A DNA stretch of 64,000 nt from positions 5,161,691-5,225,690 of the forward strand of contig CBDFKD010000002.1 of the NCBI GenBank assembly GCA_965248695.1, written 5' to 3'. The notes beneath the pieces are model-generated. The model searched no databases and was not told the DNA's origin. It saw only the letters and a list, made by a program, of their open reading frames with translations. This DNA is from Acidobacteriota bacterium (GTDB lineage Bacteria > Acidobacteriota > UBA890 > WLXD01). The translations under genes and the position numbers were made by a program. Shown here in pieces: positions 1-64,000 of this stretch. Numbering within the stretch: the stretch's first letter is position 1; each line of letters begins with the position of its first letter.

Positions 1-1376
1 TGTGGCCCTCCGACAACCGCCAGGCGTTCTACATGAATGGCTCCTATGAGGCGCGCATACCTGTCGGAATTTACGAGCTCGCCGCAACCCACGGGGTCGA
101 GTACCACGCGTACCATGGCGCCTTCGAGGTCAGGGAAGGGGAGACCACAGAGGTAACGGCGTCGCTGCAGCGCTACGACGATCTGCCGAGCCGCGGATGG
201 TTCTCGGGCGAATCGCATGTCCACCTGCAACGCGATCAGGTCGAGGATCTCGACGTCTGGACGCAGATCGCTGCCGAGGACGTTCACGTTGCCAACCTAG
301 TGGAGATGGGCAACATCGGCGGCACGTACTTCACCCAGCCGACATGGGGCACTGACGGCCGATTCGCGCGCCATGGAACCGTGCTCGTGTCCGGCCAGGA
401 AGACCCGAGAACCGGACATCGCGGCCACACCTTGCACTGGGATATCGAGCGCCCGACCCACGCCGAGTCGACCACGTTCTACGACTACCGCGACGTCTTC
501 GAGCAGACCCGCGCAAACGGCGGCATCACCGGCTACGCCCACCTGGGCTCGTTGTTCAACGGCGAGCGCGGGCTCGCCCTCGACATCCCGTATGGCCTCA
601 TCGACTTCATCGAAGTTCTACAGGGCGGCAACCTGCATACCGACCTCTGGTACGACTTCCTCAACCTCGGGTACCGAATCTTGCCGGCCGCCGGCGCCGA
701 CTACCCGTATTTCGGCCCCACGCTTCCTGGCGTGGAGCGCACCTACGTGCAGTTGGACGGCCCGTTCAGCGCCGATGCCTGGTTCGAGGGTTTTCGCCAA
801 GGGCGCACCTACGTCACCAACGGACCATTTCTCGAAGCGACGGTAAACGGCCAGCCCATGGGCGCCGAGCTGCGCGTCGAGCCTGGGGCGCTGCTCAACA
901 TCGTCGCCAGCACGCGCATGAATCCCGAGATCGAACCGCTCGTGCGGCTCGAGCTAGTTGTCCTCGGTGACGTGGCGCACACGGTGCCGGTGCCCACCGG
1001 CGAGGATCACGTGAGCCTCGAGACGACGCTGGTGGCGGATCGGAGCATGTGGCTCGCCGTGCGTGCCTACGGTGTCAACGACGAACGCTGGTACACGACG
1101 GTGGCGCACAGCGCCCCCTTCTACGTCGTGGTCGACGATCAGCCGACCTGGAAGACCGAGGCCGTTCCGGATCTCATTGACGAGCGCCTGCAACACCTGG
1201 AGGAACTGCTCGCCACGCCAATAGACCCGATCGAGGATCTCGAAGCGTTCGAGACCGGGGACCTGCTCATCGAGCAGTGGGACTTGCAGCTACCGCACCT
1301 GACGGAGCGGGTCGAGGAGACTCGAGCGCTCTACGAGGATCTACGGCAACGGCACGGGGAGATCTCGGGGCGGTAG
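1..1376 (+). CDS. CehA/McbA-family (PHP-type) metallohydrolase, 5' end probably outside window
   Basis: ORF open to position 3 with no upstream stop; motif WFSGESHVHLQ (metal-binding His cluster typical of PHP/CehA hydrolases); stop TAG at 1374-1376. Confidence 0.5.
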   Translation, partial: WPSDNRQAFYMNGSYEARIPVGIYELAATHGVEYHAYHGAFEVREGETTEVTASLQRYDDLPSRGWFSGESHVHLQRDQVEDLDVWTQIAAEDVHVANLVEMGNIGGTYFTQPTWGTDGRFARHGTVLVSGQEDPRTGHRGHTLHWDIERPTHAESTTFYDYRDVFEQTRANGGITGYAHLGSLFNGERGLALDIPYGLIDFIEVLQGGNLHTDLWYDFLNLGYRILPAAGADYPYFGPTLPGVERTYVQLDGPFSADAWFEGFRQGRTYVTNGPFLEATVNGQPMGAELRVEPGALLNIVASTRMNPEIEPLVRLELVVLGDVAHTVPVPTGEDHVSLETTLVADRSMWLAVRAYGVNDERWYTTVAHSAPFYVVVDDQPTWKTEAVPDLIDERLQHLEELLATPIDPIEDLEAFETGDLLIEQWDLQLPHLTERVEETRALYEDLRQRHGEISGR

Positions 1377-1834
1377 GGCGGCGACGGTTGAGGGGCATGC
1401 ACCTCGGCCAGGGACCTGCTCTGGAGCTCGACGACCGGTGTAGTCAACGGCCTGCGGCTAAGAGGTTTCTGACCGCCGTGCACGCGAGCCTGGCTACGGT
1501 GCATACCCCTCAACCGCCGCCGCCGCGATCGTCGGAGGACCCCCAGTCTGGGGGGACGGCAATGCCGCAGTCACGACGGAGTCCGCAGGCGGAGGGGCAA
1601 AGTCCTTCGGGAGGTCTCGAGTGCCCGGGGCTCGGCCTGCAGGAGCGTGCTGGACACGGTGCTTCCGGCAACAGAGGACCGCGCGGACTCGAGGCGTTGC
1701 CGGGGAGGGAGTCGACACACTCGCTTCAGCCAGCATCGCGTGCACGGCGCTCAGAACCTATCGGCTTAGACGCGCAAGCAGAAGAGCTCCCTCAACGCCA
1801 GGCAGTGACGTTGGCAGAAGTGAGTGTGTCGACT
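1377..1834. repeat. Structured intergenic repeat element, copy A (3' end interrupted by IS256 insertion)
   Basis: Shares a 45-nt near-identical core (ggtttcYgRccgccgtgcacgcgagcctggctacggYgca) and overall architecture with 8972-9376; two long-range stems with compensatory substitutions between copies; starts immediately after stop codon TAG+ggcgg as in copy B. Confidence 0.6.
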
Positions 1835-3238
1835 GAGATATAACCGGAAGTTGTGGATGGGAGGAAAAAGAAAGGCGGCGTAACCTTCGCTGGGATCATC
1901 AACAACCAGCAGCCGGCTGTGGAGGCCGGGAAGGAGACGCCACTCGTGCTCAAGATTATCGGTGGATCGGACGCGGAGGAAGGACAGCTGACACTGGACG
2001 TCGATGAGCTCGCCCGGCAGGGCGCGCTGCAGATGCTGGCAACAGCACTGGAGTGGGAGGTTCAGGAGTATATCCAGAGCCACGCCGGGCAACTGGATGA
2101 AGCCGGCCGTCGGCAAGTGGTACGCAACGGTCGGGCTCGCGCACGCAAGATCACGTTGGGGTGCGGGACGGTGCAAGTAGCCGCGCCACGGGTCAACGAC
2201 AAGCGGCTCGACGAGCAGGGACTGAGGCAGCGGTTCAGCAGTCGGATCCTGCCGCCCTACATGCGGCGCTCGCCGAAGGTGGCGGAGGTGCTGCCGGTGC
2301 TGTACCTGCGGGGCCTGTCGACGGGCGACTTCAAGGAGGCGCTGCCGATCTTACTGGGACAGGAAGCCAGCGGGCTGTCGGCATCGGCGATCTGCCGGCT
2401 GACGAACGCCTGGAGCACGGAGTACGAGGCATTCCGGAAGCTGGATCTGTCCACCAAGCAGTACGTATACGTGTGGGCGGACGGTGTGCACTTCAACATT
2501 CGACTCGAGGATGATCGGCTGTGCACGCTGGTGATCCTGGGCGTTTTGCCGGACGGAACCAAGGAGCTCATCGCGGTCGAGGACGGGTATCGAGAGAGCA
2601 CCGAGAGCTGGGCGTTCGTGCTCCGGGAGCTGAAGCGTCGAGGCATGCGGGCGCCGCTCGTGGCAGTGGGTGATGGGGCGCTGGGGTTCTGGGCGGCGGT
2701 GCGGGATGTATGGCCCCAGACTCGAGAGCAACGATGCTGGGTGCATCGGCTTGGCAACGTGCTCGACAAGCTACCGAGGCGGCTGCAGGCCAAAGCCAAG
2801 CGCGCGCTGCACGAGATCATCGGTGCGCCAACGCGCGAGGATGCTCAGGAGGGCATGGCGCGGTTCGCAGCCGACTACGGCGCCAAGTACTCCAAGGCCG
2901 TGGCGTCGTTGCAACGCGACTCCGACAAGCTGCTGACGTTCTACGACTTCCCCGCCGACCACTGGGTTCATCTGCGCACGGCCAACCCGATCGAGTCGGC
3001 GTTCGCCACCGTACGCCTGAGACAACGCGTCACCAAGGGCGCCGGCTCACGCACCAAGGCGCTGACGATGGCATTCAAGCTCCTGGAGATGGCACAGCAA
3101 CGATGGCGCCGCATCAACGCTCCTCACCTCACTGCCCTCGTACTCGAGGGCGCCACATTCGTCGATGGAGTTCACCTGATCGCTAGCGAAGACGCCGCCT
3201 GAACAAATCCACCGATCCACAACATTTGCAAATAACTC
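1835..3238 (+). mobile_element. IS256-family insertion sequence (about 1.4 kb) flanked by 9-bp direct repeat gtgtcgact
   Basis: Imperfect about 30-bp terminal inverted repeats (gagatataaccggaagttgtggatgg vs rc gagttatttgcaaatgttgtggatcgg, 22/31 identical); 9-bp TSD at 1826-1834 and 3239-3247; single mutator-type transposase inside. Confidence 0.8.
1853..3202 (+). CDS. IS256-family (mutator-type) transposase
   Basis: 449 aa; strong resemblance to IS256 transposases (…YVYVWADGVHFNIRLEDDR…CWVHRLGNVLDKLP…ANPIESAFATVRLR…). Confidence 0.9.
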   Translation: MDGRKKKGGVTFAGIINNQQPAVEAGKETPLVLKIIGGSDAEEGQLTLDVDELARQGALQMLATALEWEVQEYIQSHAGQLDEAGRRQVVRNGRARARKITLGCGTVQVAAPRVNDKRLDEQGLRQRFSSRILPPYMRRSPKVAEVLPVLYLRGLSTGDFKEALPILLGQEASGLSASAICRLTNAWSTEYEAFRKLDLSTKQYVYVWADGVHFNIRLEDDRLCTLVILGVLPDGTKELIAVEDGYRESTESWAFVLRELKRRGMRAPLVAVGDGALGFWAAVRDVWPQTREQRCWVHRLGNVLDKLPRRLQAKAKRALHEIIGAPTREDAQEGMARFAADYGAKYSKAVASLQRDSDKLLTFYDFPADHWVHLRTANPIESAFATVRLRQRVTKGAGSRTKALTMAFKLLEMAQQRWRRINAPHLTALVLEGATFVDGVHLIASEDAA

Positions 3239-3266
3239 GTGTCGACTCCCTCCGCTCACCGACCCC

Positions 3267-5261
3267 TCAGGTCCGCTCCGCCCACGGATACTGGAACTCC
3301 GGCCTGATCACGTCACCGATGAGGTCCTGAACGGCGCGATGCGCTTGATCCATCGCCGCATGCGTCAGGCTGGTGGCAGCGGCATCCGAGTTGGCCACGG
3401 CAATGCGACCAAATCGCTTCCGGCCGACCACCCAGGGGACCTCGTCGTAGCCCCATTCCGGGTCGTAGAGATCGTTGGCGCCGCCGGCATAGCCATGAGG
3501 CCATCGGTTGACGGTGATCGCGCTGATCTCCTCGGCGGGGTCGAAGCCGCCGCCTGCGAGGGCGCGCCCAAGCTCGTCGCGGATGCGGTACTCGAAGTAA
3601 TCGAACGATGTGGCGAGCAGCTCCTCGCGGCCGGCCCGGAACTGTTCCCTGGCAGAGAGACCAGGCTTGTGCGCGGGCATGCGCTGCAAGTGAAGCGGCT
3701 GAGGATCATCGGGGGTCCGGGCGCAGGTGTAGTCGCCGAGACTCCGATTCATGTCCAGCATCGCCGACCCGTGGTAGCAGCCGGGACCGTAGAAGCTGTT
3801 GATCCCGAGTGCCTCAAACGCCCTCCAGTTGCGCACCACGACGTTCGTGTAGACGAGCGGCTGGCGCACGGCCATCTTCAGCGCCGCCTTCTGCTCGTCG
3901 GGAAAGTCGGGACAGAGGTAGGGGATCATGGAGTTGTAGCAGGCCATGACGCAGGTGGCGCCGCGGGCCCGGTAGGCCTTGCCGTCACGCACGTAGGTGA
4001 CCTCGACCTCGCTGGCAGTGCGGCGCTCGCCGACGTGGCGGACGTTGACCACGGTGCTGTTGAGGCGGACGCGCGCGGCGCTGCCGTCTTCATCGATGGC
4101 GGCGTAGTCGACCGGCGTCGCCACCGAGTCTTCCATCGTCGTTCCCGGGAGAGCCTTCGGAATCAGCCATCTGACGATCAGTCGAGCGATCGCGGCATTG
4201 CCGTCGGGGAAGTGCACTCCCTCGCCGAAGTCGTTACCCTCGCCAAGCCAGCTCTCGGGCGGTCGCTCGAGACGCAGGCCGTCGAAGCCGGGCAGGGAGC
4301 CGGTGCGAAACGCTCCCCAGGCGCTATAGGAGTCGATCCTGGCCGCACCGTTGGAGCCGCCTTCAGCACGGCGCATGAAGAAGGGCATGACACCGGGATC
4401 GGCTTTGACGATCTTCAGAAGATAATCCTGGTAGCTCATCTTCCGCAGACGCGAGACCTTCTCATCGGAGGTCAATCCGGTTAGATAGTCGGTGTTGTCG
4501 TCGTAGGCGCGGGCGATATCGTGTTTGACGACATCAGTTAGCGGCGCATCGGCCAGGAACTGCGTCCATGTGAGCGTGCTACGAACCGAGCCCCAGCCGG
4601 CGGGATCTCCCACCGACAGGTGGTCGGCGCCGAACGTTTCCTGATCAAAGAAGACACCGGCCTGTAGGCCCATCTCGCGGTAAATGCTGCGATCGGCCGC
4701 CGTCGTCCGCAGGAAGCGTTGCTTGTCGATCCCGATGTCCTCCAGCAGCGCCTTTGCCTCGTGCGGGTAGCTGTTAGCGCCGTGGATCATCATCGTGCCG
4801 CCGTAGCCGATGACCAGCTTGCCATCGACCTCGAACTCGTTGCGCTTGGCGTGCCCGCCGAAGTCATCGTGATTGTCGAGAATCAGAATTCGCGCCTCCG
4901 GCAACGCCTTGCGGAAGAAGTACGCCGCCGACAACCCGCTCAGCCCACCACCGACGACGATGAGGTCGTAGCTCTCGCCGGTGTCCTCGGCGTTGTCCCA
5001 GGTCTTCCCATAGCGCATCTCGTGCGCTACTTCGTAGGAGCCCTCGTGACTGCCCCGCATGCCGGTGAGCCGCGGCGGGTAGTACTCGCCCGGCTGCGCT
5101 GCGGAAACGCCTGACCCGTTTGTCGAGCCCTTCGAGCCTGCGGGAGCCCCCGGCCTCCCGGCACCGACCAGGCCGCCGCCAATTGCGACGCTGGCCCCGT
5201 TGAGAAAATCCCGGCGGCTGATGTCACGGTCCATCCCGAGCTCTCGGTCAGTCTTGGTCAC
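3267..5261 (-). CDS. Tat-signal FAD/NAD(P)-binding oxidoreductase (SpdH/spermidine-dehydrogenase-like family, tentative)
   Basis: N-term twin-arginine motif SRRDFLNGASVAIGG; Rossmann dinucleotide motif DLIVVGGGLSGLSAAYFF; 664 aa; GTG start preceded by GAGGA. Confidence 0.6.
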   Translation of the reverse strand: MTKTDRELGMDRDISRRDFLNGASVAIGGGLVGAGRPGAPAGSKGSTNGSGVSAAQPGEYYPPRLTGMRGSHEGSYEVAHEMRYGKTWDNAEDTGESYDLIVVGGGLSGLSAAYFFRKALPEARILILDNHDDFGGHAKRNEFEVDGKLVIGYGGTMMIHGANSYPHEAKALLEDIGIDKQRFLRTTAADRSIYREMGLQAGVFFDQETFGADHLSVGDPAGWGSVRSTLTWTQFLADAPLTDVVKHDIARAYDDNTDYLTGLTSDEKVSRLRKMSYQDYLLKIVKADPGVMPFFMRRAEGGSNGAARIDSYSAWGAFRTGSLPGFDGLRLERPPESWLGEGNDFGEGVHFPDGNAAIARLIVRWLIPKALPGTTMEDSVATPVDYAAIDEDGSAARVRLNSTVVNVRHVGERRTASEVEVTYVRDGKAYRARGATCVMACYNSMIPYLCPDFPDEQKAALKMAVRQPLVYTNVVVRNWRAFEALGINSFYGPGCYHGSAMLDMNRSLGDYTCARTPDDPQPLHLQRMPAHKPGLSAREQFRAGREELLATSFDYFEYRIRDELGRALAGGGFDPAEEISAITVNRWPHGYAGGANDLYDPEWGYDEVPWVVGRKRFGRIAVANSDAAATSLTHAAMDQAHRAVQDLIGDVIRPEFQYPWAERT

Positions 5262-5353
5262 GGCATCCTCGGTCCGAGAAGTAAAATCGTGCGCTAGCGT
5301 TACAGAGACCTTACGTCAGCGCCAGAGGCGGCGATTGCGAGCGCCATATAGCA

Positions 5354-6052
5354 ATGAATGAAGTCATCGGTGCTGTTCATGAATTCCATGACGAAGAGTT
5401 CGCTGCAGGATGGGCTGACCGCTTCGTGCCGACACTCGAACGCCTGGAGTTGTTCGATGTCATGCTCGCCGAGCTGACGTCACGTGTGCCGCCGAGTGGC
5501 TGCGTGGTCGAGCTTGGAATTGGTCCAGGGTACTTGGCAGATCATCTGCTGAGAGCGATGTCCTCGGTTCGCTACTATGGCATCGATTCGTCCGATCCGA
5601 TGCTCGTCATCGCGCGGCAAAGGCTCGGGTCGCACTCAGCCCGAGTCACCTACATACAGGCTGATCTCCTAGCGGCCCATTGGTGGAGGGACATCCGCAC
5701 CCCGGTCGATGCCATCGTTTCAACCTGGGCGTTGCACGATCTGGGCTGCCAGGAGAGCGTCGAGGCAGTCTACGCTCGCTGCGCTCGCATGCTCCAGGAT
5801 GGGGGGATTCTGCTGAACGGAGACTTCATCAAGCCTGACAAGACCATGTACGAATATGAACCGGGTAGATTCGAGATAGCGCGACATCTCGCGATTCTGC
5901 GCCGTGTCGGGTTCACCAAGGCAGACTGCTTGGTCGTGCTCGAAGAGGAAACCGAATCGCCTACGGCGGCGCAGAACTACGCGTGCTTCAGGGCGGTAGT
6001 AGCCCGGACACATCAGAGCCCGGAGCCCGGCAGACGGAAAGGCTGCATATGA
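5354..6052 (+). CDS. Class I SAM-dependent methyltransferase
   Basis: Motif I VVELGIGPGY; 232 aa; stop overlaps start of next gene (ATGA). Confidence 0.6.
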   Translation: MNEVIGAVHEFHDEEFAAGWADRFVPTLERLELFDVMLAELTSRVPPSGCVVELGIGPGYLADHLLRAMSSVRYYGIDSSDPMLVIARQRLGSHSARVTYIQADLLAAHWWRDIRTPVDAIVSTWALHDLGCQESVEAVYARCARMLQDGGILLNGDFIKPDKTMYEYEPGRFEIARHLAILRRVGFTKADCLVVLEEETESPTAAQNYACFRAVVARTHQSPEPGRRKGCI

Positions 6053-8971
6053 AGCGTCTCTTGTCGACCGCACCCGCACTGGCCAGTGCGATCATCCTCT
6101 CGCTCACCGCAGGCGCCTGTTCCAGTCCCGACCCTGCTGACCAGACGCCGTCCGGCTCGGCCGTCGATCGGCCGCTGATGCCGGACTGGGACGCGGAGCG
6201 CAGCGAACGACTGGCGTTTTCCGGCGAGCCGTTTCGCACACCGGAGGGCTTTCGCGTCGAGGAAGTTGCCGGCGACGATCTCATCGGATCGGCCGTGAAT
6301 CTCACGTTCGCGTGGGATGGCCGCCCCATCGTGGCGCTCGAGCAACGGGGACTCGTAATTCTCGACGACGGCGACGGAGACGGTCGCTACGATCGAATGA
6401 CACGGCTCTCAGAAGAGATCAGCACCGCTCACGGCCTTTATGTGCTCGGCCCGGACGATCTGCTCGTGCATGCCGACGGGCCGAGTGATGGCCCCGGCCT
6501 CTATCGTGTGAGCGGCTGGCAGGAGGGTCCCTCGGAGAGCACGGTCGAGCTGCTTCGACGGTCGCGCGGAGGGATCCAGGAGCACGGTCCCCACACGATC
6601 ACCCGAGGCCCCGACGGAGCAATTTACCTGCTCTTCGGCAATCATGCCGTTCCCGACATCGAGCCCTCACAGCGCTCACCACTTCGCGCGCTCCAAGAGG
6701 ATCAGCTACTACCCGTCATTCTGGATCCACGCGGTCATGCAAACACCATTCGTGCCCCGGGCGGAACCATCTGGAGAGTCGACCTCGAGGCCGACTCCTG
6801 GGAGCTGTTCGCCGGCGGGCTGCGCAATCCATTCGACATGGCCTTTTCTCCTGCCGGCGGCCTCTTTGTCTACGAGGCGGACATGGAGTGGGATCGCAGT
6901 CTCCCGTGGTACCGACCCACGCGGGTCCTGCACGCGATCCCGGCCGGCGACTACGGGTGGCGAACCGGCTCCGGCAAAGTAGCGTTCGATAACATCGATA
7001 CGCTCCCCAGCGTCGCCGACGTCGGCCGCGGCTCGCCGGTGGGCGTGGCCTTCTACCGCCATCACGCCTACCCCGCGGCGTTCGACGGCGCGTTATTCCT
7101 AGGCGATTGGGCACGTGGCCGCATACGCGTTCTCTTTCCGCAGGAGCACGGCGCTAGCTGGCAGGGGGAGGCCGTCGACTTCGTTCTTCGAGAGCCTCTC
7201 AATGTGACCGACCTCGCGGTGGGTCCTGACGGCCATCTGTATTTCACCATCGGCGGTCGCCAGACCACTGGTGGGCTGTTCCGAGTGGTCTACGACGGAT
7301 CCGACGGTGGCGCCCGAGGGAGCATGCAAGGCGGTCAGGGGAGCGCTGTCGAGAGGGCCTTGCACCAGCCAATGCCGCGATCCGCCTGGGGCCGCGCGGC
7401 CATCGCACAGCAGCGAGCTGCGGCCGGGGCAAGCTGGGGAGAAGGCCTGCGCGACGCTGTCGAGGACACCGATCGATCGAGGTTGGAGAGACAGAGCGCG
7501 CTGGAGATCCTGCAGCTCTATGGCCCGCAACCGTCTGTTGACGATTTGCGGAGATTCCTGGCGGCAGATGATGCCGGCGTACGAGCTACCGTCGTGACCC
7601 ACCTGGGAACCCGAACCGGCCCTAGCGTCTACCGCGCACTGGCAGTCGCACTGGAAGACCCGGATGCGCGCGTTCGGCGCCGGGCGGCAGAGGCGCTGGC
7701 GCGCTCCGGGAGCGCTGGAGAGGGCGCAACCTGCGGACATCGAAGCTATCCTCGCCGGCCTGGTCGGCCTTCTCGACGACGAGGATCGGTTCGTTCGGTA
7801 CGCTGTCCGCGAGACGCTCGCTCGAGTGGACCCGGATCGCTGGATCTCCAAAGTGGATCTCGCCGGGCCACCTTCGAACGCCGCGTTCGAGGCGATGCTT
7901 GCCTTGGTTCTCCGTCCGGGCTTTCCCGATGCCGAGCTCGTCTTCGAACATCTGCGCCTTCACGTCCAATCACAACCCGGCGAAGTACTGCTGGGCTCCT
8001 ATTTACGCGTGCTCGAGCTCGCCCTGGTGCGCTCCAGGGACGCTGGGGTCGACAGCGTGGAGCTCGAGGGACTGGGCCAGTCCATGTTGGATTGGTTCCC
8101 CACGCAACGCCGCGAGCACAACCGCAAGCTCGAGCGCATCCTCGCCTACCTGGCTCCGCCGGGGGCGGTGGACGCGCTGACGGCAAGGTTGGCGCTCGGC
8201 CGGAACCAGGAGGACGAGATCCACACCCTCTACGCCTTGCGAGCGATCGAAGGCGACTGGAGCGAGGCCCAGCGACAGAGCGTCGTCACCTGGTTCGATC
8301 GTGCTCGAGCGTTCACCGGCGCAGCCAGCATGGTGGGCTATATCGACGCCCTCTGGCAGCGGTGGCTAGCGAACCTCTCCGACGCCGAGCGCGTGGCGGC
8401 GGTCGAACGCCGGCAGGTCTGGTTGAGCGCCGAGCGGGACAGGATCGCGGCACTGGTGGCCGACGAAGACCTGCCGAGCGAGGATGAGCGCCGCATGCTG
8501 CGTCAGATGAGCTTCGATGAGCTGGCAGAGTACGTCGAATACGACGTCATGGCCTACGAGCGCTTCGACCCTGCGCACGGCGAACGCGTCTTCCAGCGTG
8601 CCCGTTGTGCCGACTGCCACGTTTTCGGCGATGTCGGTCGCGGTGGCGGACCCGACCTCTCGACCGTCGTCAGTCGCTTCAGGCGGCGCGAGATCCTGGA
8701 GTCGATCGTCTACCCGTCACGGGTGATCTCCGACCAGTACAGTGCCCTTCGCGTCCGCCTCCGTGACGGACGGAGATACGTCGGCATGCACGCCGCCGAG
8801 AGCGAAGAGGACCTCGTCCTGATCACCGCTACGGGCGAACGGGTCGTCCTGGACAAACAGCTGGTCAGCGAGCGCGAGCCGGCCGACGTATCCCTGATGC
8901 CGGAGGGTCTACTCGAGGCCATGAGCTTCGACGACTTGATGAGCCTGATGCGATACCTGGAAGAAGGGTAG
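6049..8971 (+). CDS. PVC-type heme-binding CxxCH protein with membrane-bound-dehydrogenase and HEAT-repeat domains; apparent frameshift near 7720-7740 (possible pseudogene or sequence error)
   Basis: Lipoprotein-like signal MKRLLSTAPALASAIILSLTAGAC; HEAT-like repeats (DPDARVRRRAAEALA); C-terminal cytochrome c motif CADCH; reading frame switches from frame 1 (5983..8487 ORF) to frame 2 (7664..8971 ORF) around RSG/AQPADIEAILAGL. Confidence 0.6.
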
Positions 8972-9376
8972 GGCGGGCGGGTTCGAGCCCCAATGCGCCG
9001 TAACCAGGGACATGCCCTGGTGCTGGGTGAGCGGCGTAGTCTACGGCCTGGGGCACTGAGGTTTCCGGCCGCCGTGCACGCGAGCCTGGCTACGGCGCAC
9101 TGGGGCTCGAACCCGCCGCCGCGACCGAAGACACTTCTTGCCGGGCGGGCCGGTCGTGCCGCGAACTGAGACGCCGCGGCCCAGCGGTTCCGACGATCGC
9201 CCTCTTCCGTATTCCGGAGGCTGCCGCGACCTCAGGCGCTGCCGGGGAGGAAGTCGACACACCTCCTTCAACCAGCATCGCGTGCACGGCACACACCACC
9301 TAAAGGCGATGACGCGCGAGCAAAGGAGTTCCCCTAGCGCCAGGCGATGACGCTGGTAGAAGGAGGTGTGTCGACT
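8972..9376. repeat. Structured intergenic repeat element, copy B (intact)
   Basis: Homolog of 1377-1834; stem 1 gggttcgagcccc/ggggctcgaaccc and stem 2 gaagtcgacacacctccttc/gaaggaggtgtgtcgac are perfectly complementary; lies between convergent genes. Confidence 0.6.
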
Positions 9377-9419
9377 TGCTCCGCCCTCGTCTCAATCCCG
9401 CTCGCCTGATACCGAAAGA

Positions 9420-10901
9420 TCAATCGCCCGTTTGGCCGAACGTCTCCATGTACCACTTCACGAACCGAGCCGGGCTCCCCTCGTGAGTGGCGTAGCGGCC
9501 AGCGCTGTAGCCGCCCGACTGGATACCGAGGTGGTTGTTGCCGGTAAGCCAGATGTCTTCCATCGTCGTGACGTGCCACAGCGCCTTGAGCTCGTCCGGA
9601 TCGTAGTCGCGCCCCTCGACCGCATCCGGATGCACGAGCCAGATGACCTCGTTGTCGGTTCGGTCGTGCGCACGCGGTGTGTATCGGGCGATCATGACGT
9701 GGTCGTCGTAGCCCTGCCAGTAACCGGTTTGCCAGCGGGTCGTGGCGATATCGGTCTCATGGGTCCACGCGATCCTGGTTGGCAGGAGAGGAGCGACGGG
9801 GTTGCCATCCATGGACCCAGTGACGAACCCCGGGTTGAGCTCGCCGTCAACGTCGCCATAGCCGCCCATGCCTGACGCCCGTCGTTCGGCCGCTGCCGGG
9901 ACCCACTCGTCGACCGCCGTCGCGTGGGCGGCCTTCTGTTCGTCGGTGCGCTCTTCGTCGTAGTTGTGCGCTTTCACCAAGGACCCGTGCGCTGGTCCGC
10001 AGTGGTAGCACTCGATGAAGTTCTCCGTCGCGAGCTTCCAGTTCGACTTCAGCGGGTAGTACTCGCGGGCCGCGACCTTGAGCTTGTCGAAGCGGTAAAT
10101 TTCGTTCAGCGCTCGCACACGAGTCACGGTCGATTCGAACTCGGGGGGCGAATCCGATCGAGATAGATTGATGAAGATCTGGCCAGCGGCGACGCGCACA
10201 TGGCAGGGGAGAAGTCCGTTGTCCGCCGGGTCGAAATCGTCCTGCATGCCATAGGCGTAGATCAGACTTCCTTCGGTGTCATACGTCCAGGCGTGGTACG
10301 GACAGCGGAACACCGGCGAGTTGCCGTTCTGGCCAAGCTGCTTCACTGACAAGCGTGGATCCTGCGGCCTCGTATCCGCGTCGTGGCGGCACACCCGTGA
10401 GCCGCGGTGCCGGCAGACATTGTGGAAGGCGCCGACACTTCCGGTCTGGCTACGAACGAGCAGGATGCTCTCCGAGCGCCCGAACTCGAAAACGAAGAAA
10501 TCGCCCGGGCTCGGAATGCGGCTCGCCTGGTCGACGTACTGCCAGAGATTCTCCGCCAGGAAAGCCTCCTCCACCGCATAGTGCTTCGGGTCCAGGTAGT
10601 ACTCGGCCGGAATCGTGGTGCCTTCTTTCCAGCCGTTGATGCCGGCGTTCTCGGGCACGGTTACTGCGAACCGTGGCGCACCCTTGCCACCGTAGCCCGG
10701 TGCTTCCGCCGGCAAGTCTTTGCGGGCAACCGCAACCGGCGAGCCGATCGCATTCGCTGTTGATGGCCCCTGTGGTGGCGCACCGAACAGGGAGTTGGGC
10801 AAAGCGATTGCCGCGGTCCCAGCGGCTACCGAGGACTTGGCGAACGTGCGGCGGCTTACGCGCTGTCCGCCGTTGACGTCGTGACTGTCCTCGTTGCTCA
10901 T
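9420..10901 (-). CDS. Rieske non-heme iron oxygenase alpha-subunit-like protein with Tat signal
   Basis: Tat motif RRTFAKSSVAAGTAAIALP; Rieske 2Fe-2S motifs CRHRGSRVCRHD…CPYHAW; mononuclear iron motif ENFIECYHCGPAH. Confidence 0.75.
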   Translation of the reverse strand: MSNEDSHDVNGGQRVSRRTFAKSSVAAGTAAIALPNSLFGAPPQGPSTANAIGSPVAVARKDLPAEAPGYGGKGAPRFAVTVPENAGINGWKEGTTIPAEYYLDPKHYAVEEAFLAENLWQYVDQASRIPSPGDFFVFEFGRSESILLVRSQTGSVGAFHNVCRHRGSRVCRHDADTRPQDPRLSVKQLGQNGNSPVFRCPYHAWTYDTEGSLIYAYGMQDDFDPADNGLLPCHVRVAAGQIFINLSRSDSPPEFESTVTRVRALNEIYRFDKLKVAAREYYPLKSNWKLATENFIECYHCGPAHGSLVKAHNYDEERTDEQKAAHATAVDEWVPAAAERRASGMGGYGDVDGELNPGFVTGSMDGNPVAPLLPTRIAWTHETDIATTRWQTGYWQGYDDHVMIARYTPRAHDRTDNEVIWLVHPDAVEGRDYDPDELKALWHVTTMEDIWLTGNNHLGIQSGGYSAGRYATHEGSPARFVKWYMETFGQTGD

Positions 10902-11036
10902 CTACTTCGCCTCTCGACTATTCGAACGTTGGTCGACTCGCGCTTTCGCGAACTCGCCGAGCTTCAACGAACGAAAACCGCGGGAGCCGACGAGCAGATC
11001 GGCTCCCGCGGATTCACTAGCCAACTGACAGAAAGC

Positions 11037-12557
11037 TCAATCGCCGGCCTGGACAATCTCCTTCATGTACCAGTTGATGAAGCTCGACGGCCCGCCCTCG
11101 CGCGTTCCATACCGGCCGCCGCTGTATGCGCCGGACTCGACGCCGTCGTGGTTGTTGTCGGTGATCCAGATATCCTCCTGGATCGTGACGTGCCACAGCC
11201 CCTTGACGTGTTCCGGGTCGTAGTCACGGCCCTCGACTGCGTCGGGGTGCACCAGCCAGACGATCTCGGCGTCAGTGAACTTCTCGTTGCGCGGCGTGAA
11301 CCGAACCACCATGACGTGATCGTCGTAGAACTGCCAGTATCCGGTCGACTCTCCGGTGGTCGCGATGATCGTACGGTGGTCGCCTTCCTTTCTGCCGGGC
11401 AGCCAAGGTGCAGCCTGCTTGCCGTCGATCGTGCCAGTGACAAACCCCGGGTTGAGCAGACCAGTGAGGTTCTCATACTGGGGCTCGCCGCCCATACCTC
11501 CTCCGCCCATGCCGGCATCTTCATCGTCGCGACGACGACGGCTGTCCTCCGGAACCCAGTCCGCCACGGCAGCAGCCTTTTCGTTCATCTGCTGGTCGCT
11601 GAGGTCGTGGTCCCAATTGTGCGTCGTCACCAGGGGTCGGTGGGCCGGGCCGCAGTGGTAGCACTCCTTGAAGTTCTCGAGCGCCAGCTTCCAGTTGGCG
11701 TTGATTGGGTAGGACTCGCGCGCCGCGACCTTGAGGTCTTTCAAGCTGTACTCGGGGGCCAGCCGCCTGAGGGCGGTAACTGCCGAATCGAAATCCGGCG
11801 GCGTGTCTGACTTCGACAGGTTGACGAAGATCTGGCCTTCGGTAACCCGCGTGTGGCACGGGAGCAAACCGTTGTCGGCCGGGTCGAAGTCGTCCTGCAT
11901 GCCGTAGGCGTAGATAAGGCTGCCCTCGGTGTCGTATGTCCAGGCGTGGTACGGGCAGCGGAACACGGGTGAGCTGCCGCTCTGGCCGAGCTGCTTGACC
12001 GACAGACGCGGATCGCTCGGCTTCGAGTCGGAGTCGTGACGGCACAATCGCGATCCGCGGTGACGACAGACGTTGTAGAACCCGCGCACCTCGTTGTCCT
12101 GGCCTCGAACGATCAGAATGCTCTCGGAGCGACCGAACTCGAAGACGTAGAAGTCGCCCGGGTTCGGAATGCGGCTCTCCTGGTCGGTGTACTGCCAGAA
12201 GTTCTCCCCGACGAATTTCTCGTCGGCTTCGAAATGCTTCGCCTCGATGTAGTACTCGGCGGGAATCGTCAGGCCCTCTTTCCAGCCGTTGACGCTCGCC
12301 TTCTTGGCCACCGGGCCGGTGAGCGGGGCTGCGCCCCGGCCGCCGTAGCCAATGTTCTCGTTGCGCGCTTCGACGCGCGCGGCGCGGCCATAGGTGGCCG
12401 TGGTTGCGGTCGTCGTTGCGGCCGTTGCCGGGGTAGCGCCGAAAAGCGATTTCGGGAGAGCGACGGCGGCGGTGCCCGCGGCAACCGAGGACTTGGCGAA
12501 CGTGCGGCGGCTTACGCGCGGCCCGCCGTTCTTGTCGTGGTCGTCCTTCTTGCTCAT
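11037..12557 (-). CDS. Rieske non-heme iron oxygenase alpha-subunit-like protein with Tat signal (tandem paralog)
   Basis: Start ATG at 12557 with AGGAGA RBS; Tat motif SRRTFAKSSVAAGTAAVALP; CRHRGSRLCRHD…CPYHAW; ENFKECYHCGPAH. Confidence 0.75.
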   Translation of the reverse strand: MSKKDDHDKNGGPRVSRRTFAKSSVAAGTAAVALPKSLFGATPATAATTTATTATYGRAARVEARNENIGYGGRGAAPLTGPVAKKASVNGWKEGLTIPAEYYIEAKHFEADEKFVGENFWQYTDQESRIPNPGDFYVFEFGRSESILIVRGQDNEVRGFYNVCRHRGSRLCRHDSDSKPSDPRLSVKQLGQSGSSPVFRCPYHAWTYDTEGSLIYAYGMQDDFDPADNGLLPCHTRVTEGQIFVNLSKSDTPPDFDSAVTALRRLAPEYSLKDLKVAARESYPINANWKLALENFKECYHCGPAHRPLVTTHNWDHDLSDQQMNEKAAAVADWVPEDSRRRRDDEDAGMGGGGMGGEPQYENLTGLLNPGFVTGTIDGKQAAPWLPGRKEGDHRTIIATTGESTGYWQFYDDHVMVVRFTPRNEKFTDAEIVWLVHPDAVEGRDYDPEHVKGLWHVTIQEDIWITDNNHDGVESGAYSGGRYGTREGGPSSFINWYMKEIVQAGD

Positions 12558-12816
12558 TTGCGTTCTCCTGGGCCGCGGCAGCGGTGATCGGTCTGGAAGT
12601 CCAGAAGTTCTCCCTCGGCGCCTGGTGCCCGGAAGCGGCACTCACCCCACTTACGCACGCGCAGAGAACCTACTTTCACTTGTCTAGGTACTACGGTTGC
12701 GGCCGCACTACAACTGGCCGGGCGCCGACCTCCGTATCTTTATCCGGAGCCGGAGCCGCAGCACCTCCTGCTGCATCTATCATCCTTCCATGCCGGTGAA
12801 CGGTCGACCGTACCCC

Positions 12817-14630
12817 TCAGGTACGTTCCGCCCAGGGGTATTGGAACTCGGGACGAATCACGTCGGTCAGCAGCTCCTGCACGGCGCGGTGTGCCTGCTC
12901 GAAGGCCGCCTGGGTTAGCGAGATGGCTGCGGCGTCCGAGTTGGCGATCGTGATGCGCCCGAAACGCTGTCGCCCAACGACCCATGGCGCCTCGTCATAA
13001 CCCCAGTCGGGGTCATACAGGTCATTGGCGCCGCCCGCATAGCCATGCGGCCAGCGGTTGACGGTGATCCCGGCAATGTCGCGCGCCGGGTCGAACCCGC
13101 CGTCGCCGAGCGCCCGGCCGAGCTGGTCGCGGATGCTGCGCTCGAAGGTCTCGAAGCTTGTCGCCTGAAGCTCCTCGCGTCCAGCGCGAAACTGATCTCG
13201 CGCCGACAGTCCGGGCCGAATGGGAAGGCGCTGCAGCCACAACAGGATGGGCTCGTCGGGAGAGGCGGAATGGCGGTAGTCCCCGACGTTGACGCCCCAG
13301 TCCAGATCGATGAACTCGTGGAACCCACCCGGGCTGTGGATGGCACCGACACCCAGGTTGGCAAACGCCGTCCAGTTCTCGATCGCAACCTGCGTGTAGA
13401 CGTACGGCTTCCGTACCGCCAGCTTCAGGGCCTCCTTCTGTGCCTCCGGAACCTCCGGACACAGGTACGGAATCATTGCGTTGTAGCAGGCCATTACGCA
13501 GCTGCCGCCGCCGACGCGGACCGCCCGCCCGTTCTGCACGTAGGTCACCGCGACCTCGTTGGCTGCGCGTCGCTCGCCCGCGTGGCGCGCACTCACCACC
13601 GTGCTGTTGAGACGGATGCGTACCGGATTGCCGGCCTTGTCCAGCTGCGAGTAACGGATCGGCGTGGTTACCGAATCCTCCATCGTCGTCCCCGGCAGCG
13701 CCGCCGGAATGAGCCAACGGACCATTAGCCGCGCGATGCTGGCATTGCCGTCCGGGAAGTGAATTCCCTGGAATGGGTTGTCGCCCGGGGCAGCGTTGCG
13801 CGCCGGACGTTCGAGACCCTCATCTTTCGCAGTCGGGCGATCTTCTCCTCGTCGCTCAACTCCGGTAAATAGTCGCGGTTCTCGGTATAGAGCTGCAGGA
13901 TGCCCGCCTTGGCGGCTTCCGATAGGGGTGTTTGGGCAAGGAAGTCGGTCCAGCGACGGCGCGCCTGGGCACCGCGTGCCCGCCTTGGCTCGCCGACGAC
14001 CAGGCGGTCTGTGCCGAAGGTCTCGCGGTCGAAGAACACGCCGCCGCGCAGACCCATCTCACTGTAGAGGTCGTTCGCCGAGCCGCCAGGGAAGCGCTCC
14101 GCGCTCACGCCGATATCCTCGAGGAGATCCTTGGCCTCCGCCGGATAGTACCCGGTGATGAATTGGGTGCCGCCGTAGCCGATCAACTGCCGGTCGCCGA
14201 CGGTGAACTCGACGCGTTTGGCATGCCCACCGAAGTCGTCATGATTGTCGAGAACGAGCACCCGGGCTTCGGGGAGCGCCTTGCGAAAGTAGTAGGCGGC
14301 GGCAAGGCCACTGAGCCCGGCGCCGACCACCACCAGGTCGTACTGCTCGCCCGATTCCTCTGCCTCGTTCCAGGTCTTGCCGTAGCGCATCTCGTGCGCC
14401 ACCTCGAAGGAACCGTCGTGGCTGCCGCGCATGCCGGTGAGCCTCGGCGGGTAGTAGCTTTCCGGGTCCTGTGTGGGCGTCGCATGGCTGCCTGGGGGCT
14501 GGCCGGTAGGCACGGTGGCGGAGGCTCCAATCGCTGCTGCCGAGCCTCCAACGGCGACGCTGCTGCCGTTAAGGAAATCCCTTCGAGTGATTCGGCGGTC
14601 CATACCAAGCTGCTTGTCAGTCCTTTTCAC
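12817..14630 (-). pseudogene. Disrupted paralog of the Tat-signal FAD oxidoreductase (internal deletion of about 215 bp causing frameshift)
   Basis: N-part (13725..14630) and C-part (12817..13725) are each collinear with gene 3267..5261. The junction RLRKM|GLERP skips about 70 aa of the intact paralog and the downstream frame is out of register. Confidence 0.65.
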
Positions 14631-14778
14631 GGTCGAGTCCCCTTCTCCAGTTTTCGATCGGATACGGCTCGGTATGGACTTCCTGCGCCGGGATACTGGA
14701 CTTCTTGCGCCAGATTGGAAACCCTGTACGGCACTCAGCGAGTTTCTTTGCGCGGTCCCACCGGTGAGGAGGTACGAG

Positions 14779-15288
14779 ATGCGGCAGGTTCAAGGAATGG
14801 GGAAGCTCATAGTGGTCATGGTCGCGGCGGTGTTTGTCGTTGCTTGCGGCGACAGCGAGCCAGCACCGGAGCCGGAGCCAGAGCCCGAAGCGGCAATGCC
14901 GACCGCTGAGGACGAAGTGCGTGAACGGATGATGGAGTTTGTCGGCGCGTATGGCTCCAACGATGTGGAGGGCTACATCGGCTCGTTCGCGGCCGATGGG
15001 ACGCAGTGGTGGCCGGGTCGACGGGTGACGCGCGCCGAGTACCACGATCTGTGGAGCGGCGTTGTCGGCGGCGGCGGTGGTCTGACGGAAGCCAACATAA
15101 GCGATCTACAGATCCACACATCGCCCGGCGGCGACGGCGCGGTGGCATCGTACCTGCTGAAGGTGAAGCGCATCTCGGACGATCCCGAAAGCGTGGATGC
15201 CACTTACCAGATGTCGGCGACTTGGTTTAAGCGCGACGGAAAGTGGGAGATCATTCATTTCCACTGGAACCCTGTTACCAGCGGCTAG
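14779..15288 (+). CDS. NTF2-like/SnoaL-like (DUF4440-like) lipoprotein
   Basis: GGAGG RBS 7 nt upstream of ATG; lipobox VVACGDS; 169 aa. Confidence 0.5.
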   Translation: MRQVQGMGKLIVVMVAAVFVVACGDSEPAPEPEPEPEAAMPTAEDEVRERMMEFVGAYGSNDVEGYIGSFAADGTQWWPGRRVTRAEYHDLWSGVVGGGGGLTEANISDLQIHTSPGGDGAVASYLLKVKRISDDPESVDATYQMSATWFKRDGKWEIIHFHWNPVTSG

Positions 15289-15303
15289 CAGCTCAGGGAG
15301 ACG

Positions 15304-15795
15304 TTGATCGAGATGCGACAAGCAATCGGACGATCTTTGCTGGTAGCGGTCGGCGCGATGGCCATGTTTGCTGCTTCCGCAGCGACCGCGCAGGAGCCTG
15401 AGGTTCTCGAGCAGGAAGTGCGCGATGCTGTCGAGCAGCTCACCGCCACCTACGCTGCGAACGACATCGACGGCTACTTCGCGCTCTACGCACCCGAGCT
15501 CACCTGGTGGGGGCCGAACGGCAGGTGGGACAAGGGGTCCTATCTGGCGTACTGGACCGAGTACATCGAATCTACCGGCGGCCTTGCCTCGGCAGAGAAC
15601 ACCGATGTACAGGTCGCGGTGTCGCCGAGCGGGGATCTGGCGTCAGCGTCGTACCTGCTATCGGTCACACGGGCCAACCCCGGGGATGCGCCCCCGGCGG
15701 TGACCTACCAGATGTCGCCGACCCTGGTGAAACGCAGTGGCAGCTGGACGATCGTCCATCTCCACTTCCAGGTGGTGCCGGAGCCTGAGGAGTAG
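15304..15795 (+). CDS. NTF2-like/SnoaL-like secreted protein (tandem paralog)
   Basis: Signal peptide; shares YQMS..W.KR.G.W.I.H.H motif with previous gene. Confidence 0.5.
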   Translation: MIEMRQAIGRSLLVAVGAMAMFAASAATAQEPEVLEQEVRDAVEQLTATYAANDIDGYFALYAPELTWWGPNGRWDKGSYLAYWTEYIESTGGLASAENTDVQVAVSPSGDLASASYLLSVTRANPGDAPPAVTYQMSPTLVKRSGSWTIVHLHFQVVPEPEE

Positions 15796-15845
15796 ACAGA
15801 CAGGTCGCGCCGGCGGTCCGGTGGCGCAAGGGGGAAAGGCAGGCA

Positions 15846-17801
15846 GTGTCCAATCTGCAGCGGCTCATCGGCTGTGGTGTCGTGCTGGCGATGGTCGGCG
15901 GAGGGCCAATCGCCCTGCACGCCGAAGACGATCGTCCTCCCGGCGAATGGCCGTACTTCGGCGGCGACAAGGCGTTCACGCGCTACTCGGCCCTGGCGCA
16001 GATAAACAGCGACAATGTCGCCGACCTGCAGGTGGTCTGGCGTCGCCCGGCGGTCGACCAGGCGTTTCGGGATGCCTACTCGGAGGTACGCATCCCGGGC
16101 TACTTCCGGTCGACGCCGATCATGCTGGAGGGACTGCTGTTCGCACCCAACGGCGTCGGTCTACTGCGGGCGCTGAACCCGGCGACCGGCGAGACGGTCT
16201 GGGAGCAGGAGCCGTTCGCGCCGACGGTCGGTGAGGCGCGCGGCCGAAGCCCGCGCGGCATCGACACCTGGACCGACGGGACGGATCGGCGGCTGTTCTT
16301 GGTACGCAACGGCCATCTGTACGCCCTCAACGCGCGTACCGGAGAGCCGTACGCCGACTTCGGTGTTCGGGGACGTCTCGATCTGAGCTTCGCTGAGCAG
16401 CGCGCCGGCAGTTTCCGCTGGTCCGCCGGTCCCATCGTCGTGGGCGACGTCATCGTCATTGCCGGAATCACCGGCGGCGCTGGGGACGGCGGCAACCGCA
16501 AGGAGGCCGTGCCGGAGGACGTGCGCGGTTACTCGGTTCGCACGGGCGAGCTGCTGTGGACGTTCAACGTGGTTCCGAAGCCCGGTCAATTCGGCAACGA
16601 CACCTGGGGCGAGGATTCCTGGAAGTCATCCGGCGATCTGGGCTCGTGGTGCTGCGTGACCGCCGACGAGGATCTGGGCTACGTGTATATCCCGCTGACG
16701 GCGCCAACCGCGGCGTACTACGGGGGGCACCGGCCGGGCGACAACCTGTACTCCAATTCATTGGTCGTACTCGACGCCAAGACCGGCAAGCGGGCGTGGC
16801 ATTTCCAGATGGTGCATCACGATGTGTGGGAGTACGACACGGTAGGCCCGGCGACGCTGGGCGAGATCACCGTTGATGGCCGGCGGATCAAAGCCGTGAT
16901 GCAGCCCAGCAAGACGGGTTTTCTGTATGTTTTCGACCGTGCGACAGGGGAGCCTGTGTGGCCGATCGAGGAGCGCCCGGTGCCGCAGTCGAACGTCCCT
17001 GGCGAGCGCCTGTCGCCGACGCAGCCGTTCCCGACCAAGCCCCCGCCGTTCGACATGCAGGGCTTCTCCGAGGACGACCTGATCGACTTCACGCCGGAGC
17101 TCCGGGCGCGAGCGCTCGAGCTCGTGGAGCCGTTCCTGCTGGGCCCGATGTTTACCCCGCCATCTGCGACTGCGGACGATTCGGATGGCAAGCAGGGCAC
17201 GCTGATCAGTCCGGGGGCCTGGGGTTCGGGCAACTGGAATACCGGGGCCTTCGATCCCGAGACCGGGTTCTACTACGCCGTTTCGCACACGATGCCAAAC
17301 GTCTATCCGCTGTCCAGCCCCGACGATCCGGAGGCCACGATCGATTACGAGTGGGGTGATGGGCCCGGCGTCCCGACCATCGATGGGTTGCCGATCTTCA
17401 AGCCCCCGTATGGCCGCATCACGGCCTACGACATGAATCGCGGCGAGCAGGTCTGGATGGTGGCCAACGGTGATGGTCCGCGTGACCATCCACTGCTCGA
17501 GGGGCTCGACGTTCCGCCGCTCGGCATGCTCGGCCGGCCGGCGCCGTTACTTACCAAGAGCTTGCTGTTCCTCGGTGAGAGCAGCGATGCCATCCTCGGT
17601 ATCAGCGTCAACGGCAACAAGTTCCGCGCCTACGACAAGGCCGACGGCAACGTCCTGTGGGAGACGGAGTTGCCCGCCGGCGTCACCGGCGCCCCGATCA
17701 CGTATCTGTACGAGGGCCGGCAGTACATCGTCGTCGCCGTCGGCGGCAACGACGATCCGGCCGAGTGGGTGGCCTTCGCGCTGGACGGGACGACGGATTG
17801 A
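15846..17801 (+). CDS. PQQ-dependent dehydrogenase (quinoprotein alcohol/glucose dehydrogenase family)
   Basis: Signal peptide; hallmark WPYFGGDKAFTRYSALAQINSDNVADLQVVW; repeated beta-propeller W motifs. Confidence 0.8.
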   Translation: MSNLQRLIGCGVVLAMVGGGPIALHAEDDRPPGEWPYFGGDKAFTRYSALAQINSDNVADLQVVWRRPAVDQAFRDAYSEVRIPGYFRSTPIMLEGLLFAPNGVGLLRALNPATGETVWEQEPFAPTVGEARGRSPRGIDTWTDGTDRRLFLVRNGHLYALNARTGEPYADFGVRGRLDLSFAEQRAGSFRWSAGPIVVGDVIVIAGITGGAGDGGNRKEAVPEDVRGYSVRTGELLWTFNVVPKPGQFGNDTWGEDSWKSSGDLGSWCCVTADEDLGYVYIPLTAPTAAYYGGHRPGDNLYSNSLVVLDAKTGKRAWHFQMVHHDVWEYDTVGPATLGEITVDGRRIKAVMQPSKTGFLYVFDRATGEPVWPIEERPVPQSNVPGERLSPTQPFPTKPPPFDMQGFSEDDLIDFTPELRARALELVEPFLLGPMFTPPSATADDSDGKQGTLISPGAWGSGNWNTGAFDPETGFYYAVSHTMPNVYPLSSPDDPEATIDYEWGDGPGVPTIDGLPIFKPPYGRITAYDMNRGEQVWMVANGDGPRDHPLLEGLDVPPLGMLGRPAPLLTKSLLFLGESSDAILGISVNGNKFRAYDKADGNVLWETELPAGVTGAPITYLYEGRQYIVVAVGGNDDPAEWVAFALDGTTD

Positions 17802-18811
17802 CCGCGACAATCGAGCCCCTCCGCATCGGCTTCATCGGTGCCGGCGCAATGGCCACCTGGCAGGTGTACCCGTCGCTACACTTCGCGCCCATTCACCTGC
17901 AGGCGGTTTGCGATCGCGACGAGGCATTGGCCCGTGACACGGCCGGCAAGTTCGGACCGGGGCGCTGGTACACCGACTACCGGGAGATGTGGGCGAGCGA
18001 GGATCTCGAGGCGGTGATCGTTCAGATGCACCCGAAGCCGCGCCAGAAGATCGTGCTGGAGGCTCTCGAGGCCGGCTATCACGTCTTCATTCCGAAGCCG
18101 CCGGCCGCTTCATTGGTGGCAACGGAAGAGCTGGCCGCGGCGGCGCGCCAGGCGCGGCGGACGCTGATGGTCAACTTCCAGCGACGCTTCTGCTTCGGGG
18201 TTCGAAAGGCGCGAGAGATCATGGCGACCGAGTCGTTCGGTGCGATGAGCCAGTTCTTCGGCTCCTTTTGCTGCGGCATCTTCGATCCGGTCCGTGGCCG
18301 CGACTACGAAGACCCGATCCATGCGTACGTGCTCGATTTCGCGCCACACTATCTGGATATAGCCCGGTATATCGGTGGCGAGGTGCAGCAGCTGTCGCTG
18401 TTCCATCAGACGGCCGGTGAGGGCGTCGCGCTGGCCGTTGCCGTGGAGTTCGCAAGCGGTGCGGTCGGGACGCTGCAGCTCAACAGCCAGCGGCTATGGT
18501 GGCGTAACTACGACCGCATCGAGATCACCGGGCAGAGCGAGTACCTCGTTCTCGATGACCTGTGGTCGGTGAAGCACTACGGTCAAGAGCAGAATACCTT
18601 CACCGAGAACTGGAGTGATGAGCGGAGCGGCGAGCTCACCGGCGACGGTCCGTGTCTGAGCGAGTGGGTCAACGCCATCCGCGAGGATCGCGAGCCAGTT
18701 GGCAGCATCGCAGACGCGGTCCGGACCATGCGCTTGTATCAGGCAGTCTGGGACGCGGTCAGAGAAGGACGTTCGGGGGTCGTGTTCGATCGACGGACTG
18801 CTGCCGGCTGA
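17798..18811 (+). CDS. Gfo/Idh/MocA-family NAD(P)-dependent oxidoreductase
   Basis: TTG start overlapping previous stop; Rossmann RIGFIGAGAMA; 337 aa. Confidence 0.7.
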   Translation: MTATIEPLRIGFIGAGAMATWQVYPSLHFAPIHLQAVCDRDEALARDTAGKFGPGRWYTDYREMWASEDLEAVIVQMHPKPRQKIVLEALEAGYHVFIPKPPAASLVATEELAAAARQARRTLMVNFQRRFCFGVRKAREIMATESFGAMSQFFGSFCCGIFDPVRGRDYEDPIHAYVLDFAPHYLDIARYIGGEVQQLSLFHQTAGEGVALAVAVEFASGAVGTLQLNSQRLWWRNYDRIEITGQSEYLVLDDLWSVKHYGQEQNTFTENWSDERSGELTGDGPCLSEWVNAIREDREPVGSIADAVRTMRLYQAVWDAVREGRSGVVFDRRTAAG

Positions 18812-18815
18812 GCCT

Positions 18816-19559
18816 ATGATTGCTCTCGATCGGGTGACGAAGCGGTTCGACTCGGTTGTAGCGATCGACGACCTTTCTTGTGAGTTCCGACGAGGTCAGA
18901 CGCACGTCCTTCTGGGCTCCAGCGGATGCGGGAAATCGACCATCCTCCGCCTCGTGCTCGGCCTGGTATCGGCCGACAGCGGCTCCGTAATGGTCGATGG
19001 ACGTCTGATGGACGCCGCCAGTAGAACCGAGATCCTCGCTGCGATGGGCTACGTCGTACAGGAAGGGGGACTCTACCCACACCTCGATGCCCGCGGCAAC
19101 GTGTCGTTGGCCGCCGAGGCTCGTGGTTGGCCGGCCGATCGAATAGCGCAGAGGATCCAGGATCTGGTGGCACTGGTCGGGTTTGACGCGTCGATCATGC
19201 GTAAGTATCCGCATGAGCTCAGCGGTGGTCAGCGGCAGCGGGTGGGCCTCATGCGCGCCCTGATGTTGGATCCACCGATCCTGCTTCTCGACGAGCCGCT
19301 GGGGGCACTCGATCCGCTCGTGCGCGACGGGCTGCAGGTGCAGCTACGAGAGATCTTTCGCGCCCTCGGCAAGACCGTGCTCCTGGTCACTCATGACATT
19401 CGCGAGGCGGCGATGCTGGGCCAAACCGTCAGCCTGATGACCGAGGGTCGCATGGTTCAGCACGGAGCGTTTCTCGATCTCGCAACGAATCCGGCCAACG
19501 AATTTGTCCGTGCGTTCTTTCAGGCTCAGAAGCCACCACCTCAAATGCGGGGGCTCTGA
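18816..19559 (+). CDS. ABC transporter ATP-binding protein (glycine betaine/choline OpuB/OpuC type)
   Basis: Walker A GSSGCGKST, signature LSGGQRQRV, Walker B LLLDEP. Confidence 0.8.
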   Translation: MIALDRVTKRFDSVVAIDDLSCEFRRGQTHVLLGSSGCGKSTILRLVLGLVSADSGSVMVDGRLMDAASRTEILAAMGYVVQEGGLYPHLDARGNVSLAAEARGWPADRIAQRIQDLVALVGFDASIMRKYPHELSGGQRQRVGLMRALMLDPPILLLDEPLGALDPLVRDGLQVQLREIFRALGKTVLLVTHDIREAAMLGQTVSLMTEGRMVQHGAFLDLATNPANEFVRAFFQAQKPPPQMRGL

Positions 19560-19562
19560 CCG

Positions 19563-21118
19563 ATGCCACGCCGCAAGGGCAGGTGCAACGAGTCGGAGTG
19601 CAACAACGCTTCGCGGACATTCGCCGCTGCCGTGCTCATGGCGCTGCTGTCGACGATTGGCTGCGCTGCCGCCTCCAGTCGCGACTCGCCCGTGGTTCGC
19701 GTCGGATCCAAAGCGTTCACCGAGAGTTTTATCCTCGGCGAGCTCATCGCGCAGATCATCGAGGACGAAGGCGAGGCAGCGGTCGAACGCCAGCTGGGAC
19801 TGGGTGGTGCTGCGATTGCGTTCCGGGCTCTGTCGAGCGGCGAGATCGACGTTTATCCCGAGTACACCGGGACACTGACCCACGCAATCCTCCGGGACCC
19901 GGCCGTTGTCGGGGTAACGGAACTTCGCCTGCGTCTGCGAAACATGGGCCTCTCACAGTCAGTGATCCGCTGGGATTCCAGAATACGTATGCGCTGGCGA
20001 TGCATCGCGAGGCGGCCGATTCTCTCGGCATCGAGAAGATTTCCGACCTCCAAGGGCATCCCGAGTTCCGGGCGGCGTTCAGCGCCGGGTACATCGATCG
20101 CGCCGATGGATGGCCGGGCCTACAACGGCGCTACGCACTCGATTTCGCGGACGTCCGAGTGATCGAGCATTCCCTGAGCTACGAAGCGGTGGCTCGCGGA
20201 GAGGTCGACCTGATCGATATCTACTCCACGGACGGCAAGATCGATCGTTACGACCTCCGTATTCTGGCCGACGATCTGGAGTTCTTCCCCGACTACGACG
20301 CCGTGATGGTCGTTCGTGAGGACTTCATCGCTCGGTACCCCCGCAGCTGGGCGCGGCTGGAGGAGCTCCTCGTAGAGGGGTTCGATGACGCCGGGATGGC
20401 ACGGCTCAACGCGCGTTCGGATCTCGACGGAGAGACGCCACGCGCGGTCGCAGCCGCGTTCTTGAACGGTGGACAGCCCGGTCAGCCGAGCACCATCTCG
20501 ATCAGAGACGAGATCCTCGGGCTGACGCTGGACCACGCCTATCTGGTGCTGCTTTCGCTGGGCCTGGCCAGCCTCGTTAGCGTCCCGCTCGGCGTCGTCG
20601 CCGCACGCTTCCGTCGCCTCGGGCAAACTGCTCTGGTGTCGGTGGGGGTCCTGCAGACAATTCCGTCGCTGGCGCTGCTGTGCTTCATGATCCCGTTGTT
20701 CGGAATCGGGCAGGCGCCGTCTCTGGTGGCGTTGTTTCTGTACGCCCTGTTGCCGATCGTTCGCAGCACCTATACAGGGCTCATCAGCCTGGATCGCCAG
20801 CTACTGGAGATCGCGGAGGTGCTGGGGCTCAGCCGCTGGCAACGGCTGGCCCGTGTCGAGTTGCCCCTCGCGTCGGTCCACATCATGGCTGGAATCAAGA
20901 CGTCGGCGGTGCTTACGGTCGGAACGGCGACCCTCGCCGCCTTCGTCGGCGGCGGTGGCTACGGCACGTTGATCGTTCGAGGGTTGGCCATCAATCACAT
21001 CCCGACGATCCTTGCCGGCGCCGTCCCCGCAGCTGCTATGGCGCTGGTAATCCACGCCGGCTTCGAGCTGCTCGACCGGGTCGTGATCCCGGAGGGTTTG
21101 CGGCGAGCCCACCGCTAG
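19563..21118 (+). CDS. Fused substrate-binding domain + permease of betaine/choline-type ABC transporter; apparent frameshift near 19955-19965
   Basis: N-part SKAFTESFILGELIAQ…IDVYPEYTGT (OpuAC/OpuBC-like SBP) in frame 3 continues in frame 2 (VSDPLGFQNTYALAM…) and then into a 6-TM permease domain. Confidence 0.65.
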
Positions 21119-21121
21119 GCC

Positions 21122-21934
21122 TCAAGGACGCTCGGCGGGACCACCACCGCGAGTCTGGGATCGCGGCGTCCGGAACATCATGCCAGGGATTGTTTGCTGG
21201 TCGTCGGCATCGAAATCGTCGAGTCCGATCCGTACTGCATCGACGTCCTCACGCAGACGGAGGCTCCCGAGCACGAAGTCCCAGTAGGGAAACAGCGACC
21301 CGTAGTTGGAGTCCGTCTCGGACCGCTCTCGGCTGTGATGAACGCGATGCATCGCCGGGGTAACGACGAGGAGCAGAAACCCGCGGTCGATCCATCTGGG
21401 CAGCGCGACGTTGGAGTGGTGAACGAGCACCACCGGCAGGACGATCGCTTCGTAGAGCGCCAGATGCCAGATTGACATGCCGATGAGCTGCATCGCGACG
21501 ATCTTGGTAAAGAACGACAGGACTACTTCGACGGTGTGAAAGCGCACGCCGGTGCTGGCGTCCATGAACGGATCAGCGTGGTGCATGCGGTGGAAGCGCC
21601 ACAGAAACGGGATGGCGTGGTTGCCGCGGTGCCACAAGTACATCCAGAAATCGAACAGCACGATGGCCACCAGCGCGCCCAGCCATGCCGGGAGGTCGTA
21701 GGCGCGCAAGAGGCCATAGCCGTTCGCTGCCCCCCAGCTGTTACCGACAATCGCGAGCCCGGAGAAAACAACTGACACGATGACGGAGTTCAGCACGCCC
21801 ATGAAGAGGTTGCGTGCGTCGTGGCGGATGCGCGCGCCGCGGCGGTCGCCGAACTGCGCATAGAACGGTACCCAGGCCTCGCCGAGCCAGAGCGCGATCA
21901 GAACGAGACCGCCGACCAGGGTCTTGGGCTCCAA
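21122..21934 (-). CDS. Fatty-acid hydroxylase/sterol desaturase superfamily membrane protein
   Basis: Three His boxes HRGNH, HRMHH, HRVHH. Confidence 0.7.
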   Translation of the reverse strand: MEPKTLVGGLVLIALWLGEAWVPFYAQFGDRRGARIRHDARNLFMGVLNSVIVSVVFSGLAIVGNSWGAANGYGLLRAYDLPAWLGALVAIVLFDFWMYLWHRGNHAIPFLWRFHRMHHADPFMDASTGVRFHTVEVVLSFFTKIVAMQLIGMSIWHLALYEAIVLPVVLVHHSNVALPRWIDRGFLLLVVTPAMHRVHHSRERSETDSNYGSLFPYWDFVLGSLRLREDVDAVRIGLDDFDADDQQTIPGMMFRTPRSQTRGGGPAERP

Positions 21935-22133
21935 GACCTATACCCAGGCGCAGATGGTCGTCCCGGAGCCGAGAGTCGCGCCGTCAGGTAGTGACGCCAT
22001 TGTGTTTCCGAGTAGAAGGGACCGGTACGGGGCGATGGTATCCTGCGCCAACTTGAGCCGCACTGGCCGACTTGGCGAGGGGACGACGACGAAGGCGCCT
22101 CTGGAACAGCGAGGTCGATGACCACGCGCGGCG

Positions 22134-23576
22134 ATGCGAAGCCCAGGAACGGAGGCGTCGATGCTCTTGAGTGGCGAGATTGCTGAGGTCGGGCAGCGCG
22201 GCCCCGTCCGGCCCCGCCTGCGGCGTGCCTGGGTGGCGACGCTGGTGCTCCCCGTGTTGCTCGGAACCGCGCAGACGCCGTACCGCGCCGCGGAAGGCAA
22301 TATCGAGTTCGCCCTGACCGGTGATTCGATCATCAGTCGACCGTTGTCGGCCTACGTCGAGCCCGAATTCACGGCGATGGTCGAAGCCATACGCGCCGCT
22401 GACCTGGCGTTTACCAACCTGGAGATCGCGCTCCAGACGGTCGACAAGCTGACGCCGATGGTTTCGGATCGGGAAAGCTACATGTTCGCCGACCCGATCA
22501 TCGCCCAGGAGCTCGCATGGGCCGGCTTCGATGCTGTCAGCCGGGCAAACAACCATGCGCTCGACTACGGCTGGGACGGAATGCGCGCTACCAGCCGTGC
22601 TTTGGACGCCGCCGGGGTGGCGCACGCCGGGGTGGGGGAGAACCTCGCACTCGCCGACGAGGCCACCTACGTGCAGACGGCGAACGGCCGTGTGGCGTTG
22701 ATCTCGACCGCGTCGAGCTTCGATACCTTCCATCCGGCGCGGCCCCAGCGCCCCGATATTCGAGCCACCCCGGGACTCAACCCGATCCGCTACCAGCGCA
22801 CGACCACGCTGCCAGCGGACGAGTTCGCGGCCCTCAAGCAGATTGTACGTAGCCTCGGTCAGGGGGTTGACGAGGCGAGCGCAGAGCTTGTTTTCGCCGG
22901 GGAGACGTTCGCCCTCGGCGACGAAGCCGGTGTGAGAACCACCGCCGACCCGACTGATCTTCAACGTATCCTCTCGAGCGTAGATGCCGCTCGGCGCCAG
23001 TCCGACTGGGTGGTCGTCGCTACCCACACGCACGAGAGCGCCGGACGGCGGGAGCTACCGGCTGATTTTCTGGTGCAGTACGCGCGCGCCGCGATCGACG
23101 CTGGGGCGGACGTGTTCGTGGGCACCGGACCGCATGTGCTGCGCGGCATCGAGATCTACAAGGGGCGCCCTATCTTCTACAGCCTGGGCAACTTCTTCTT
23201 CGAGAACGAGACGGTGCGATACCGCCCGTCGGCTGAGTATCGCGATGTGGATCTGCCGGCTGACAGCCGCACGGTCGACTACTACGACTACCGTCAGCAG
23301 ACTCAGGCGGGATATTTCACCCTCGACGCCTGGTTCTGGGAATCGGTCGTGGCGATGCCGAGATTCGAAGCCGGTGCGTTGAAGGAGATCCGCCTCCTAC
23401 CAGTGACGCTGGGTTACGACACGCCCCGTTCGCGTCGCGGCCGACCGATGCTCGCCGGGCCCGAGCTGGCTCGGAAGATCATCGATGATCTGGCGCGGCT
23501 GTCCGCGCCTTACGGCACCGCGGTTCGATTCGAGGATGCTGTAGGTGTGATCACGCCGCCCGTGACCGGGTGGTGA
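22134..23576 (+). CDS. CapA/PgsA-family metallophosphatase-like protein
   Basis: Motifs ANNHALDYG, GTGPHVLRGIE, SLGNFFFE. Confidence 0.65.
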   Translation: MRSPGTEASMLLSGEIAEVGQRGPVRPRLRRAWVATLVLPVLLGTAQTPYRAAEGNIEFALTGDSIISRPLSAYVEPEFTAMVEAIRAADLAFTNLEIALQTVDKLTPMVSDRESYMFADPIIAQELAWAGFDAVSRANNHALDYGWDGMRATSRALDAAGVAHAGVGENLALADEATYVQTANGRVALISTASSFDTFHPARPQRPDIRATPGLNPIRYQRTTTLPADEFAALKQIVRSLGQGVDEASAELVFAGETFALGDEAGVRTTADPTDLQRILSSVDAARRQSDWVVVATHTHESAGRRELPADFLVQYARAAIDAGADVFVGTGPHVLRGIEIYKGRPIFYSLGNFFFENETVRYRPSAEYRDVDLPADSRTVDYYDYRQQTQAGYFTLDAWFWESVVAMPRFEAGALKEIRLLPVTLGYDTPRSRRGRPMLAGPELARKIIDDLARLSAPYGTAVRFEDAVGVITPPVTGW

Positions 23577-24565
23577 TGCGCCGGGGCCTCATCCGAGCTC
23601 TACCTTGGCTCGCCGTCGGCATCCTGGTTTGCGCCGCCTGTACGGAACCGGAGACAGTAACGGGCGATCGACGGCTGCAGATCGCCGTCATTCCGAAGGG
23701 CTCCACGCATCAGTTCTGGAAGAGCATTCACGCCGGCGCCATCAAGGGCGGATTCGAGGCCGACGTGGACGTGCTCTGGCAGGGCCCGGTGCGCGAGGAT
23801 GACCGCCAAATGCAGATCCAGGTGGTGCAGAACTTCATCAGCCGCGCGGTCGACGCCGTTGTTCTGGCGCCGCTCGATTCCCGTAGCCTGGTGGGACCGG
23901 TCGAAGCGGCGGTCGGCCGCGACATCCCGGTGGTCATCATCGACTCGGGATTGGATTCGACCGCCCAGTCAGCGTTCATCGCCACCAACAACTACGAGGG
24001 TGGACGCCTTTGCGGCCTGCGGTTGGCCGAGGTGCTCGGCGGTAGCGGCAAGGTGTTGCTGTTGCGCTTCATGGAGGGTCACGCGAGCACCACGGCTCGG
24101 GAAGAGGGCTTCCTCGACGCCATTGGCGAGTTCCCCGAGATCGAGGTCGTCAGCGACAACCAGCGCGCCGGCGCGACGCTTGAAACGGCCCTGCAGGCCT
24201 CGCAGAATCTGCTCAACAGATTTCCGGAAGTCGACGGGGTCTTCGCCGCCAACGAGACCTCCACACAGGGCATGTTGCGCGCCCTGCAGACTTCTGGCCG
24301 GGCCGGGATCACGCGTCTCGTCGGCTTCGACGCCAACGCGACGTTGATCGCCGCGCTCGAGGCCGGAACCATCCAAGGGCTGGCGGTGCAGGATCCGTTC
24401 GCGATGGGATACCTCGGTGTCAAGACCGCCGCCGCCGCCGCTCGCGGCAACGAGCACGAGGTGTACGTCGAAACCCGCTTGATGATGATTACCGCCGACA
24501 ACATGGCCGAGCCGGCAGCGCGCGAGCTGTTGTCGCCGGATCTGGAAACCTGGCTCGACGAGTGA
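23570..24565 (+). CDS. Sugar ABC transporter substrate-binding lipoprotein (ribose-binding-protein-like)
   Basis: Lipobox LVCAAC; periplasmic binding protein type I pattern. Confidence 0.75.
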   Translation: MVMRRGLIRALPWLAVGILVCAACTEPETVTGDRRLQIAVIPKGSTHQFWKSIHAGAIKGGFEADVDVLWQGPVREDDRQMQIQVVQNFISRAVDAVVLAPLDSRSLVGPVEAAVGRDIPVVIIDSGLDSTAQSAFIATNNYEGGRLCGLRLAEVLGGSGKVLLLRFMEGHASTTAREEGFLDAIGEFPEIEVVSDNQRAGATLETALQASQNLLNRFPEVDGVFAANETSTQGMLRALQTSGRAGITRLVGFDANATLIAALEAGTIQGLAVQDPFAMGYLGVKTAAAAARGNEHEVYVETRLMMITADNMAEPAARELLSPDLETWLDE

Positions 24566-24604
24566 TCCGGGACACGGGCCGCGAGTCAGCGTCTCGGCCT
24601 CACA

Positions 24605-26146
24605 GTGCCTGAGCCCCTTCTGGAGGTTGACGGCATCGAGAAGGCCTTCGGGCCCGTGCGCGCCTTGCGGGGCGTCTCCGTGCGCCTGGAGCGGGGACAG
24701 GTCCTCGGGCTGATTGGCGAGAACGGCGCCGGTAAGAGCACGCTGATGAATGTCCTTACCGGCGTAGCTCAACCGGACCGAGGCAGCATGCGTCTGGCCG
24801 GGGAACGCTACGCGCCCACGTCGCCGTTGGAAGGGATGCGGGCGGGTATCGCCGCGATCCATCAGGAGCTGAGCCTGGCGCCCCACCTGAGCGTCGAGGC
24901 GAACATCACCCTTGGGCGGGAGCTGTCCCAGATCGGGATGCTGCGCTCGCAGCGAGCCCGCGTACGCGAGGTCCTGGCGTTGCTCCAGCACGGAGACATC
25001 GACCCGGGCGTCTCAGTAGGTGAGCTCAGCCTGGCTCGACAGCAGATCGTCGAGATCGCCCGCGCCCTGTTCGCCGACGCCCGCATCGTGGTCATGGACG
25101 AGCCCACGAGCGCGCTTTCGTCGGCCGATACCGACACCTTGTTTCAGGTGGTGGACCGACTCCGGCGACGCGGCGTCGCGTGCATTTTCGTGAGGCACTT
25201 CCTGGAGGAGGTGCGCCGTATCTGTGATCGGTTCACGATGCTGCGCGACGGGCAGACGGTCGCCAGCGGCGCGCTCGAGCAGACCACAGACGACGAGCTC
25301 ATTTGCCATATGGTGGGTCGGGAGGTCGGCGAGCTCTACCCGCAATCGCAACGCCGGCTCGGGGAGGTGCTTCTGCGGGTCAGCGATCTATCAGGCTGCG
25401 ATGGGAAGCCTTCTGGGGCGGACATTACGATCCGCCGCGGCGAGATTCTGGGCCTCGCCGGGCTCGTCGGTGCCGGGCGAAGCGAAACGTTGCGCTCGCT
25501 GTTCGGCCTGCATCGAGCAGTGACCGGACATCTCGTGGTCAACGGCGGATCCGGGCTGCAAGTTCGCGAGCTGACGCCGGCGCATGCCCTGGATCAGGGC
25601 GTCGATCTACTCAGCGAGGATCGGCAACTCGAGGGGCTGGCGCTGGGGATGTCGATCTCCGCCAACGTCACGCTCTCGGCACTAGGGCGGTATCGCAAAT
25701 GGGGACTATTGGATCGGCGCCGCGAAGATGACGGCGCCGCTGGCTGGGCGCGACGGCTCGGAATCAAGATGCACGACACGGCTTCGCCAGCGGCAACGTT
25801 GTCGGGCGGCAATCAACAGCGAGTGTGTCTCGCGCGCCTCCTGCATCGCGACGCGGATGTGTTGTTGATGGACGAGCCGACCAGAGGCATCGACATCGGC
25901 ACCAAAGCCCGTATCTACCGCCTGATGCACGAGCTCGCCGACTCCGGGAAGGGACTCCTGATGACCAGCTCCTACTTGCCCGAGCTGTTCGGAGTCTGTG
26001 ACACGCTGGCGGTCGTTCACCGGGGAGCGATCTCGGCCCCGCGACCTGTCGGCGGATGGACAATGGAAGAGGTGATGCGTCTCGCTACCTCTGGCGCACC
26101 AGACGCTGGCCTACAGGTGCGTACCGCAGGATCGGAGCCGGCTTGA
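24605..26146 (+). CDS. Sugar ABC transporter ATP-binding protein (two ATPase domains, RbsA/MglA-like)
   Basis: Two Walker A sites (GENGAGKST; GLVGAGRSE) and two signature motifs. Confidence 0.85.
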   Translation: MPEPLLEVDGIEKAFGPVRALRGVSVRLERGQVLGLIGENGAGKSTLMNVLTGVAQPDRGSMRLAGERYAPTSPLEGMRAGIAAIHQELSLAPHLSVEANITLGRELSQIGMLRSQRARVREVLALLQHGDIDPGVSVGELSLARQQIVEIARALFADARIVVMDEPTSALSSADTDTLFQVVDRLRRRGVACIFVRHFLEEVRRICDRFTMLRDGQTVASGALEQTTDDELICHMVGREVGELYPQSQRRLGEVLLRVSDLSGCDGKPSGADITIRRGEILGLAGLVGAGRSETLRSLFGLHRAVTGHLVVNGGSGLQVRELTPAHALDQGVDLLSEDRQLEGLALGMSISANVTLSALGRYRKWGLLDRRREDDGAAGWARRLGIKMHDTASPAATLSGGNQQRVCLARLLHRDADVLLMDEPTRGIDIGTKARIYRLMHELADSGKGLLMTSSYLPELFGVCDTLAVVHRGAISAPRPVGGWTMEEVMRLATSGAPDAGLQVRTAGSEPA

Positions 26147-27114
26147 TGGAGACTCCGAAGGTCCGCATCGCAGCACTCGGTCCCTTCATAGGTCTTGCGG
26201 CCGTGGTGATCTTCTTCGCGGCGATAACCCCGCCGGCGTTCCAGTCGCTGTACAACCTCAAGACGATCCTTACGCAGAGCGTCATCGTCGGCATCGCCGC
26301 TCTGGGCATGACATTCGTCATCGTCTCCAGGGGCATCGACCTGAGCGTAGGCTCGCAGATCGCGCTGGGGACTGTCGTCACCGGGCTGGTGGTGAATTCG
26401 GCCGGGCAGGGATTCGTCGGCCCCCTGCTTGGTGCCGCTGCCGGAGTGGCGGCGTGCGTTGCGGTGGGCGCCCTGAGCGGCGTCCTCATCACGCGGTTCA
26501 ACGTCATTCCGTTCATCGTCACGCTCGGGATGATGCAGATCGCGCGCGGCGTCGCCAAATGGCTTGCCCGCGAAGGGACGCTGGCGATCCCGGACAACTG
26601 GCTCAACGATCTGATGCTGGTCGATCCACGCCCGACGTGGTTGATGTTCGCGCCCGGCGTGTGGATCGCGGTGGCGCTCCTGGCTGCTTCGACGGTCATC
26701 CTGATGCACACTGCGTTCGGGCGTTATGTGTTCGCCATCGGCTCCAGCGAGCGCACCGCCCGGCTATGCGGCGTGCGGGTCGAACGGATGAAAGTCGGAA
26801 TCTACGCGCTGAGCGGCTTCTTCACCGGCGTTGCGGCGGTGATGCAGTGTGCCTACCTCACGGTGGGTGACCCGACATCCGCGGCCGGCTTGGAGCTCGA
26901 CATCATCGCCGCAGTCGTGATCGGCGGCGGATCGCTAGGGGGTGGCGAGGGCAGCGCTGTGGGCTCGGTCGCCGGGGCATTGATCATGGCGGTCCTGCGC
27001 AACGGCAGCAACATGCTCGGAGTGCCGCACTACGTGCAGGAGATCATGATCGGCGCGTTCATGCTCGCCCAAAGCAACGGACATGCAAATGTCACGCAAA
27101 CCTATTTTTTGTAG
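26146..27114 (+). CDS. Sugar ABC transporter permease (RbsC-like)
   Basis: Start overlaps previous stop; multiple TM helices; 322 aa. Confidence 0.8.
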   Translation: METPKVRIAALGPFIGLAAVVIFFAAITPPAFQSLYNLKTILTQSVIVGIAALGMTFVIVSRGIDLSVGSQIALGTVVTGLVVNSAGQGFVGPLLGAAAGVAACVAVGALSGVLITRFNVIPFIVTLGMMQIARGVAKWLAREGTLAIPDNWLNDLMLVDPRPTWLMFAPGVWIAVALLAASTVILMHTAFGRYVFAIGSSERTARLCGVRVERMKVGIYALSGFFTGVAAVMQCAYLTVGDPTSAAGLELDIIAAVVIGGGSLGGGEGSAVGSVAGALIMAVLRNGSNMLGVPHYVQEIMIGAFMLAQSNGHANVTQTYFL

Positions 27115-27297
27115 CAACTTACAGGCGACCCTCTTGTGGGGCTAATTCTGTTCTTTCCGGTCTATTTCGGGGTGTTTCCCGGGTTTCCTGGTACAAAAGT
27201 GGTATCGGGGTGCCGGCGCTCGCGCAGCACAGGAGGGTAGCGTGCGGGGCGAGGCGATGTGGCGGCTCGAAGAACTGCTGAGGCTCGGGAGAGCGGC

Positions 27298-28302
27298 ATG
27301 AGGCACTTCCGGCTGATCTGTGCCGACGTGCTGGAGGGCCTCGCCCGGTTACCCGACGAATCGGTCCACTGCGTGATAACGAGTCCGCCGTATTGGAGGC
27401 TGCGCGACTACGGTACCGACGGCCAGCTCGGGCTGGAGGCCACGCCCGAAGAGTACGTGGAGACCATGACGGGCGTGTTCCGCGAGGTGCGCCGTGTGCT
27501 GCGCTCTGACGGCACGCTGTGGCTGAACATGGGCGACTGCTACGCGAGCGGCGGGTACGGGGCACGAGATCCCGAGAGGTGGCCGGAGCAGAGCCGAAAC
27601 AACCATATGCGGCACGCCAGGGCACCAAGCGGCGGCCTCAAGCCCAAGGATCTCGTCGGCATACCTTGGCGGGTCGCCTTAGCGCTACAGGCGGATGGCT
27701 GGTGGCTGCGAAGCGACATCATCTGGGCCAAGTCGCCACCGATGCCGGAATCGGTCAAGGACCGCCCCACGAAAGCGCACGAGTACGTCTTCCTGCTGTC
27801 GAAGTCCGCTCGCTACTGCTACGACGCAGATGCGGTTCGAACGCCCTATCGCCCTGCGACGCGGAGCGATTTGGTTGATGGCAGGTGGCGAAAATCCAAC
27901 ATCTCTGGGTGGGCAAATTCGCCGAACTTTCACGGGGCCAATCCGACTAGTAGGCCGCAGCGCCCTTGTCACCGCGGCGGCAAAGTCAAGCAAGGTGCGA
28001 ACCTGCGCTCGGTCTGGACCATCTCGAATAGCGGCAAAGATGCGTTTCCCGAAGCGCACTTCGCAACCTTCCCGACCAAGCTCGTGGAGCCGTGTGTGCT
28101 GGCCGGCTGCCCCGAAGGCGGTGTCGTGCTTGACCCCTTCTGCGGCTCAGGCACCACGGGCGTCGTCGCACTCCGCGCAGACCGGCGCTTCGTGGGTATC
28201 GAGCTCAATGAGCAGTACGTGGAGATGGCGCGCCGCAGGATCGGAGATGACGCGCCGCTGCTGAACCGCGAGGACCCGATGCTCCTGGATCTAGCGGCAT
28301 GA
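27298..28302 (+). CDS. Phage DNA methyltransferase (beta-class amino-MTase, N4-C or N6-A)
   Basis: SPPY motif IV near N-terminus, DPFCGSGTT motif I near C-terminus. Confidence 0.8.
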   Translation: MRHFRLICADVLEGLARLPDESVHCVITSPPYWRLRDYGTDGQLGLEATPEEYVETMTGVFREVRRVLRSDGTLWLNMGDCYASGGYGARDPERWPEQSRNNHMRHARAPSGGLKPKDLVGIPWRVALALQADGWWLRSDIIWAKSPPMPESVKDRPTKAHEYVFLLSKSARYCYDADAVRTPYRPATRSDLVDGRWRKSNISGWANSPNFHGANPTSRPQRPCHRGGKVKQGANLRSVWTISNSGKDAFPEAHFATFPTKLVEPCVLAGCPEGGVVLDPFCGSGTTGVVALRADRRFVGIELNEQYVEMARRRIGDDAPLLNREDPMLLDLAA

Positions 28303-28622
28303 TCAGCTTCGAGTCCCCCGCGATCCCCGACGTTGAAGGCGTGGACATCGCCCCGGAGCGCGCACTTGCCGCTGCGGTGATCCGTCGGGCGATTGTCGAC
28401 CTGGGCATGGTGGCAACGTGGCGTGATCGAACCGAGCGGCCCGCTTGCACGTGCAAGAGGCTACGGGAGATCGGCCCCGAATCAGACCTGGTTGCGTGGT
28501 TGTCGCACCCGGAGGAGTTGCGCCCCTGCTCGCTGGGCTGGTGGTGTCAGTACATCGGTGCTGACCCGGTGGCGCTCACCGAACAACTGCGTCATCGAGG
28601 GCTCTTGGAGGCAGCGGCATGA
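28299..28622 (+). CDS. Hypothetical phage protein
   Basis: ATGA overlap with flanking genes; 107 aa. Confidence 0.4.
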   Translation: MISFESPAIPDVEGVDIAPERALAAAVIRRAIVDLGMVATWRDRTERPACTCKRLREIGPESDLVAWLSHPEELRPCSLGWWCQYIGADPVALTEQLRHRGLLEAAA

Positions 28623-29866
28623 CTCCAACGCCCCGCCGGATCGAGGATCTGCAGCCGGCGCCCTACAACCCGCGCACTATCGATGCCCCCTCGCTGGAGG
28701 CGCTGAAGGCATCGCTGGGTACCTTCGGCGACCTCTCAGGTATCACCTTCAACGAGCGCACCGGGCACCTCGTTACGGGCCACCAGCGCGTGCGTGTGCT
28801 ACGCGAACAGCACGGCGAGTCAGCGCGCATCCGTCACGCCGGCAAGGAAGCGTACCTACACGTGGGCTCCGAGCGGTTCCGGTTGCGCGTCGTGAACTGG
28901 GACGAGGAGACGGAGCGCGCCGCGAACATCGCCGCCAACTCGCCCCTGCTCGCAGGCATCTTCACGGACGATCTACCCGACCTGGTGGCGCTGGCCCAAG
29001 AGGAGTTGCCGGAGCTGACCGATGCGCTCCGATTCGATGATCTGCTGGAAACGCTCGACATGGGACCGGAGCCCATCGAACTGCAAGATGACGAGGTGCC
29101 AGAGCCACCAGCCAACCCGGTGACCAAGCCCGGGGACGTATGGACACTGGGGGATCACCGGCTTATCTGTGGCGACGCGCAGGATCCTGGTGTCGTCGCC
29201 GCGCTGCTCGGCGATCATGTCCCGTTGCTCATGATCACCGATCCGCCCTACGGCGTGGAGTACGAGCCGGAATGGCGCGAACGTGATTTGGGAGAAAAAC
29301 ATGCGGGCCGGCGGTCCGGGATTGTACGCAACGACGATTGCGCCGACTGGCGAGAGGCGTTCACCCACTTTACCGGCGATGTCGCCTACGTATGGCACGC
29401 ATCCTTGTTCGGTGCGGTCGTGCTCGAAGGGTTAGCGGCGGCGCGGTTGGGGCCTCGTGCCCAGATCATATGGGCCAAGCCGCAGGGCGTGATCTCACGT
29501 GGTCACTATCAATGGGCTCATGAGCCGGCCTGGTACGCGGTGCGCCGCGGCCGGAGCGCGCGCTGGAGCGGAGACCGGTGCCAAAGCACGCTCTGGCGCA
29601 TCTCCAACCAGCTACGAGCCTCCGAAGGCAAGACGGACCACTCGACGCAAAAGCCGCTTGAGTGCATGGGCCGTCCGATGCGCAACCACGGCAAGGTCGG
29701 CGATGGGGTCTATGACCCGTTCGTGGGCTCGGGTACCACGCTCATCGCCGCCGAGCAGCTGGAGCGCCGCTGTTTCGCCATCGAGATCGACCCCGGCTAC
29801 TGCGACGTAACCGTCGAGCGCTGGGAAAACCTGACCGGCTCCAAGGCCAACCGGTGCACCCCGTGA
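28619..29866 (+). CDS. ParB-like nuclease domain fused to DNA methyltransferase
   Basis: N-terminal ParB/Srx-like segment (…LVTGHQRVRVL…), C-terminal MTase with DPPYGVEY and DPFVGSGTT. Confidence 0.8.
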   Translation: MTPTPRRIEDLQPAPYNPRTIDAPSLEALKASLGTFGDLSGITFNERTGHLVTGHQRVRVLREQHGESARIRHAGKEAYLHVGSERFRLRVVNWDEETERAANIAANSPLLAGIFTDDLPDLVALAQEELPELTDALRFDDLLETLDMGPEPIELQDDEVPEPPANPVTKPGDVWTLGDHRLICGDAQDPGVVAALLGDHVPLLMITDPPYGVEYEPEWRERDLGEKHAGRRSGIVRNDDCADWREAFTHFTGDVAYVWHASLFGAVVLEGLAAARLGPRAQIIWAKPQGVISRGHYQWAHEPAWYAVRRGRSARWSGDRCQSTLWRISNQLRASEGKTDHSTQKPLECMGRPMRNHGKVGDGVYDPFVGSGTTLIAAEQLERRCFAIEIDPGYCDVTVERWENLTGSKANRCTP

Positions 29867-29885
29867 TCATCCCAGGCACACACCC

Positions 29886-30443
29886 ATGAACAACCGCTGC
29901 ACGGCGATTACCACGAGCACCGGAAAACGCTGCAAACGCAAGGCGTTACCCGGATCGGATCGGTGTGCCATCCCCTCGCATGCCGAAGATGTTGTCCAGG
30001 AATGTCCAGGAGCCAACGTGCGCGCGCGCGCGAGGGATTGGGAATCGGTCTACTTCAAAGCGTTAGAGCGTGGACACACCAAGGAGTCTGCTGCCGGTGT
30101 CGCTGGCGTCAGCGCGGCAACGCCCTACAAGCGCGTGCAGCGGGGAGACACGGCGTTCGCCGAGCAGGAGGACATTCACTACAACCGGGGCTTGGGGATG
30201 CTCATGGAGGTGGCGCGGCGACGCATCCTGGATCCCAAGCGCCCTGGAGATCTCGTGCTCAAGCATCTGCTATCGGTTCGTGGCGTCAGCGAGCGCGTGC
30301 AAGTGACGGGTGCCGACGATGGCCCGGTCATCACCAGGATCGAGCGGGTCATCGTGTATCCCGAGAATCGGAATGACGATGCAGACGCTGACCCTAAGGC
30401 TGATGCAGCCGCCGGCCCCGAGGCTCAGGACGATGCGGCATGA
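29886..30443 (+). CDS. Putative terminase small subunit/DNA-binding protein
   Basis: Position immediately upstream of terminase large subunit; basic N-terminus; overlaps terL start. Confidence 0.4.
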   Translation: MNNRCTAITTSTGKRCKRKALPGSDRCAIPSHAEDVVQECPGANVRARARDWESVYFKALERGHTKESAAGVAGVSAATPYKRVQRGDTAFAEQEDIHYNRGLGMLMEVARRRILDPKRPGDLVLKHLLSVRGVSERVQVTGADDGPVITRIERVIVYPENRNDDADADPKADAAAGPEAQDDAA

Positions 30444-31665
30444 CGGGCAGCATGAAGGCACGCTTCAGATCGACACGCCGCACGGGTTTGAGCCGCTGCT
30501 CAAGGAGCGCGCACGGTACCGGGGTGCGTACGGTGGGCGAGGATCAGGCAAGTCATGGTTTTTCGCCTCGCTGCTGGTGCAACGATGCCTAGAGGATCCC
30601 AACACCCGAGCCCTGTGCGTGCGCGAGGTGCAACGGTCGCTGGATCAGTCCGTGAAGCGGCTGCTAGAGGACACCATCGGAAGGCTCGGGGTGTCAGAGC
30701 ACTTCCGCATCCTCAACACGCATATCGAGACCGGCGCCAACGGCCGGATCATCTTTCACGGGATGCAGAACCATACGGCCGAGTCGATCAAGTCGCTGGA
30801 GGGGTATGGGATCGCGTGGGTGGAGGAGGCGCAGTCGCTATCAGCCAAGTCGCTAGAGCTGTTGCGCCCGACGGTGCGCGCCACCGGCTCGGAGCTGTGG
30901 TTTTCGTGGAACCCCAACAGTCCCACCGACCCGGTGGATGCGCTGCTCCGCGGCACCAATGCACCGCCCGGCGCGGTGGTGGTGGAGGCCAACTACGCGG
31001 ACAACCCCTGGTTCCCAGACGTGTTGGCCCAGGAGATGCAGTGGGACCGGGCGCGCGACCCGGACAAGTACGCCCACGTCTGGCTGGGGGAGTACGTGGG
31101 CCGGTCAGAAGCGCGAGTGTTCGACAACTGGAGCGTCGAGCAGTTCGCCGATCCGCCCGAAGGCACAGCGTTGTACTTCGGAGCCGACTGGGGTTTCTCA
31201 GTCGACCCGACGGTGCTGGTGCGCTGCTGGATCGATGGGCGGAAGTTGTACGTGGATCGGGAGGCGTACCAAGTGGGCTGCGAGATCGACCGCACGGCGG
31301 AGCTATTCGACTCCATCGACAACGGCCAGGCACGCGCCTGGCCGATCATCGCCGATTCCGCTCGTCCGGAGACGATCGCGTATCTGCAGCGACACGGGTA
31401 CCCGCGCATCGCCAAAGCGCGCAAGGGGCCGGGAAGCGTGGAAGAAGGTATCGAGTTTCTGCGCAGCTACGACATCGTCGTGCATCCCCGCTGCCACCAC
31501 ATGATCCAGGAGTTGACGTTGTACAGCTACAAGACGGATCGGCGCACGGGACAAGTGATCCCGGTGCTACAGGACACCCACAACCACGTCATCGACGCGC
31601 TGCGCTACGCGGTGGAGCGGGTGCGGAGAGTCGCGGTGAGGCAGCGACAGGTGGCCTGGGGGTGA
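30433..31665 (+). CDS. Phage terminase large subunit
   Basis: Walker A GGRGSGKS; nuclease-domain Asp residues; about 410 aa; start could also be 30373. Confidence 0.85.
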   Translation: MRHDGQHEGTLQIDTPHGFEPLLKERARYRGAYGGRGSGKSWFFASLLVQRCLEDPNTRALCVREVQRSLDQSVKRLLEDTIGRLGVSEHFRILNTHIETGANGRIIFHGMQNHTAESIKSLEGYGIAWVEEAQSLSAKSLELLRPTVRATGSELWFSWNPNSPTDPVDALLRGTNAPPGAVVVEANYADNPWFPDVLAQEMQWDRARDPDKYAHVWLGEYVGRSEARVFDNWSVEQFADPPEGTALYFGADWGFSVDPTVLVRCWIDGRKLYVDREAYQVGCEIDRTAELFDSIDNGQARAWPIIADSARPETIAYLQRHGYPRIAKARKGPGSVEEGIEFLRSYDIVVHPRCHHMIQELTLYSYKTDRRTGQVIPVLQDTHNHVIDALRYAVERVRRVAVRQRQVAWG

Positions 31666-32006
31666 GGAGACGTGAGGAGACGCGCGCGCAGCAGCGAACC
31701 GATCTGCATTCGGTCGTTTCGTTGGTGCGCACGCCACCCCGAACCGGGGCGGCTCCCCGGAGCGATTTCATACAAGCACTCCAACGACCCTTGCATACCT
31801 TCCGAAGGGCAGCGTGGAGCCAACGTGCGGGTGGGACCGTGCAGGGCCACGACTGTCGCAGTAGGGACCGGGGGCGGATTGTTGTCTTCGACCCGAAGCC
31901 AGCCATACGGGGGCGTCCGCAAAAGCCACCTCCCCCACTAAGGACCAGGGGGAGTTGTCGGGTGTGCAAGTAGTAGTTAGAGGAACATATATCAGTAGAT
32001 CTCGTC

Positions 32007-32018
32007 CGCTAGGTCCGG
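32007..32018. repeat. G12 homopolymer tract in phage intergenic region, inside a CCGGGGG…CCCCCGG hairpin
   Basis: Directly read: 12 consecutive G, 54 nt upstream of portal start. Confidence 0.9.
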
Positions 32019-32071
32019 GGGGGGGGGGAAAGGCCCCCGGTATGCGCGAGAGCTGAAAAAGGGGTGGGACG

Positions 32072-33487
32072 ATGCCAGTAGATACCGCTTCCGATACGTA
32101 TGAGGCGTTCGTCACCAAGTGGCAGCGGGTGCGTCATTGCTACGAAGGCTCTGACGCAGTCAAGGAGCAGGGGGCTGGATACCTGCCCCCGCTAGCGAGC
32201 CACGGACGCGAGCCAGCCAAGTACGAGGCTTACAAGCAACGAGCGCTGTTTTACAACGCCACCGGACGCACGGTGGATGGTTTGGCGGGACTGATCTTTC
32301 AGAAAGAGCCAACGCTTCTGCTGCCCGCAAGCATCCAGGATCACGATAGGGACGTGACGCTAGGGGGCGAGTCGGCCGAGACGTTCGCACTCCAAGCTAC
32401 CCGCGAGGTGCTGCTGACGGGTCGCTACGGAATCCTGGTGGAGATGGGCTCCGAACAGGTAGCGGGTAAGCGACCCTACTGGTGTGGGTATCGGGCCGAG
32501 GACATCGTGTCGTGGCGCACGCAGCGTCTGGGTGGCGATGAGATCACTACACGGGTGGTGCTCAGAGAGGTAGCGCGGGAGCCCGATGAGCGAGACGAGT
32601 TCGTCACGCGGCAAATCGATCAGTACCGGGTGCTGCGGCTACGAGACGGGGCATATACGCAAACGGTGTATCGGAAAGCCTCGAAATCCTCCTCCAAGTA
32701 CGAACCATGGACACCGCCGGGGCAGCAGGAGCCGGAAGTGGTGGCGATACGGCGCGGCGAGGCGCTGCCGTTCATTCCCTTCGTGTTCGTGTCTCCAAAC
32801 TCCACGTCGGCTCGGGTGGACAAGCCCCCCCTGCTGGACCTGGTGGATGTGAACCTGTCGCACTACCGGACGATGGCGGACCTAGAGCACGGGCGACACT
32901 TCACGGCACTGCCTACCCCGTGGGTAGCCGGGATCAAGGACGAGGAGTCAGGGCGGTTGGAGATCGGCTCGGGCACAGCGTGGATGCTGGAGCCCACCGG
33001 TAAGGCGGGGATGCTGGAGTTCACCGGCCAGGGGTTAGGGGCGTTGGACAAGGCATCGGAGGAAAAGCGCCTCATGATGGCGACGCTGGGTGCGCGGTTG
33101 TTGGAAGAGCAGCCGCGAGCGGCGGAGACCGCCACGGCGGTAGGGATGCGTCACGCTGGGGCCCACGCCACGCTGCGAACGGTGGCGCAGGCGATCGAGA
33201 GTGCCCTGGGTCAGGCGTGGCGGTATCACGCCTGGTGGATGGGTACGGAAGCCAAGCCAAGCGACGTGGAGGTTGCCTACGAGCTGAACAAGGACTTCGT
33301 GGCGGTGCCGATGAGGGCCGACATGTTGCGCTCCTTGGTGTTGGCGTTGCAGGCGGACGCGGTGTCGTTTGAGACCTTCTGGGCGGCGATGCAGAAGGGC
33401 GAGCTGGCGCGGCCGGGGGTGAGTGCGGAGGAGGAACAAGCGGAGATCGGGCGTCAGGGACCGGCGCTCGTGGGAGAGGTGGCGTGA
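32072..33487 (+). CDS. Phage portal protein (DUF4055-type)
   Basis: 471 aa immediately after terminase; composition/length typical of portal. Confidence 0.7.
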   Translation: MPVDTASDTYEAFVTKWQRVRHCYEGSDAVKEQGAGYLPPLASHGREPAKYEAYKQRALFYNATGRTVDGLAGLIFQKEPTLLLPASIQDHDRDVTLGGESAETFALQATREVLLTGRYGILVEMGSEQVAGKRPYWCGYRAEDIVSWRTQRLGGDEITTRVVLREVAREPDERDEFVTRQIDQYRVLRLRDGAYTQTVYRKASKSSSKYEPWTPPGQQEPEVVAIRRGEALPFIPFVFVSPNSTSARVDKPPLLDLVDVNLSHYRTMADLEHGRHFTALPTPWVAGIKDEESGRLEIGSGTAWMLEPTGKAGMLEFTGQGLGALDKASEEKRLMMATLGARLLEEQPRAAETATAVGMRHAGAHATLRTVAQAIESALGQAWRYHAWWMGTEAKPSDVEVAYELNKDFVAVPMRADMLRSLVLALQADAVSFETFWAAMQKGELARPGVSAEEEQAEIGRQGPALVGEVA

Positions 33488-33786
33488 GCAGGGTTCTAAG
33501 AGTTGACGGGATATCGGTAGCCGTTGAGGAGGTGCCTCGTATCCATATAACCGAGGAGGCTCACGGCGAGTTTATTAGCCAGCCGACGCCGCACATTCGG
33601 CTAGCAGAGGACTTGCCGGACGGTGAATGGAAGCACTATGTGCTGCTGCATGAGTGGGTGCATGCGGTGTTATTCGTGCGGGGGCTGAGCTCGGTTCTCG
33701 AAGAGCATCAAGAACTCGAAGAGTTGGTATGCAACGCCATTGCATCCGAGATGGTCAAGGGGGGGTTATTTCCCGATGCCACGTAG
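33484..33786 (+). CDS. Small HExxH-motif protein (possible minimal metallopeptidase)
   Basis: LLHEWVHAV motif; 100 aa; overlaps portal stop. Confidence 0.45.
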   Translation: MSRVLRVDGISVAVEEVPRIHITEEAHGEFISQPTPHIRLAEDLPDGEWKHYVLLHEWVHAVLFVRGLSSVLEEHQELEELVCNAIASEMVKGGLFPDAT

Positions 33787-34054
33787 AGAGCCTGCGTATC
33801 GGGAGCTTCATGCGGCCGCCGACAGGATCGAGCCGCGCCTGGAGCGGGCGTTCGTACGGGCCATGGAGCGCTTGCGGGATCAGGTGTCGATCAACGAGCT
33901 AGCGCTAGCGCTGTCGGCCGGCGATGCGAAGGGGGCGCTGCGGCGGGTGCCGGTGGGTGAGGTTCGGGAGGCGTTGGAGGGAGTGGGAGACAGCGTGCAG
34001 GAGGCGTTCATGCGCGGTGGAAGACTCGGGGCGAAGCGAATCAATGAGCTCTAG
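33776..34054 (+). CDS. Hypothetical phage protein
   Basis: Shares 40-bp direct repeat (ERAFVRAMERLR) with next gene. Confidence 0.3.
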   Translation: MPRREPAYRELHAAADRIEPRLERAFVRAMERLRDQVSINELALALSAGDAKGALRRVPVGEVREALEGVGDSVQEAFMRGGRLGAKRINEL

Positions 34055-34055
34055 G

Positions 34056-34370
34056 ATGGAGCGGGCGTTCGTACGGGCCATGGAGCGCTTGCGGGAGGGT
34101 CTGTACGACGAGGCTGGTGCCGAGAGCTTGATGGCGCCTGTTCTGGTGGAGTGGCACGACTCGTACGGCTGTTCTGCCAGTTGGCAGCCATTGGATATGA
34201 TCGAGCCTGCGGCTCTCGTGTACCGGTCTGTAGGGTGGTTGGTACACGAAGACGATCAGTGTCTCGTGGTTGTGCCCCACCTGACGGACCAGACTGAGGG
34301 AGTTGCCCGCCAGGGGTGCGGCGACATGACGATTCCACGCTGCGCGGTGCTACGCGCGTCCAACGCCTAA
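34056..34370 (+). CDS. Hypothetical phage protein
   Basis: Starts MERAFVRAMERLREG; 104 aa. Confidence 0.3.
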   Translation: MERAFVRAMERLREGLYDEAGAESLMAPVLVEWHDSYGCSASWQPLDMIEPAALVYRSVGWLVHEDDQCLVVVPHLTDQTEGVARQGCGDMTIPRCAVLRASNA

Positions 34371-34384
34371 CGAGCCGGTAAGCG

Positions 34385-34966
34385 ATGGCCACGACCAGCA
34401 CTTCCTTCCGGTTCGACGCCACGCTCCCGGCAGCACAGCGCGCCGCTGCCCGCCATGCGGCACGGCTCGTCAAGGGAGTCTCAGAGGAGACCCGTCGGGG
34501 TATTCGTGCAGCCATCGTGCGCGCCATCCGCGAGGGGCAGCCTCCGTTCGAGGCGGCACGCGCGATCCAACCGATGATCGGACTGAACGCGCAACAGGTC
34601 CAAGCGGCGCTGAATTACCGCGCCGAGCTGATCGACCAGGGGCTGACGCTGCAGTTTGTCGACCGCAAGGTGGACCGCTACGTGCAGAAGAAGCTTCGGG
34701 AGCGAGCCCGAACGATCGCCCGCACCGAGATCATGAACGCGCTCAATGCGGGGCAGGAAGAATCCTGGCGTCAGGCGCAGCGGGCGGGGCTGTTGCCCAA
34801 GGGGCAGAAGAAAGTATGGATCGTCACGCCGGATGATCGGCTCTGCCCGATTTGTGAGCCGATGCGTGACGCCGTGGCGGAGGTTGGTAAGCCGTTTCCG
34901 ATTCCGGGGCCACCGGCGCATCCTCGGTGCCGGTGCGCGGTGGGGATCGCTACAGACGGCCGCTAG
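34385..34966 (+). CDS. Phage head morphogenesis protein (SPP1 gp7 / Mu F-like)
   Basis: C-terminal HPRCRC motif typical of this family. Confidence 0.7.
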   Translation: MATTSTSFRFDATLPAAQRAAARHAARLVKGVSEETRRGIRAAIVRAIREGQPPFEAARAIQPMIGLNAQQVQAALNYRAELIDQGLTLQFVDRKVDRYVQKKLRERARTIARTEIMNALNAGQEESWRQAQRAGLLPKGQKKVWIVTPDDRLCPICEPMRDAVAEVGKPFPIPGPPAHPRCRCAVGIATDGR

Positions 34967-35214
34967 AGCACGTTAATCGCGTGTAGCACGCAGTCTCCCC
35001 TGATACCACCAGATCGGGGAGGAGAAACGATCTTCGCCACAGCAGCAATCTCCATAGCGAAGACATAGCTATAGAAGAACAAAGTTAGTCACTTTTGCGC
35101 AAGGGGGGTGTTGACACCGCAACCAGGATCGTCGTATTGATTCAAGGAGACGGATTCAGACGCAACGGACCGTAGCCGGGGGGCCACGGTCGGTCGCGCT
35201 GACAGGGTGGGAGC

Positions 35215-35976
35215 ATGCAAGTCGTCGTTGAAGATCTGGGTGCCGTTGCCGAAGCACTTCGCGACGAGTACGTGGAGCGTGACGGTAAGTACGTACTGAA
35301 GCTCGAAGGCGATGTGCCGGGGATGGTGGTGGCCTCGGAGCTGGAGGAGCAGAAGAAGGCCACGGCGCATTTCCGGGATAGCAACGTTGGTCTGAACAGC
35401 AAGATCGGTGATTTGACCACGAGGCTCGATGAGATCTCCGGTCTTGAGGACAAGTACACGAGCGCCGTCACGGAGCTTGAGACGTTGAAGAAGACGGCGC
35501 CCAAGAAGGACGCGGAGATGCAAGCGATCCAGGCGCAGCTAGAGTCATTGGCAAAAAAGCTCGATGAGTCCAATGCGCGCGAGGTGGCGGCACGGCAGCA
35601 AGCGGCACGGAAGGATCTTGAGTCGCAGCTGCGAACCGTGGGATCCAAGCTCGGAGTACGTGACGAGGCGTGGGAAGACTTTTTGTCTCGTGGAACAGCG
35701 GTCTTCCAGCTGACCGAAGAGGACGGCAAGGTCGTTGCCAAGCGTGGCGAGGAGCCGTTGTTTTCCGAAATCAACCCGGCGCTGCCGCTCACGATGCAAG
35801 AGTGGGGCGAGAGGCTACAGCGACAAGCGGCGCATCTGTTCAAGGAATCCACCGGAGGTGGAGCACGCCCGAGCGATACGAGCGGTTCCACAACGGGCAT
35901 GGCACGTATGGTTTCGGAAGATCAGTTCGGGGGGAGCTTGGAGGACATTGCGGCCGGCAAGGCCGTAGTACAGTAG
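35215..35976 (+). CDS. Phage scaffolding protein
   Basis: Coiled-coil-rich 253 aa immediately upstream of coat gene. Confidence 0.6.
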   Translation: MQVVVEDLGAVAEALRDEYVERDGKYVLKLEGDVPGMVVASELEEQKKATAHFRDSNVGLNSKIGDLTTRLDEISGLEDKYTSAVTELETLKKTAPKKDAEMQAIQAQLESLAKKLDESNAREVAARQQAARKDLESQLRTVGSKLGVRDEAWEDFLSRGTAVFQLTEEDGKVVAKRGEEPLFSEINPALPLTMQEWGERLQRQAAHLFKESTGGGARPSDTSGSTTGMARMVSEDQFGGSLEDIAAGKAVVQ

Positions 35977-35990
35977 AGGACAGCAGTACC

Positions 35991-36280
35991 GAGCGTGACG
36001 TAGCACGCCATTAGGCTACGGCGGCTAACAGGGTCTCTTTAGATCCAGGGGGCCGCGCCCCGGTGGGGACGAATCGGAAGTAACCGAGCGTGACGCGGTG
36101 CGGTACGAAGCCGCGGCGGCTGGTGGATCTTGAAGGATCCAAGGGCCGTGCCCCGGTGGGGACGAATTCGGTAGTACTAAGACATATTCTGAGAGCGTGA
36201 CGTGGCACGCCATTAGGTCACGGCGGCTAACAGGGTCTCTTCAGATCCAGGGGGCCGCGCCCCGGTGGGGACGAATCCGC
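35991..36280. repeat. Three tandem about 100-bp repeat units, each with two hairpins, between scaffold and coat genes
   Basis: Units start at 35991, 36087, 36193; each ends ccagggggccgcgccccggtggggacgaat; units 1 and 3 near-identical, unit 2 diverged but hairpin-preserving. Confidence 0.8.
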
Positions 36281-36309
36281 AACTTCTTTTGTGGAGGAGT
36301 GCCCCGACA

Positions 36310-37425
36310 GTGGCCAATACCAACACCACCACGCATATCGTTGACCGTCTGTTGGCACAGGGTCTGTTGGCTCTGCGCGAGATGGTGGTCATGCCGCGGT
36401 TCGTCAACCGCGCCTACGAAAACGTTCCGGGCGATCAGTACTCGACGATCGATGTACCGATCCCCTCGGCGATCGCCGCAACCGCGGTAACGCCTTCCAA
36501 CACGCCGCCCGACGATGCCGGGATCGCGCCGACGAAGGTGTCGCTCGTACTGGATCAGTGGTACGAGGCGCCGTTTTTCCTCAACGACAAGGAAATGCTG
36601 GAGGTGCAGTCGGGAACGATCCCGATGCAAGCCTCCGAGGCGATCAAGGCGCTGGCGAACAACATCGACAACGCCATCCTTGCCAAGTACAAGGACATCT
36701 ACGGGTACGCCGGCACGGCGGGCACCACGCCGTTTACGAGCGACCTGTCGGCGTTCGTGAACGCCCGCAAGGTGCTCAACGAACAGCTCGCGCCACTGGA
36801 TCCACGCTTTTGCGTGATCGATCCGGATGCAGAGGCGAACGCGCTGAACCTGCGCGCCTTCCAGGACGCCAGTTACCGGGGTGACCGTCAGGGTATCTTG
36901 CGTGGTGAGATCGGCGAGAAGCTCGGCTCCATGTGGGCGATGGACCAGAACGTTCCAACGCATACCACGGGCGGCGGCTCAGGCTGGCTGGTGAACCAGT
37001 CGGACCATGTGGTGGGCAACGGAACCGTGACGATCGATACCGGCTCGGGCGATCCCGCCGAGGGCGACATCTTCACGGTGGCCGGTGACACGCAGACCTA
37101 CGTCGTGGAGGCCTACGGGAGCAACGTCATCACCTACGCACCGGCGTCGAAGGTTGCCTGGGCCGACGATGCGGCGCTGACGTTCAAGGGCAGCCACACG
37201 GTGAACCTGGCGTTTCACCGTGACGCCTTCGCGTTGGCCATGCGGCCGTTCCAGGGAGCCGACCCGATGGGAGTCGGGACGTTCCGCGCGGCGGTCGACC
37301 CGGTATCGGGCTTGGCGCTGCGACTGGAAGTGTCGCGTCAGCACAAGAGGACTCGCTTCTCCTACGACTCCCTCTACGGTGTGCAGACGGTTCGCCCGGA
37401 GCTGGCGGTGCGCGTCGCAGGCTAA
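36310..37425 (+). CDS. Major capsid protein (P22 coat-like)
   Basis: GTG start with GGAGGAG RBS; P22-coat-like N-terminal pattern (…VVMPRFVNRAYENVPGDQYSTIDVPIP…). Confidence 0.75.
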   Translation: MANTNTTTHIVDRLLAQGLLALREMVVMPRFVNRAYENVPGDQYSTIDVPIPSAIAATAVTPSNTPPDDAGIAPTKVSLVLDQWYEAPFFLNDKEMLEVQSGTIPMQASEAIKALANNIDNAILAKYKDIYGYAGTAGTTPFTSDLSAFVNARKVLNEQLAPLDPRFCVIDPDAEANALNLRAFQDASYRGDRQGILRGEIGEKLGSMWAMDQNVPTHTTGGGSGWLVNQSDHVVGNGTVTIDTGSGDPAEGDIFTVAGDTQTYVVEAYGSNVITYAPASKVAWADDAALTFKGSHTVNLAFHRDAFALAMRPFQGADPMGVGTFRAAVDPVSGLALRLEVSRQHKRTRFSYDSLYGVQTVRPELAVRVAG

Positions 37426-37447
37426 TCGGCTGGGTCCACAATGATGA

Positions 37448-37484
37448 GGCTCGGTCGCGCTGGCTGCGTGCTCGCGACCGAGCC
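37448..37484 (+). terminator. Strong 12-bp-stem hairpin directly after coat gene (terminator/attenuator-like, no U tract)
   Basis: ggctcggtcgcg…cgcgaccgagcc perfect inverted repeat. Confidence 0.5.
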
Positions 37485-37506
37485 CACACCCCCTAGGTGA
37501 CAAAGC

Positions 37507-37683
37507 GATGGCTGCAATACCGACTCAGAAAGTCCGTCGCAAAAGCGATGGGGCGGAGTGCGTGATCAATCGAGAAGAGTTCAACGAACACGACTACGAG
37601 GAGATAGCCAAGCCGAAGGCTAGAGGCGGTGGCAAGCCGAAGTCCAAGGCGCAGCCTACGAAAAGGCGCAAGGGGAACTGATG
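37507..37683 (+). CDS. Small basic protein (58 aa)
   Basis: ORF below 60-aa track cutoff; ATGA overlap with next gene. Confidence 0.3.
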
Positions 37684-38220
37684 GCGACCTCGGTACTGAA
37701 TGCGACCGTCGGCGGGGCTTGGAGCAACACCTACGCCACGCTGGGGGAGGCCGAGCAGTACCACGAGGACCGGGTCGCGTCCGGTACGGCGTGGACAGCC
37801 ACGAGCACCGAGGAGGATGCCAAGACCAAGGCGCTGTTGATGGCGACGCTGCTGCTGGACCGAGCCTTTGAGTGGAGCGGGCACGCGGTGGATCGGAACC
37901 AGGCGCTGCAATGGCCCCGCACGGGGATGCTCAAGCCGACCGGGTTTGAGCACGTCGCCTCCACCGAGATCCCGGTGCAGATCAAGAACGCGCAGGCGGA
38001 ATACGCCCGGCAACTGCTGGCCGATCTCGGCCGCACGGATGATTCCGATATCGAGACCAAAGGCATCACCAGGATCAAGGCAGGGCCGGTGGAGTTGGAG
38101 TTCAAAGACTCCGTGTTTGCCAAGGCGGTGCCGGACCTGGTGGTGCTGCTGCTCCCGGAGCACTGGTACTACGCGGTACGGGGCCGTGCCTCCGGTACGC
38201 GACAGCTGGTGAGGGCGTAG
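37681..38220 (+). CDS. Head-tail connector (gp6-like)
   Basis: ATLGEAEQYH…DAKTKALLMATLLLDRAFEW pattern. Confidence 0.6.
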   Translation: MATSVLNATVGGAWSNTYATLGEAEQYHEDRVASGTAWTATSTEEDAKTKALLMATLLLDRAFEWSGHAVDRNQALQWPRTGMLKPTGFEHVASTEIPVQIKNAQAEYARQLLADLGRTDDSDIETKGITRIKAGPVELEFKDSVFAKAVPDLVVLLLPEHWYYAVRGRASGTRQLVRA

Positions 38221-38224
38221 CGAT

Positions 38225-38581
38225 ATGGGCTTGGAGAGTCTCGTTGCCTCCGGTGTGGCGCTGGCCAACAGCCTCACGAGCGACCTGCAGCACGACGTGG
38301 TCCACGAAGCGTATGAAGGCCCCAATGACCAGGGGGCACCGACGTATGGCTCAGCGGTACAGCGGCCAGCGCTCGTGGAGCACAGGCAGCGACAGGTGCG
38401 CGGCGACGAGGGCAACGTGGTGATGGCGCGGGCCAAGGTGAGCTTTCTGCACCCGGTGCGGATCGGTCCGTTGGATCGGATCACGCTACCGGACGGCACG
38501 ACGGGGCCGATCCTGGATATCGAGGGGATGGTGAATGGCTCCACCGGGGCACCCTACATGCTCGAGGTGTGGCTGGGATGA
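38225..38581 (+). CDS. Head closure/head-tail joining protein
   Basis: Position and size in siphovirus head-tail module. Confidence 0.45.
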   Translation: MGLESLVASGVALANSLTSDLQHDVVHEAYEGPNDQGAPTYGSAVQRPALVEHRQRQVRGDEGNVVMARAKVSFLHPVRIGPLDRITLPDGTTGPILDIEGMVNGSTGAPYMLEVWLG

Positions 38582-38949
38582 GCGTACGGATCGAGGGGTT
38601 GTCTGAGCTGAGGCGCAAGCTGGGGGCCGTAACGGCTCGCATGCCGAGCAAGATCGAGGCGGCGTTGCACCGGGAGGCTCAAAAGATCGCCACCAAGAGC
38701 CGTCGGCGAACCCCGGTGGATACCGGCGCACTACGTGCCAGCCACAACGTGGAGGCGCCCAGGCGGTCGGGTCGGGATGTATCGGTGCGGATCGGTGTTG
38801 GGGGGCCGGCGGTGAGCTACGCACACCGCGTACACGAGGACCTAGAGGCGCGCCACACGGTGGGCGAGGCGAAGTTTCTGGAGAACTCCGTGACCGAGGC
38901 GATTCCAGGGATGGCGGCGCGGATCGGCAAGGGGTTGTTGGAGCGCTGA
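38569..38949 (+). CDS. HK97 gp10-family protein
   Basis: IATKSRRRTPVDTGALRAS…YAHRVHE pattern. Confidence 0.55.
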   Translation: MAGMSVRIEGLSELRRKLGAVTARMPSKIEAALHREAQKIATKSRRRTPVDTGALRASHNVEAPRRSGRDVSVRIGVGGPAVSYAHRVHEDLEARHTVGEAKFLENSVTEAIPGMAARIGKGLLER

Positions 38950-39341
38950 TGGCCTTTCTGCAGGAGGTGAAGAGCTACTTGGTCACCGAGAGCATCACGG
39001 ATCCGATCTATAGGGGAACGATGCCGGCGACGCCGGATACGGCGGTGGCGCTGTACCAGTACCCCGGGGAGGCGCCGTCGCGGGGGTTCGGGGTCACCGG
39101 CGGGGTGGCCTACGAGCGGCCGCGGCTGCAAGTCGTGGTGCGCGGTGCACCGCACGACCACGACACGCCGCTGGCCACCGCCACGAGTATCCGTGACGCG
39201 CTGGTGAAGGTTCAGGGCACCGAGCTGTCCGGAACGCTGTACCACTGGATCAGCCCTCTACAAGACCCGGGACTGTTCAAGCGCGACGAAAAAGAGCGCG
39301 TCTTGATCGTCTTTAACTGCCGCACGGAGAAGCACCGATGA
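38949..39341 (+). CDS. Tail terminator/tail completion-like protein
   Basis: Position before major tail gene. Confidence 0.4.
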   Translation: MAFLQEVKSYLVTESITDPIYRGTMPATPDTAVALYQYPGEAPSRGFGVTGGVAYERPRLQVVVRGAPHDHDTPLATATSIRDALVKVQGTELSGTLYHWISPLQDPGLFKRDEKERVLIVFNCRTEKHR

Positions 39342-39526
39342 CCGAAGCGGGGCCTGAAACAGATGCTCACAGCAGTCGGCTCGTGGATGCTCGCGGCAAC
39401 GCGATCCCCACTCATTTAGATGATGGATCGTGCCCGCAATGCGGGGCCTCGGAGGACAGGCAGCAGAAAGCCTTCGGAGGTACGAGCTGGTGTTTGAAGT
39501 GCGGGCATAACTACAGGAGCGACTGA
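39338..39526 (+). CDS. Small zinc-ribbon protein
   Basis: CPQC…CLKC. Confidence 0.4.
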   Translation: MTEAGPETDAHSSRLVDARGNAIPTHLDDGSCPQCGASEDRQQKAFGGTSWCLKCGHNYRSD

Positions 39527-39530
39527 TCTC

Positions 39531-39797
39531 ATGGCTACCCAAAAGCTGCGCGTGACGAACCGTCGCGGCGCCATCACGTATCCCATCGATCCGAAGGCCG
39601 TGCAGGCGATCGCTAAGGCGGGTGGGCTATCGCGCATGGGCGCCAAACAGCGCGCCGGGATCGAGCTTAGGACCGTCGAGGCTGGGGGCGACTGCTCCGA
39701 TATGCCCAAGAAGCTGCAACAGGTTCAGATCCAGTCCGGCAACGTCGAGATCGTCACGCCGCGCTTCAAGGCGAAGTCTCAACGGGGAGGTAAGTAA
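39531..39797 (+). CDS. Hypothetical phage protein
   Basis: 88 aa. Confidence 0.35.
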   Translation: MATQKLRVTNRRGAITYPIDPKAVQAIAKAGGLSRMGAKQRAGIELRTVEAGGDCSDMPKKLQQVQIQSGNVEIVTPRFKAKSQRGGK

Positions 39798-40534
39798 TGG
39801 CACGCCACGGTCCCGCCGATGTGTTCCTTACGGTGGATGGCTACGACCTGACGGCCGCGAGTCCACAGCAGCTATCCGAAACGGTCACCGTCCCCACCGT
39901 GCGTACCGATGGGCTGGGAGATGGGTGGCAAAAGCACACGCCCATCGGTGTGCGCCAAGTGGAGCTGAGCATTGAGGGAGCGTTCTTTGATACCGGAGCC
40001 AACAACAGCCACGCGGCGCTAGGGGGCTCGGTGCCGAGCTCGGTGCAGGCGGTACCGCGCCTGCTCGTGTACGGCCCCTCCAGGGGCGTGGGGGATGCGT
40101 GCGTGGGTCTGTCGGGTCTGTATCAGCAGAGTTACCAGGTAATGATGTCGCAAGGCGATCTACACCGAGCCAACGCCACATACCTGGTGACCGGGCAGCG
40201 CGACGAGTGTGTGCTTTTGCAGCCGCTGGAAGCCAAAACGGCCGACTGGAATACCGAGAGCCAGACGCTGGACAACGGTGCCAGTTCGGCCAACGGCGCT
40301 GTGGGGTACCTCGTCGTGAACGCCGCTGCGGGCATCACGGGCTTGTCGGTCAAGATCCGCGACTCGGCCGATAACACAGTGTTCGCAGATCTCATTACGT
40401 TCACCAACAACGTCTCGGCTCCGTTCGCCGAACGCCTCGGTGCAACCGGCACGGTGGATCGCTACATCGCCGTGAGTGGCGCGCTGACGGGTACCGGCTC
40501 GATCACCTCACTGATCGCAATGTCTCGTTTGTAA
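39797..40534 (+). CDS. Major tail (tube) protein
   Basis: Position between head-tail genes and chaperones; 245 aa. Confidence 0.55.
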   Translation: MARHGPADVFLTVDGYDLTAASPQQLSETVTVPTVRTDGLGDGWQKHTPIGVRQVELSIEGAFFDTGANNSHAALGGSVPSSVQAVPRLLVYGPSRGVGDACVGLSGLYQQSYQVMMSQGDLHRANATYLVTGQRDECVLLQPLEAKTADWNTESQTLDNGASSANGAVGYLVVNAAAGITGLSVKIRDSADNTVFADLITFTNNVSAPFAERLGATGTVDRYIAVSGALTGTGSITSLIAMSRL

Positions 40535-40576
40535 TCGACAACAACGGCCCGCAATGCGGGCGGGAGAAAGACAACG

Positions 40577-40999
40577 ATGCCTGGAAAGTACGGCTCCTCA
40601 TCGGTATCGGTGACCATCGAGGATGCTCCCGGTGGGACGGCCCGCGACATCTCCAACTACTTGCTCGAAGGGGTCGATCCACAGATCGAGGCGGCGTTTG
40701 TGGAGACCACCACCTACGGGGATGCCTGGGGAGAGCACACGCCCACGGGCATGAGGATGGTGAACCAGCTCACCTTCAATCTGATCTGGGACACGAGCAC
40801 GAACGGCCCGCACGACATCTTCAAGGATGTCGATGATGGTCCCCAGGATGACGGCCGCGAGGTTGTCATTACGGCCGGTGACGGTAAGACCCTCACGGGC
40901 GATGTGCGGGTGGTGAGCTTCCAGGTGGTGATGAGTGCCGAGGACATCCACAAGGCGGTCGTGGTGCTGCAGCCGACCGGCGCGTGGACCTGGGCGTAA
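40577..40999 (+). CDS. Tail-tube-like paralog
   Basis: …TTYGDAWGEHTPTGMRMVNQLTF… parallels …DGLGDGWQKHTPIGVRQVELSIEG… of previous gene. Confidence 0.4.
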   Translation: MPGKYGSSSVSVTIEDAPGGTARDISNYLLEGVDPQIEAAFVETTTYGDAWGEHTPTGMRMVNQLTFNLIWDTSTNGPHDIFKDVDDGPQDDGREVVITAGDGKTLTGDVRVVSFQVVMSAEDIHKAVVVLQPTGAWTWA

Positions 41000-41028
41000 G
41001 AGCAGCCAAAGACAAAGGAGAAACGTAG

Positions 41029-41436
41029 ATGTTGGTGACAGGAGAGCCCGTACAGCGGGAGATTCCACACGAGCCGGGGCAGCACTTTCTACTCAACCGG
41101 CTCTCGTGGAAGCAGCTGCGCAAAGCGCGCAGCCTGCAGGAGGATTATTCCCGCGAGTCCGCTAAGGCTTGGGGAGCGGAGTTCCTTGAGGTGCTTTCGA
41201 AGGGTGGCGACAGAGCCGAGGGGGAGATTCGCAAGGTGCTCCAAGAGCAGCGCTATCAGGCGGCCAACTACGACACGGGCTATCTGATCGACATGGGCGT
41301 GGCGGCCTGGTCCTACGATGCCTCCTGCGACTCCGAGAACAAGGCGGCGCTGGATGAGCGCACCACACAGTGGGCCGCTCAGGAAATCATCGATCTGACC
41401 ATGCCTCCGTCAGAGGCTCAGGAGGGGGAAGCCTAG
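41029..41436 (+). CDS. Tail assembly chaperone (G-like)
   Basis: Immediately upstream of tape measure gene. Confidence 0.6.
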   Translation: MLVTGEPVQREIPHEPGQHFLLNRLSWKQLRKARSLQEDYSRESAKAWGAEFLEVLSKGGDRAEGEIRKVLQEQRYQAANYDTGYLIDMGVAAWSYDASCDSENKAALDERTTQWAAQEIIDLTMPPSEAQEGEA

Positions 41437-41801
41437 TCCGGCTGTATCGCCACTTCGAGGGTATTGGTGATGAGCCGGTGCCCGAGGCGTGGTTCATCAG
41501 TCGGCTATGTGAGGAGTTTGGATGCACGCCACTGCAGGTGGTGGAGGATCTCGAAAACGACCCGGAGCGCTGGATGCTGCGCATCCTGCCGCTGCGGGCT
41601 TTGGCGCGCGCGTACCAAAGCTACAAGGCGGCTCAATCCAAGAAAGAACTTGGCAAGGCCATCCATCAAGACCCGTGGGTGCGGCGGGTCGTCGAGATCG
41701 ACTTTGCCGAGAAGCGACGGCAGATAGAAGCCAACAAGCAAGGCGGCGACGAGGATGATTCCGATCGGGGTGCTCGAGGCGATCCTGCGGCTGCGGGATG
41801 A
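41029..41801 (+). CDS. Tail assembly chaperone GT-like product via programmed -1 frameshift
   Basis: Frame-3 ORF 41370..41801 overlaps 3' end of G; G-rich run caggagggggaagcc just before G stop. Confidence 0.5.
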
Positions 41802-44800
41802 GATGAGCCCGAAGCTGCAGGTCGCCGGCGAGCAGCTGCAGCAGACGGGCCGGTCCATGACCAGAGTCGGTGCCGGGCTGACGGCGGGGCTGACGTTGCC
41901 CATCGCTGGGGTTGGCATCGCGGCGATTAAGGCGGCGACCGACTTCAACAAGGGAATGGCCAACGTCGCCACGCTGATCCCCGGCAACACCGAGCGTGTC
42001 AAGGAGCTGAAGCGCTCGGTGCAGGACATGGCTGTAGCCACCGGCAAGAGCACGACCGACATCTCAGAAGGTCTGTATCAGGTCGTTTCCGCCTTCGGCG
42101 ATACCGCCGACACGGCGAAGATTCTCCAGACGAACGTCGAAGCCGCAGCAGCTGGCTTGGCCACCACGAGCGAGGCAATTGCGCTTACATCGGCCGTCAC
42201 CAAAGCCTACGGGGACACAAGCGCGGAGGCCGTACAGGCTGCTGCCGACATGGCGTTCGTGACCGTCAAGCTTGGCCAAACATCGTTTCCTGAGCTGGCT
42301 GCGTCTATCGGCAAGGTCGCGATCGGCGCCGCCGGCTTGAAGATCAGCCAGCAAGAACTGAACGCCGTGTTTGCCACGATGACAGGCGTAACCGGCGGCG
42401 CTGCGGAGGTGGCCACGCAGTTCCGCGGCGCGATGACCGGCCTGAAGAAACCGAGCGACGACATGATCGTCGCGCTCGACGAGATCGGTTTCTCAACAGA
42501 GGTGTACGGCGCTCGAGCAGGAGAGGCCGCAGTCGAGAGTCTCGGCTTTCAAGGCACGCTGGCAGCTCTAACGGAGGCCTCGGGCGGCAACGCAGCCGCG
42601 ATGGCGAAGCTGTTCGGGTCAACCGAGAGCTGGGACTTCATCGCCGGCCTCGCAGGCTCGCAGGCCGAGACGTTCGGCAGCAAGTTGGGCGAGTTGGCCG
42701 AGTTCTCTGGTGCGGCAACCGAAGCGCTCAACGAGCAACAACGCGGCGTCAACGAGGCCGGCTTCCATTGGGAGGTGCTGAAGCAGAAGGTGGTCGTGGC
42801 TGCGCAGAAGTTCGGAGACGAGCTCTTGCCGATCGTGATGCGCGTCGGGGAGAGTTTGCGACCGTTGTTGGACATGGTGCTCCGGGGCGCGGAATGGTTC
42901 GGCAAGCTGCCGGTGCCGGTGCAGACGGCAGGGGTGATGTTAGCGGGGCTGGCGGCGGCGGCGGGGCCGGTGCTGATCGTGCTCGGAACGATGGCCTCCT
43001 CGATTGGAACGCTACTGCCGCTGCTTACAGGAGCAGGTTTGGCGGGAGCGGCAAGCAGCGTCATTGCTGTCCTTACTGGCCCGGTGGGGTGGGTTCTGGC
43101 GATCGGCGCCGTGGTCAGTGCCCTCGGTTTTCTCGTGCTCAAGGTACAGGAATCGAATCGGATTCTCGAAGAACACAAGCGTCGGGCCGAAGAGATTTCG
43201 GAGGCGGCGCGCGACTACGAACGCGAGGCGCAGCTGCTTGCCGGCACCTTTCGCGGTGCTCTGAGTCAGGGGCTGGATGCGGCGCGTCAGGCGACCGATG
43301 AATATCTCGACTCGCTGGAACTTGGCGCCGAAGGTGTCGTGGAGCTTTCCAGTGGCCTGCGGCTGCTGCTGAACGACAACAAGCTAACGAGAGAGCAGTT
43401 CAATGAGCTGTCCGGTGCGCTCGCCGAGTACCGGCAGCGGTCCAAGGATGCTGCTTTACAGCTACCAATTTTGAGTGCGGAACAGGATCGAGCTAGGGAG
43501 GCGGCAAGGCTTCTCGCAGAGGCGCTGGAGGGCTTCACGCTTGCCGAAGATGTTGCCAAGGATATCGACAAGCTGCGCCTAGCGGTCGAGTCCGCTGAAG
43601 CGCCGACCGTGCAGTTGGAGGCCGCTTGGAAGGACCTGGTAGCAAAGATGCAAGAGGCCGGATTGGAGATACCGGTCTCCATGAGCGCCATCGCCGACAG
43701 CCTCAATATCGTCGAGCGGAGCTTCGAGCGCGCCCGCGAGGAACAGGAAAAGCGATGGGACACAGCCAACCTCAAAGCGCTGAATGATGGATTCGACCAG
43801 CTCCAAACCGAGCTGCTTGAAGCCGAAAAAGCTGCGCTCCAAGCCGGGGAAGCGCTGAAGAATTTTGTTATCCAGCCGCCGGACCCGAGCACCATCCCAC
43901 AAATCGATGCTGTCACCCTGGCGGCCGAGAGGCTCGGGCTTAAGGCGGTCAACGTCGAGGAGCTGAATAAGAGCTTTGCTGACCTGCAAGCCGTCGTTGC
44001 AGCTGGGGGCTTCGCCCCATCGGATCTGAAGCGCATCTACGACGATCTGTACCGGACGTTCCAACAGCTGGGGCCATTGACCGACGAGCAGGCCGCTGCA
44101 TTTGAACGGCTCCGCGGGCAGATCGAGCAACAACCAAACCTGTCGTTTTTCGGCAAGATCGGCGATTCGCTCAAGTCCGTCTTTGGCAAGCTGGCAGAGC
44201 TGGGCTCGGTGTTCACCAACGCACTCGGGACGCTGTTCACGGATGGCTTAAGCGGCGCTCTAGGAGCTCTCCAAACCGGCCTGTCGCAGCTGCTGTCCAA
44301 GGCGTTCAACAGCGTCATTCCGGGGTTGGGTACCTTGGCGGCACCGCTGATCTCGGCGATCGAGAACCTGCTCTCCGGCATGTTCGGCAAGGCCCACGCG
44401 GCCGATCACGTAGCCGAGCAGTTTGGCATCGCCCTGTCCGACGGGCTCGCCAAGGCCATCGACGACCTCGCCGCCAGTCAGTTCCAAGGCAACTTCGATG
44501 CGGCTTTCCGCTCGATGATGGCGCAGGCGATCCAAGAGGCTTCGATCACCACAGAGGCGGAGCTATCCAAGTGGGTCACGCTGACCCATCAGATCCTCTC
44601 GTCTGTGGACGAGGGGTTCATGAGCCTGCAGCAGGCCGTCGAGTCGATGTCGGACTCCTGGTTGGCTCTGGTGCCCGCGATGGAGGCGACGGGAGCGTCG
44701 GCGATGGGCCTGCAGGCGCAGATATCGGATCTGATATCTCGGGGCGTTGACCTGGACACGCTCGCCACACAGCTGCAGCCTGTGATCTCGGCGATGTTCG

Positions 44801-46611
44801 ATTCCGGCATCTCCGGAGCGCAAGAGCTCGTGGACTGGCTCAACACCATGGGTGTGGAGATCGACGGCGTTGCCACGAGCGCCGAGGCCGCCGTCGCCGC
44901 CATCGAGGCCGCGTTCGGTGCCGGTGACTTCAGCGCCATGAGTACCGCGATCCGCGACGCGATCGCGGCGGGTGTTGATCTGTCGAGTCTACAAGGGCTG
45001 CTGACGGACGTGATGGCCCAGTACAAGGACCTGGTACTGGGAGCCTCCCAGGAAGTTGTCGCCGGGGTGGAGGCGCTGTTTGCCACCGTACGGCGAGAAG
45101 TCGAGGTGCTGGCCGAGGACGGCTCTACCCAGACCATCGAGCAGCTGCGGCTCACCAAGCGGGAGGCGGAGTTTGCCGCCTCGGCCCTGCTGGTCACCTT
45201 CGAGCAGATGCGTGCCGCTGGCGTGCCGCTCACAGAGATCTTCGAGGCCATGGGAGATCAGATCACCCAGTTGGCTGACAACTTCAAAGGCGCACTGCCC
45301 CCGGTGCTCGCCGAGGTGGACGCGCTGTTTTCGGCCATGCAGGGGAGCGCCGCCAAGGCGATCGAGAAGGTTGACGCCATCGGCGGCTCTATCGGCGCGC
45401 TGGGGGAAATGGGCCTGCTGAGCGCCGGGCAGCTGGATTTCTTTGGCGACAAGATCGACCGCGCCTACGCCAAGCTCATCGAAGGCGGTGCGGGCTCGGA
45501 GCAAGCGATGGCGCTGCTTGGGCCGCAGCTGCGGCAGCTGATTGACCTGTCCGAGCAATACGGTTTCAAGATCGACCGCAACACCCGGGCGCTGATCGAT
45601 CAGGCTGATGCGTCGGGTCTGCTTCCGCCAGCGATCGAGCCGGTCGAGGATATCTTCGGCGACATCCGCTCGGTGATCATCCTGTTGGCTGAGTCGCTCG
45701 GTGTGCAGGTACCGGCAGCGATCAAGCAGGCAGCAGATGCGGCGCAAGAGGCTGAGAACCGGATCAAGAGCCCCTTCAAGCGCGCCTTCATGGAGATGGC
45801 CGCGGATGCCGGCTGGGCAGCGCGAGAGACGCGCGGGGTATGGAGACAGCTGTCGCCGGATCTGCGGCGCGTGTTCGAGGAGGGTGGTGAAGTTGGCCGC
45901 GCCCAGTTCAAACAAATCGCCATGGCCGCCGGGCTGAGCGCGGCACAGGTGCGGCAGCTGTGGGGCTCGGACATGCGCACCGTCGAAGACATCTTCGGCC
46001 ACGCCGGAACGACCGGCGAGGAGGAAAACGTCAAGGTGGGCGAGGCGGCCGAGCGCGAGGCGAAGCGGTCGGCGCGCGAGATGCGCATCGCATTCATCGA
46101 CCGGGTCATCCCGGCGCTGCGCCGCATCGGACAGGTCGGTGAGATTGAGGCGAAGCGGCTGGGGGACGCGTTCGTGGGGGCGGCAAAGGACTCTGCGGCC
46201 GAGTGGGAAGCGACGCAGCGAGCCACCGTCGGTAACTCTTCGATTCTGGATATCTCACGACGCGGCATCGAAGCGGCCGAGGTGCTCGGTGGTAGTCAGG
46301 TCGAAGCGGCCATGCGTGCCGCGCACACCTGGAGCCTCGCCTCGGACACGATTGCCCGGTCGATGAACCGTACGGAATCAGCGGTTTCCGCGATTCCCTC
46401 GTCGGTGTCCGTGTCGGTGGGCACGGGGCCAAGGGATTCGATTCCCGCACCGGTCGCGGCTGCATCGGCCCCCGCACCATCCAGGCGCCCCGACGAGACG
46501 TTATTGCGCGAACTGCTCCATGAGCTCCGTGCGCTCCGGCAGGACCAGCGCACCTACTTGCCGGACGCGCTGCGCACCGCTGCCCGGCACGGGAAGCAGA
46601 CGAGCAGCTGA
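41755..46611 (+). CDS. Tail tape measure protein (1618 aa)
   Basis: Very long Ala/Gly/Leu-rich helical protein with TM segments mid-protein. Confidence 0.9.
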   Translation: MIPIGVLEAILRLRDEMSPKLQVAGEQLQQTGRSMTRVGAGLTAGLTLPIAGVGIAAIKAATDFNKGMANVATLIPGNTERVKELKRSVQDMAVATGKSTTDISEGLYQVVSAFGDTADTAKILQTNVEAAAAGLATTSEAIALTSAVTKAYGDTSAEAVQAAADMAFVTVKLGQTSFPELAASIGKVAIGAAGLKISQQELNAVFATMTGVTGGAAEVATQFRGAMTGLKKPSDDMIVALDEIGFSTEVYGARAGEAAVESLGFQGTLAALTEASGGNAAAMAKLFGSTESWDFIAGLAGSQAETFGSKLGELAEFSGAATEALNEQQRGVNEAGFHWEVLKQKVVVAAQKFGDELLPIVMRVGESLRPLLDMVLRGAEWFGKLPVPVQTAGVMLAGLAAAAGPVLIVLGTMASSIGTLLPLLTGAGLAGAASSVIAVLTGPVGWVLAIGAVVSALGFLVLKVQESNRILEEHKRRAEEISEAARDYEREAQLLAGTFRGALSQGLDAARQATDEYLDSLELGAEGVVELSSGLRLLLNDNKLTREQFNELSGALAEYRQRSKDAALQLPILSAEQDRAREAARLLAEALEGFTLAEDVAKDIDKLRLAVESAEAPTVQLEAAWKDLVAKMQEAGLEIPVSMSAIADSLNIVERSFERAREEQEKRWDTANLKALNDGFDQLQTELLEAEKAALQAGEALKNFVIQPPDPSTIPQIDAVTLAAERLGLKAVNVEELNKSFADLQAVVAAGGFAPSDLKRIYDDLYRTFQQLGPLTDEQAAAFERLRGQIEQQPNLSFFGKIGDSLKSVFGKLAELGSVFTNALGTLFTDGLSGALGALQTGLSQLLSKAFNSVIPGLGTLAAPLISAIENLLSGMFGKAHAADHVAEQFGIALSDGLAKAIDDLAASQFQGNFDAAFRSMMAQAIQEASITTEAELSKWVTLTHQILSSVDEGFMSLQQAVESMSDSWLALVPAMEATGASAMGLQAQISDLISRGVDLDTLATQLQPVISAMFDSGISGAQELVDWLNTMGVEIDGVATSAEAAVAAIEAAFGAGDFSAMSTAIRDAIAAGVDLSSLQGLLTDVMAQYKDLVLGASQEVVAGVEALFATVRREVEVLAEDGSTQTIEQLRLTKREAEFAASALLVTFEQMRAAGVPLTEIFEAMGDQITQLADNFKGALPPVLAEVDALFSAMQGSAAKAIEKVDAIGGSIGALGEMGLLSAGQLDFFGDKIDRAYAKLIEGGAGSEQAMALLGPQLRQLIDLSEQYGFKIDRNTRALIDQADASGLLPPAIEPVEDIFGDIRSVIILLAESLGVQVPAAIKQAADAAQEAENRIKSPFKRAFMEMAADAGWAARETRGVWRQLSPDLRRVFEEGGEVGRAQFKQIAMAAGLSAAQVRQLWGSDMRTVEDIFGHAGTTGEEENVKVGEAAEREAKRSAREMRIAFIDRVIPALRRIGQVGEIEAKRLGDAFVGAAKDSAAEWEATQRATVGNSSILDISRRGIEAAEVLGGSQVEAAMRAAHTWSLASDTIARSMNRTESAVSAIPSSVSVSVGTGPRDSIPAPVAAASAPAPSRRPDETLLRELLHELRALRQDQRTYLPDALRTAARHGKQTSS

Positions 46612-48158
46612 TGGCGGAGGTGGCGATGGAGTTTTACCTGTCAGGATCCTGGAGGGACGTGAGCGTCGACGTGCTCGCTGCCCACCCGATCAGCTGGCAG
46701 CGCGGCATTCCCGGCTCCGGGCCGCAAGATCTGATCGGGCAGCCGGGTCGCATGAACTGGGTGATGAACAACGGCAACAACTCCGGCGGTGTTGCCGGCT
46801 ACTACTCACCCGGGCACGCCAGCGTGCGGACCGGGTTCAAGCACGGTATGCGTGTACGGCTGACGATCGATGCAGGCAACGACTCCGCCGGCAACAACGT
46901 CAGCCGCACCGTGTTCGCCGGCAAGCTCAAGGAGGCCAACCCGATACCGGGCGCCTACACGGTGCACGAAACACACTGCATCGCCTGTGACTGGCTGGAG
47001 GACCTGGCGGATCTGAAGGACGTGCGCCTGAGCCTACGGGAAAACGTTCGCTCCGATCAGTTAATCGATGACCTCGTGGCGCTAGTGGCCATGGCGCCGA
47101 CCAGCAAGAGCCTCGATGTGGGCATCGACACCTACACGTTCGCCTTTGACGATCTCGGGGACAAAGATCCCAGCCCGATGTCGCTGGCGCACGCCATCTG
47201 CATGAGCGAACGGGGCTACCTGTATGTGCGGGGTAACACGACCGATGGCGAGACGCTGCGGTTCGAAAACCGTCACGCGCGCGCCACCAAGAGCCTGGAT
47301 TTGACGCTCACCGCCTCGCAGGTGCGCGACATCCGCGTGCCTTCGGCCATGGATCGGATCTACAACCACGTCGAAGCGACGGCCCACCCGCGCAACAAGG
47401 GCAGCACCATCATCGTGCTCGTGAGCCTGGATGAAGAGATCGAACTCCGATCTGGACAGACCGTTGAACTGTTCGTCGCCTACACCGATCCGAACAACAA
47501 GGACGCCCGTATAGGTGGCGCCAACATGGTCGCACCGGTATCGGGTACTGATTACACGGCCCGTGACGCCGCCAACGGTGGGGGGAGTCTCATCACCTCC
47601 CAGTTTGACCTATCCGACACGGAGTTTCAGGGCTCCGGGTGCAATATCGTGGCCACCAATAACGCCGACAAAACAGGCTACCTGCGAGGCCCCGGCACCA
47701 GCCCAGGCATGCAGATACGGGGCAAGCCGCTGTATCGGTACTCGCCCGTATCGCAGCGCGGCAAAGGCTCCACCGACAGCATCACCGACTACGGAGAGCG
47801 GTGGTTGCGCATCGACATGCCCTACCAGGACAACGTTCTGGTGGCGCAAGACGTAGCGAACTTCACCGCCAACGTCTATGACGGGATCCTCAACACGCCG
47901 ACCGAAGTGTCACCAATGACCGAGAGGCCTGCTCTGTTGGTGTCCTGTCTGCCGGTGGATATTGGCTCGCGCATCAAGGTGACCGAGGCGCAGTCCGGGG
48001 TGGATGGCGCGGAGGTGTTCATCAACGGCGTCCGCGGTCGGGTGCTCAACAAGACGGTGAGCTTGGAGTGGATTGTGGCCCCGGCTGATACGACCGCCGT
48101 GTTCATTCTGGATGATCCGGTGGCCGGGATCCTGGACGCCAACGCACTGGGGTACTGA
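46611..48158 (+). CDS. Distal tail protein (Dit-like)
   Basis: Position directly after tape measure gene; 515 aa. Confidence 0.6.
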   Translation: MAEVAMEFYLSGSWRDVSVDVLAAHPISWQRGIPGSGPQDLIGQPGRMNWVMNNGNNSGGVAGYYSPGHASVRTGFKHGMRVRLTIDAGNDSAGNNVSRTVFAGKLKEANPIPGAYTVHETHCIACDWLEDLADLKDVRLSLRENVRSDQLIDDLVALVAMAPTSKSLDVGIDTYTFAFDDLGDKDPSPMSLAHAICMSERGYLYVRGNTTDGETLRFENRHARATKSLDLTLTASQVRDIRVPSAMDRIYNHVEATAHPRNKGSTIIVLVSLDEEIELRSGQTVELFVAYTDPNNKDARIGGANMVAPVSGTDYTARDAANGGGSLITSQFDLSDTEFQGSGCNIVATNNADKTGYLRGPGTSPGMQIRGKPLYRYSPVSQRGKGSTDSITDYGERWLRIDMPYQDNVLVAQDVANFTANVYDGILNTPTEVSPMTERPALLVSCLPVDIGSRIKVTEAQSGVDGAEVFINGVRGRVLNKTVSLEWIVAPADTTAVFILDDPVAGILDANALGY

Positions 48159-48553
48159 TGATGCACCGCTACATACTGGGCATTCGGGACCAGCACTTGG
48201 TCGTTGACGAGACCAGGTTGCTTGCCAAGCTCGACCAACAGGTCGCCAAGTCACAGCGTCTGGGAGCGCGCATCCAGGTGCACCCGGAGGGCGAGGAGAT
48301 TGTGGCGTACTGCAACCACGGCCGCTGGGTGGCGGACTGCCCGTGCGGCGGGGGCGTGGCGGTGGAGCCGGAGTTTGACAAGGCAGCCTGCTTCGGGTGC
48401 GGGGCGGTGTACTCGTCAGTCCGGTTCCCTCGGCACCGTGACCAGATCGAGCGACAGCTGCTGAAGCGTCCCCGGATGGACAACCGCAACTGGGAGCCGG
48501 GCGAGACGGTACGGCAGCTGCGTCGGGACAACCGCAGCCGGGGGATCAGGTAG
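48158..48553 (+). CDS. Cys-rich hypothetical protein
   Basis: CNHGRWVADCPCGGG…CFGCG. Confidence 0.4.
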   Translation: MMHRYILGIRDQHLVVDETRLLAKLDQQVAKSQRLGARIQVHPEGEEIVAYCNHGRWVADCPCGGGVAVEPEFDKAACFGCGAVYSSVRFPRHRDQIERQLLKRPRMDNRNWEPGETVRQLRRDNRSRGIR

Positions 48554-49801
48554 ATGGCCTGGACGACTCCCAAGACATTCGTGGCCGGTGCCGTGCTGAC
48601 GGCGGCGGAGCTGAACACGCATATGCGTGACAACCTGAACCATCTGTTCGACAGCATCGACGATGTCGGCACGCTCTTCAACATCGCCTCCAAGACGGCT
48701 GCCTACACCGCCACCACCGCCGACACGGTACTGCTGTGCGATGCCTCCTCGGGTGCCTTCACTCTCACGCTGCCGGCAGCCTCGGGCAACGCTGGGCTGT
48801 ACTACCTGATCAAGAAGATCGACTCCTCCGCCAACGCCATCACCATCGATGCCAACGGCTCAGAGACCATCGATGGGGCCACGACCTACGTGTCGGAGAT
48901 GGAGGATCAAGCGGTACTGATCGTTTGCGATGGCTCCAACTGGGAGACGCTATCGCACACCGCCAACAGTCTGCTGAACGTGGTCTCCAAGACCAGCGCC
49001 TATACGGCCTCGGCCACCGTAGACCAGGTGATCTTGTGCGATGCTTCTTCGGCAGCTTTCACCCTCACGCTGCCAGCCGCTTCGAGCAACGCCGGGGTGT
49101 ACCTGTACATCAAAAAGATCGACTCCTCCGCCAACGCGGTGACGATCGATGGCAATGCCTCAGAGACCATCGATGGGGCCACCACGTTCGTGGTGAACTA
49201 CGAGGATCAGGCCGTTGTCCTCGCGTGCGACGGGACCAACTGGGAGACGCTAGCGCGGACCAGCACGCCGGTCTCCGCAATGGCCTTGATCGCCGCGGCG
49301 ACGCCAGCCAGCGGAACGATCTCGATGAGCTCCCTCACCACCACCGACTACGACGCGCTGTGGCTGGTGGTTACGGGTCTGGAGTCCGATACCGATCAGG
49401 ATGAAGTAGAGATGCAGCTCAATGCCACCACCGCGGGCTACCACTATGCGGACGAGATCGTCAGCGAGACGACCATCGAGCAATCCTTCGGCGCCGGCAA
49501 CGCCGGCTCGATCAAGCTGCTGTCCAATAGCGTCGGGGCCCGGAGGCTGGGCAATGCCGCCGATGAGGGGGCGTTCTTTTCGGTCTGGATCGACAACGAC
49601 CACCACGCCAACGAGTTTCTGGTGTTTTACCAAGGCTCCTATGTGGACGCTGACGGCAGGCTCTGGTCCTCGCTCGGCGGCAGCGGCTGGGTGGATCTGG
49701 GCACCGCCACCTCGATCACGCAGATTGACATCAAGGCCACCACGGGCAACCTGGATGCAGGCACAGCACGTTTGTACGGGCTCCGAAAGGCGGCGGCATG
49801 A
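48554..49801 (+). CDS. Tail fiber/receptor-binding protein with internal about 110-aa tandem repeat
   Basis: Typical N-terminus MAWTTPKTFVAGAVLTAAELNTHMRDNLN; repeated KTxAYTA…LCDASS.AFTLTLPAAS.NAG.Y..IKKIDSSANA.TID.N.SETIDGATT. Confidence 0.65.
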   Translation: MAWTTPKTFVAGAVLTAAELNTHMRDNLNHLFDSIDDVGTLFNIASKTAAYTATTADTVLLCDASSGAFTLTLPAASGNAGLYYLIKKIDSSANAITIDANGSETIDGATTYVSEMEDQAVLIVCDGSNWETLSHTANSLLNVVSKTSAYTASATVDQVILCDASSAAFTLTLPAASSNAGVYLYIKKIDSSANAVTIDGNASETIDGATTFVVNYEDQAVVLACDGTNWETLARTSTPVSAMALIAAATPASGTISMSSLTTTDYDALWLVVTGLESDTDQDEVEMQLNATTAGYHYADEIVSETTIEQSFGAGNAGSIKLLSNSVGARRLGNAADEGAFFSVWIDNDHHANEFLVFYQGSYVDADGRLWSSLGGSGWVDLGTATSITQIDIKATTGNLDAGTARLYGLRKAAA

Positions 49802-50226
49802 ACTACAAGCTCCTGGTGCGGGATGAGGACGGAGAGATCCTGGCCTCAAGGCGCGCACCGAAACAGCCGGATGGCTCCTATGAAGGGCAGCCCCTGGACT
49901 ACGTCGCGCCCAACGATCCGAAGGCCGTGCGCTACGGCATCGACGAGGTTGTGGCCACGGACGTGTGGACGGGCTCCGGCGCCCTGCGCTCCGGCTACTC
50001 GGTGGTTGTGATCGACTCCGCAGTGCACCCGAAGATGACAGCGCACAAGGTGCTGGAGGGGCAGCTGGTGGACAAGAGTGCCTCGGAGCGGGAGGCTTCG
50101 GAGCGGGCCTCCAAGCCGGCCGAGGAGCGCCGGCGCGAGGATGCGCTCGCGTGGCTGGCAGAAAACCCCGATGCGTTGGTGCCCGCCTCACGAGTGTTGC
50201 AGTTGATGGGGCAGGCGGATGCATGA
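49798..50226 (+). CDS. Hypothetical phage protein
   Basis: 142 aa. Confidence 0.4.
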   Translation: MNYKLLVRDEDGEILASRRAPKQPDGSYEGQPLDYVAPNDPKAVRYGIDEVVATDVWTGSGALRSGYSVVVIDSAVHPKMTAHKVLEGQLVDKSASEREASERASKPAEERRREDALAWLAENPDALVPASRVLQLMGQADA

Positions 50227-50440
50227 GGGGGTCGCGCAGCTGGACTACGAGGCTCTGGAGCGGCTGTATTGGCAGCTACCGGAGCCGATGCGGAGCCAGT
50301 TTCAGCAGCAACCGTGCATCCAGAAGGTACGGTGCCCACAGTGCCAGAGTCGACTGCTTGATCTACGAGGTAGCATCGCGCACATTAAGTGCAGGTGCGG
50401 CAAGGTCCACAAGCTGGGCCGGCTGAGCCTGACAATCTAA
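50219..50440 (+). CDS. Small zinc-ribbon protein
   Basis: CPQC…CRC. Confidence 0.35.
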   Translation: MHEGVAQLDYEALERLYWQLPEPMRSQFQQQPCIQKVRCPQCQSRLLDLRGSIAHIKCRCGKVHKLGRLSLTI

Positions 50441-50481
50441 GAGCCCCGAGAGGGCCTAAAACCTAACCGAGACCCGAGAGG

Positions 50482-50509
50482 TCCAGGCGTATTCGCCTGG
50501 GCCTTTTTG
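50482..50509 (+). terminator. Intrinsic terminator (hairpin ccaggcg-tatt-cgcctgg followed by cctttttgt)
   Basis: GC stem + T tract directly read. Confidence 0.7.
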
Positions 50510-50524
50510 TATGCAGAGACTCCG

Positions 50525-51559
50525 ATGACGAGCAACATGAATCGCCGGCAGCTGCTCAAGAGGGGCGGCGCCAGCAGCGCGCTGCTGGGCGTGGGCGACC
50601 TTTCCCCGCTGCTGGCCCCACGCATACTCGTGGGTCCCTTCGTACAGGAACTGCTCACGTACCGGCGCGCCACCCAGCTGCGACTCGTGCGTCAGGCCCA
50701 AGAGCTCGGTCTGGATGCCCTCGGCTTTTGCCTGTGGCCCATCGTGCCGGGGGGCGTGGAGATAATCCGCTACCCGGTGCCGTATGCCGGCTACGACCTG
50801 TCCCGGCCCACGGTGCCGTACCAGCGACGCCTGCACGAGACCGTGAGTGCCTCGGTGGCGGCCGGCATCCGGCCCTACGTCTACGGGCCGATGTTCCCGG
50901 ACCTACGCCGTTACCACCCGATGTTCGAGCGCATGAGGTTCGGTGGCCGCGGCATCCGTGCGGCGGACTGGGCCACTTGGAGCCCGCTGGCGCACGATGC
51001 CTGGAGCCATTTCCTGTTGCGCATCCACGCCGAGTACGGCGACGCGGTGGCCTACGTGGACGGTGTGGAGCCATTCACGCGCTACCTGCCGCCGCCCCCG
51101 AACCACTTCACGGCTCAGATGAGGCAGGCGCTCCCGGGCATCCTGTCGGCGGGCATCCACGAGCGTCACTTTAACCCCGGCGACTCCGACATCCCGCATG
51201 CCCGCGTCGTGGCTTCCGACGGCTGGGGCCGCAGCACGCGGCGCTGGCACTGGGGCCGCCCGACAACAGGGACGGGTCCCGTCCGCCGGCCCTTGGCGGC
51301 GCTGCCCCCGGGTAAGGCATCCGACCAGCGAACCGCTGAGGGCCAGGTGGCCTCCTACTTTCGTGGCGCTGCCGATACGGCCCAGGCGCAGGGCGCCGAG
51401 GCGTTCCTGGTGCTGCACACCCCTGGCTGGGTGGTGTCCTCGGAAAAGGAGGCCAAGGCGCAGGCCAACGACCCGGACCACTACCAGGGTCACCCGGCGG
51501 TGGCGAGTCTGCATGCACCGCCCTTCGGGGCCATCTATCAACAGCTGGCGGCGGCATGA
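50525..51559 (+). CDS. Secreted (Tat-like RR signal) hypothetical protein; candidate moron
   Basis: MNRRQLLKRGGASSALLGV; bracketed by terminator upstream and lysis genes downstream; start could be 50537. Confidence 0.5.
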   Translation: MTSNMNRRQLLKRGGASSALLGVGDLSPLLAPRILVGPFVQELLTYRRATQLRLVRQAQELGLDALGFCLWPIVPGGVEIIRYPVPYAGYDLSRPTVPYQRRLHETVSASVAAGIRPYVYGPMFPDLRRYHPMFERMRFGGRGIRAADWATWSPLAHDAWSHFLLRIHAEYGDAVAYVDGVEPFTRYLPPPPNHFTAQMRQALPGILSAGIHERHFNPGDSDIPHARVVASDGWGRSTRRWHWGRPTTGTGPVRRPLAALPPGKASDQRTAEGQVASYFRGAADTAQAQGAEAFLVLHTPGWVVSSEKEAKAQANDPDHYQGHPAVASLHAPPFGAIYQQLAAA

Positions 51560-51864
51560 GCGAGGAGCGGCTAGCGCGCATCGAGACGGCCGTGGCGCGC
51601 ACGGAAGCCAACGTGGCTGCCCTCAAAGGGGATGTCGAAACGCTCAATGAACGGCTGTGGAGGGGCAACGGCGGCAAGAGCCTCATGGTTCGCATAGAGC
51701 TGCTTGAGCAAACCCAGGTGACCACGGAGCACATCGAGCAGTTAGAAGCAGATCGAGAGAAACGAGAGGCAGCTCGCCGCTGGCACATCCGACACCTATG
51801 GGCCGCCATCGGAGCCGTGGTGGCCACCATCGTAGCCGGCTGGATCTTCGGAGGAGGGAGTTGA
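51556..51864 (+). CDS. Membrane protein (holin-like, C-terminal TM)
   Basis: …HLWAAIGAVVATIVAGWIFGG. Confidence 0.4.
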   Translation: MSEERLARIETAVARTEANVAALKGDVETLNERLWRGNGGKSLMVRIELLEQTQVTTEHIEQLEADREKREAARRWHIRHLWAAIGAVVATIVAGWIFGGGS

Positions 51865-52067
51865 TGAGCAAATTTTCGTTGTCTCAACGTGTAATGAAGC
51901 ATCTGGGCCCGTGGCAGCGCGCGCAGTCGCTCGCAGTGCGGATCGCTAAGGCGGTGGTGCTGGTGTGCCTAGCGTTCGGCGTGGTGTTCGCCGGGTTTTT
52001 CGGCAAGGTGCTGATCGTCGTCGTGCTGCTCGGCTGGGCGGCGCTGGCGGTGCTGGTGGGGCTATGA
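51864..52067 (+). CDS. Small membrane protein (holin candidate)
   Basis: AVVLVCLAFGVVFAGFFGKVLIVVVLLGWAALAVLVGL. Confidence 0.4.
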   Translation: MSKFSLSQRVMKHLGPWQRAQSLAVRIAKAVVLVCLAFGVVFAGFFGKVLIVVVLLGWAALAVLVGL

Positions 52068-52098
52068 GACTCGCCGGCCTGCTCGCCTGGGGGCTGCC

Positions 52099-52455
52099 AT
52101 GAGCGACGACAAGCGCCTGATTGCCGTGTTGGGAGGGCTAACAGGCGTCGGTGTCCTGCTGCTACTGCTGGGGCTGGCCTCCGAGGTCCGCACGGCGACC
52201 GGTGTCTCACCCACGAATCTGGGGCTCGTGCTACAGGCATTCGGCAAACGCCTTCTGGCCGTGACGCTTGGCCTGGGGGTGCACCAGGTGATCGACCGCG
52301 CCTTCCTGCCGTTCCTGCGCATTGAGCAGGCCTTTCGCCGGGAGGGCAAGTTCTCCACCGATGCCATGAGCAATGAGGAGCGCATGGTGTGGGTCGCCGG
52401 TTGGTTCTTGACCTTGGCGGTCATCGTCCTCGCCTTCGCCTCGGCGGCGAGCTAA
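52099..52455 (+). CDS. Membrane protein (holin candidate, 2-3 TM)
   Basis: Two hydrophobic helices; 118 aa. Confidence 0.45.
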   Translation: MSDDKRLIAVLGGLTGVGVLLLLLGLASEVRTATGVSPTNLGLVLQAFGKRLLAVTLGLGVHQVIDRAFLPFLRIEQAFRREGKFSTDAMSNEERMVWVAGWFLTLAVIVLAFASAAS

Positions 52456-52973
52456 TGGCCGGCGCGATCCAGGTCACAGCCGCGCTGTTGGCGGTGTTCT
52501 ATGGCGAGCTCGCCGGCGCGGGGTTGCCACTCGATCCGTTCGAGTCGCGGTTTCGGGCGCAGATCCAAGTGGAGTCGGCTTGGCGGCCCGAGGCGCGCTC
52601 CAAGTACGCCGCCGGACTCGCACAGTTCACCCCTGCCACGTGGAGCGACATCGCGCCGTACACCGAGCCCTCGTGCGCTGGCGCCCCCGAGACTGACCCG
52701 GCCTGCTCGATCCGCTCGCAGATCGTGTACATGCGCCGACTATTGATCCGATACAGCGACTCGGCGACCCCGGAGGACCAGTGGGCGTTTGCCTCGGCTG
52801 CCTACAACGGCGGTCCTGGATGGATCAGCCGCGAGAAGGCGCGGTGTGCGGCGGCTCCAGACTGCGAGCCGCGCCGCTGGTGGGGCCACGTCGAGCTGCA
52901 CTGTTTACGCGCCGCGTGGGCGTGCCGTGAAAACCGCGCCTACCCGCGCAAAATCGTCGCGCGGCTGCCGTAG
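52455..52973 (+). CDS. Lytic transglycosylase-type endolysin (SLT domain)
   Basis: QVESAWRPEARSKYAAGLAQFTPATW. Confidence 0.75.
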   Translation: MAGAIQVTAALLAVFYGELAGAGLPLDPFESRFRAQIQVESAWRPEARSKYAAGLAQFTPATWSDIAPYTEPSCAGAPETDPACSIRSQIVYMRRLLIRYSDSATPEDQWAFASAAYNGGPGWISREKARCAAAPDCEPRRWWGHVELHCLRAAWACRENRAYPRKIVARLP

Positions 52974-52980
52974 CGAAAGC

Positions 52981-53670
52981 ATGAGACTCCGCACTGCCAT
53001 TCTCCTCATCGCCCTCGCCACCCTCGTGGGCTTCGGTGCCGGATGGTGGCACTTCGCACCCTCGCTGCTGTCGCCTGAGGGGCTGGTCGGGCTGGCCTCG
53101 GGGCTGCTGGATCAGCAGCGCCGCGAGTCGCTGGCCCAGTACGAGGCGATGCAGGCGACCCACGCGGCCGAGATCGCCGCCTATGAAGCCGACCTCTCCG
53201 CTACAGAACGAGCGCTCGGCCAGCTGGGTCTCCGACTCGCCGAGCGCGATGCAGAGGCGGTCGAGGCGGAGCAGGCCCTTGGCCGCACTCTCCAGCTGGC
53301 GGCACAGCGCGAGGCGCAGCTGCGCGATGAGATCTTGGCGGCCGTCCCCGGGCTCGAGGTGCCCCTGGAGGAGCTACAGGCACAGCACCGCGGCGTGGTG
53401 AAGGGGTTCGAGCTACGGGTCAAGGCGCTGCAGCAGAGCGTCGAGACTCGTGACCAGCTGATCGTGAACCTGCGACAGCAGCTGGGTACCACTCGCCAGC
53501 TATACGAGACAACGCAAGCGCGGCTCGACCTGGCGGAGGCGCGGCGCAAGAGCCTCGAAGGACGGCGCGTGCGGCTAGCTCCAGCGCTGCTGATCGGCGG
53601 GATACGCGACCTGAGCGGCACAGACGGCTGGAGGGCTGGCGTCGCCGTCGGGATTGCGATCACCTGGTAG
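52981..53670 (+). CDS. Spanin-like protein (N-terminal TM + coiled coil)
   Basis: Start ATG 52981; MRLRTAILLIALATLVGFGAGWW then coiled coil. Confidence 0.5.
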   Translation: MRLRTAILLIALATLVGFGAGWWHFAPSLLSPEGLVGLASGLLDQQRRESLAQYEAMQATHAAEIAAYEADLSATERALGQLGLRLAERDAEAVEAEQALGRTLQLAAQREAQLRDEILAAVPGLEVPLEELQAQHRGVVKGFELRVKALQQSVETRDQLIVNLRQQLGTTRQLYETTQARLDLAEARRKSLEGRRVRLAPALLIGGIRDLSGTDGWRAGVAVGIAITW

Positions 53671-53722
53671 GAACCTCGAAGCTGCGCCTGACCAATCCGG
53701 TGCCGAGACGGTGAGGATGCAG

Positions 53723-54421
53723 CTAGCTGGAGTTGAACCGAACCTCTAGCTCCTTGACAACATCCAGCAGGGTTGCTGTCGACGCCGGTAACAATACGTA
53801 GTACAGCGGCTCTCCGTCTCCAGCACCGGCCCGCGGTTCGATAACAAAAACCTTTTCGGCGAGAGTTGCCGCAAATGACGTGACGCTGTCTTTGGCCTCG
53901 TAGGTCACGCGGTACCCGATGCGCAACGGGAGCAAATGGTGTTCGTCAGCGTAGGGGCTCACGGTTGCCGGTTCGAGGGTCTGCTCGACGAACTCCTGGA
54001 ACGCAGAGGAGAACATCCGTCGAAAGTCGATGTCGAGGGTGCAGATGCAGAAACTGTCCTGTGTCTCTGCGATGGGGACCATCGCGTCAACGTCGCACAG
54101 GCCGGACTCGACGAAACACTGCATGAGCTGGGCGTGGAACTCGTCCGCGTTTTCCGATGTGCCGAGCACCGTCGAGGAGATCCGCCGGGGCTCTACCCGC
54201 GTATGCATGATCGGCACCGCCGTGTCTTCGTCCAGCTGGTACGCGCCCCTCTCGAATACCACGGTATCTAGCCCGGCTTCGCCCAGGTTCGGGTTTACGT
54301 TGTTGAAACCGAACTCGGTGATGAGCTTGTTGCCAAGGCCTGCTGACAACACGGCCCCCGCAGGAAGCACGTCCGATCTAAAGATGCGCGTCTGGCTGAC
54401 GCTCAGTCGTCGAACCTTCAC
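53723..54421 (-). CDS. Hypothetical protein (232 aa), third gene of a toxin/HTH operon
   Basis: Translationally coupled to upstream HTH gene (4-nt overlap); no recognisable motif. Confidence 0.5.
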   Translation of the reverse strand: MKVRRLSVSQTRIFRSDVLPAGAVLSAGLGNKLITEFGFNNVNPNLGEAGLDTVVFERGAYQLDEDTAVPIMHTRVEPRRISSTVLGTSENADEFHAQLMQCFVESGLCDVDAMVPIAETQDSFCICTLDIDFRRMFSSAFQEFVEQTLEPATVSPYADEHHLLPLRIGYRVTYEAKDSVTSFAATLAEKVFVIEPRAGAGDGEPLYYVLLPASTATLLDVVKELEVRFNSS

Positions 54422-55092
54422 GCGACTATCCCCTGCTCAGCTCCGCTGGAGATTCCGGACGCCGGGCGCGCCTGAACCGAGGGGGCAATCGAGTCGTCCA
54501 TTGTGCTGGCGTAGTGGGAGATGTCGTCCTGCGGGATGAGACTACTGGCCCCTTGGGATTCCAGCCCGCTCTGGGGCACGCAGCTTGGTGCCAGATGCTG
54601 TTGGGTTGGTGCTCCTGGGGCGGGGTACCACCACATTGCCTTGCTGCCGATCGACGAGCCGGCAGAATGCCATATGCGAAGAAGGTCCGCGATCGTGATG
54701 GCAGTAGACGTATCCTCCTCTACTGCTCGGCCGTGGAACTCTGGATCCTCGTCAAACGAGGCCTGCCACAGGGTGGCAGGGCTGCGATCCTCGATCTCAA
54801 ACAGCATCTCACCAAAGCTCTCGAACCGCACCGACAATCCGATGTCGAAGATCTCGGCCAGCCGCTTAAGCGTCCCGATCCGCCCCGCCGGTTCGTTCGG
54901 ATCCTCTAGGCGGGAAATAGCTGACTGGCCGGTTCCGAGGAGTTCGGCAAGTTGCTCCTGAGATAGGCCCCGGTGCTTCCGGAGGATCCGAATCTGTGAC
55001 GCTACGACAGAATCGACGAACGAGTCGATGTAGGCATGCCGGTACTCTGGGTCACGAAACTCCTCGCGTAAGTGGTCTATGTCACGGGTCAA
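54418..55092 (-). CDS. XRE-family HTH regulator (HigA-like antitoxin with disordered C-terminal tail)
   Basis: LRKHRGLSQEQLAELLGTGQSAISRLE. Confidence 0.7.
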   Translation of the reverse strand: MTRDIDHLREEFRDPEYRHAYIDSFVDSVVASQIRILRKHRGLSQEQLAELLGTGQSAISRLEDPNEPAGRIGTLKRLAEIFDIGLSVRFESFGEMLFEIEDRSPATLWQASFDEDPEFHGRAVEEDTSTAITIADLLRIWHSAGSSIGSKAMWWYPAPGAPTQQHLAPSCVPQSGLESQGASSLIPQDDISHYASTMDDSIAPSVQARPASGISSGAEQGIVA

Positions 55093-55666
55093 AACGCTGC
55101 CTCCAATCCGCGTCGTCGATGATCGCTACTCGTCGCTTATTGGCTTTCGCACAACTGTTCCGGGGGTTCCACTTGCCGCCCACCTCGAACGCGCCCATCA
55201 GGAACGTGAACTCCGTGGTCTTGTCGATCGGCCCCTTGCACAATATGGGTCGTAGCTGCACTCCTCCGACTTGGATGCGGAGCTTGTAGAGATGCCGGTA
55301 CTTCCGTGTCGCGTCTTTGATTGGACCGGCAAGGAGCTCTGTCGAAACCGTCGGACCCTCTTCCCTGAGCAGTTTCGCCTTGTCGTTGAATCTGGCCTGC
55401 GCCCGACGCTGAAGACCATCGCGCCAGGAGGTAATCGTCCCCTGGCCTCTACCATCTACGTACTCATGCAAGGAGAAGATGGGCGTTGACGGTACCTTAT
55501 CACGATACTGTGATGCTGCGAGTTGACGGCGCTTTCGGCGACTCACCTGGCGGGCAGCGATTATCACGGGCCATCCGGCGGGTATCGGGCGCACCCCCCA
55601 GTTCCTCCCCCACCGTAGAAAACACCGTGCGGCCCTTCGAAAAGGCCGCCCGGCGCTTGCGGGCAC
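55082..55666 (-). CDS. Putative RelE/HigB-like toxin (phage gp49/DUF891-like); true start probably internal
   Basis: …RHLYKLRIQVGGVQLRPILCKG…FTFLMGAFE… resembles gp49-family; overlaps downstream HTH by 11 nt (toxin-upstream HigBA order). Confidence 0.4.
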   Translation of the reverse strand: MPASAGRPFRRAARCFLRWGRNWGVRPIPAGWPVIIAARQVSRRKRRQLAASQYRDKVPSTPIFSLHEYVDGRGQGTITSWRDGLQRRAQARFNDKAKLLREEGPTVSTELLAGPIKDATRKYRHLYKLRIQVGGVQLRPILCKGPIDKTTEFTFLMGAFEVGGKWNPRNSCAKANKRRVAIIDDADWRQRFDP

Positions 55667-55904
55667 GTCGAAGCCCCTCAGCTTCGCGCGGCGGGAAAGA
55701 TAGCACGCGAGAAGATCGCCGGCACTTCAGCTGCCTGCCAGCAGATGCGGCGCCAGGCATGGCACAGGTGCTCGCGGCCAAAAAGCGGTCTTGATGAGCA
55801 ACCAAAAGAGCGGCCGGAGGAGGTATCGTAGCGAACGTACCGTTCCGACCGCTCTTTCGTTCTTCGTGTACCGGGTGGTGGTGGGCTGGTGCCGGCTCCG
55901 GGCT

Positions 55905-55946
55905 TCCTATCTACGGGTCACGGGTTCGATCCCCGCCACCTCCACA
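55905..55946 (+). other. tRNA 3'-end-like fragment (T-arm GGGTTCGATCCCC + acceptor-like CACCTCCA); candidate att-site remnant
   Basis: T-loop consensus and acceptor 3' strand present but no foldable 5' half upstream. Confidence 0.35.
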
Positions 55947-56029
55947 CCGTTACCACCACACTAAACCTCCCGCGCACGTAGTCGTCAACGCTGATCGGCC
56001 ACTCGGGTACAAAATAAGGCTGGAGCATT

Positions 56030-56305
56030 TCATTTGCCGGCTTCGGGGGCAACGAAGATCTCCTTCGCATCGTGCGATGACAGCGTGATTTCCCGGTCCT
56101 CGTTATCGCCGATGTAACCAACGTCTGCGAGCGTCACAGTTCTTCCAACATCTTCCGGTGCTACCACGATGCTCAGAGGCAGTTCGGAGGATCTCGGAAA
56201 CATGTACATTCGCGTTAGGAAGCCGCGATTCACAGCCTCAGCCAACTCAGCGGCAGCAACGTCTTTCGTGATGCCTTCGATGCTCGCGTATTCAGCTACG
56301 TCCAA
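56030..56305 (-). CDS. Hypothetical protein (91 aa)
   Basis: ORF with upstream hairpin. Confidence 0.4.
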   Translation of the reverse strand: MDVAEYASIEGITKDVAAAELAEAVNRGFLTRMYMFPRSSELPLSIVVAPEDVGRTVTLADVGYIGDNEDREITLSSHDAKEIFVAPEAGK

Positions 56306-56355
56306 ATAGCGCCCCCCCGTTCGACGGTATACAGTCTCGATCTAAATAGCACCTA

Positions 56356-56407
56356 GCCCGAGGGTAGAGAGACAATCCGATCAGAGGAAGGTGCTCTCTA
56401 CCCTCGG
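56356..56407. promoter_or_regulatory. Perfect 15-bp-stem hairpin (cccgagggtagagag / ctctctaccctcggg)
   Basis: Directly read inverted repeat between two minus-strand genes. Confidence 0.5.
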
Positions 56408-56561
56408 GGGCTTGGATCTGGTCGCATCAAGAGCCTCAGCGGCCGGCGGATCAGGTTCGGGCGGCCCGCCGTGCTCATCGGTGCCGTGCGGAGCCCTGGG
56501 CGTGGATGGGAGCCGGGTGTCGCCGTCGGGATCGCGGTTACCTGGTAGGGAGGCGTGTGAT

Positions 56562-56774
56562 TTACCCCAACACCACTAGAGTATCGATCGTTGTCCCTAG
56601 CGCTCTAGCAATGCGGGACAGCGCGGCTGTAGAGCCGGGCTTGAGCCCACGTTCGATCTCAGACAGATATCCTGTAGCGATGCCCGTCTTGGCGGTGAGG
56701 TCGCGCACTGTGATGCCGTAGTGGGCGCGGAATGCAACGATTGGGCGTTCACCCTCCATAATGGCAAGTGCCAC
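56562..56774 (-). CDS. Short XRE-family HTH protein (Cro/CI-like)
   Basis: ITVRDLTAKTGIATGYLSEIERG. Confidence 0.7.
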   Translation of the reverse strand: MALAIMEGERPIVAFRAHYGITVRDLTAKTGIATGYLSEIERGLKPGSTAALSRIARALGTTIDTLVVLG

Positions 56775-56859
56775 CTCGTGCGGGATACGGCTCCCATCAT
56801 CTGCCTCGAGTGCGGCTAACCGATCCTCAAGTTCTTCCTTGCTGGCAACAAGGGCATCG

Positions 56860-56877
56860 TGAATTTATTGCAATTCA
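56860..56877. promoter_or_regulatory. Operator-like palindrome TGAATTtattgcAATTCA in AT-rich region upstream of HTH gene
   Basis: Directly read; AT-rich 56840-56890. Confidence 0.4.
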
Positions 56878-57032
56878 TAATTTCTGGATAATTTGCAGTT
56901 GCTTCTGCAGTTCACCTGTACTGAACGAAGACGAAGTGATCGACCAGTACGGCATCGCGCCCGAGCGGGAACACCAGAAAGGCCGCCTGCGGCTGATCAG
57001 CTTACGAGAGGCGTCTGCCTGAGAAGAAAGGT

Positions 57033-57119
57033 GCCATCGTGGCGAAATCGGCAAACGCACCCGGTTTGCGACCGGGCGGCTGTCTAGGCCTTGTGGGTTC
57101 GAGTCCCACCGATGGCACC
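57033..57119 (+). tRNA. Class-II (long variable arm) tRNA-like gene, Leu-type scaffold, non-canonical anticodon loop UUUGCGA
   Basis: Acceptor GCCATCG/CGATGGC, UG at 8-9, 3-bp D stem GCG/CGC with AAATCGGCAAA loop, anticodon stem CCCGG/CCGGG, 16-nt variable arm, T arm GTGGG-TTCGAGT-CCCAC, discriminator A. Confidence 0.65.
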
Positions 57120-57639
57120 TAAAGTACCTCCAGCAGCATCGAACCGTAGCCGCCGTGCCGCCACGATGGCGAATGTTACTTGTAACAGTATGGCGCAACG
57201 TGACACAGACCGTAAGGAACCGTCGAAGCCCGGCCCTGATGCCGAGCGGCTGAAGATCGACGACGATCCCGAGGAAGCCCTACAGCGGCTCCTGAAGAAC
57301 GCCCCCGCGCCAGAAGAACCGCGACCGCCCCGTCGACCGCGTTGACTGACAACAGCCGGTATTCAGCGACCGTCGCCACCCTCAGCAGATTTCAACAGGT
57401 ACATACTCCCGAATACCTTTGAACAAAATATCGGGTGGCCCTCGTTTCTTCGATAGGCCACCCGAAGAAGTCCCGTAGCTCAGGGACACCCGTCTCACGT
57501 GCCCCCTAGGTTAGCACAAGCGAAGCGCTCCACAGCGCCGGTTTTGAGATAACGAACCAAAGGTGGTCGTCGTGAATGCCGGTCGTGTCGTGAAAGCTGT
57601 CGCCGGCCTCAACAATCACCCCGCTGCACCAGCTGATCG

Positions 57640-57735
57640 GATTATGTCGACCTTCTTGCTGAACGCGTTTGTTAGGCGAGTAAATCTGCGCATGTTCATG
57701 CGCATGGTCAGGTTCTGCCGCTCGATTCGCCGGAG
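57640..57735 (-). pseudogene. C-terminal fragment of an IS1-family transposase (…ERQNLTMRMNMRRFTRLTNAFSKK…)
   Basis: Matches conserved C-terminal motif of the intact IS1-family transposase at 59026..59895 but diverged in sequence. Confidence 0.5.
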
Positions 57736-57892
57736 AGCCGATGAGCTAGAAGAACTTCTCATCGAAAGCGTCGATGACCCATCCGACCTCGACCACGAGC
57801 GCGTCAAGGCTCTCGAATACAGCCAAGCCGGTATCAGGCCCCATACCTTCGCCGAAGACTACGCGCGCGACCACAAGCGTATCCATTCGGCA
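57727..57892. repeat. 165-bp segment duplicated (near-)identically at 62548-62712
   Basis: Directly read identity. Confidence 0.9.
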
Positions 57893-58098
57893 ACTAATGC
57901 AGATCCGAATCCGAAAATGAGAGCAAACCGCAACAGCGATCGCGTCGGCTGCGAGAATGCCCCCGGCAAACGGGTGCTGTCCTAATTTGAACTGCTCGAA
58001 GTTTATGAGTGATTTACAACGATTTATATCATGCAGGATGGACTCTCCCTTAACTTACTTTATACTTTCACTTAAATCGTATTGACGGGAGAGAGACT

Positions 58099-58701
58099 AT
58101 GGTTCTAGGCTCTGACAGGTTGTGGGAAACGGCGTTTAGGGGACTCATGGACCCGAAATTGCTTGTCGAAAGGTACCAGTACTTATCCAGGAAGCGACGC
58201 GAGATCGAGGGGAAGATGGCGGCCCTGGCGGAAATGCAGCAAGTCTTAGGGGTGGAATTGGACGACGTAAACGACCAGCGCGCCATGCTTTGGCTTCAGC
58301 TCGATCGACAGGCTCTGCTTGATCGTGACGATATCCGCGAGTATCTCGGTGACGCCACGAAGCCGCCTGGCATCAAGCGCGTGCGTGCCGAACAGGTAGA
58401 CCGAGACTTGATGAGATACCTGGCCAATCAAGATGGTCGGGAATGGCGCGTCCGGGACATCCTCACGCACAAGAACGCCATGCGGCTCGGCCATATGTCT
58501 GATAGCGGTGTTCGGGCGGCGATTAACCGCGCCATCGAGCGCGGCGAACTGGAGAAGACTGGCGGATGGGGGATCGTTCGCGTATCGGACCGAGGTAAGG
58601 AGTCTTACGGTCTTGATGCCGAGGCTGACTTGGAAGAACAAGACATGGACCTGGCCGAGAAAGAGGCCATGGAAAAGGAGAAGGCTAGGCCACCGTTCTG
58701 A
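58099..58701 (+). CDS. Hypothetical protein (200 aa) in low-GC island
   Basis: AT-rich upstream region 57990-58098; GGGAGAGAG RBS. Confidence 0.45.
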   Translation: MVLGSDRLWETAFRGLMDPKLLVERYQYLSRKRREIEGKMAALAEMQQVLGVELDDVNDQRAMLWLQLDRQALLDRDDIREYLGDATKPPGIKRVRAEQVDRDLMRYLANQDGREWRVRDILTHKNAMRLGHMSDSGVRAAINRAIERGELEKTGGWGIVRVSDRGKESYGLDAEADLEEQDMDLAEKEAMEKEKARPPF

Positions 58702-59004
58702 ACAAAGAGCCCGCCGCTGCGGTAACAGCGACGGGCTCCGACAACTTGTGATGGCCTCGTGGACAACAGACGGTCAAGTCGCGGGACTGGAAATCCCGAG
58801 ATCCCGGTTCGACACCGGGCGGGGCCTCACCTTTCTCCCCTGACAGCAAGGAGGGTCAGATGATAGCGCGAGCACCACCGTCAGCGCATCCCTGAACGCC
58901 GAAGGGGCCGGGGTGCGTCTCACGATGCTCCCCGGCCACCTATAAGTCGCCCGGCCCGCTGCACGAACAGCGAACCGGGCTAGATCCAAGACGCGGGCAT
59001 AGGC

Positions 59005-59930
59005 CGCATCGGACCCTCACAGCCATTGTGGTCCTGCCCGCCATCCGGAGCAAGACCGATGGCGAACGTACTGGCCCCCGAGAAGAAGCGCATGATCATC
59101 GCCGCCCTGGTGGAGGGCAACAGCATCCGCAGCATCGAGCGCATGACCGGCTGTCACCGAGACACGATCTGCCGGCTGCTCGTGCGGGTAGGTGAAGGCT
59201 GCGAAGCCATGATGCGCGAGCGGTTCACCGGTTTGCGCCTTGACGATCTCCAGGTCGATGAAATCTGGACCTACGTCCAGAAGAAGCAGGCCACGGTGAT
59301 CAGGTCCGGCAAGCGCGTGAATCCCAAGCATGGTGATCAATGGGTTTTCGTCGCGCTCGATGCCGAAACGAAGTTGGTGCCGCATTGGATCGTCGGCAAG
59401 CGCGACGGCTACAACTCCTACCAGATGATCTCGGAGCTGGCCCGTAGGATCGACGGGCCGTTCCAACTGACCACGGACGCTTTCGCTGGCTACAAGGCCG
59501 CTCTCGGAGTCGTGGCGGCTCGTGGTATCGACTACGCACAGCAGACCAAGAGCTATACGGCCACGAATCCATCCTTCGGACGTTACTCACCACCAAGGGT
59601 CAGCCACTGCACAACTCAGGTTGTGGCCGGAGATCCAGATCCGGAGGCGATCTCCACGAGCTACGTCGAGCGTCAGAACCTGACCATGCGGATGAGTATG
59701 CGACGGTTCACCCGGCTGACGAACGGCTTCTCAAAGTCGCTGCGCAACCTGGAAGCCGCTGTGTCGCTGCACTTCGCCTGGTACAACTTCGTGCGGATTC
59801 ACGACAGCCTGCGGAGCACGCCGGCCGTTGTGGCCGAAGTAGTTAGTACCGAGTTGGCGATGGACGACCTGCTGGCCTTCGAGGCGGGCTACTAATGCTC
59901 GGTGATTTCCACAGGATATCCACAACGGGT
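59005..59930 (+). mobile_element. IS1-family insertion sequence (boundaries approximate)
   Basis: Imperfect terminal inverted repeats around cattgtggtcctg / caggatatccacaacgg; single fused InsAB-like ORF. Confidence 0.45.
59026..59895 (+). CDS. IS1-family transposase (single-ORF InsA-InsB type)
   Basis: N-terminal HTH; C-terminal YVERQNLTMRMSMRRFTRLTNGFSKSLRNLEAAVSLHFAWYNF matches IS1 InsB C-terminus. Confidence 0.85.
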   Translation: MWSCPPSGARPMANVLAPEKKRMIIAALVEGNSIRSIERMTGCHRDTICRLLVRVGEGCEAMMRERFTGLRLDDLQVDEIWTYVQKKQATVIRSGKRVNPKHGDQWVFVALDAETKLVPHWIVGKRDGYNSYQMISELARRIDGPFQLTTDAFAGYKAALGVVAARGIDYAQQTKSYTATNPSFGRYSPPRVSHCTTQVVAGDPDPEAISTSYVERQNLTMRMSMRRFTRLTNGFSKSLRNLEAAVSLHFAWYNFVRIHDSLRSTPAVVAEVVSTELAMDDLLAFEAGY

Positions 59931-60189
59931 GGCGCTCCTGTTGATGATGACCCCCAACATGTTGTGGTCGTGATGTTGACCACGGGACTTCCCGCAGGCT
60001 ACAACAACAAAGACCCGACGGGTTCACCGTCGGGCCTTTGACCAAACCAGTTGTCACCCGGCGTAGGCGCGCCGGGACTTTGATGCTCTGTCGGAGCATA
60101 GGCCGCTCTGACCTTGAGCGTCAAGTCGCACCCGGTGCGTCTGTCGGGTGGCAACGCAGCGCCCGCATTATGCGGGAGGAGTAACTGCA

Positions 60190-60345
60190 ATGCCAACTAC
60201 AGGCAAGACTGCCACCACGTCCGGGATCTACCGGGCCAGCGACTGCGGCTACGAAATCGCCCTCAGCCGAGGGGAACGATTTCCACCGTGTCCGATGCAT
60301 CGGCGTGCTGTGACGTGGACTCTGGTGAGGGCGACGAAGCACTAA
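60190..60345 (+). CDS. Small Cys-containing protein (51 aa)
   Basis: GGGAGGAG RBS 7 nt upstream of ATG; C…CPMH. Confidence 0.35.
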   Translation: MPTTGKTATTSGIYRASDCGYEIALSRGERFPPCPMHRRAVTWTLVRATKH

Positions 60346-60724
60346 CGTAGCCCGACACCGCATCACTGTTGTAACCGAAGAGGTGCCCCATTACCCAATC
60401 GGGGCACCTCTTCCTCGTCTCCAAGAGAGCTTCTAGGGCGTAGGCGTGACGATATACGCCTAGCGCCCACTGGCCGCGTTCGACCTCCAAGAGGAACCCG
60501 CTGATCGGCAGCGATAGCGAGGACAAGAGAGTCTGTAGCTCGCTGGCGAACGCGGGCAAGTCTTCGCTCGCGATGTTGCGCGCTCCGACCTCGGCAATGG
60601 GTTTACCACCCCAAGCTACCCATTCGGCATACGCCGAAATCCGGCCCGCTTCGTAGTCGGTGATCATTTTTTTGAGATCACTCCGATCCGGCGCGCTGTC
60701 GCCCTCCATTAGGCTAACAGGCAC
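60263..60724 (-). CDS. Hypothetical protein (153 aa)
   Basis: ORF only. Confidence 0.4.
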   Translation of the reverse strand: MPVSLMEGDSAPDRSDLKKMITDYEAGRISAYAEWVAWGGKPIAEVGARNIASEDLPAFASELQTLLSSLSLPISGFLLEVERGQWALGVYRHAYALEALLETRKRCPDWVMGHLFGYNSDAVSGYVSASSPSPESTSQHADASDTVEIVPLG

Positions 60725-60809
60725 AAACGCTCCTCGAAACGGCCAGCAAAATCCGTACCAAACTGACTTTCAGTGACTTTCATAATGGGACACTACCCAT
60801 ACGAGATCA

Positions 60810-61424
60810 CTACCCTGGCAGGCGGCCGGGGCTGGCGCGAACGCCGAGCACGGTGTTGGTTTCCGGGTCGATGTCGCATTGGTAGGTGTGGTTCTGCCAA
60901 GCACCGAGGCCATTTTGGAACTGGATCTTGTCGCCGATCAGGGTGAGGGTTCCGGCAGACTGATCCTTCCAGCGGAAGCGGCTGAACTTTGGCTCAAGGA
61001 AGCCGTCTGTCCACTGGTGGCTGTATTGCGCTAGCCGCTCGATGCGGTCTTCGCAGTACACACCTGTAGAGATGTGCCTGTTGCCCCAGCAGTTGAGGTC
61101 TTGCCGACAGGCCGTGTCGCTGACCGAAGGTGCGGAAGACGAGCCTGACCCTGGGTCATCCGTGCTGAGGACGTAGACGCAAAAAGCCAGTCCTAGCAGA
61201 AGCATCACCACACATCCCATGGCGGTCTTGCTGGCCTGCTTTTTCTCTGCAGCCGCCGTCTCGGCGGTGAGGCTGGGTGCCGAGTCCTCGGGCTCGGGGG
61301 CTGCAGTGGCTGGGGGCGCGGCCGCGGCCGGATCCTCCGTTCCAACCGGGCAACCGCACTGCGGACAGGCTGCCGCCTGGTCGGAAATCTGAGCCTTGCA
61401 TTCAGGGCATTCGATCAGAGCCAA
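60810..61424 (-). CDS. Zinc-ribbon membrane protein (N-terminal CPEC…CPQCGC, one TM, Cys-containing C-terminal domain)
   Basis: Motifs directly read. Confidence 0.5.
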   Translation of the reverse strand: MALIECPECKAQISDQAAACPQCGCPVGTEDPAAAAPPATAAPEPEDSAPSLTAETAAAEKKQASKTAMGCVVMLLLGLAFCVYVLSTDDPGSGSSSAPSVSDTACRQDLNCWGNRHISTGVYCEDRIERLAQYSHQWTDGFLEPKFSRFRWKDQSAGTLTLIGDKIQFQNGLGAWQNHTYQCDIDPETNTVLGVRASPGRLPG

Positions 61425-61714
61425 CGTCGGTTTCCCCGTTCAGCGTTCACCGACCCTCGGGTGAGGTCGGCCTGTAGCGTGTAGAGCCTGCCGTAGCAGG
61501 CGCTCTCGGTCCTCCAGCGCGCTCCCCACGCGGCCTTCTCATCTTCTCCTTGTGTTAACAGACATTTGTCTAGTATGGTCTGCCACTTTGGATTAGAGCA
61601 CACACGTACGGATACCGCTACCGGAAGCAGCCCCCTCGCCTCCCGGTTCGGAATGCTGGGAGGCATAAAGCATGGAGTGGATTGCGGCCAGTTTCGGATT
61701 TCTAGTCGGGGTCA

Positions 61715-62119
61715 TCATCGGTGTTCGATGGGGCGTAGCTTCGGTGCTGCGCGTGGCTCGGGATCGTCGCCGTATTCGGCTCCGAGTTCCCTAACAATCT
61801 TTTCAAGCTCGTCTACGTCCGCTTCGTATTCTTCTTTGATCTGGAAAAGCAAATCCATCAGGCGGAGGGTTCGTATGCGCGAGCGCGTGAGCCCCGGCAG
61901 ATGAACCGCCAAGGCATCAATGAGCCCCTGGCCGCTCGGGTGCGACTTGCCCGTGATCCAGTTACTCAGCGTCGGTTGTGGGACACCTATTAGGCGGGCA
62001 GTAGCGCTCTTGTTCATGCCGCTTTCCTCGATCGAAGCCTCGATCGCCGAGCCCAGGTACCGCCTGAGGTAGATGTGTCCGTGTTTCTTGCGGGGTCGCA
62101 CGCGATCAATACTTAGCAC
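61715..62119 (-). CDS. XRE-family HTH protein (divergent partner)
   Basis: MNKSATARLIGVPQPTLSNWITGKS. Confidence 0.55.
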   Translation of the reverse strand: MLSIDRVRPRKKHGHIYLRRYLGSAIEASIEESGMNKSATARLIGVPQPTLSNWITGKSHPSGQGLIDALAVHLPGLTRSRIRTLRLMDLLFQIKEEYEADVDELEKIVRELGAEYGDDPEPRAAPKLRPIEHR

Positions 62120-62181
62120 TTCCTGCCGACGGGTGCCGGAAAGCTATTGCGCTATCCAGTGAAACAGGTTATCTTTCTTCT

Positions 62182-62415
62182 ATGAGATTCAGCAGAGAAA
62201 CACTCCGATCTGCACGGGAAGAGGCGGGAATGTCCCGCGAGGACGCTGCCTTCTTCTTGCGGCAGTCTGGAAACGGTGTGTCGGTACGCACACTGCTTAA
62301 TTGGGAGAGCGGTCGGTCGGAACCGCCGGCAGGCCAACTCGTGAATTTGGCGAATTTGTACGGCGTGAACCCAGTTGCATTTTTTTCACCAGATTCAACC
62401 AGTAACGCAGCCTAA
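62182..62415 (+). CDS. XRE-family HTH protein (Cro-like)
   Basis: MSREDAAFFLRQSGNGVSVRTLLNWESGRS. Confidence 0.65.
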   Translation: MRFSRETLRSAREEAGMSREDAAFFLRQSGNGVSVRTLLNWESGRSEPPAGQLVNLANLYGVNPVAFFSPDSTSNAA

Positions 62416-62547
62416 GACGAATACTCATACTCGACGAGGTCGCATAGAAACCCCATGACGCTACCGAACGCAGACACCCACACGCCACTGCGGAATCAGG
62501 CGGGTAGCGCAGTGGGCGAGGCCATCGTCACGCTTCTCATGGAGCTT

Positions 62548-62712
62548 CGCCGGAGAGCCGATGAGCTAGAAGAACTTCTCATCGAAAGCGTCGATGACCC
62601 ATCCGACCTCGACCACGAGCGCGTCAAGGCTCTCGAATACAGCCAAGCCGGTATCAGGCCCCATACCTTCGCCGAAGACTACGCGCGCGACCACAAGCGT
62701 ATCCATTTGCAC
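62548..62712. repeat. Second copy of the 165-bp duplicated segment
   Basis: Identical to 57727-57892. Confidence 0.9.
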
Positions 62713-63432
62713 TTTTGGGGGTGCAGAGAAGACGAGGGTCGCGATTTTTGCGTTGTGTACCAGGCGGGGCTTGGTGACGGCGATGAACGTTTTGGGCTGG
62801 CCAGCGGATTCGTCATCGACGAGAGCGTTCAAACGGAAGCGCTCGGGCATCGCGGCGACGACCGAGAGCAATTTGTGCTTGTTCCGGTTGTCCAGTCTTC
62901 TCAGAAGGGAGAGGGGCGCCATCACGGGATCGTCACCTTGGTACGGCTGAACTCGCTCGATCAAGGATCTGGCCTCAGCGGGAAGGCTGGCAATGCGCCG
63001 AGCCCCGCGCGATTCGTATGCCCGTTCGGAGTCGAAGATCGGAAACAGGGTCAGTGTGTCATCAAGATCCGCCCCAGAAAGCTCCCAGGCGATGTAGTCG
63101 AGCGAGCACCGCAGGTTGTGGATGCAATCGCCGATGGTCAGCGCCCACTCACTACTGGGCAAAGCAGGAGGATCTTTGACGCGAGCGACGTAGCGGACTT
63201 CGTCGATCTCAGCCTCAACGACGATTCGATAGAGGTTCGCTTCAAAGAAGGAGTCAGTTTCTCTTTTAAGCGCTTCGAGGTGCTGTCTCGCCCGACGAAG
63301 TTTGGCGCGACTTCCATCAAGCCCCAATTGGCACAGCTCCTCGGGATTGAGGTCGACGACGACGGGGAGGCGGCGTGAGCGGCGTGAGGCTAGTCGAACT
63401 CGACGCCTTCCAGAAGCTCGTCGACGGTGCAT
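62566..63432 (-). CDS. Hypothetical protein (288 aa) with possible HEPN-like Rx4-6H motif (RLDNRNKH); antisense ORF 62455..63378 is an alternative
   Basis: Diverse composition with amphipathic helices (IHNLRCSLDYIAWELS); downstream of and overlapping minus-strand HTH gene; C-terminal 50 aa lie in the 165-bp repeat. Confidence 0.4.
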   Translation of the reverse strand: MHRRRASGRRRVRLASRRSRRLPVVVDLNPEELCQLGLDGSRAKLRRARQHLEALKRETDSFFEANLYRIVVEAEIDEVRYVARVKDPPALPSSEWALTIGDCIHNLRCSLDYIAWELSGADLDDTLTLFPIFDSERAYESRGARRIASLPAEARSLIERVQPYQGDDPVMAPLSLLRRLDNRNKHKLLSVVAAMPERFRLNALVDDESAGQPKTFIAVTKPRLVHNAKIATLVFSAPPKVQMDTLVVARVVFGEGMGPDTGLAVFESLDALVVEVGWVIDAFDEKFF

Positions 63433-63650
63433 TCCAGGGCGCGGGCGATCTTCGCGACGTTCTCGATTCCAGGGCTTCTTGTGTTGCCGCTCAGAATCTT
63501 GTTCAGCTGGCTTCGAGCCATCCGCGCCCGATAAGCCGTCTCCTCGATCGAGATTTCCTTCTCCTGGATTACGGCTCGCACACGCTGCCCAAACGTCAAG
63601 CTCATGCGCCAGACGCTATTCGTGTGAGTTTCCCCCATCAATCTTCGCAA
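63390..63650 (-). CDS. XRE-family HTH protein
   Basis: ISIEETAYRARMARSQLNKILSG. Confidence 0.6.
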   Translation of the reverse strand: MRRLMGETHTNSVWRMSLTFGQRVRAVIQEKEISIEETAYRARMARSQLNKILSGNTRSPGIENVAKIARALECTVDELLEGVEFD

Positions 63651-63657
63651 ATACTAC

Positions 63658-63704
63658 TTGACGAATCTGCAACTTCTCTTGTATAAATATAGACAGCGCA
63701 GATT
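63658..63704 (+). promoter_or_regulatory. Sigma70-like promoter (TTGACG-18-TATAAA) flanked by 6-bp inverted repeat ATCTGC/GCAGAT, between divergent HTH genes
   Basis: Directly read. Confidence 0.5.
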
Positions 63705-63731
63705 TGCAAGGTCATAACCGGAAGCTCGATC

Positions 63732-63941
63732 ATGGATAATCGCATCAAGGAAGAACGCGAAAAGCGGGGCATGACTCAAATGGCCTTGGCTGTCGCCGCT
63801 GGGCTCCACCCAGGACACGTCAGCCGGATCGAAAACGGCTCCGGCTGCGAGCTGAAGACTGCACGCAAACTCGCTGACGCGCTCGAAGTAACCCTCGATG
63901 AGCTAGTCGGGCCGCGACGAAGCTGCCTAGGAGCCCCATGA
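63732..63941 (+). CDS. XRE-family HTH protein (Cro-like)
   Basis: MTQMALAVAAGLHPGHVSRIENG. Confidence 0.7.
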   Translation: MDNRIKEEREKRGMTQMALAVAAGLHPGHVSRIENGSGCELKTARKLADALEVTLDELVGPRRSCLGAP

Positions 63942-64000
63942 CGCTACCGAGCCCCACCACCCCCACGCCACTGCGGAGTGAGGCGAACGGCGCAGTCAAC

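Follow-up and report, generated by a model that had tools for sequence, protein, structure and literature searches.

In lambdoid phages, the imm regions are exchanged between heteroimmune relatives. Recent phage mosaics are a few hundred bp in size (PMC3945230). In the tandem prophages of M. abscessus, a superinfecting phage recombines with the resident prophage, and the repressors carry C-terminal -AA tags (PMC9934374). The CI/Cro-like pairs of cryptic prophages behave like toxin-antitoxin modules (RacR/YdaS-YdaT, PMC5700373; paaR2, PMC8630535).

We studied a window of 64,000 nt, the whole stretch of DNA analysed here, from an Acidobacteriota bacterium (GCA_965248695.1, contig CBDFKD010000002.1, positions 5,161,691-5,225,690, forward strand), and compared it with the related loci L001, L002, L003, and L015 (among them loci in an Acidobacteriota MAG and an 8.6-kb contig). 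Assignments were made with Pfam, NCBIfam, PHROG, Rfam, and ARAGORN. The GC content drops at 54-64 kb. The region from 61.4 to 64.0 kb is probably the immunity and early-control region of a temperate-phage-like element, in which stacked cassettes recombine at conserved gene ends, and would represent a clear, though not revolutionary, case of modular recombination. Each cassette consists of a small leftward XRE gene with a product ending in ...LLEGVEFD, sometimes with cargo behind it (here, gene Y), a short region with divergent promoters, a rightward XRE gene with a product ending in ...EAA, and a stub of ~60-80 nt, designated E, in which the ribosome-binding region of the first early gene precedes ~20 codons from its start. 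Only the final E in each array runs on into that gene and the early operon, which encodes a zinc-finger protein, a pentapeptide protein, a PDDEXK nuclease, and an AAA_24 ATPase. Homologous recombination between E stubs and between the conserved 3' ends of the leftward XRE genes would add, remove, and swap cassettes, with co-resident or superinfecting relatives as partners, and the recombination genes of the element itself may assist. The variable cores (DNA-binding parts and promoters) would give one element several independent repressor specificities, and these probably provide immunity to several related phages as well as local control of cargo such as Y.

This arrangement resembles the lambdoid imm region in that divergent HTH regulators head an early operon and variable specificity cores lie between conserved flanks (for mosaicism, see PMC3945230 and PMC2327257). 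Exchange would likewise be homologous or homeologous, with recent mosaics of a few hundred bp (430 nt here). It differs in that two to five modules are stacked serially in one element, each with an early-gene stub, and in that the leftward proteins, except that of cassette 1, are Cro-sized (about 65-90 aa), with neither a CI-type C-terminal domain nor repeated operators seen. The PeSL cassettes in the hyperplastic regions of T4-type phages (Arbiol et al. 2010, PMC2839356) are also short conserved units between variable small genes, and recombination between the units accounts for insertions, deletions, and replacements among close relatives, as it would here. A PeSL is an early promoter with a terminator stem-loop in a virulent phage, whereas E, a coding-gene 5' stub, belongs to a temperate-type element whose promoters are found in the variable part. 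The tandem prophages of M. abscessus offer a plausible first step, in which crossover at shared sequence places two elements in tandem (PMC9934374), whereas here only small immunity modules stand in tandem and up to five are retained. Small divergent XRE pairs, as found here, are also kept in defective prophages, possibly because loss of the repressor is harmful (RacR/YdaS-YdaT, PMC5700373; paaR2, PMC8630535), although those systems are single pairs and ours form arrays.

The initial annotation had described two divergent XRE pairs, and Pfam confirmed four XRE/HTH_3 genes (61715-62119 and 63390-63650 on the minus strand; 62182-62415 and 63732-63941 on the plus strand), which also match PHROG repressor families. 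Its term CI/Cro-like switch is appropriate insofar as these are divergent phage-type XRE regulators, but a CI/Cro role is putative, no CI-type C-terminal domain having been found with Pfam in the leftward proteins. Similarly, the intergenic regions, described as promoter/operator-like, contain sigma-70-like promoters, but the space between the divergent genes showed no repeated operators. Judging from sequence, the pairs may act as switches or confer immunity.

The array is preceded by a leftward cargo gene (60810-61424, minus strand) for a zinc-ribbon protein (phrog_13160) that has a hydrophobic segment; the gene is 95% identical to L001 over 307 nt. Its final ~60 nt (60810-60868) are a conserved 3' stub that recurs at the leftward cargo joints of the relatives, with three copies in L003; these joints are marked by the 3' stub in a mirror image of the E arrangement. 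Between this gene and the CI-like gene lies a conserved non-coding block, N (61434-61666), with the palindrome CAGACAAATGTCTG and several hairpins. Block N is 76-82% identical to L001, L002, and L003 and has partial extra copies; a few compensatory pairs were seen among four sequences, and no Rfam family matched. The leftward XRE regulator of cassette 1 (61715-62119, minus strand; up to 134 aa) matches Pfam HTH_3 and PHROG transcriptional repressor families. It is the only leftward XRE in the window with a C-terminal extension, an architecture common to L003 373-888, and is called CI-like because of its position. The rightward promoter-like site (62147-62175, plus strand; TTGCGC-17 nt-TATCTT) was read from the sequence and was missed by the consensus promoter scan. 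As it ends 6 nt upstream of the ATG, the cassette 1 mRNA would be nearly leaderless. The rightward XRE (62182-62415, plus strand) has 77 aa, ends in ...NAA, and matches Pfam HTH_3/HTH_31 and the PHROG CII-like regulator and repressor families.

In cassette 2, gene Y (62566-63327, minus strand; 253 aa, with a TTG start preceded by GAGGAG) is the cargo, located 3' of the leftward XRE gene, XRE3. Y is a real gene: its product is identical to P0009, it has full-length homologues in a very large uncharacterised family, and the AF2 model of its structure has a pLDDT of 89.8. XRE3 (63390-63605, minus strand) has 71 aa from ATG in a frame open to 63650 and ends in ...LLEGVEFD; its final ~70 nt, containing the GGCTAGTCGA motif, are conserved among cassettes and are 79-87% identical in nucleotides to the ends of five further cassettes. 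The divergent promoter region (63659-63715) contains a rightward site (TTGACG-18 nt-TATAAA, 63659-63688), a leftward site (63715-63686), and two 9-nt imperfect inverted repeats. In the rightward XRE (63732-63941, plus strand; 69 aa), the usual ...DEAA* tail is found in the +1 frame, which points to an apparent 1-nt frameshift.

Alternatively, the XRE pairs could be toxin or defence modules (TA-like or Abi-like) gathered in a hotspot rather than phage immunity switches. The leftward XRE would then serve cargo such as Y as its antitoxin or its regulator, with the rightward XRE as a short-lived partner. XRE3 and Y are co-oriented and 62 nt apart, and a Y paralogue lies behind another XRE in L001, which would fit such a role, as would the conserved charged residues of Y (D67, H70, R73, D77, K150, and H151). 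The rightward XREs end in -AA in 11 of 12 cases, a tail like a C-terminal degradation tag (compare the ssrA-like AA tag, PMC9934374), and neighbouring loci carry further defence-like cargo, namely SNIPE/T5orf172 and a possible nuclease (called by eye from an ORF). However, most cassettes have no cargo, Y homologues elsewhere are standalone without an XRE, and the arrays occupy the exact place of a phage switch, between leftward cargo and the early operon. We consider this explanation rather unlikely.

Element E follows both pairs. Copy 1 (62432-62513, plus strand; core 62455-62512) is an internal stub that consists of the XRE stop codon, ATGACGCTACC, 16 nt, ACGCCACTGCG, 14 nt, and GCGCAG. Copy 2 (63915-64000, plus strand; core 63938-63995) matches the L003 copy with 92% identity. 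Positions 62432-62513 and 63915-63996 are 78% identical over 82 nt, and a 44-nt degenerate E pattern matches the window at these two places only, against 0 matches expected. The conserved 60-bp sequence of the initial annotation does follow each pair, over these 82 nt; it is not an anonymous repeat but the start of an early gene left as a stub. The finding that the last 63 nt of the window repeat the start of 62455-62520 also holds and reflects the fact that the window ends, at 64000, within the E copy of cassette 2.

On the sequence evidence, E corresponds to the opening ~20 codons of a zinc-finger protein gene, the first of the early genes. In L001, L002, and L015, the ORF that opens at the terminal E stays in frame through to the zinc-finger early gene. 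The gene calls P0011, P0012, and P0014 begin MTLP... at the ATG of E, and P0012, an in-frame deletion variant, requires that ATG. Across 11 distinct E copies, the 11-mer ACGCCACTGCG and GCGCAG never vary, even at synonymous positions, and the variable columns are distributed 6/7/8 over the codon positions with no third-position bias. Together, these are a hint of a nucleotide-level function of E that the stub model does not explain. E might be kept mainly as a cis-acting control site, with recombination as a by-product. It could be a stoperator-like operator or roadblock to transcription, resemble a nut site, or form an RNA hairpin shortly after each rightward promoter, and a common factor would bind there and restrain rightward transcription from every cassette. 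An inverted repeat of 5-8 bp (CCACTGCG...CGCAGTGG) is as invariant as ACGCCACTGCG in the 11 copies, and every copy has the same orientation relative to rightward transcription. In one case, E stands ahead of a ParB-like gene deep inside an early operon with its ATG replaced by ACG; there, a 26-codon ORF begins two codons upstream and overlaps the next start (ATGA). On the other hand, E has no covariation and no matching Rfam family, and the stem common to all copies is only 5 bp long. The 11-mer does not occur elsewhere in the 64-kb window beyond chance, whereas stoperators are genome-wide, and the terminal E copies are demonstrably the start of a translated ORF. We regard a primary cis-acting role as rather doubtful.

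The preferred reading is recombination at conserved gene ends. The window contains two cassettes, L001 five, L002 at least four, L003 at least one, and L015 two, with an identical order of parts: leftward XRE ending in LLEGVEFD (with or without cargo), promoter region, rightward XRE ending in -EAA, and E stub. The repeated capture or recombination of small immunity modules proposed in the initial annotation is thus borne out by relatives with two, at least four, and five modules, each followed by E. The XRE proteins of different cassettes are mostly <40% identical; at the nucleotide level, the E copies are 75-95% and the 3' ends of the leftward XRE genes 79-87% identical. Loci that otherwise share ~90% identity differ in cassette number and neighbours; L015, ~90% identical to L001, lacks cassettes 1, 4, and 5 of the latter. 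After one and the same rightward XRE (94% identical) comes either the zinc-finger gene or a different ORF of 82 aa, likewise beginning with E, and three different XREs precede the same terminal continuation. The window, L001, and L015 share a tract of 430 nt (62507-62936) without a single difference, against 91% identity over the remainder of Y; the tract points to recent exchange, and its size matches that of recent mosaics (PMC3945230).

In all 10 of 10 cases, the left cassette borders lie at GGCTAGTCGA, which is more regular than expected from random deletion. A dedicated integron-like system, in which a recombinase recognises E and/or the GGCTAGTCGA border and inserts or excises circular cassettes, would account for this regularity, for the same two motifs bounding every cassette, for the differences in cassette number between close relatives, and for the E remnants just before several left borders, such as the collapsed E at ~4040 in L002. 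Integron arrays are indeed similar in that small modules stand in series, split by a recurring element of ~60-80 nt, and vary in number among relatives. In contrast to integrons, each cassette here has its own divergent promoters, the joint distance is not fixed (from E to the next cassette, 20 nt to >400 nt), and E has no attC-like extended imperfect palindrome. No integrase or site-specific recombinase domain was found in the window ORFs tested or, in precomputed Pfam assignments, among the genes called in L015 and on both flanks of L001, and GGCTAGTCGA is simply the sequence around the stop codon at the conserved ...EFD* gene end. Such a system is very unlikely.

Terminase, PDDEXK_1, and AAA_24 genes lie beside the related arrays. 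Detection of the array family was limited to two genomes and two small contigs; it was absent from IMG/VR and from JGI metagenomes. P0001, P0011, and P0013-15 are located on the same 5.76-Mb contig as P0008 and P0009 of the window itself, and hence the element family is multi-copy; several copies reside in this Acidobacteriota genome and others in the related MAG.

The initial annotation had also reported an identical 165-bp block (57727-57892 and 62548-62712). The repeat exists; its extent is 162 nt, exact and direct (57726-57887, copy A, and 62546-62707, copy B; 100% identity). As the sole long exact repeat within the 64-kb window, it is not due to chance. Copy B lies in gene Y and is the native 3' end of Y; that the block encodes the C-terminus of a minus-strand gene was correct, and this C-terminus is kept in distant homologues. 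Copy A (minus strand) is a dead Y fragment that retains 47 codons from the end of the gene, its stop codon, and a further 20 nt. It is 100% identical to Y of L001 and L015 as well, and the sequences on either side of it show no relation to the Y locus.

The reported IS1 element and fragment were both confirmed, as a transposase ORF and an inverted remnant that directly adjoins the repeat. The intact ORF (59026-59895, plus strand; 289 aa from TTG, 278 aa from ATG) matches Pfam DDE_Tnp_IS1 with 24.6 bits against a cut-off of 24.1; its best NCBIfam match, transpos_IS1 (63.4 bits), is below the cut-off of that model. Plasmid matches to this ORF are annotated as IS1 family, and no convincing terminal inverted repeats of the element were found. 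The remnant of a second, diverged IS1-family transposase gene (57650-57725, minus strand; motif ...ERQNLTMRM.MRRFTRLTN.FSK...) is cut inside the gene at 57725/57726. Its 65 nt at 57661-57725, which abut copy A, are inverted relative to 59666-59730 with 78% identity, and the likeness to the intact gene is limited to ~75-110 nt.

An assembly artefact, in the 162-nt duplication or the tandem modules, might be suspected from the exactness of the repeat in what is apparently a large single-contig assembly. However, copy B and its flanks are collinear over ~1 kb with two independent assemblies (L001 and L015), the flanks of copy A are unique on both sides within continuous sequence away from contig ends, and the tandem layout is found in five loci. 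A collapsed or expanded repeat would not generate the internal joint between IS fragment and Y fragment, and an artefact is extremely improbable. The region from 57.5 to 61.4 kb would be a decayed flank with an IS1-family element, a second IS1 remnant, and the Y relic. The block at 57726 would derive from a second Y-bearing cassette, joined to the IS remnant by illegitimate deletion. The duplication, which had been grouped with module capture, belongs to a separate process, as a relic of a second Y truncated with an IS1-type remnant.

The proposed link to a nearby tRNA was not upheld, as no tRNA gene was found near any of the related arrays and the tRNA-like genes of the window are anomalous. 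The one at 58753-58828 (plus strand; ARAGORN; Rfam tRNA, 50.2 bits) has U73 and a class I shape that is at odds with its anticodon GGA (Ser). A hypothetical 200-aa gene (58099-58701, plus strand), to which no family was assigned, is served by an AT-rich promoter region of its own and is followed by a terminator hairpin at 58707-58738.

Each of the two divergent pairs of XRE genes at the right end of the window is followed by a copy of a conserved element, designated E (62432-62513 and 63915-63996; 82 nt, 78% identity). A 44-nt degenerate pattern for E matched these two sites only, with no match expected by chance. The initial annotation had described here a duplicated segment, an IS1 element and a fragment, two divergent XRE pairs, and a conserved sequence behind each pair; all of these features are present, with boundaries displaced by a few bases.

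The nearest relative of Y, the product of the minus-strand cargo gene in the second cassette (62566-63327), is P0001 (93%), which led to a 4.36-Mb contig of an Acidobacteriota MAG. The E pattern has nine exact matches in this contig, in three loci (L001, of which L004 is the same region; L002; and L003), and a tenth copy with a looser core motif was found in L002. L015, an 8.6-kb contig from the same sample as the MAG, was added through a protein search. The genome of the window (5.76-Mb contig, with exact matches to the window's own proteins P0008 and P0009) also has a Y of the P0001 type, and the early gene discussed below is present in four versions; thus, together with the three loci of the MAG, several copies of the element family exist in both genomes. 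No DNA match to the window was found in the phage collection, and the E and N patterns (N is a non-coding block, see below) had no true match in IMG/VR and the JGI metagenomes. Eight IMG/VR matches to a relaxed E pattern were treated as chance, as the rest of E was missing and the surroundings were unrelated. The element family is known from two genomes.

In the orientation of the window, five consecutive units were found in L001, at least four in L002, two in L015, at least one in L003, and two in the window before its end. A unit contains a small leftward XRE gene, whose product ends in ...LLEGVEFD; in the first unit, a larger CI-like XRE gene takes this place. In some units, a cargo gene for Y or a 285-aa paralogue of Y lies behind the leftward XRE gene. 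A short promoter-like region, a rightward XRE gene, and E then follow. The XRE proteins are mostly less than 40% identical between units; identity amounts to 75-95% among the E copies and to 79-87% over the 3'-terminal ~70 nt of the leftward XRE genes. The sequence GGCTAGTCGA, found at 10/10 left borders, is the region of the final D codon and the stop codon.

E consists of ATGACGNTACC, 16 nt, ACGCCACTGCG, 14 nt, and GCGCAG. In the last unit of L001, L002, and L015, an ORF that starts at the ATG of E continues in frame into a zinc-finger gene heading the early operon, in which genes for a pentapeptide-repeat protein, a PDDEXK_1 nuclease, and an AAA_24 ATPase follow. The gene calls P0011 (175 aa, from the genome of the window) and P0012 (from a 127-kb contig) open with MTLPKAGTHTPLRR..., and P0012, an in-frame deletion, would have no start codon without E. 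Because the terminal ORFs run in frame from E and P0012 needs its start, E is the translation start of the first early gene together with its initial ~20 codons, the internal copies of E being stubs of that gene. In certain units, another ORF opens with the stub, for example, that of an 82-aa protein present three times. A 26-codon E-stub ORF before a ParB-like gene starts two codons upstream of the usual ATG (ACG there) and overlaps the ParB-like start.

Other identities of E were considered. A structured RNA was rejected, as RNAalifold gave only an invariant 5-bp stem with no covariation and Rfam gave no match. Purely peptide-level selection was also rejected, as the variable columns showed neither a third-position excess nor a codon-position bias. 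As the 11-mer and the GCGCAG of E are invariant, synonymous positions included, and there is no codon-position bias, an additional role of E at the nucleotide level is possible. The 11-mer was found inside E copies only; with one mismatch allowed, there were four matches in 64 kb against three expected.

In L001 6870-6899 (L002 ~240-270), a strong terminator-like hairpin with a 13-bp stem and a T run faces leftward, within the 5' extension of the zinc-finger early gene and directly after the terminal E. Its stem shows apparently compensating changes between L001 and L002, though the encoded peptide differs. Long internal tandem repeats occur in the early-operon genes at L001 3526-3912 and 5037-6445, with periods of 9-12 nt and 15 nt; those with the 15-nt period are in pentapeptide-repeat proteins.

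On the other side of the CI-like gene (61715-62119) from the E stubs, a mirror-image junction separates the leftward cargo genes. It is composed of the last ~16 codons (...TVLGVRASPGRLPG and the stop codon) of the family of the zinc-ribbon gene at 60810-61424 and part of block N, the neighbour of the CI-like gene; L003 has three copies of this junction, and L001 and the window have one each. The 3' stub of the zinc-ribbon gene was found between unrelated leftward cargo genes at 60810-60868 in the window, at 1911-1969, 4347-4393, and 5745-5793 in L003, and at ~17200-17266 in L001. Block N is located at 61434-61666 in the window, at 12426-12659 and 16408-16478 in L001, at 7680-7891 in L002, and at 944-1181, 2026-2117, and 4479-4583 in L003. 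It contains CAGACAAATGTCTG, a palindrome without mismatches, as well as hairpins in which a few changes are compensatory, and its distal ~100 nt is repeated before successive leftward cargo genes. No Rfam family corresponded to N, nor did any IMG/VR or JGI metagenome sequence match it. As E stubs lie on the rightward side and 3' stubs of cargo genes on the leftward side, the joints are marked on both sides, by gene-start stubs on one and gene-end stubs on the other.

Comparison of the loci gave evidence of recombination. L015 and L001 are ~90% identical across the Y cassette and the early genes, and cassettes 1, 4, and 5 of L001 are missing from L015. One rightward XRE gene (94% identity among L001, L002, and L015) precedes E and the 82-aa gene in two of the loci and E and the zinc-finger gene in the remaining one; three different XRE genes have the terminal type of E behind them. 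That the second E of L015 is a hybrid of two L001 copies was considered and dropped, as this copy shares its subtype with the terminal E of L002; the reshuffled neighbours of E stand independently of this. A stretch of 430 nt that starts within E and reaches the middle of the Y gene (62507-62936) shows no difference between the window, L001, and L015, and identity is only 91% in the remaining part of Y. Recent mosaics of the same size have been described in temperate phages (PMC3945230).

We infer that crossovers took place between E copies and between the conserved 3' ends of XRE genes, the partners being co-resident or superinfecting relatives. Such crossovers could insert, delete, or replace cassettes; if the elements first stood in tandem and the phage body between them was then lost, one stub would remain each time. 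Judging from their domains, the PDDEXK_1 and AAA_24 genes of the early operon may encode a phage recombination system. Phage recombinases are known to favour exchange between sequences that are short and diverged (PMC3945230, PMC2327257). An element with several repressor specificities could be immune to several relatives and control its cargo genes locally. A more far-reaching reading, which we regard as rather unlikely, is that the arrays are more than scars of recombination and form a selected device for 'immunity stacking', in which temperate elements collect orthogonal repressor modules serially through a dedicated linker (~60 nt from the start of the early gene, containing the invariant 11-mer and an inverted repeat), the linker doubles as a control site, and exchange is driven by the nuclease and annealase genes of the element. 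If so, superinfection immunity would be wider, the early operon would lie behind several locks, and the arrays would be a clean illustration from nature of the old 'conserved linker' model of how phages evolve by modules.

The initial annotation had called the two XRE pairs CI/Cro-like switches. The four XRE/HTH_3 genes do form two divergent pairs, all four match PHROG families of phage repressors or regulators, and sigma-70-like hexamers in the short divergent regions point at the rightward genes; to this extent, the arrangement is that of a CI/Cro pair. An early operon behind the Cro-side gene was seen in the relatives, and the window sequence stops at 64000 inside E. However, only HTH domains were detected in the leftward proteins (71 and up to 134 aa), with no CI-type C-terminal oligomerisation domain or S24 self-cleavage domain, so the pairs are not CI/Cro switches in the strict sense. 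Of intergenic repeats that might serve as operators shared by both regulators, there were only two 9-nt imperfect inverted repeats in cassette 2; cassette 1 and most L001 cassettes had none. Among the rightward XRE proteins of the window and the related loci, 11 of the 12 have an -AA terminus, in most cases -EAA, which also closes the 82-aa E-headed ORF and an L002 protein of 93 aa; the 26-codon ORF ends in -AAA. These tails resemble C-terminal degradation tags (compare PMC9934374) and would fit short-lived regulators of the lytic side. At 63900-63941, the rightward XRE of cassette 2 ends in ...GPRRSCLGAP, and the +1 frame still encodes the usual ...DEAA tail without change; a 1-nt frameshift thus appears to have occurred close to a GGGCC run, which is either real or a sequencing error.

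Judged by its sequence, the locus appears to be a case of phage modular mosaicism, in which the serial stacking of immunity-type XRE cassettes with gene-stub linkers would be the novel feature. Phage genomes are mosaics, and the respective shares of recombination at short conserved sequences and of random joining followed by selection are debated. The unusually clear joints, the variable regulator cores between the stubs, and the presence of two to five cassettes in near-identical backgrounds bear on this 'linker' debate. Should every cassette be active as a repressor module, a single element could be immune to several relatives, which would shape the coexistence of phages in soil Acidobacteriota, for which, to our knowledge, there is almost no experimental phage biology.

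The closest known systems are the lambdoid immunity regions and their exchange, the PeSL cassettes of T4-type phages (PMC2839356), and tandem prophages (PMC9934374); integrons are similar by form only. Integron cassettes are promoterless and co-oriented, whereas the cassettes described here contain divergent genes with their own promoters. No integrase domain of the intI tyrosine recombinase type was found in the window ORFs from 57.5 to 64 kb or in the called genes of L001 and L015, and E is not an attC site, its copies sharing the 5-bp stem only. The PeSL unit is an early promoter with a terminator stem-loop, whereas E is a coding 5' stub and the promoters are in the variable part. The stoperators of cluster A mycobacteriophages are many asymmetric sites distributed genome-wide and oriented with transcription; the 11-mer is confined to E and is thus not of this type. 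The uniform, stoperator-like orientation of E is a consequence of the array structure.

The only long exact repeat detected by self-comparison of the window is 162 nt in length (57726-57887 and 62546-62707). Both strands are open across it in the second cassette. The minus-strand ORF is that of Y (253 aa), with a TTG start at 63327 after GAGGAG; P0009 is its exact sequence on record. The alternative that the block encodes a small plus-strand protein after the rightward XRE gene, the C-terminus of Y being a fusion, was rejected: full-length homologues of Y, 36-41% identical, conserve the C-terminal part encoded by the block, and thus the 307-aa plus-strand ORF is an antisense shadow of Y. The left copy is a fragment of the Y gene (the last 47 codons and 20 nt). 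On one side, it abuts a remnant of an IS1-type gene, an inverted 65-nt match (78%) to the interior of the transposase gene at 59026-59895, and on the other, unrelated DNA; it is a relic rather than a functional component.

A profile search with Y gave 18,194 cluster representatives at E ≤ 1e-3 and 13,027 at E ≤ 1e-10, with K9, D67, H70, R73, D77, Q127, P128, K150, and H151 invariant in the family. Pfam, NCBIfam, PADLOC, and PHROGs had no model for it; thus, this locus brings to notice a very large protein family that lacks a family model. The AlphaFold model of Y is confident (pLDDT 89.8), and its fold is common to two unnamed viral proteins; no solved relative was found. The Y gene and the leftward XRE gene of its cassette (63390-63605) are on the same strand, 62 nt apart, as is the case for the co-oriented genes of type II toxin-antitoxin systems; this likeness applies to cargo-bearing cassettes only, and Y did not fall into a recognised toxin family.

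The transposase encoded at 59026-59895 scored just over the cut-off of Pfam DDE_Tnp_IS1 (24.6 bits against 24.1), and its best NCBIfam match, transpos_IS1 (63.4 bits), was under the equivalog cut-off of 100. The gene has 71-76% nucleotide matches to genes annotated as IS1 family, and the plasmid-database matches of the window are confined to this IS. It is a distant member of the IS1 family with a DDE transposase of the IS1 type. No convincing terminal repeats were found around it. Just 3' of the gene, at 59950-59990, is a palindromic stretch, GACCCCCAACATGTTGTGGTC, the arms of which resemble IS1 terminal repeats; it could be an IS end or two abutting IS ends. Leftward beyond the cargo gene, the window contains an unassigned ORF, the IS, tRNA-like genes, and relics; L001 has late genes there. 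The left flank of the array-bearing element appears to be truncated.

The modules had also been linked to a tRNA gene, a connection that found no support, because none of the related arrays has a tRNA gene nearby. The tRNA-like genes of the window are nevertheless unusual. The 87-nt gene at 57033-57119 (plus strand; Rfam tRNA, 58.2 bits), located just after an AT-rich promoter region and next to an XRE gene, has a class II shape with the anticodon UGC (Ala), a long variable arm, a 3-bp D stem, A73, and a tRNA-Leu-like body. If the body determined its charging, Ala codons would be misread. In Acidobacteria, irregular tRNAs that resemble missense suppressors have been described close to transposons and toxin-antitoxin genes (PMC5389517). 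Allo-tRNAs have an 8/4 or 9/3 acceptor/T-stem, whereas this gene has the normal 7/5. Bacterial tRNA-Ser is of class II; the 76-nt gene at 58753-58828 (plus strand; Rfam tRNA, 50.2 bits) has the anticodon GGA (Ser) in a class I shape, with a short variable arm, U73, and D and T loops recalling tRNA-Cys. It is a second mismatch of identity and anticodon, at most 1.7 kb from the first; the island is adjoined by tRNA genes of this kind. A 'tRNA-Arg(CCT)' predicted by ARAGORN at 55874-55947 (plus strand) has several mismatched pairs; in Rfam, it matched two tmRNA ends only, at 18 bits, with a lower score for the tRNA model, and it is probably a degenerate tRNA-like remnant. No att-type duplicate of its 3' end (55919-55945) was found within the window.

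The region from 28 to 53.7 kb belongs to a different prophage, whose structural and lysis genes (portal, tape measure, SLT) showed no similarity to the partial terminase gene and adjoining late-side genes of L001. The GC content, otherwise about 0.64-0.67, drops to 0.575-0.61 across 54-64 kb. A direct repeat of 46 nt (80% identity) that ends in ...ACCTGGTAG is present at 53626-53671, the 3' end of the last plus-strand prophage gene, and 2.9 kb downstream at 56504-56549; the pair brackets three minus-strand genes, one of them XRE, and the degenerate tRNA-like sequence, and may represent a further gene-end stub that marks an insertion. The structural region of the prophage contains an 85-nt direct repeat (35991-36075 and 36193-36277, 95% identity) and, at 36050-36279, a GC-rich unit of 28 nt in three copies. 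In the chromosomal part, several direct repeats of 100-300 nt (70-81% identical) between 1397-5084 and 8993-14456 indicate diverged paralogous gene pairs (3262-5084 and 12812-14456; 9411-10901 and 11028-12557).

Follow-up and report, generated by a model that had tools for sequence, protein, structure and literature searches.

Organization of the locus

The locus lies in a prophage-like, XRE-rich stretch of the 64,000-nucleotide region analyzed here (the window, to whose numbering all positions refer), outside any insertion sequence (IS) and between two convergent XRE genes. Two long open reading frames (ORFs) overlap at this site, as the first-pass annotation had reported: an ORF of 307 amino acids on the plus strand (62455-63378) and one of 288 amino acids on the minus strand (62566-63432), both beginning with ATG. 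An XRE-family HTH gene on the plus strand (62182-62415; HTH_3, E=1e-9) ends 39 nt before the plus ORF, and is convergent with the pair formed by a second XRE-family HTH gene (minus strand, 63390-63650; HTH_3, E=4.5e-10) and the minus-strand gene downstream of it. A scan of 62100-63800 found no terminators; the one promoter-like site, a weak one, precedes the minus-strand XRE gene. The 3' end of the minus-strand gene is covered by one arm (62546-62707) of a direct repeat, perfect over 162 nt; the other arm (57726-57887) is a truncated gene copy adjoining an IS-like element.

The two ORFs are codon-aligned, with sense positions 1, 2 and 3 opposite antisense positions 3, 2 and 1. Their GC contents by codon position are nearly equal (0.69/0.42/0.67 for the plus ORF, 0.67/0.43/0.67 for the minus ORF), so that GC3 does not discriminate between them; on both points the earlier description was correct. 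The plus ORF, whose true start is uncertain (ATG at 62455 or an internal ATG at 62539), covers the whole minus-strand gene and is a candidate second coding gene. Given local codon usage, the probability that the antisense frame is open by chance at this locus is ∼0.03, and in a pair picked by eye this alone is unremarkable. The pair was nonetheless rightly flagged as noteworthy, although for a reason opposite to the one given then, as the plus ORF also seems to be under selection.

The N-terminus of the plus ORF had been described as conserved at the start of the next module. The repetition is real, with plus-strand positions 62432-62513, at the end of the XRE gene and the start of the plus ORF, matching 63915-63996 at 78% over 82 nt; conservation as protein is the less likely explanation. 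This ∼80-nt segment, of which a homologous locus (L001) holds four further copies after XRE genes, contains an inverted repeat (CCACTGCG, 62485-62492; CGCAGTGG, 62508-62515) and is more likely a DNA or RNA element recurring after XRE genes, although its hairpin folding is marginal (z=-2.45).

The minus-strand gene

The minus-strand gene occupies 62566-63327 and encodes 253 amino acids from a TTG start (63327-63325), 9 nt downstream of a Shine-Dalgarno sequence, GAGGAG (63337-63342, minus strand), read off the sequence. Residue 36 of the minus ORF is the start of all homologs, and public gene callers record precisely the 253-residue form (homologous protein P0227), starting at 63327. The preceding 35 codons, an arginine-rich 5' extension (63328-63432), are missing from homologs with the sole exception of P0006, whose extension is unrelated. 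Since both homologs and gene callers begin at 63327, the extension and its overlap with the XRE gene are non-coding and do not belong to the gene.

In this shorter form the minus-strand ORF is a genuine protein-coding gene. Its family comprises ∼19,000 clusters and is unannotated and unnamed. The structural model (pLDDT 91) predicts a helical bundle, a beta domain and a C-terminal helix, and its top fold matches are HEPN domains, with generic four-helix bundles nearly equal in score. The full-length model has no significant match in the PDB (Foldseek), a PDB sequence-profile search with the family returned nothing, and two phage proteins have the same fold. Conserved residues comprise K9/R12/H16, D67/N71/R73/D77, Q127 and D149-K150-H151; H151, present in 99% of 75 members, stands in an N-x-D-K-H-(R) motif, and a second pair, R12-x3-H16, lies on helix 1. 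The most probable role of the protein is that of an enzyme or binder targeting nucleic acids. The converse proposal, that the plus frame is the sole real gene, was rejected, as the minus frame is open in every homolog, is more conserved than the plus frame, and folds confidently.

The cassette in IS1595-family elements at related loci

At related loci the gene and its antisense ORF (together, the cassette) are part of IS1595-family insertion sequences. A DDE_Tnp_IS1595 transposase adjoins the cassette at 39 of 162 loci, and lies within ∼1.2 kb at 31 of 52 loci whose antisense frame is open vs. 1 of 21 whose frame is closed (p=1.3e-5). At three loci (L002, L013 and L063), inverted repeats of 23 nt (perfect), 28 nt and 24-27 nt, respectively, with the common terminus GGCAATAA, enclose both transposase and cassette, and are flanked by perfect 8-bp target site duplications (TSDs; CTACTTTA, AAAGTAAG and AGAACTCG). 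The elements measure 2.07-2.19 kb. The transposase gene is upstream of, and co-directional with, the antisense ORF in many copies; in others it is co-directional with the sense gene, and three cassette orientations occur in all. Its repeated presence in many diverged IS copies, in one or another of these orientations, points to an accessory role in the element and away from random cargo. In the window, neither a transposase match nor IS termini of the L002/L013/L063 type occur; the antisense frame tends to be lost from copies no longer within the IS.

Maintenance of the antisense frame

In divergent homologs the antisense frame is maintained beyond compositional expectation. It is stop-free in the window, at L001, L002 and L003, and in the L001 paralog, and is open in ∼55% of ∼140 diverse homologs. 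Zero antisense stops were found at 26 of 74 genome loci where 7.9 such loci were expected, with 129 stops in total vs. 265 expected; a family-wide chance test gave 24 stop-free loci out of 70, vs. 6.8 expected (P=3e-11). At 42 of 76 loci, most of them at most 45% identical to one another, an open frame spans 96% or more of the gene, and the antisense ORF shuts just beyond the gene at both ends. An independent metagenome set of 60 genes yielded 31 with an open frame and the same codon depletion as described below.

The avoidance of stops is codon-specific. A-ending codons are more common in family genes than in their flanks in 11 of 11 control comparisons (ratios 1.08-1.57), and in the same controls only CTA (0.56), TCA (0.52) and TTA (0.54) are depleted. 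This depletion is restricted to the reading frame (0.53 in frame vs. 1.70 and 1.04 off frame), and GC3 is 0.66 in family genes vs. 0.71 in flanks; at L005, where GC content is 0.47, no antisense stops occur where 11 were expected. An artefact of GC content was accordingly rejected on the codon-specific, in-frame depletion. The distribution of stop counts is bimodal and follows IS membership. About one quarter of family members carry antisense stops at background level, and the second frame is therefore dispensable for the minus-strand protein.

Conservation of antisense residues

Open antisense frames share amino acids, conserved site by site, as well as lacking stops. Antisense-specific constraint, located by per-column excess over a synonymous-shuffle null, is concentrated in a core of the plus ORF (residues 74-171, plus strand 62674-62967) opposite minus-strand residues 218-121. 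About a dozen consensus residues (E-R-Y, G, H-x-H, C-A, S, C) include a tyrosine present in 85% of sequences, two histidines at 62% each and two cysteines at ∼50% each, all held by constrained sense codons (ATA/GTA, GTG/ATG and GCA/ACA for Tyr, His and Cys, respectively). These five residues are better conserved than the sense residues facing them, and variation at their codons falls on the antisense wobble base. The window ORF retains E74, Y76, H84-x-H86 and C99, and departs from the consensus at three positions (second Cys to Gly, Gly to Asp, Arg to Asp). The Cys/His set suggests a metal site.

Among homologs less than 45% identical, synonymous-codon sharing is far stronger in open than in closed members (z=15 vs. 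2.2) and is still seen below 25% identity; third codon positions of the sense gene vary less in open members, and the antisense BLOSUM62 score per site is 0.18 vs. 0.01 in the synonymous-shuffle null (z=26). The 31 open metagenome genes replicate the pattern (Tyr in 25, each His in 17, the two Cys in 18 and 19; z=11). IS1595 transposases, used as an external control for codon sharing, gave z=0.9, an underpowered figure from only four non-redundant sequences.

Substitution-based measures did not discriminate. In 15 close pairs, OLGenie-style NN/NS/SN/SS counts look alike for open and closed copies (dNN/dNS 0.39 vs. 0.44; SN/SS 0.72 vs. 0.81), so that over most of its length the antisense sequence can be only weakly constrained, if at all. 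Between the window and L001, Nei-Gojobori omega is 0.41 in the minus and 0.76 in the plus frame; these estimates come from only 35 differences, none of them beyond the first 390 nt. A survey of antisense starts revealed heterogeneous starts and no conserved context, with a Shine-Dalgarno-like motif 5' of in-frame starts at 36% of open loci (14-21% in other frames, 16% at closed loci). Pfam searches with 39 antisense translations found nothing relevant, a PDB sequence-profile search found nothing, and the AlphaFold2 (AF2) model of the plus protein (pLDDT 35, from a two-sequence alignment) is uninformative either way. A single called homolog, near-identical, was found among 5.8 billion proteins: the candidate second protein family is all but absent from databases because gene callers never call the antisense ORF.

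These mixed results bear on the most serious alternative, in which only the minus-strand protein is functional, the frame being kept open so that an antisense transcript is translated through and the resulting peptide being irrelevant. Such a transcript might arise, for example, by read-through from the IS transposase gene or, in the window, from the plus-strand XRE gene; translation would shield it from Rho-dependent termination or decay, and the transcript would regulate the HEPN-like gene. Stop avoidance is indeed the strongest signal, overall dN/dS-type measures on the antisense strand do not differ between open and closed copies, neither a conserved start nor a conserved ribosome-binding site is present, the ORF shuts just outside the gene on both sides, and the transposase gene stands upstream in the same direction in many IS copies. 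This account nevertheless leaves unexplained why the tyrosine, the His-x-His pair, the two cysteines and the glutamate, arginine and glycine are kept in unusual sense codons, and why antisense BLOSUM scores are in excess; nor does it sit easily with those IS in which transposase and sense gene point the same way. We regard it as unlikely, with perhaps one chance in five or slightly better.

Relation to HEPN and abortive-infection systems

The minus-strand protein had been proposed to carry a HEPN-like R-x6-H motif and to form an HTH plus HEPN/Abi-like arrangement with the XRE gene at 63390-63650, to which it was thought to be translationally coupled. The R-x6-H span (LLRRLDNRNKHKLL) is present in the window protein, but its arginine occurs in just 12% of 75 family members. 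No conserved Rx4-6H HEPN catalytic motif was found among these members: arginines upstream of H151 are poorly kept (R143 in 17%, R144 in 12%), and position 148 is mostly I, T or A. Neither long-ORF translation matched Pfam, NCBIfam, PADLOC or PHROGs; for the window minus-strand protein, no family was found at E≤1 (Pfam, PADLOC, NCBIfam) or at E≤0.001 (PHROG), and the suggested HEPN, Abi_2 and DUF4145 profiles were thus not matched. Pfam searches with 75 relatives yielded no HEPN family at E≤0.1 and nothing relevant. The family thereby differs from HEPN proteins such as the toxins of HEPN/MNT systems (e.g., SO_3166, PDB 5yep), PDB 4nqf and Abi-type RNases, in lacking a conserved Rx4-6H, HEPN matches in Pfam or PADLOC (window protein and 75 members) and an MNT neighbor; moreover, its full-length architecture, with an additional beta domain and a C-terminal helix, is unmatched in the PDB.

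Coupling to the XRE gene disappears with the corrected TTG start, which leaves a 62-nt gap. HTH neighbors are not a family trait either: HTH_3 was found in 2 of 69 downstream convergent neighbors, and 74 upstream neighbors included one HTH_17 and, among the common families, no HTH_3. The neighbor survey revealed no MNT or other constant neighbor. A co-oriented HTH gene beside a gene of this type was seen in the window and at the L001 paralog; an obligatory XRE partnership was rejected, and the minus-strand XRE gene is a local neighbor rather than a family partner.

It is therefore improbable, at about one chance in ten, that the locus encodes an XRE-regulated HEPN/Abi abortive-infection toxin, translationally coupled to its regulator, with the plus ORF a meaningless shadow. 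The prophage-like setting rich in XRE genes, the position of the L001 paralog downstream of an XRE gene and the two phage proteins of the same fold would all fit such a toxin, but the coupling is gone, the motif arginine is rare, HEPN, Abi and PADLOC profiles do not match, XRE neighbors are rare across the family, and the family-wide codon evidence contradicts a shadow ORF.

Discussion

We consider it probable that the locus is a dual-coding cassette. The minus strand (62566-63327) would encode a 253-residue protein combining a HEPN-like helical bundle with a beta domain and a conserved polar constellation, and the plus strand would read those codons in reverse, giving an ORF of roughly 260-320 residues. 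As this antisense frame is kept stop-free and has conserved residues of its own, it most likely encodes a second protein, and the plus ORF would thus be translated. The native home of the cassette appears to be a two-gene IS1595-family element of ∼2.1 kb, in which the transposase gene would be followed by the antisense ORF on one strand, with the HEPN-like gene inside the latter on the opposite strand. Because the two mRNAs would be fully complementary and convergent, their expression may be antagonistic, through transcriptional interference or double-stranded RNA, and the pair may act as an effector and a partner serving the transposon, e.g., in addiction, stabilization or transposition control.

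A more specific version of this reading is tentative, and we would put it at about one in three: an ancient, cross-phylum, fully overlapping antisense pair in which a HEPN-like protein and a Cys/His partner share ∼0.8 kb as an IS1595 accessory module and would function together (effector and antagonist, or transposition regulator), their very arrangement making expression of the two mutually exclusive.

Siguier, Gagnevin and Chandler reportedly described, in 2009, IS1595-family insertion sequences that carry extra genes (‘transporter IS’). The loci related to ours resemble these in having a DDE_Tnp_IS1595 transposase, terminal inverted repeats, 8-bp TSDs and one extra coding segment, but here both strands of the extra segment seem to be coding, and the window copy lies outside such an IS. 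The antitoxin of type I toxin-antitoxin systems is a short, non-coding antisense RNA. The cassette likewise places a toxin-like gene and a potential antagonist on complementary strands, which would make their expression intrinsically antagonistic; in contrast, the antisense partner here consists of a full-length ORF in which amino acids are conserved, and the minus-strand protein is only putatively toxic. No HEPN or IS1595 family in which an antisense gene is embedded emerged from literature searches.

The existence of long antisense overlapping genes in bacteria is disputed, and the few cases that have gained acceptance are young and taxon-restricted; to our knowledge, large surveys find antiparallel ORFs generally not to be under selection. 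Experimental support exists for olg1 and olg2 of Pseudomonas aeruginosa (PMC8850804) and for pop, ano, laoB and others of E. coli O157:H7 (PMC7103648, PMC5960689, PMC5810103, PMC9927249), all described as young or taxon-restricted, with expression data. Like these, the plus ORF is a long ORF antisense within an annotated gene, missed by annotation and showing some signs of purifying selection. Unlike these, the candidate pair is known from sequence alone, spans nearly the whole gene (∼250-320 codons), travels on an IS, and is common to homologs less than 25-45% identical in several phyla. The ORFs antisense to dnaK (the former ‘NAD-GDH’, Pfam PF10712) share with the cassette family-wide stop avoidance on the opposite strand in a codon-aligned frame, and show no negative selection on the antisense translation (bioRxiv 10.1101/724807); here, in contrast, antisense residues outconserve the sense residues facing them, and the open state correlates with IS membership.

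That the open frame is a mere compositional by-product of a GC-rich gene in which TTA, CTA and TCA are rare is very hard to credit: although this frame is known for long shadow ORFs in GC-rich DNA, the window by itself reaches only P∼0.03, stop avoidance opposite genes is statistically common (bioRxiv 10.1101/724807) and such an origin has been argued before for classic ‘non-stop frames’ and the dnaK antisense ORFs, family genes have lower GC3 and more A-ending codons than their flanks yet half the TTA/CTA/TCA, L005 lacks all 11 expected stops at a GC content of 0.47, the depletion is confined to the reading frame, stop counts are bimodal and track IS membership, and antisense residues are conserved at specific sites.

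For annotation of the window, the analysis corrects the start of the minus-strand gene and removes a spurious XRE coupling; more broadly, it exposes a gap, in that a very large family with a HEPN-like fold (∼19,000 clusters) is unannotated. The candidate dual-coding cassette stands apart in its whole-gene span, its sharing across phyla, and its combination of codon-specific stop avoidance with conserved antisense residues. As loss of the antisense frame tracks exit from the IS1595 element, the family also supplies a natural contrast of on and off states and is experimentally tractable.

The minus-strand gene and its family

The two overlapping ORFs lie where the first-pass annotation placed them, the plus ORF at 62455-63378 (307 aa) and the minus ORF, as first read, at 62566-63432 (288 aa), and they are codon-aligned, with sense codon positions 1/2/3 (minus gene) facing antisense positions 3/2/1 (plus ORF). 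As GC content by codon position is almost equal in both (0.69/0.42/0.67 plus, 0.67/0.43/0.67 minus), GC3 is indeed useless for choosing between them. The proposed HEPN/Abi-like assignment of the minus protein found no profile counterpart: Pfam, PADLOC and NCBIfam yielded nothing for either translation at E≤1, nor did PHROGs at E≤0.001.

The minus strand encodes a real gene, shorter than first read. Homologs, detected down to ∼30% identity in a search of 5.8 billion proteins, are all 250-263 aa long and begin at minus-ORF residue 36, a TTG (63327-63325, minus strand) with GAGGAG (63342-63337) 9 nt upstream; public gene callers record exactly this 253-aa form. The Arg-rich 35-codon 5′ extension is therefore noncoding, and the corrected start leaves a 62-nt gap to the XRE gene at 63390-63650, so that the translational coupling once suggested for this pair does not hold. 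A profile search of 1.84 billion representatives returned 19,115 clusters at E≤1e-3 (14,387 at E≤1e-10). With few exceptions, these are stand-alone proteins 250-280 aa long; among 76 listed matches having precomputed Pfam data, none carries a Pfam domain.

An AlphaFold2 model (75-sequence alignment; pLDDT 91, pTM 0.87) consists of a helical bundle (helices 4-30, 58-84, 101-111, 117-125 and 138-151), a beta domain (156-218) and a C-terminal helix. Foldseek found no full-length PDB match; two unnamed phage proteins in BFVD, A0A514TZW7 (E=1e-12, TM 0.69) and A0A8A1VD03 (E=1e-4), share the full fold, so the family is also present in phage genomes. As modelled, the minus protein is HEPN-like in fold, but lacks the motif that defines the HEPN superfamily, and membership is not established: the Arg of the R-x6-H span previously taken for this motif occurs in 12% of 75 members (the adjoining Arg in 17%), and HEPN-type Pfam models match none of the 75. 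Positions that are conserved include K9, R12, A13, H16; G66, D67, N71, R73, L76, D77; F95, P96; Q127, P128; and D149, K150, H151. The protein probably acts on nucleic acid.

The antisense frame is kept open

Eighty family loci were taken from genomes of Acidobacteriota, Solirubrobacterales, Acidimicrobiia, Chloroflexota, Planctomycetota, Proteobacteria and others. Relative to the TTA/CTA/TCA rate in flanking genes, antisense stops are halved (129 over 74 loci, 265 expected), and 26 of the 74 have none (7.9 expected; Poisson-binomial P=3e-11), including one locus of GC 0.47 with 11 expected. At many loci with one or two stops, these are confined to the first 3% of the sense gene, where the antisense ORF would end, and 42 of 76 loci are open across at least 96% of the gene. 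Open members are mostly ≤45% identical to any other; since synonymous sites are saturated at that distance, each is nearly independent evidence.

Sixty genes from an independent scan of metagenome contigs, each <60% identical to any gene of the genome set, behave alike: 31 have no inner antisense stop, and CTA (0.030) and TCA (0.069) are used less than the remaining A-ending codons (0.13-0.22). In the genome set, family-gene GC3 lies below that of flanking genes, and A-ending codons are enriched over the flanks in 11 of 11 control comparisons (ratios 1.08-1.57), yet CTA, TCA and TTA fall to 0.56, 0.52 and 0.54 of their flanking levels; this depletion of stop complements is confined to the one frame (0.53, vs. 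1.70 and 1.04 off-frame). A compositional artefact is excluded by the excess of stop-free loci, by these opposing and in-frame codon shifts and by their replication. Chance does not account for the plus ORF.

Specific antisense residues are conserved

Among homologs <45% identical, open members share the same codon at identical sense residues more often than under within-gene synonymous shuffling (0.425 vs. 0.375, z=15), an excess still present below 25% identity; in members with at least two stops it shrinks (0.360 vs. 0.349, z=2.2). Per site, the antisense translation reaches a BLOSUM62 score of 0.18 vs. 0.01 in the shuffle (z=26; closed members, which contain stops, z=3.5). Information at sense third positions amounts to 0.37 bits in open and 0.28 in closed members, and in the C-terminal third it equals that at first positions. 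Metagenome genes give codon-sharing z values of 11 (open) and 4.5 (closed).

The signal is concentrated in individual columns. Minus residue 216 (I/V) is nearly always ATA or GTA, giving antisense Tyr in 85%; residues 206 and 208 (V/M, as GTG or ATG) give His in 62% each (H-x-H); residues 193 and 121 (A/T, as GCA or ACA) give Cys in ∼50% each; F218 as TTC gives Glu and A217 as GCG gives Arg. At all of these columns the variable base is sense position 1, i.e. the antisense wobble base. The resulting motif, ERY-x2-G-x4-H-x-H-(12-20 residues)-(D/E)(F/Y)CAVF ... LD-x-C, degrades and gains stops in closed members. Its key residues recur among the 31 open metagenome genes (Tyr in 25, Glu in 23, His in 17 for both positions, Cys in 18 and 19), and the window plus ORF keeps E74, Y76, H84-L-H86 and C99, while three further consensus positions are occupied by Gly, Asp and Asp. 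As judged from codon use across homologs, codon-specific selection keeps the frame open, and antisense residues are conserved at specific sites.

Beyond stops and roughly a dozen residues, constraint on the antisense sequence looks weak. In an OLGenie-style count on 15 close pairs, the open and closed classes are not distinguished (dNN/dNS 0.39 vs. 0.44; SN/SS 0.72 vs. 0.81), and comparison of the window with L001, its nearest relative, a locus in an Acidobacteriota MAG, gives omega 0.41 in the minus and 0.76 in the plus frame from just 35 differences. Antisense start sites vary among loci, and SD-like motifs precede in-frame antisense starts in 36% of open loci (14-21% in other frames). The antisense protein has no relatives in Pfam or the PDB and a single, near-identical called homolog; its AlphaFold2 model (pLDDT 35) derives from a 2-sequence alignment too shallow to inform.

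The cassette resides in IS1595-family elements

No neighbour gene is constant on either side of the minus gene: IS1595-type transposases, other transposases and integrases are found there most often, and HTH_3 occurs in 2 of 69 downstream neighbours. By tblastn, an IS1595-type transposase lies near the family gene at 39 of 162 loci, mostly 70-450 nt away, in three arrangements, pointing the same way as either the sense gene or the antisense ORF. Among informative loci, IS adjacency marks 31 of 52 open and 1 of 21 closed copies (Fisher p=1.3e-5).

At three loci, L002 (5909-8099), L013 (3939-6046) and L063 (3914-5987), a complete IS1595-family element of 2,074-2,191 bp contains both transposase and candidate dual-coding cassette. 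Both genes lie between terminal inverted repeats of 23-28 nt (common terminus GGCAATAA...TGAC-AACC), and perfect 8-bp target duplications (CTACTTTA, AAAGTAAG and AGAACTCG) flank the elements; hence the cassette is an internal module of active elements. Transposase and, after 150-200 nt, antisense ORF (287-322 aa) share one strand, with the HEPN-like gene inside the antisense ORF on the opposite strand. L002 also has a 97-aa ORF (6762-7055) between transposase and cassette. In L013, a 31-nt inverted repeat (4811-4876; 81% complementary, 4-nt loop) directly follows the family-gene stop, ahead of the convergent transposase, and overlaps candidate antisense starts; one possible role is that of a bidirectional terminator. 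When the gene is no longer within an element, its second frame tends to decay.

The window copy and its surroundings

The window copy is open though outside any IS, and the window contains no IS1595 transposase or matching termini. Its stretch is prophage-like and XRE-rich, with HTH genes at 61715-62119(-), 62182-62415(+), 63390-63650(-) and 63732-63941(+); an XRE gene precedes the ORF on each strand, in a convergent layout. The same unusually XRE-dense end holds a 224-aa XRE-type HTH protein (54418-55092, minus strand; HTH_3 E=2e-9) and a 204-aa ORF (60810-61424, minus strand) that combines a zinc ribbon at its N terminus with a low-complexity Ala/Pro linker and a probable membrane segment; the match of this ORF to phage family phrog_13160 (E=3e-17, function unknown) supports the prophage-like setting. 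L001 has a terminase and many XRE genes nearby.

DNA homology to L001 is limited to window 62455-63453, from which it follows that the cassette was exchanged between different XRE contexts. Within 62566-63327 (L001 10001-10762), the first 390 nt contain all 35 differences and the last 372 nt are identical, a pattern indicating mosaic recombination at the minus gene. L001 also harbors a paralogous module (7302-8416) in which a 69-aa XRE gene precedes a family member of 285 aa, 32% identical to the window protein and free of antisense stops; the window XRE gene at 63732-63941, with the ORF from 63941 cut by the window end, may be its counterpart.

An ∼80-nt element directly follows XRE genes at window 62432-62513 and 63915-63996, and on the minus strand of L001 near 8420-8530, 9300-9420, 10830-10930 and 11470-11600. 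Its pattern (ATGACG-TACC ... ACGCCACTGCG-N15-17-CGCAGTG) includes a conserved 7-9 bp inverted repeat, CCACTGCG-N15-CGCAGTGG in the window; hairpin folding is marginal (z=-2.45 at best). The recurrence first read as a conserved plus-ORF N-terminus is thus real, but an operator or RNA element explains it more plausibly than a protein motif does; this leaves ATG 62455 or ATG 62539 as the plus start. Operator, weak hairpin or module junction may each apply.

A perfect 162-nt direct repeat (57726-57887 / 62546-62707) points to a recent duplication or recombination event; its upstream arm (57726-57887) is a truncated copy of the minus-gene 3′ end, comprising the final ∼47 codons and 20 nt of sequence beyond them. 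A ∼2-kb segment (57661-59730) bounded by 65-nt inverted repeats (57661-57725 / 59666-59730, 78% complementary), with an ORF without matches (58099-58701) and another (59026-59895) with weak DDE transposase matches (IS1, IS240, rve_3) and an HTH, is a probable IS-like insertion abutting the truncated copy.

Discussion

The conserved residues suggest that translation of the plus ORF yields a protein with a His/Cys/Tyr site in its constrained core (∼aa 74-171), a reading we somewhat favor. In the main rival reading, only translation through the antisense frame would matter, protecting a regulatory or read-through transcript, with the protein itself irrelevant; this would account for an open frame, but leaves the conserved antisense Tyr, His and Cys unexplained, and we regard it as unlikely. 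The earlier XRE-HEPN abortive-infection model is only partly supported: the real minus protein and its HEPN-like fold stand, while coupling, R-x6-H, a profile match and XRE as partner do not.

If the plus ORF does yield a protein, the two products might, more tentatively, form a functional pair serving the transposon, in which complementary, convergent transcription would make their expression antagonistic, as in a toxin-antitoxin or switch module.

Accepted bacterial antisense overlapping genes, such as olg1/olg2 of P. aeruginosa (PMC8850804) and several in E. coli O157:H7 (PMC9927249, PMC7103648), have been reported as young or taxon-restricted, and a review (PMC7457138) also regards such genes as typically young. 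A survey of 929 genomes reported that the strand opposite many genes, classically dnaK, avoids stops, with no negative selection on the translations (bioRxiv 10.1101/724807). Our literature searches turned up no HEPN-like or IS1595-borne family in which an antisense gene is embedded. In contrast to the young or taxon-restricted overlaps, the present candidate pair is deep, full-length, family-wide and linked to mobile elements; it would add a new variant to antisense-overlapping genes, and its putative second protein family is missing from databases.
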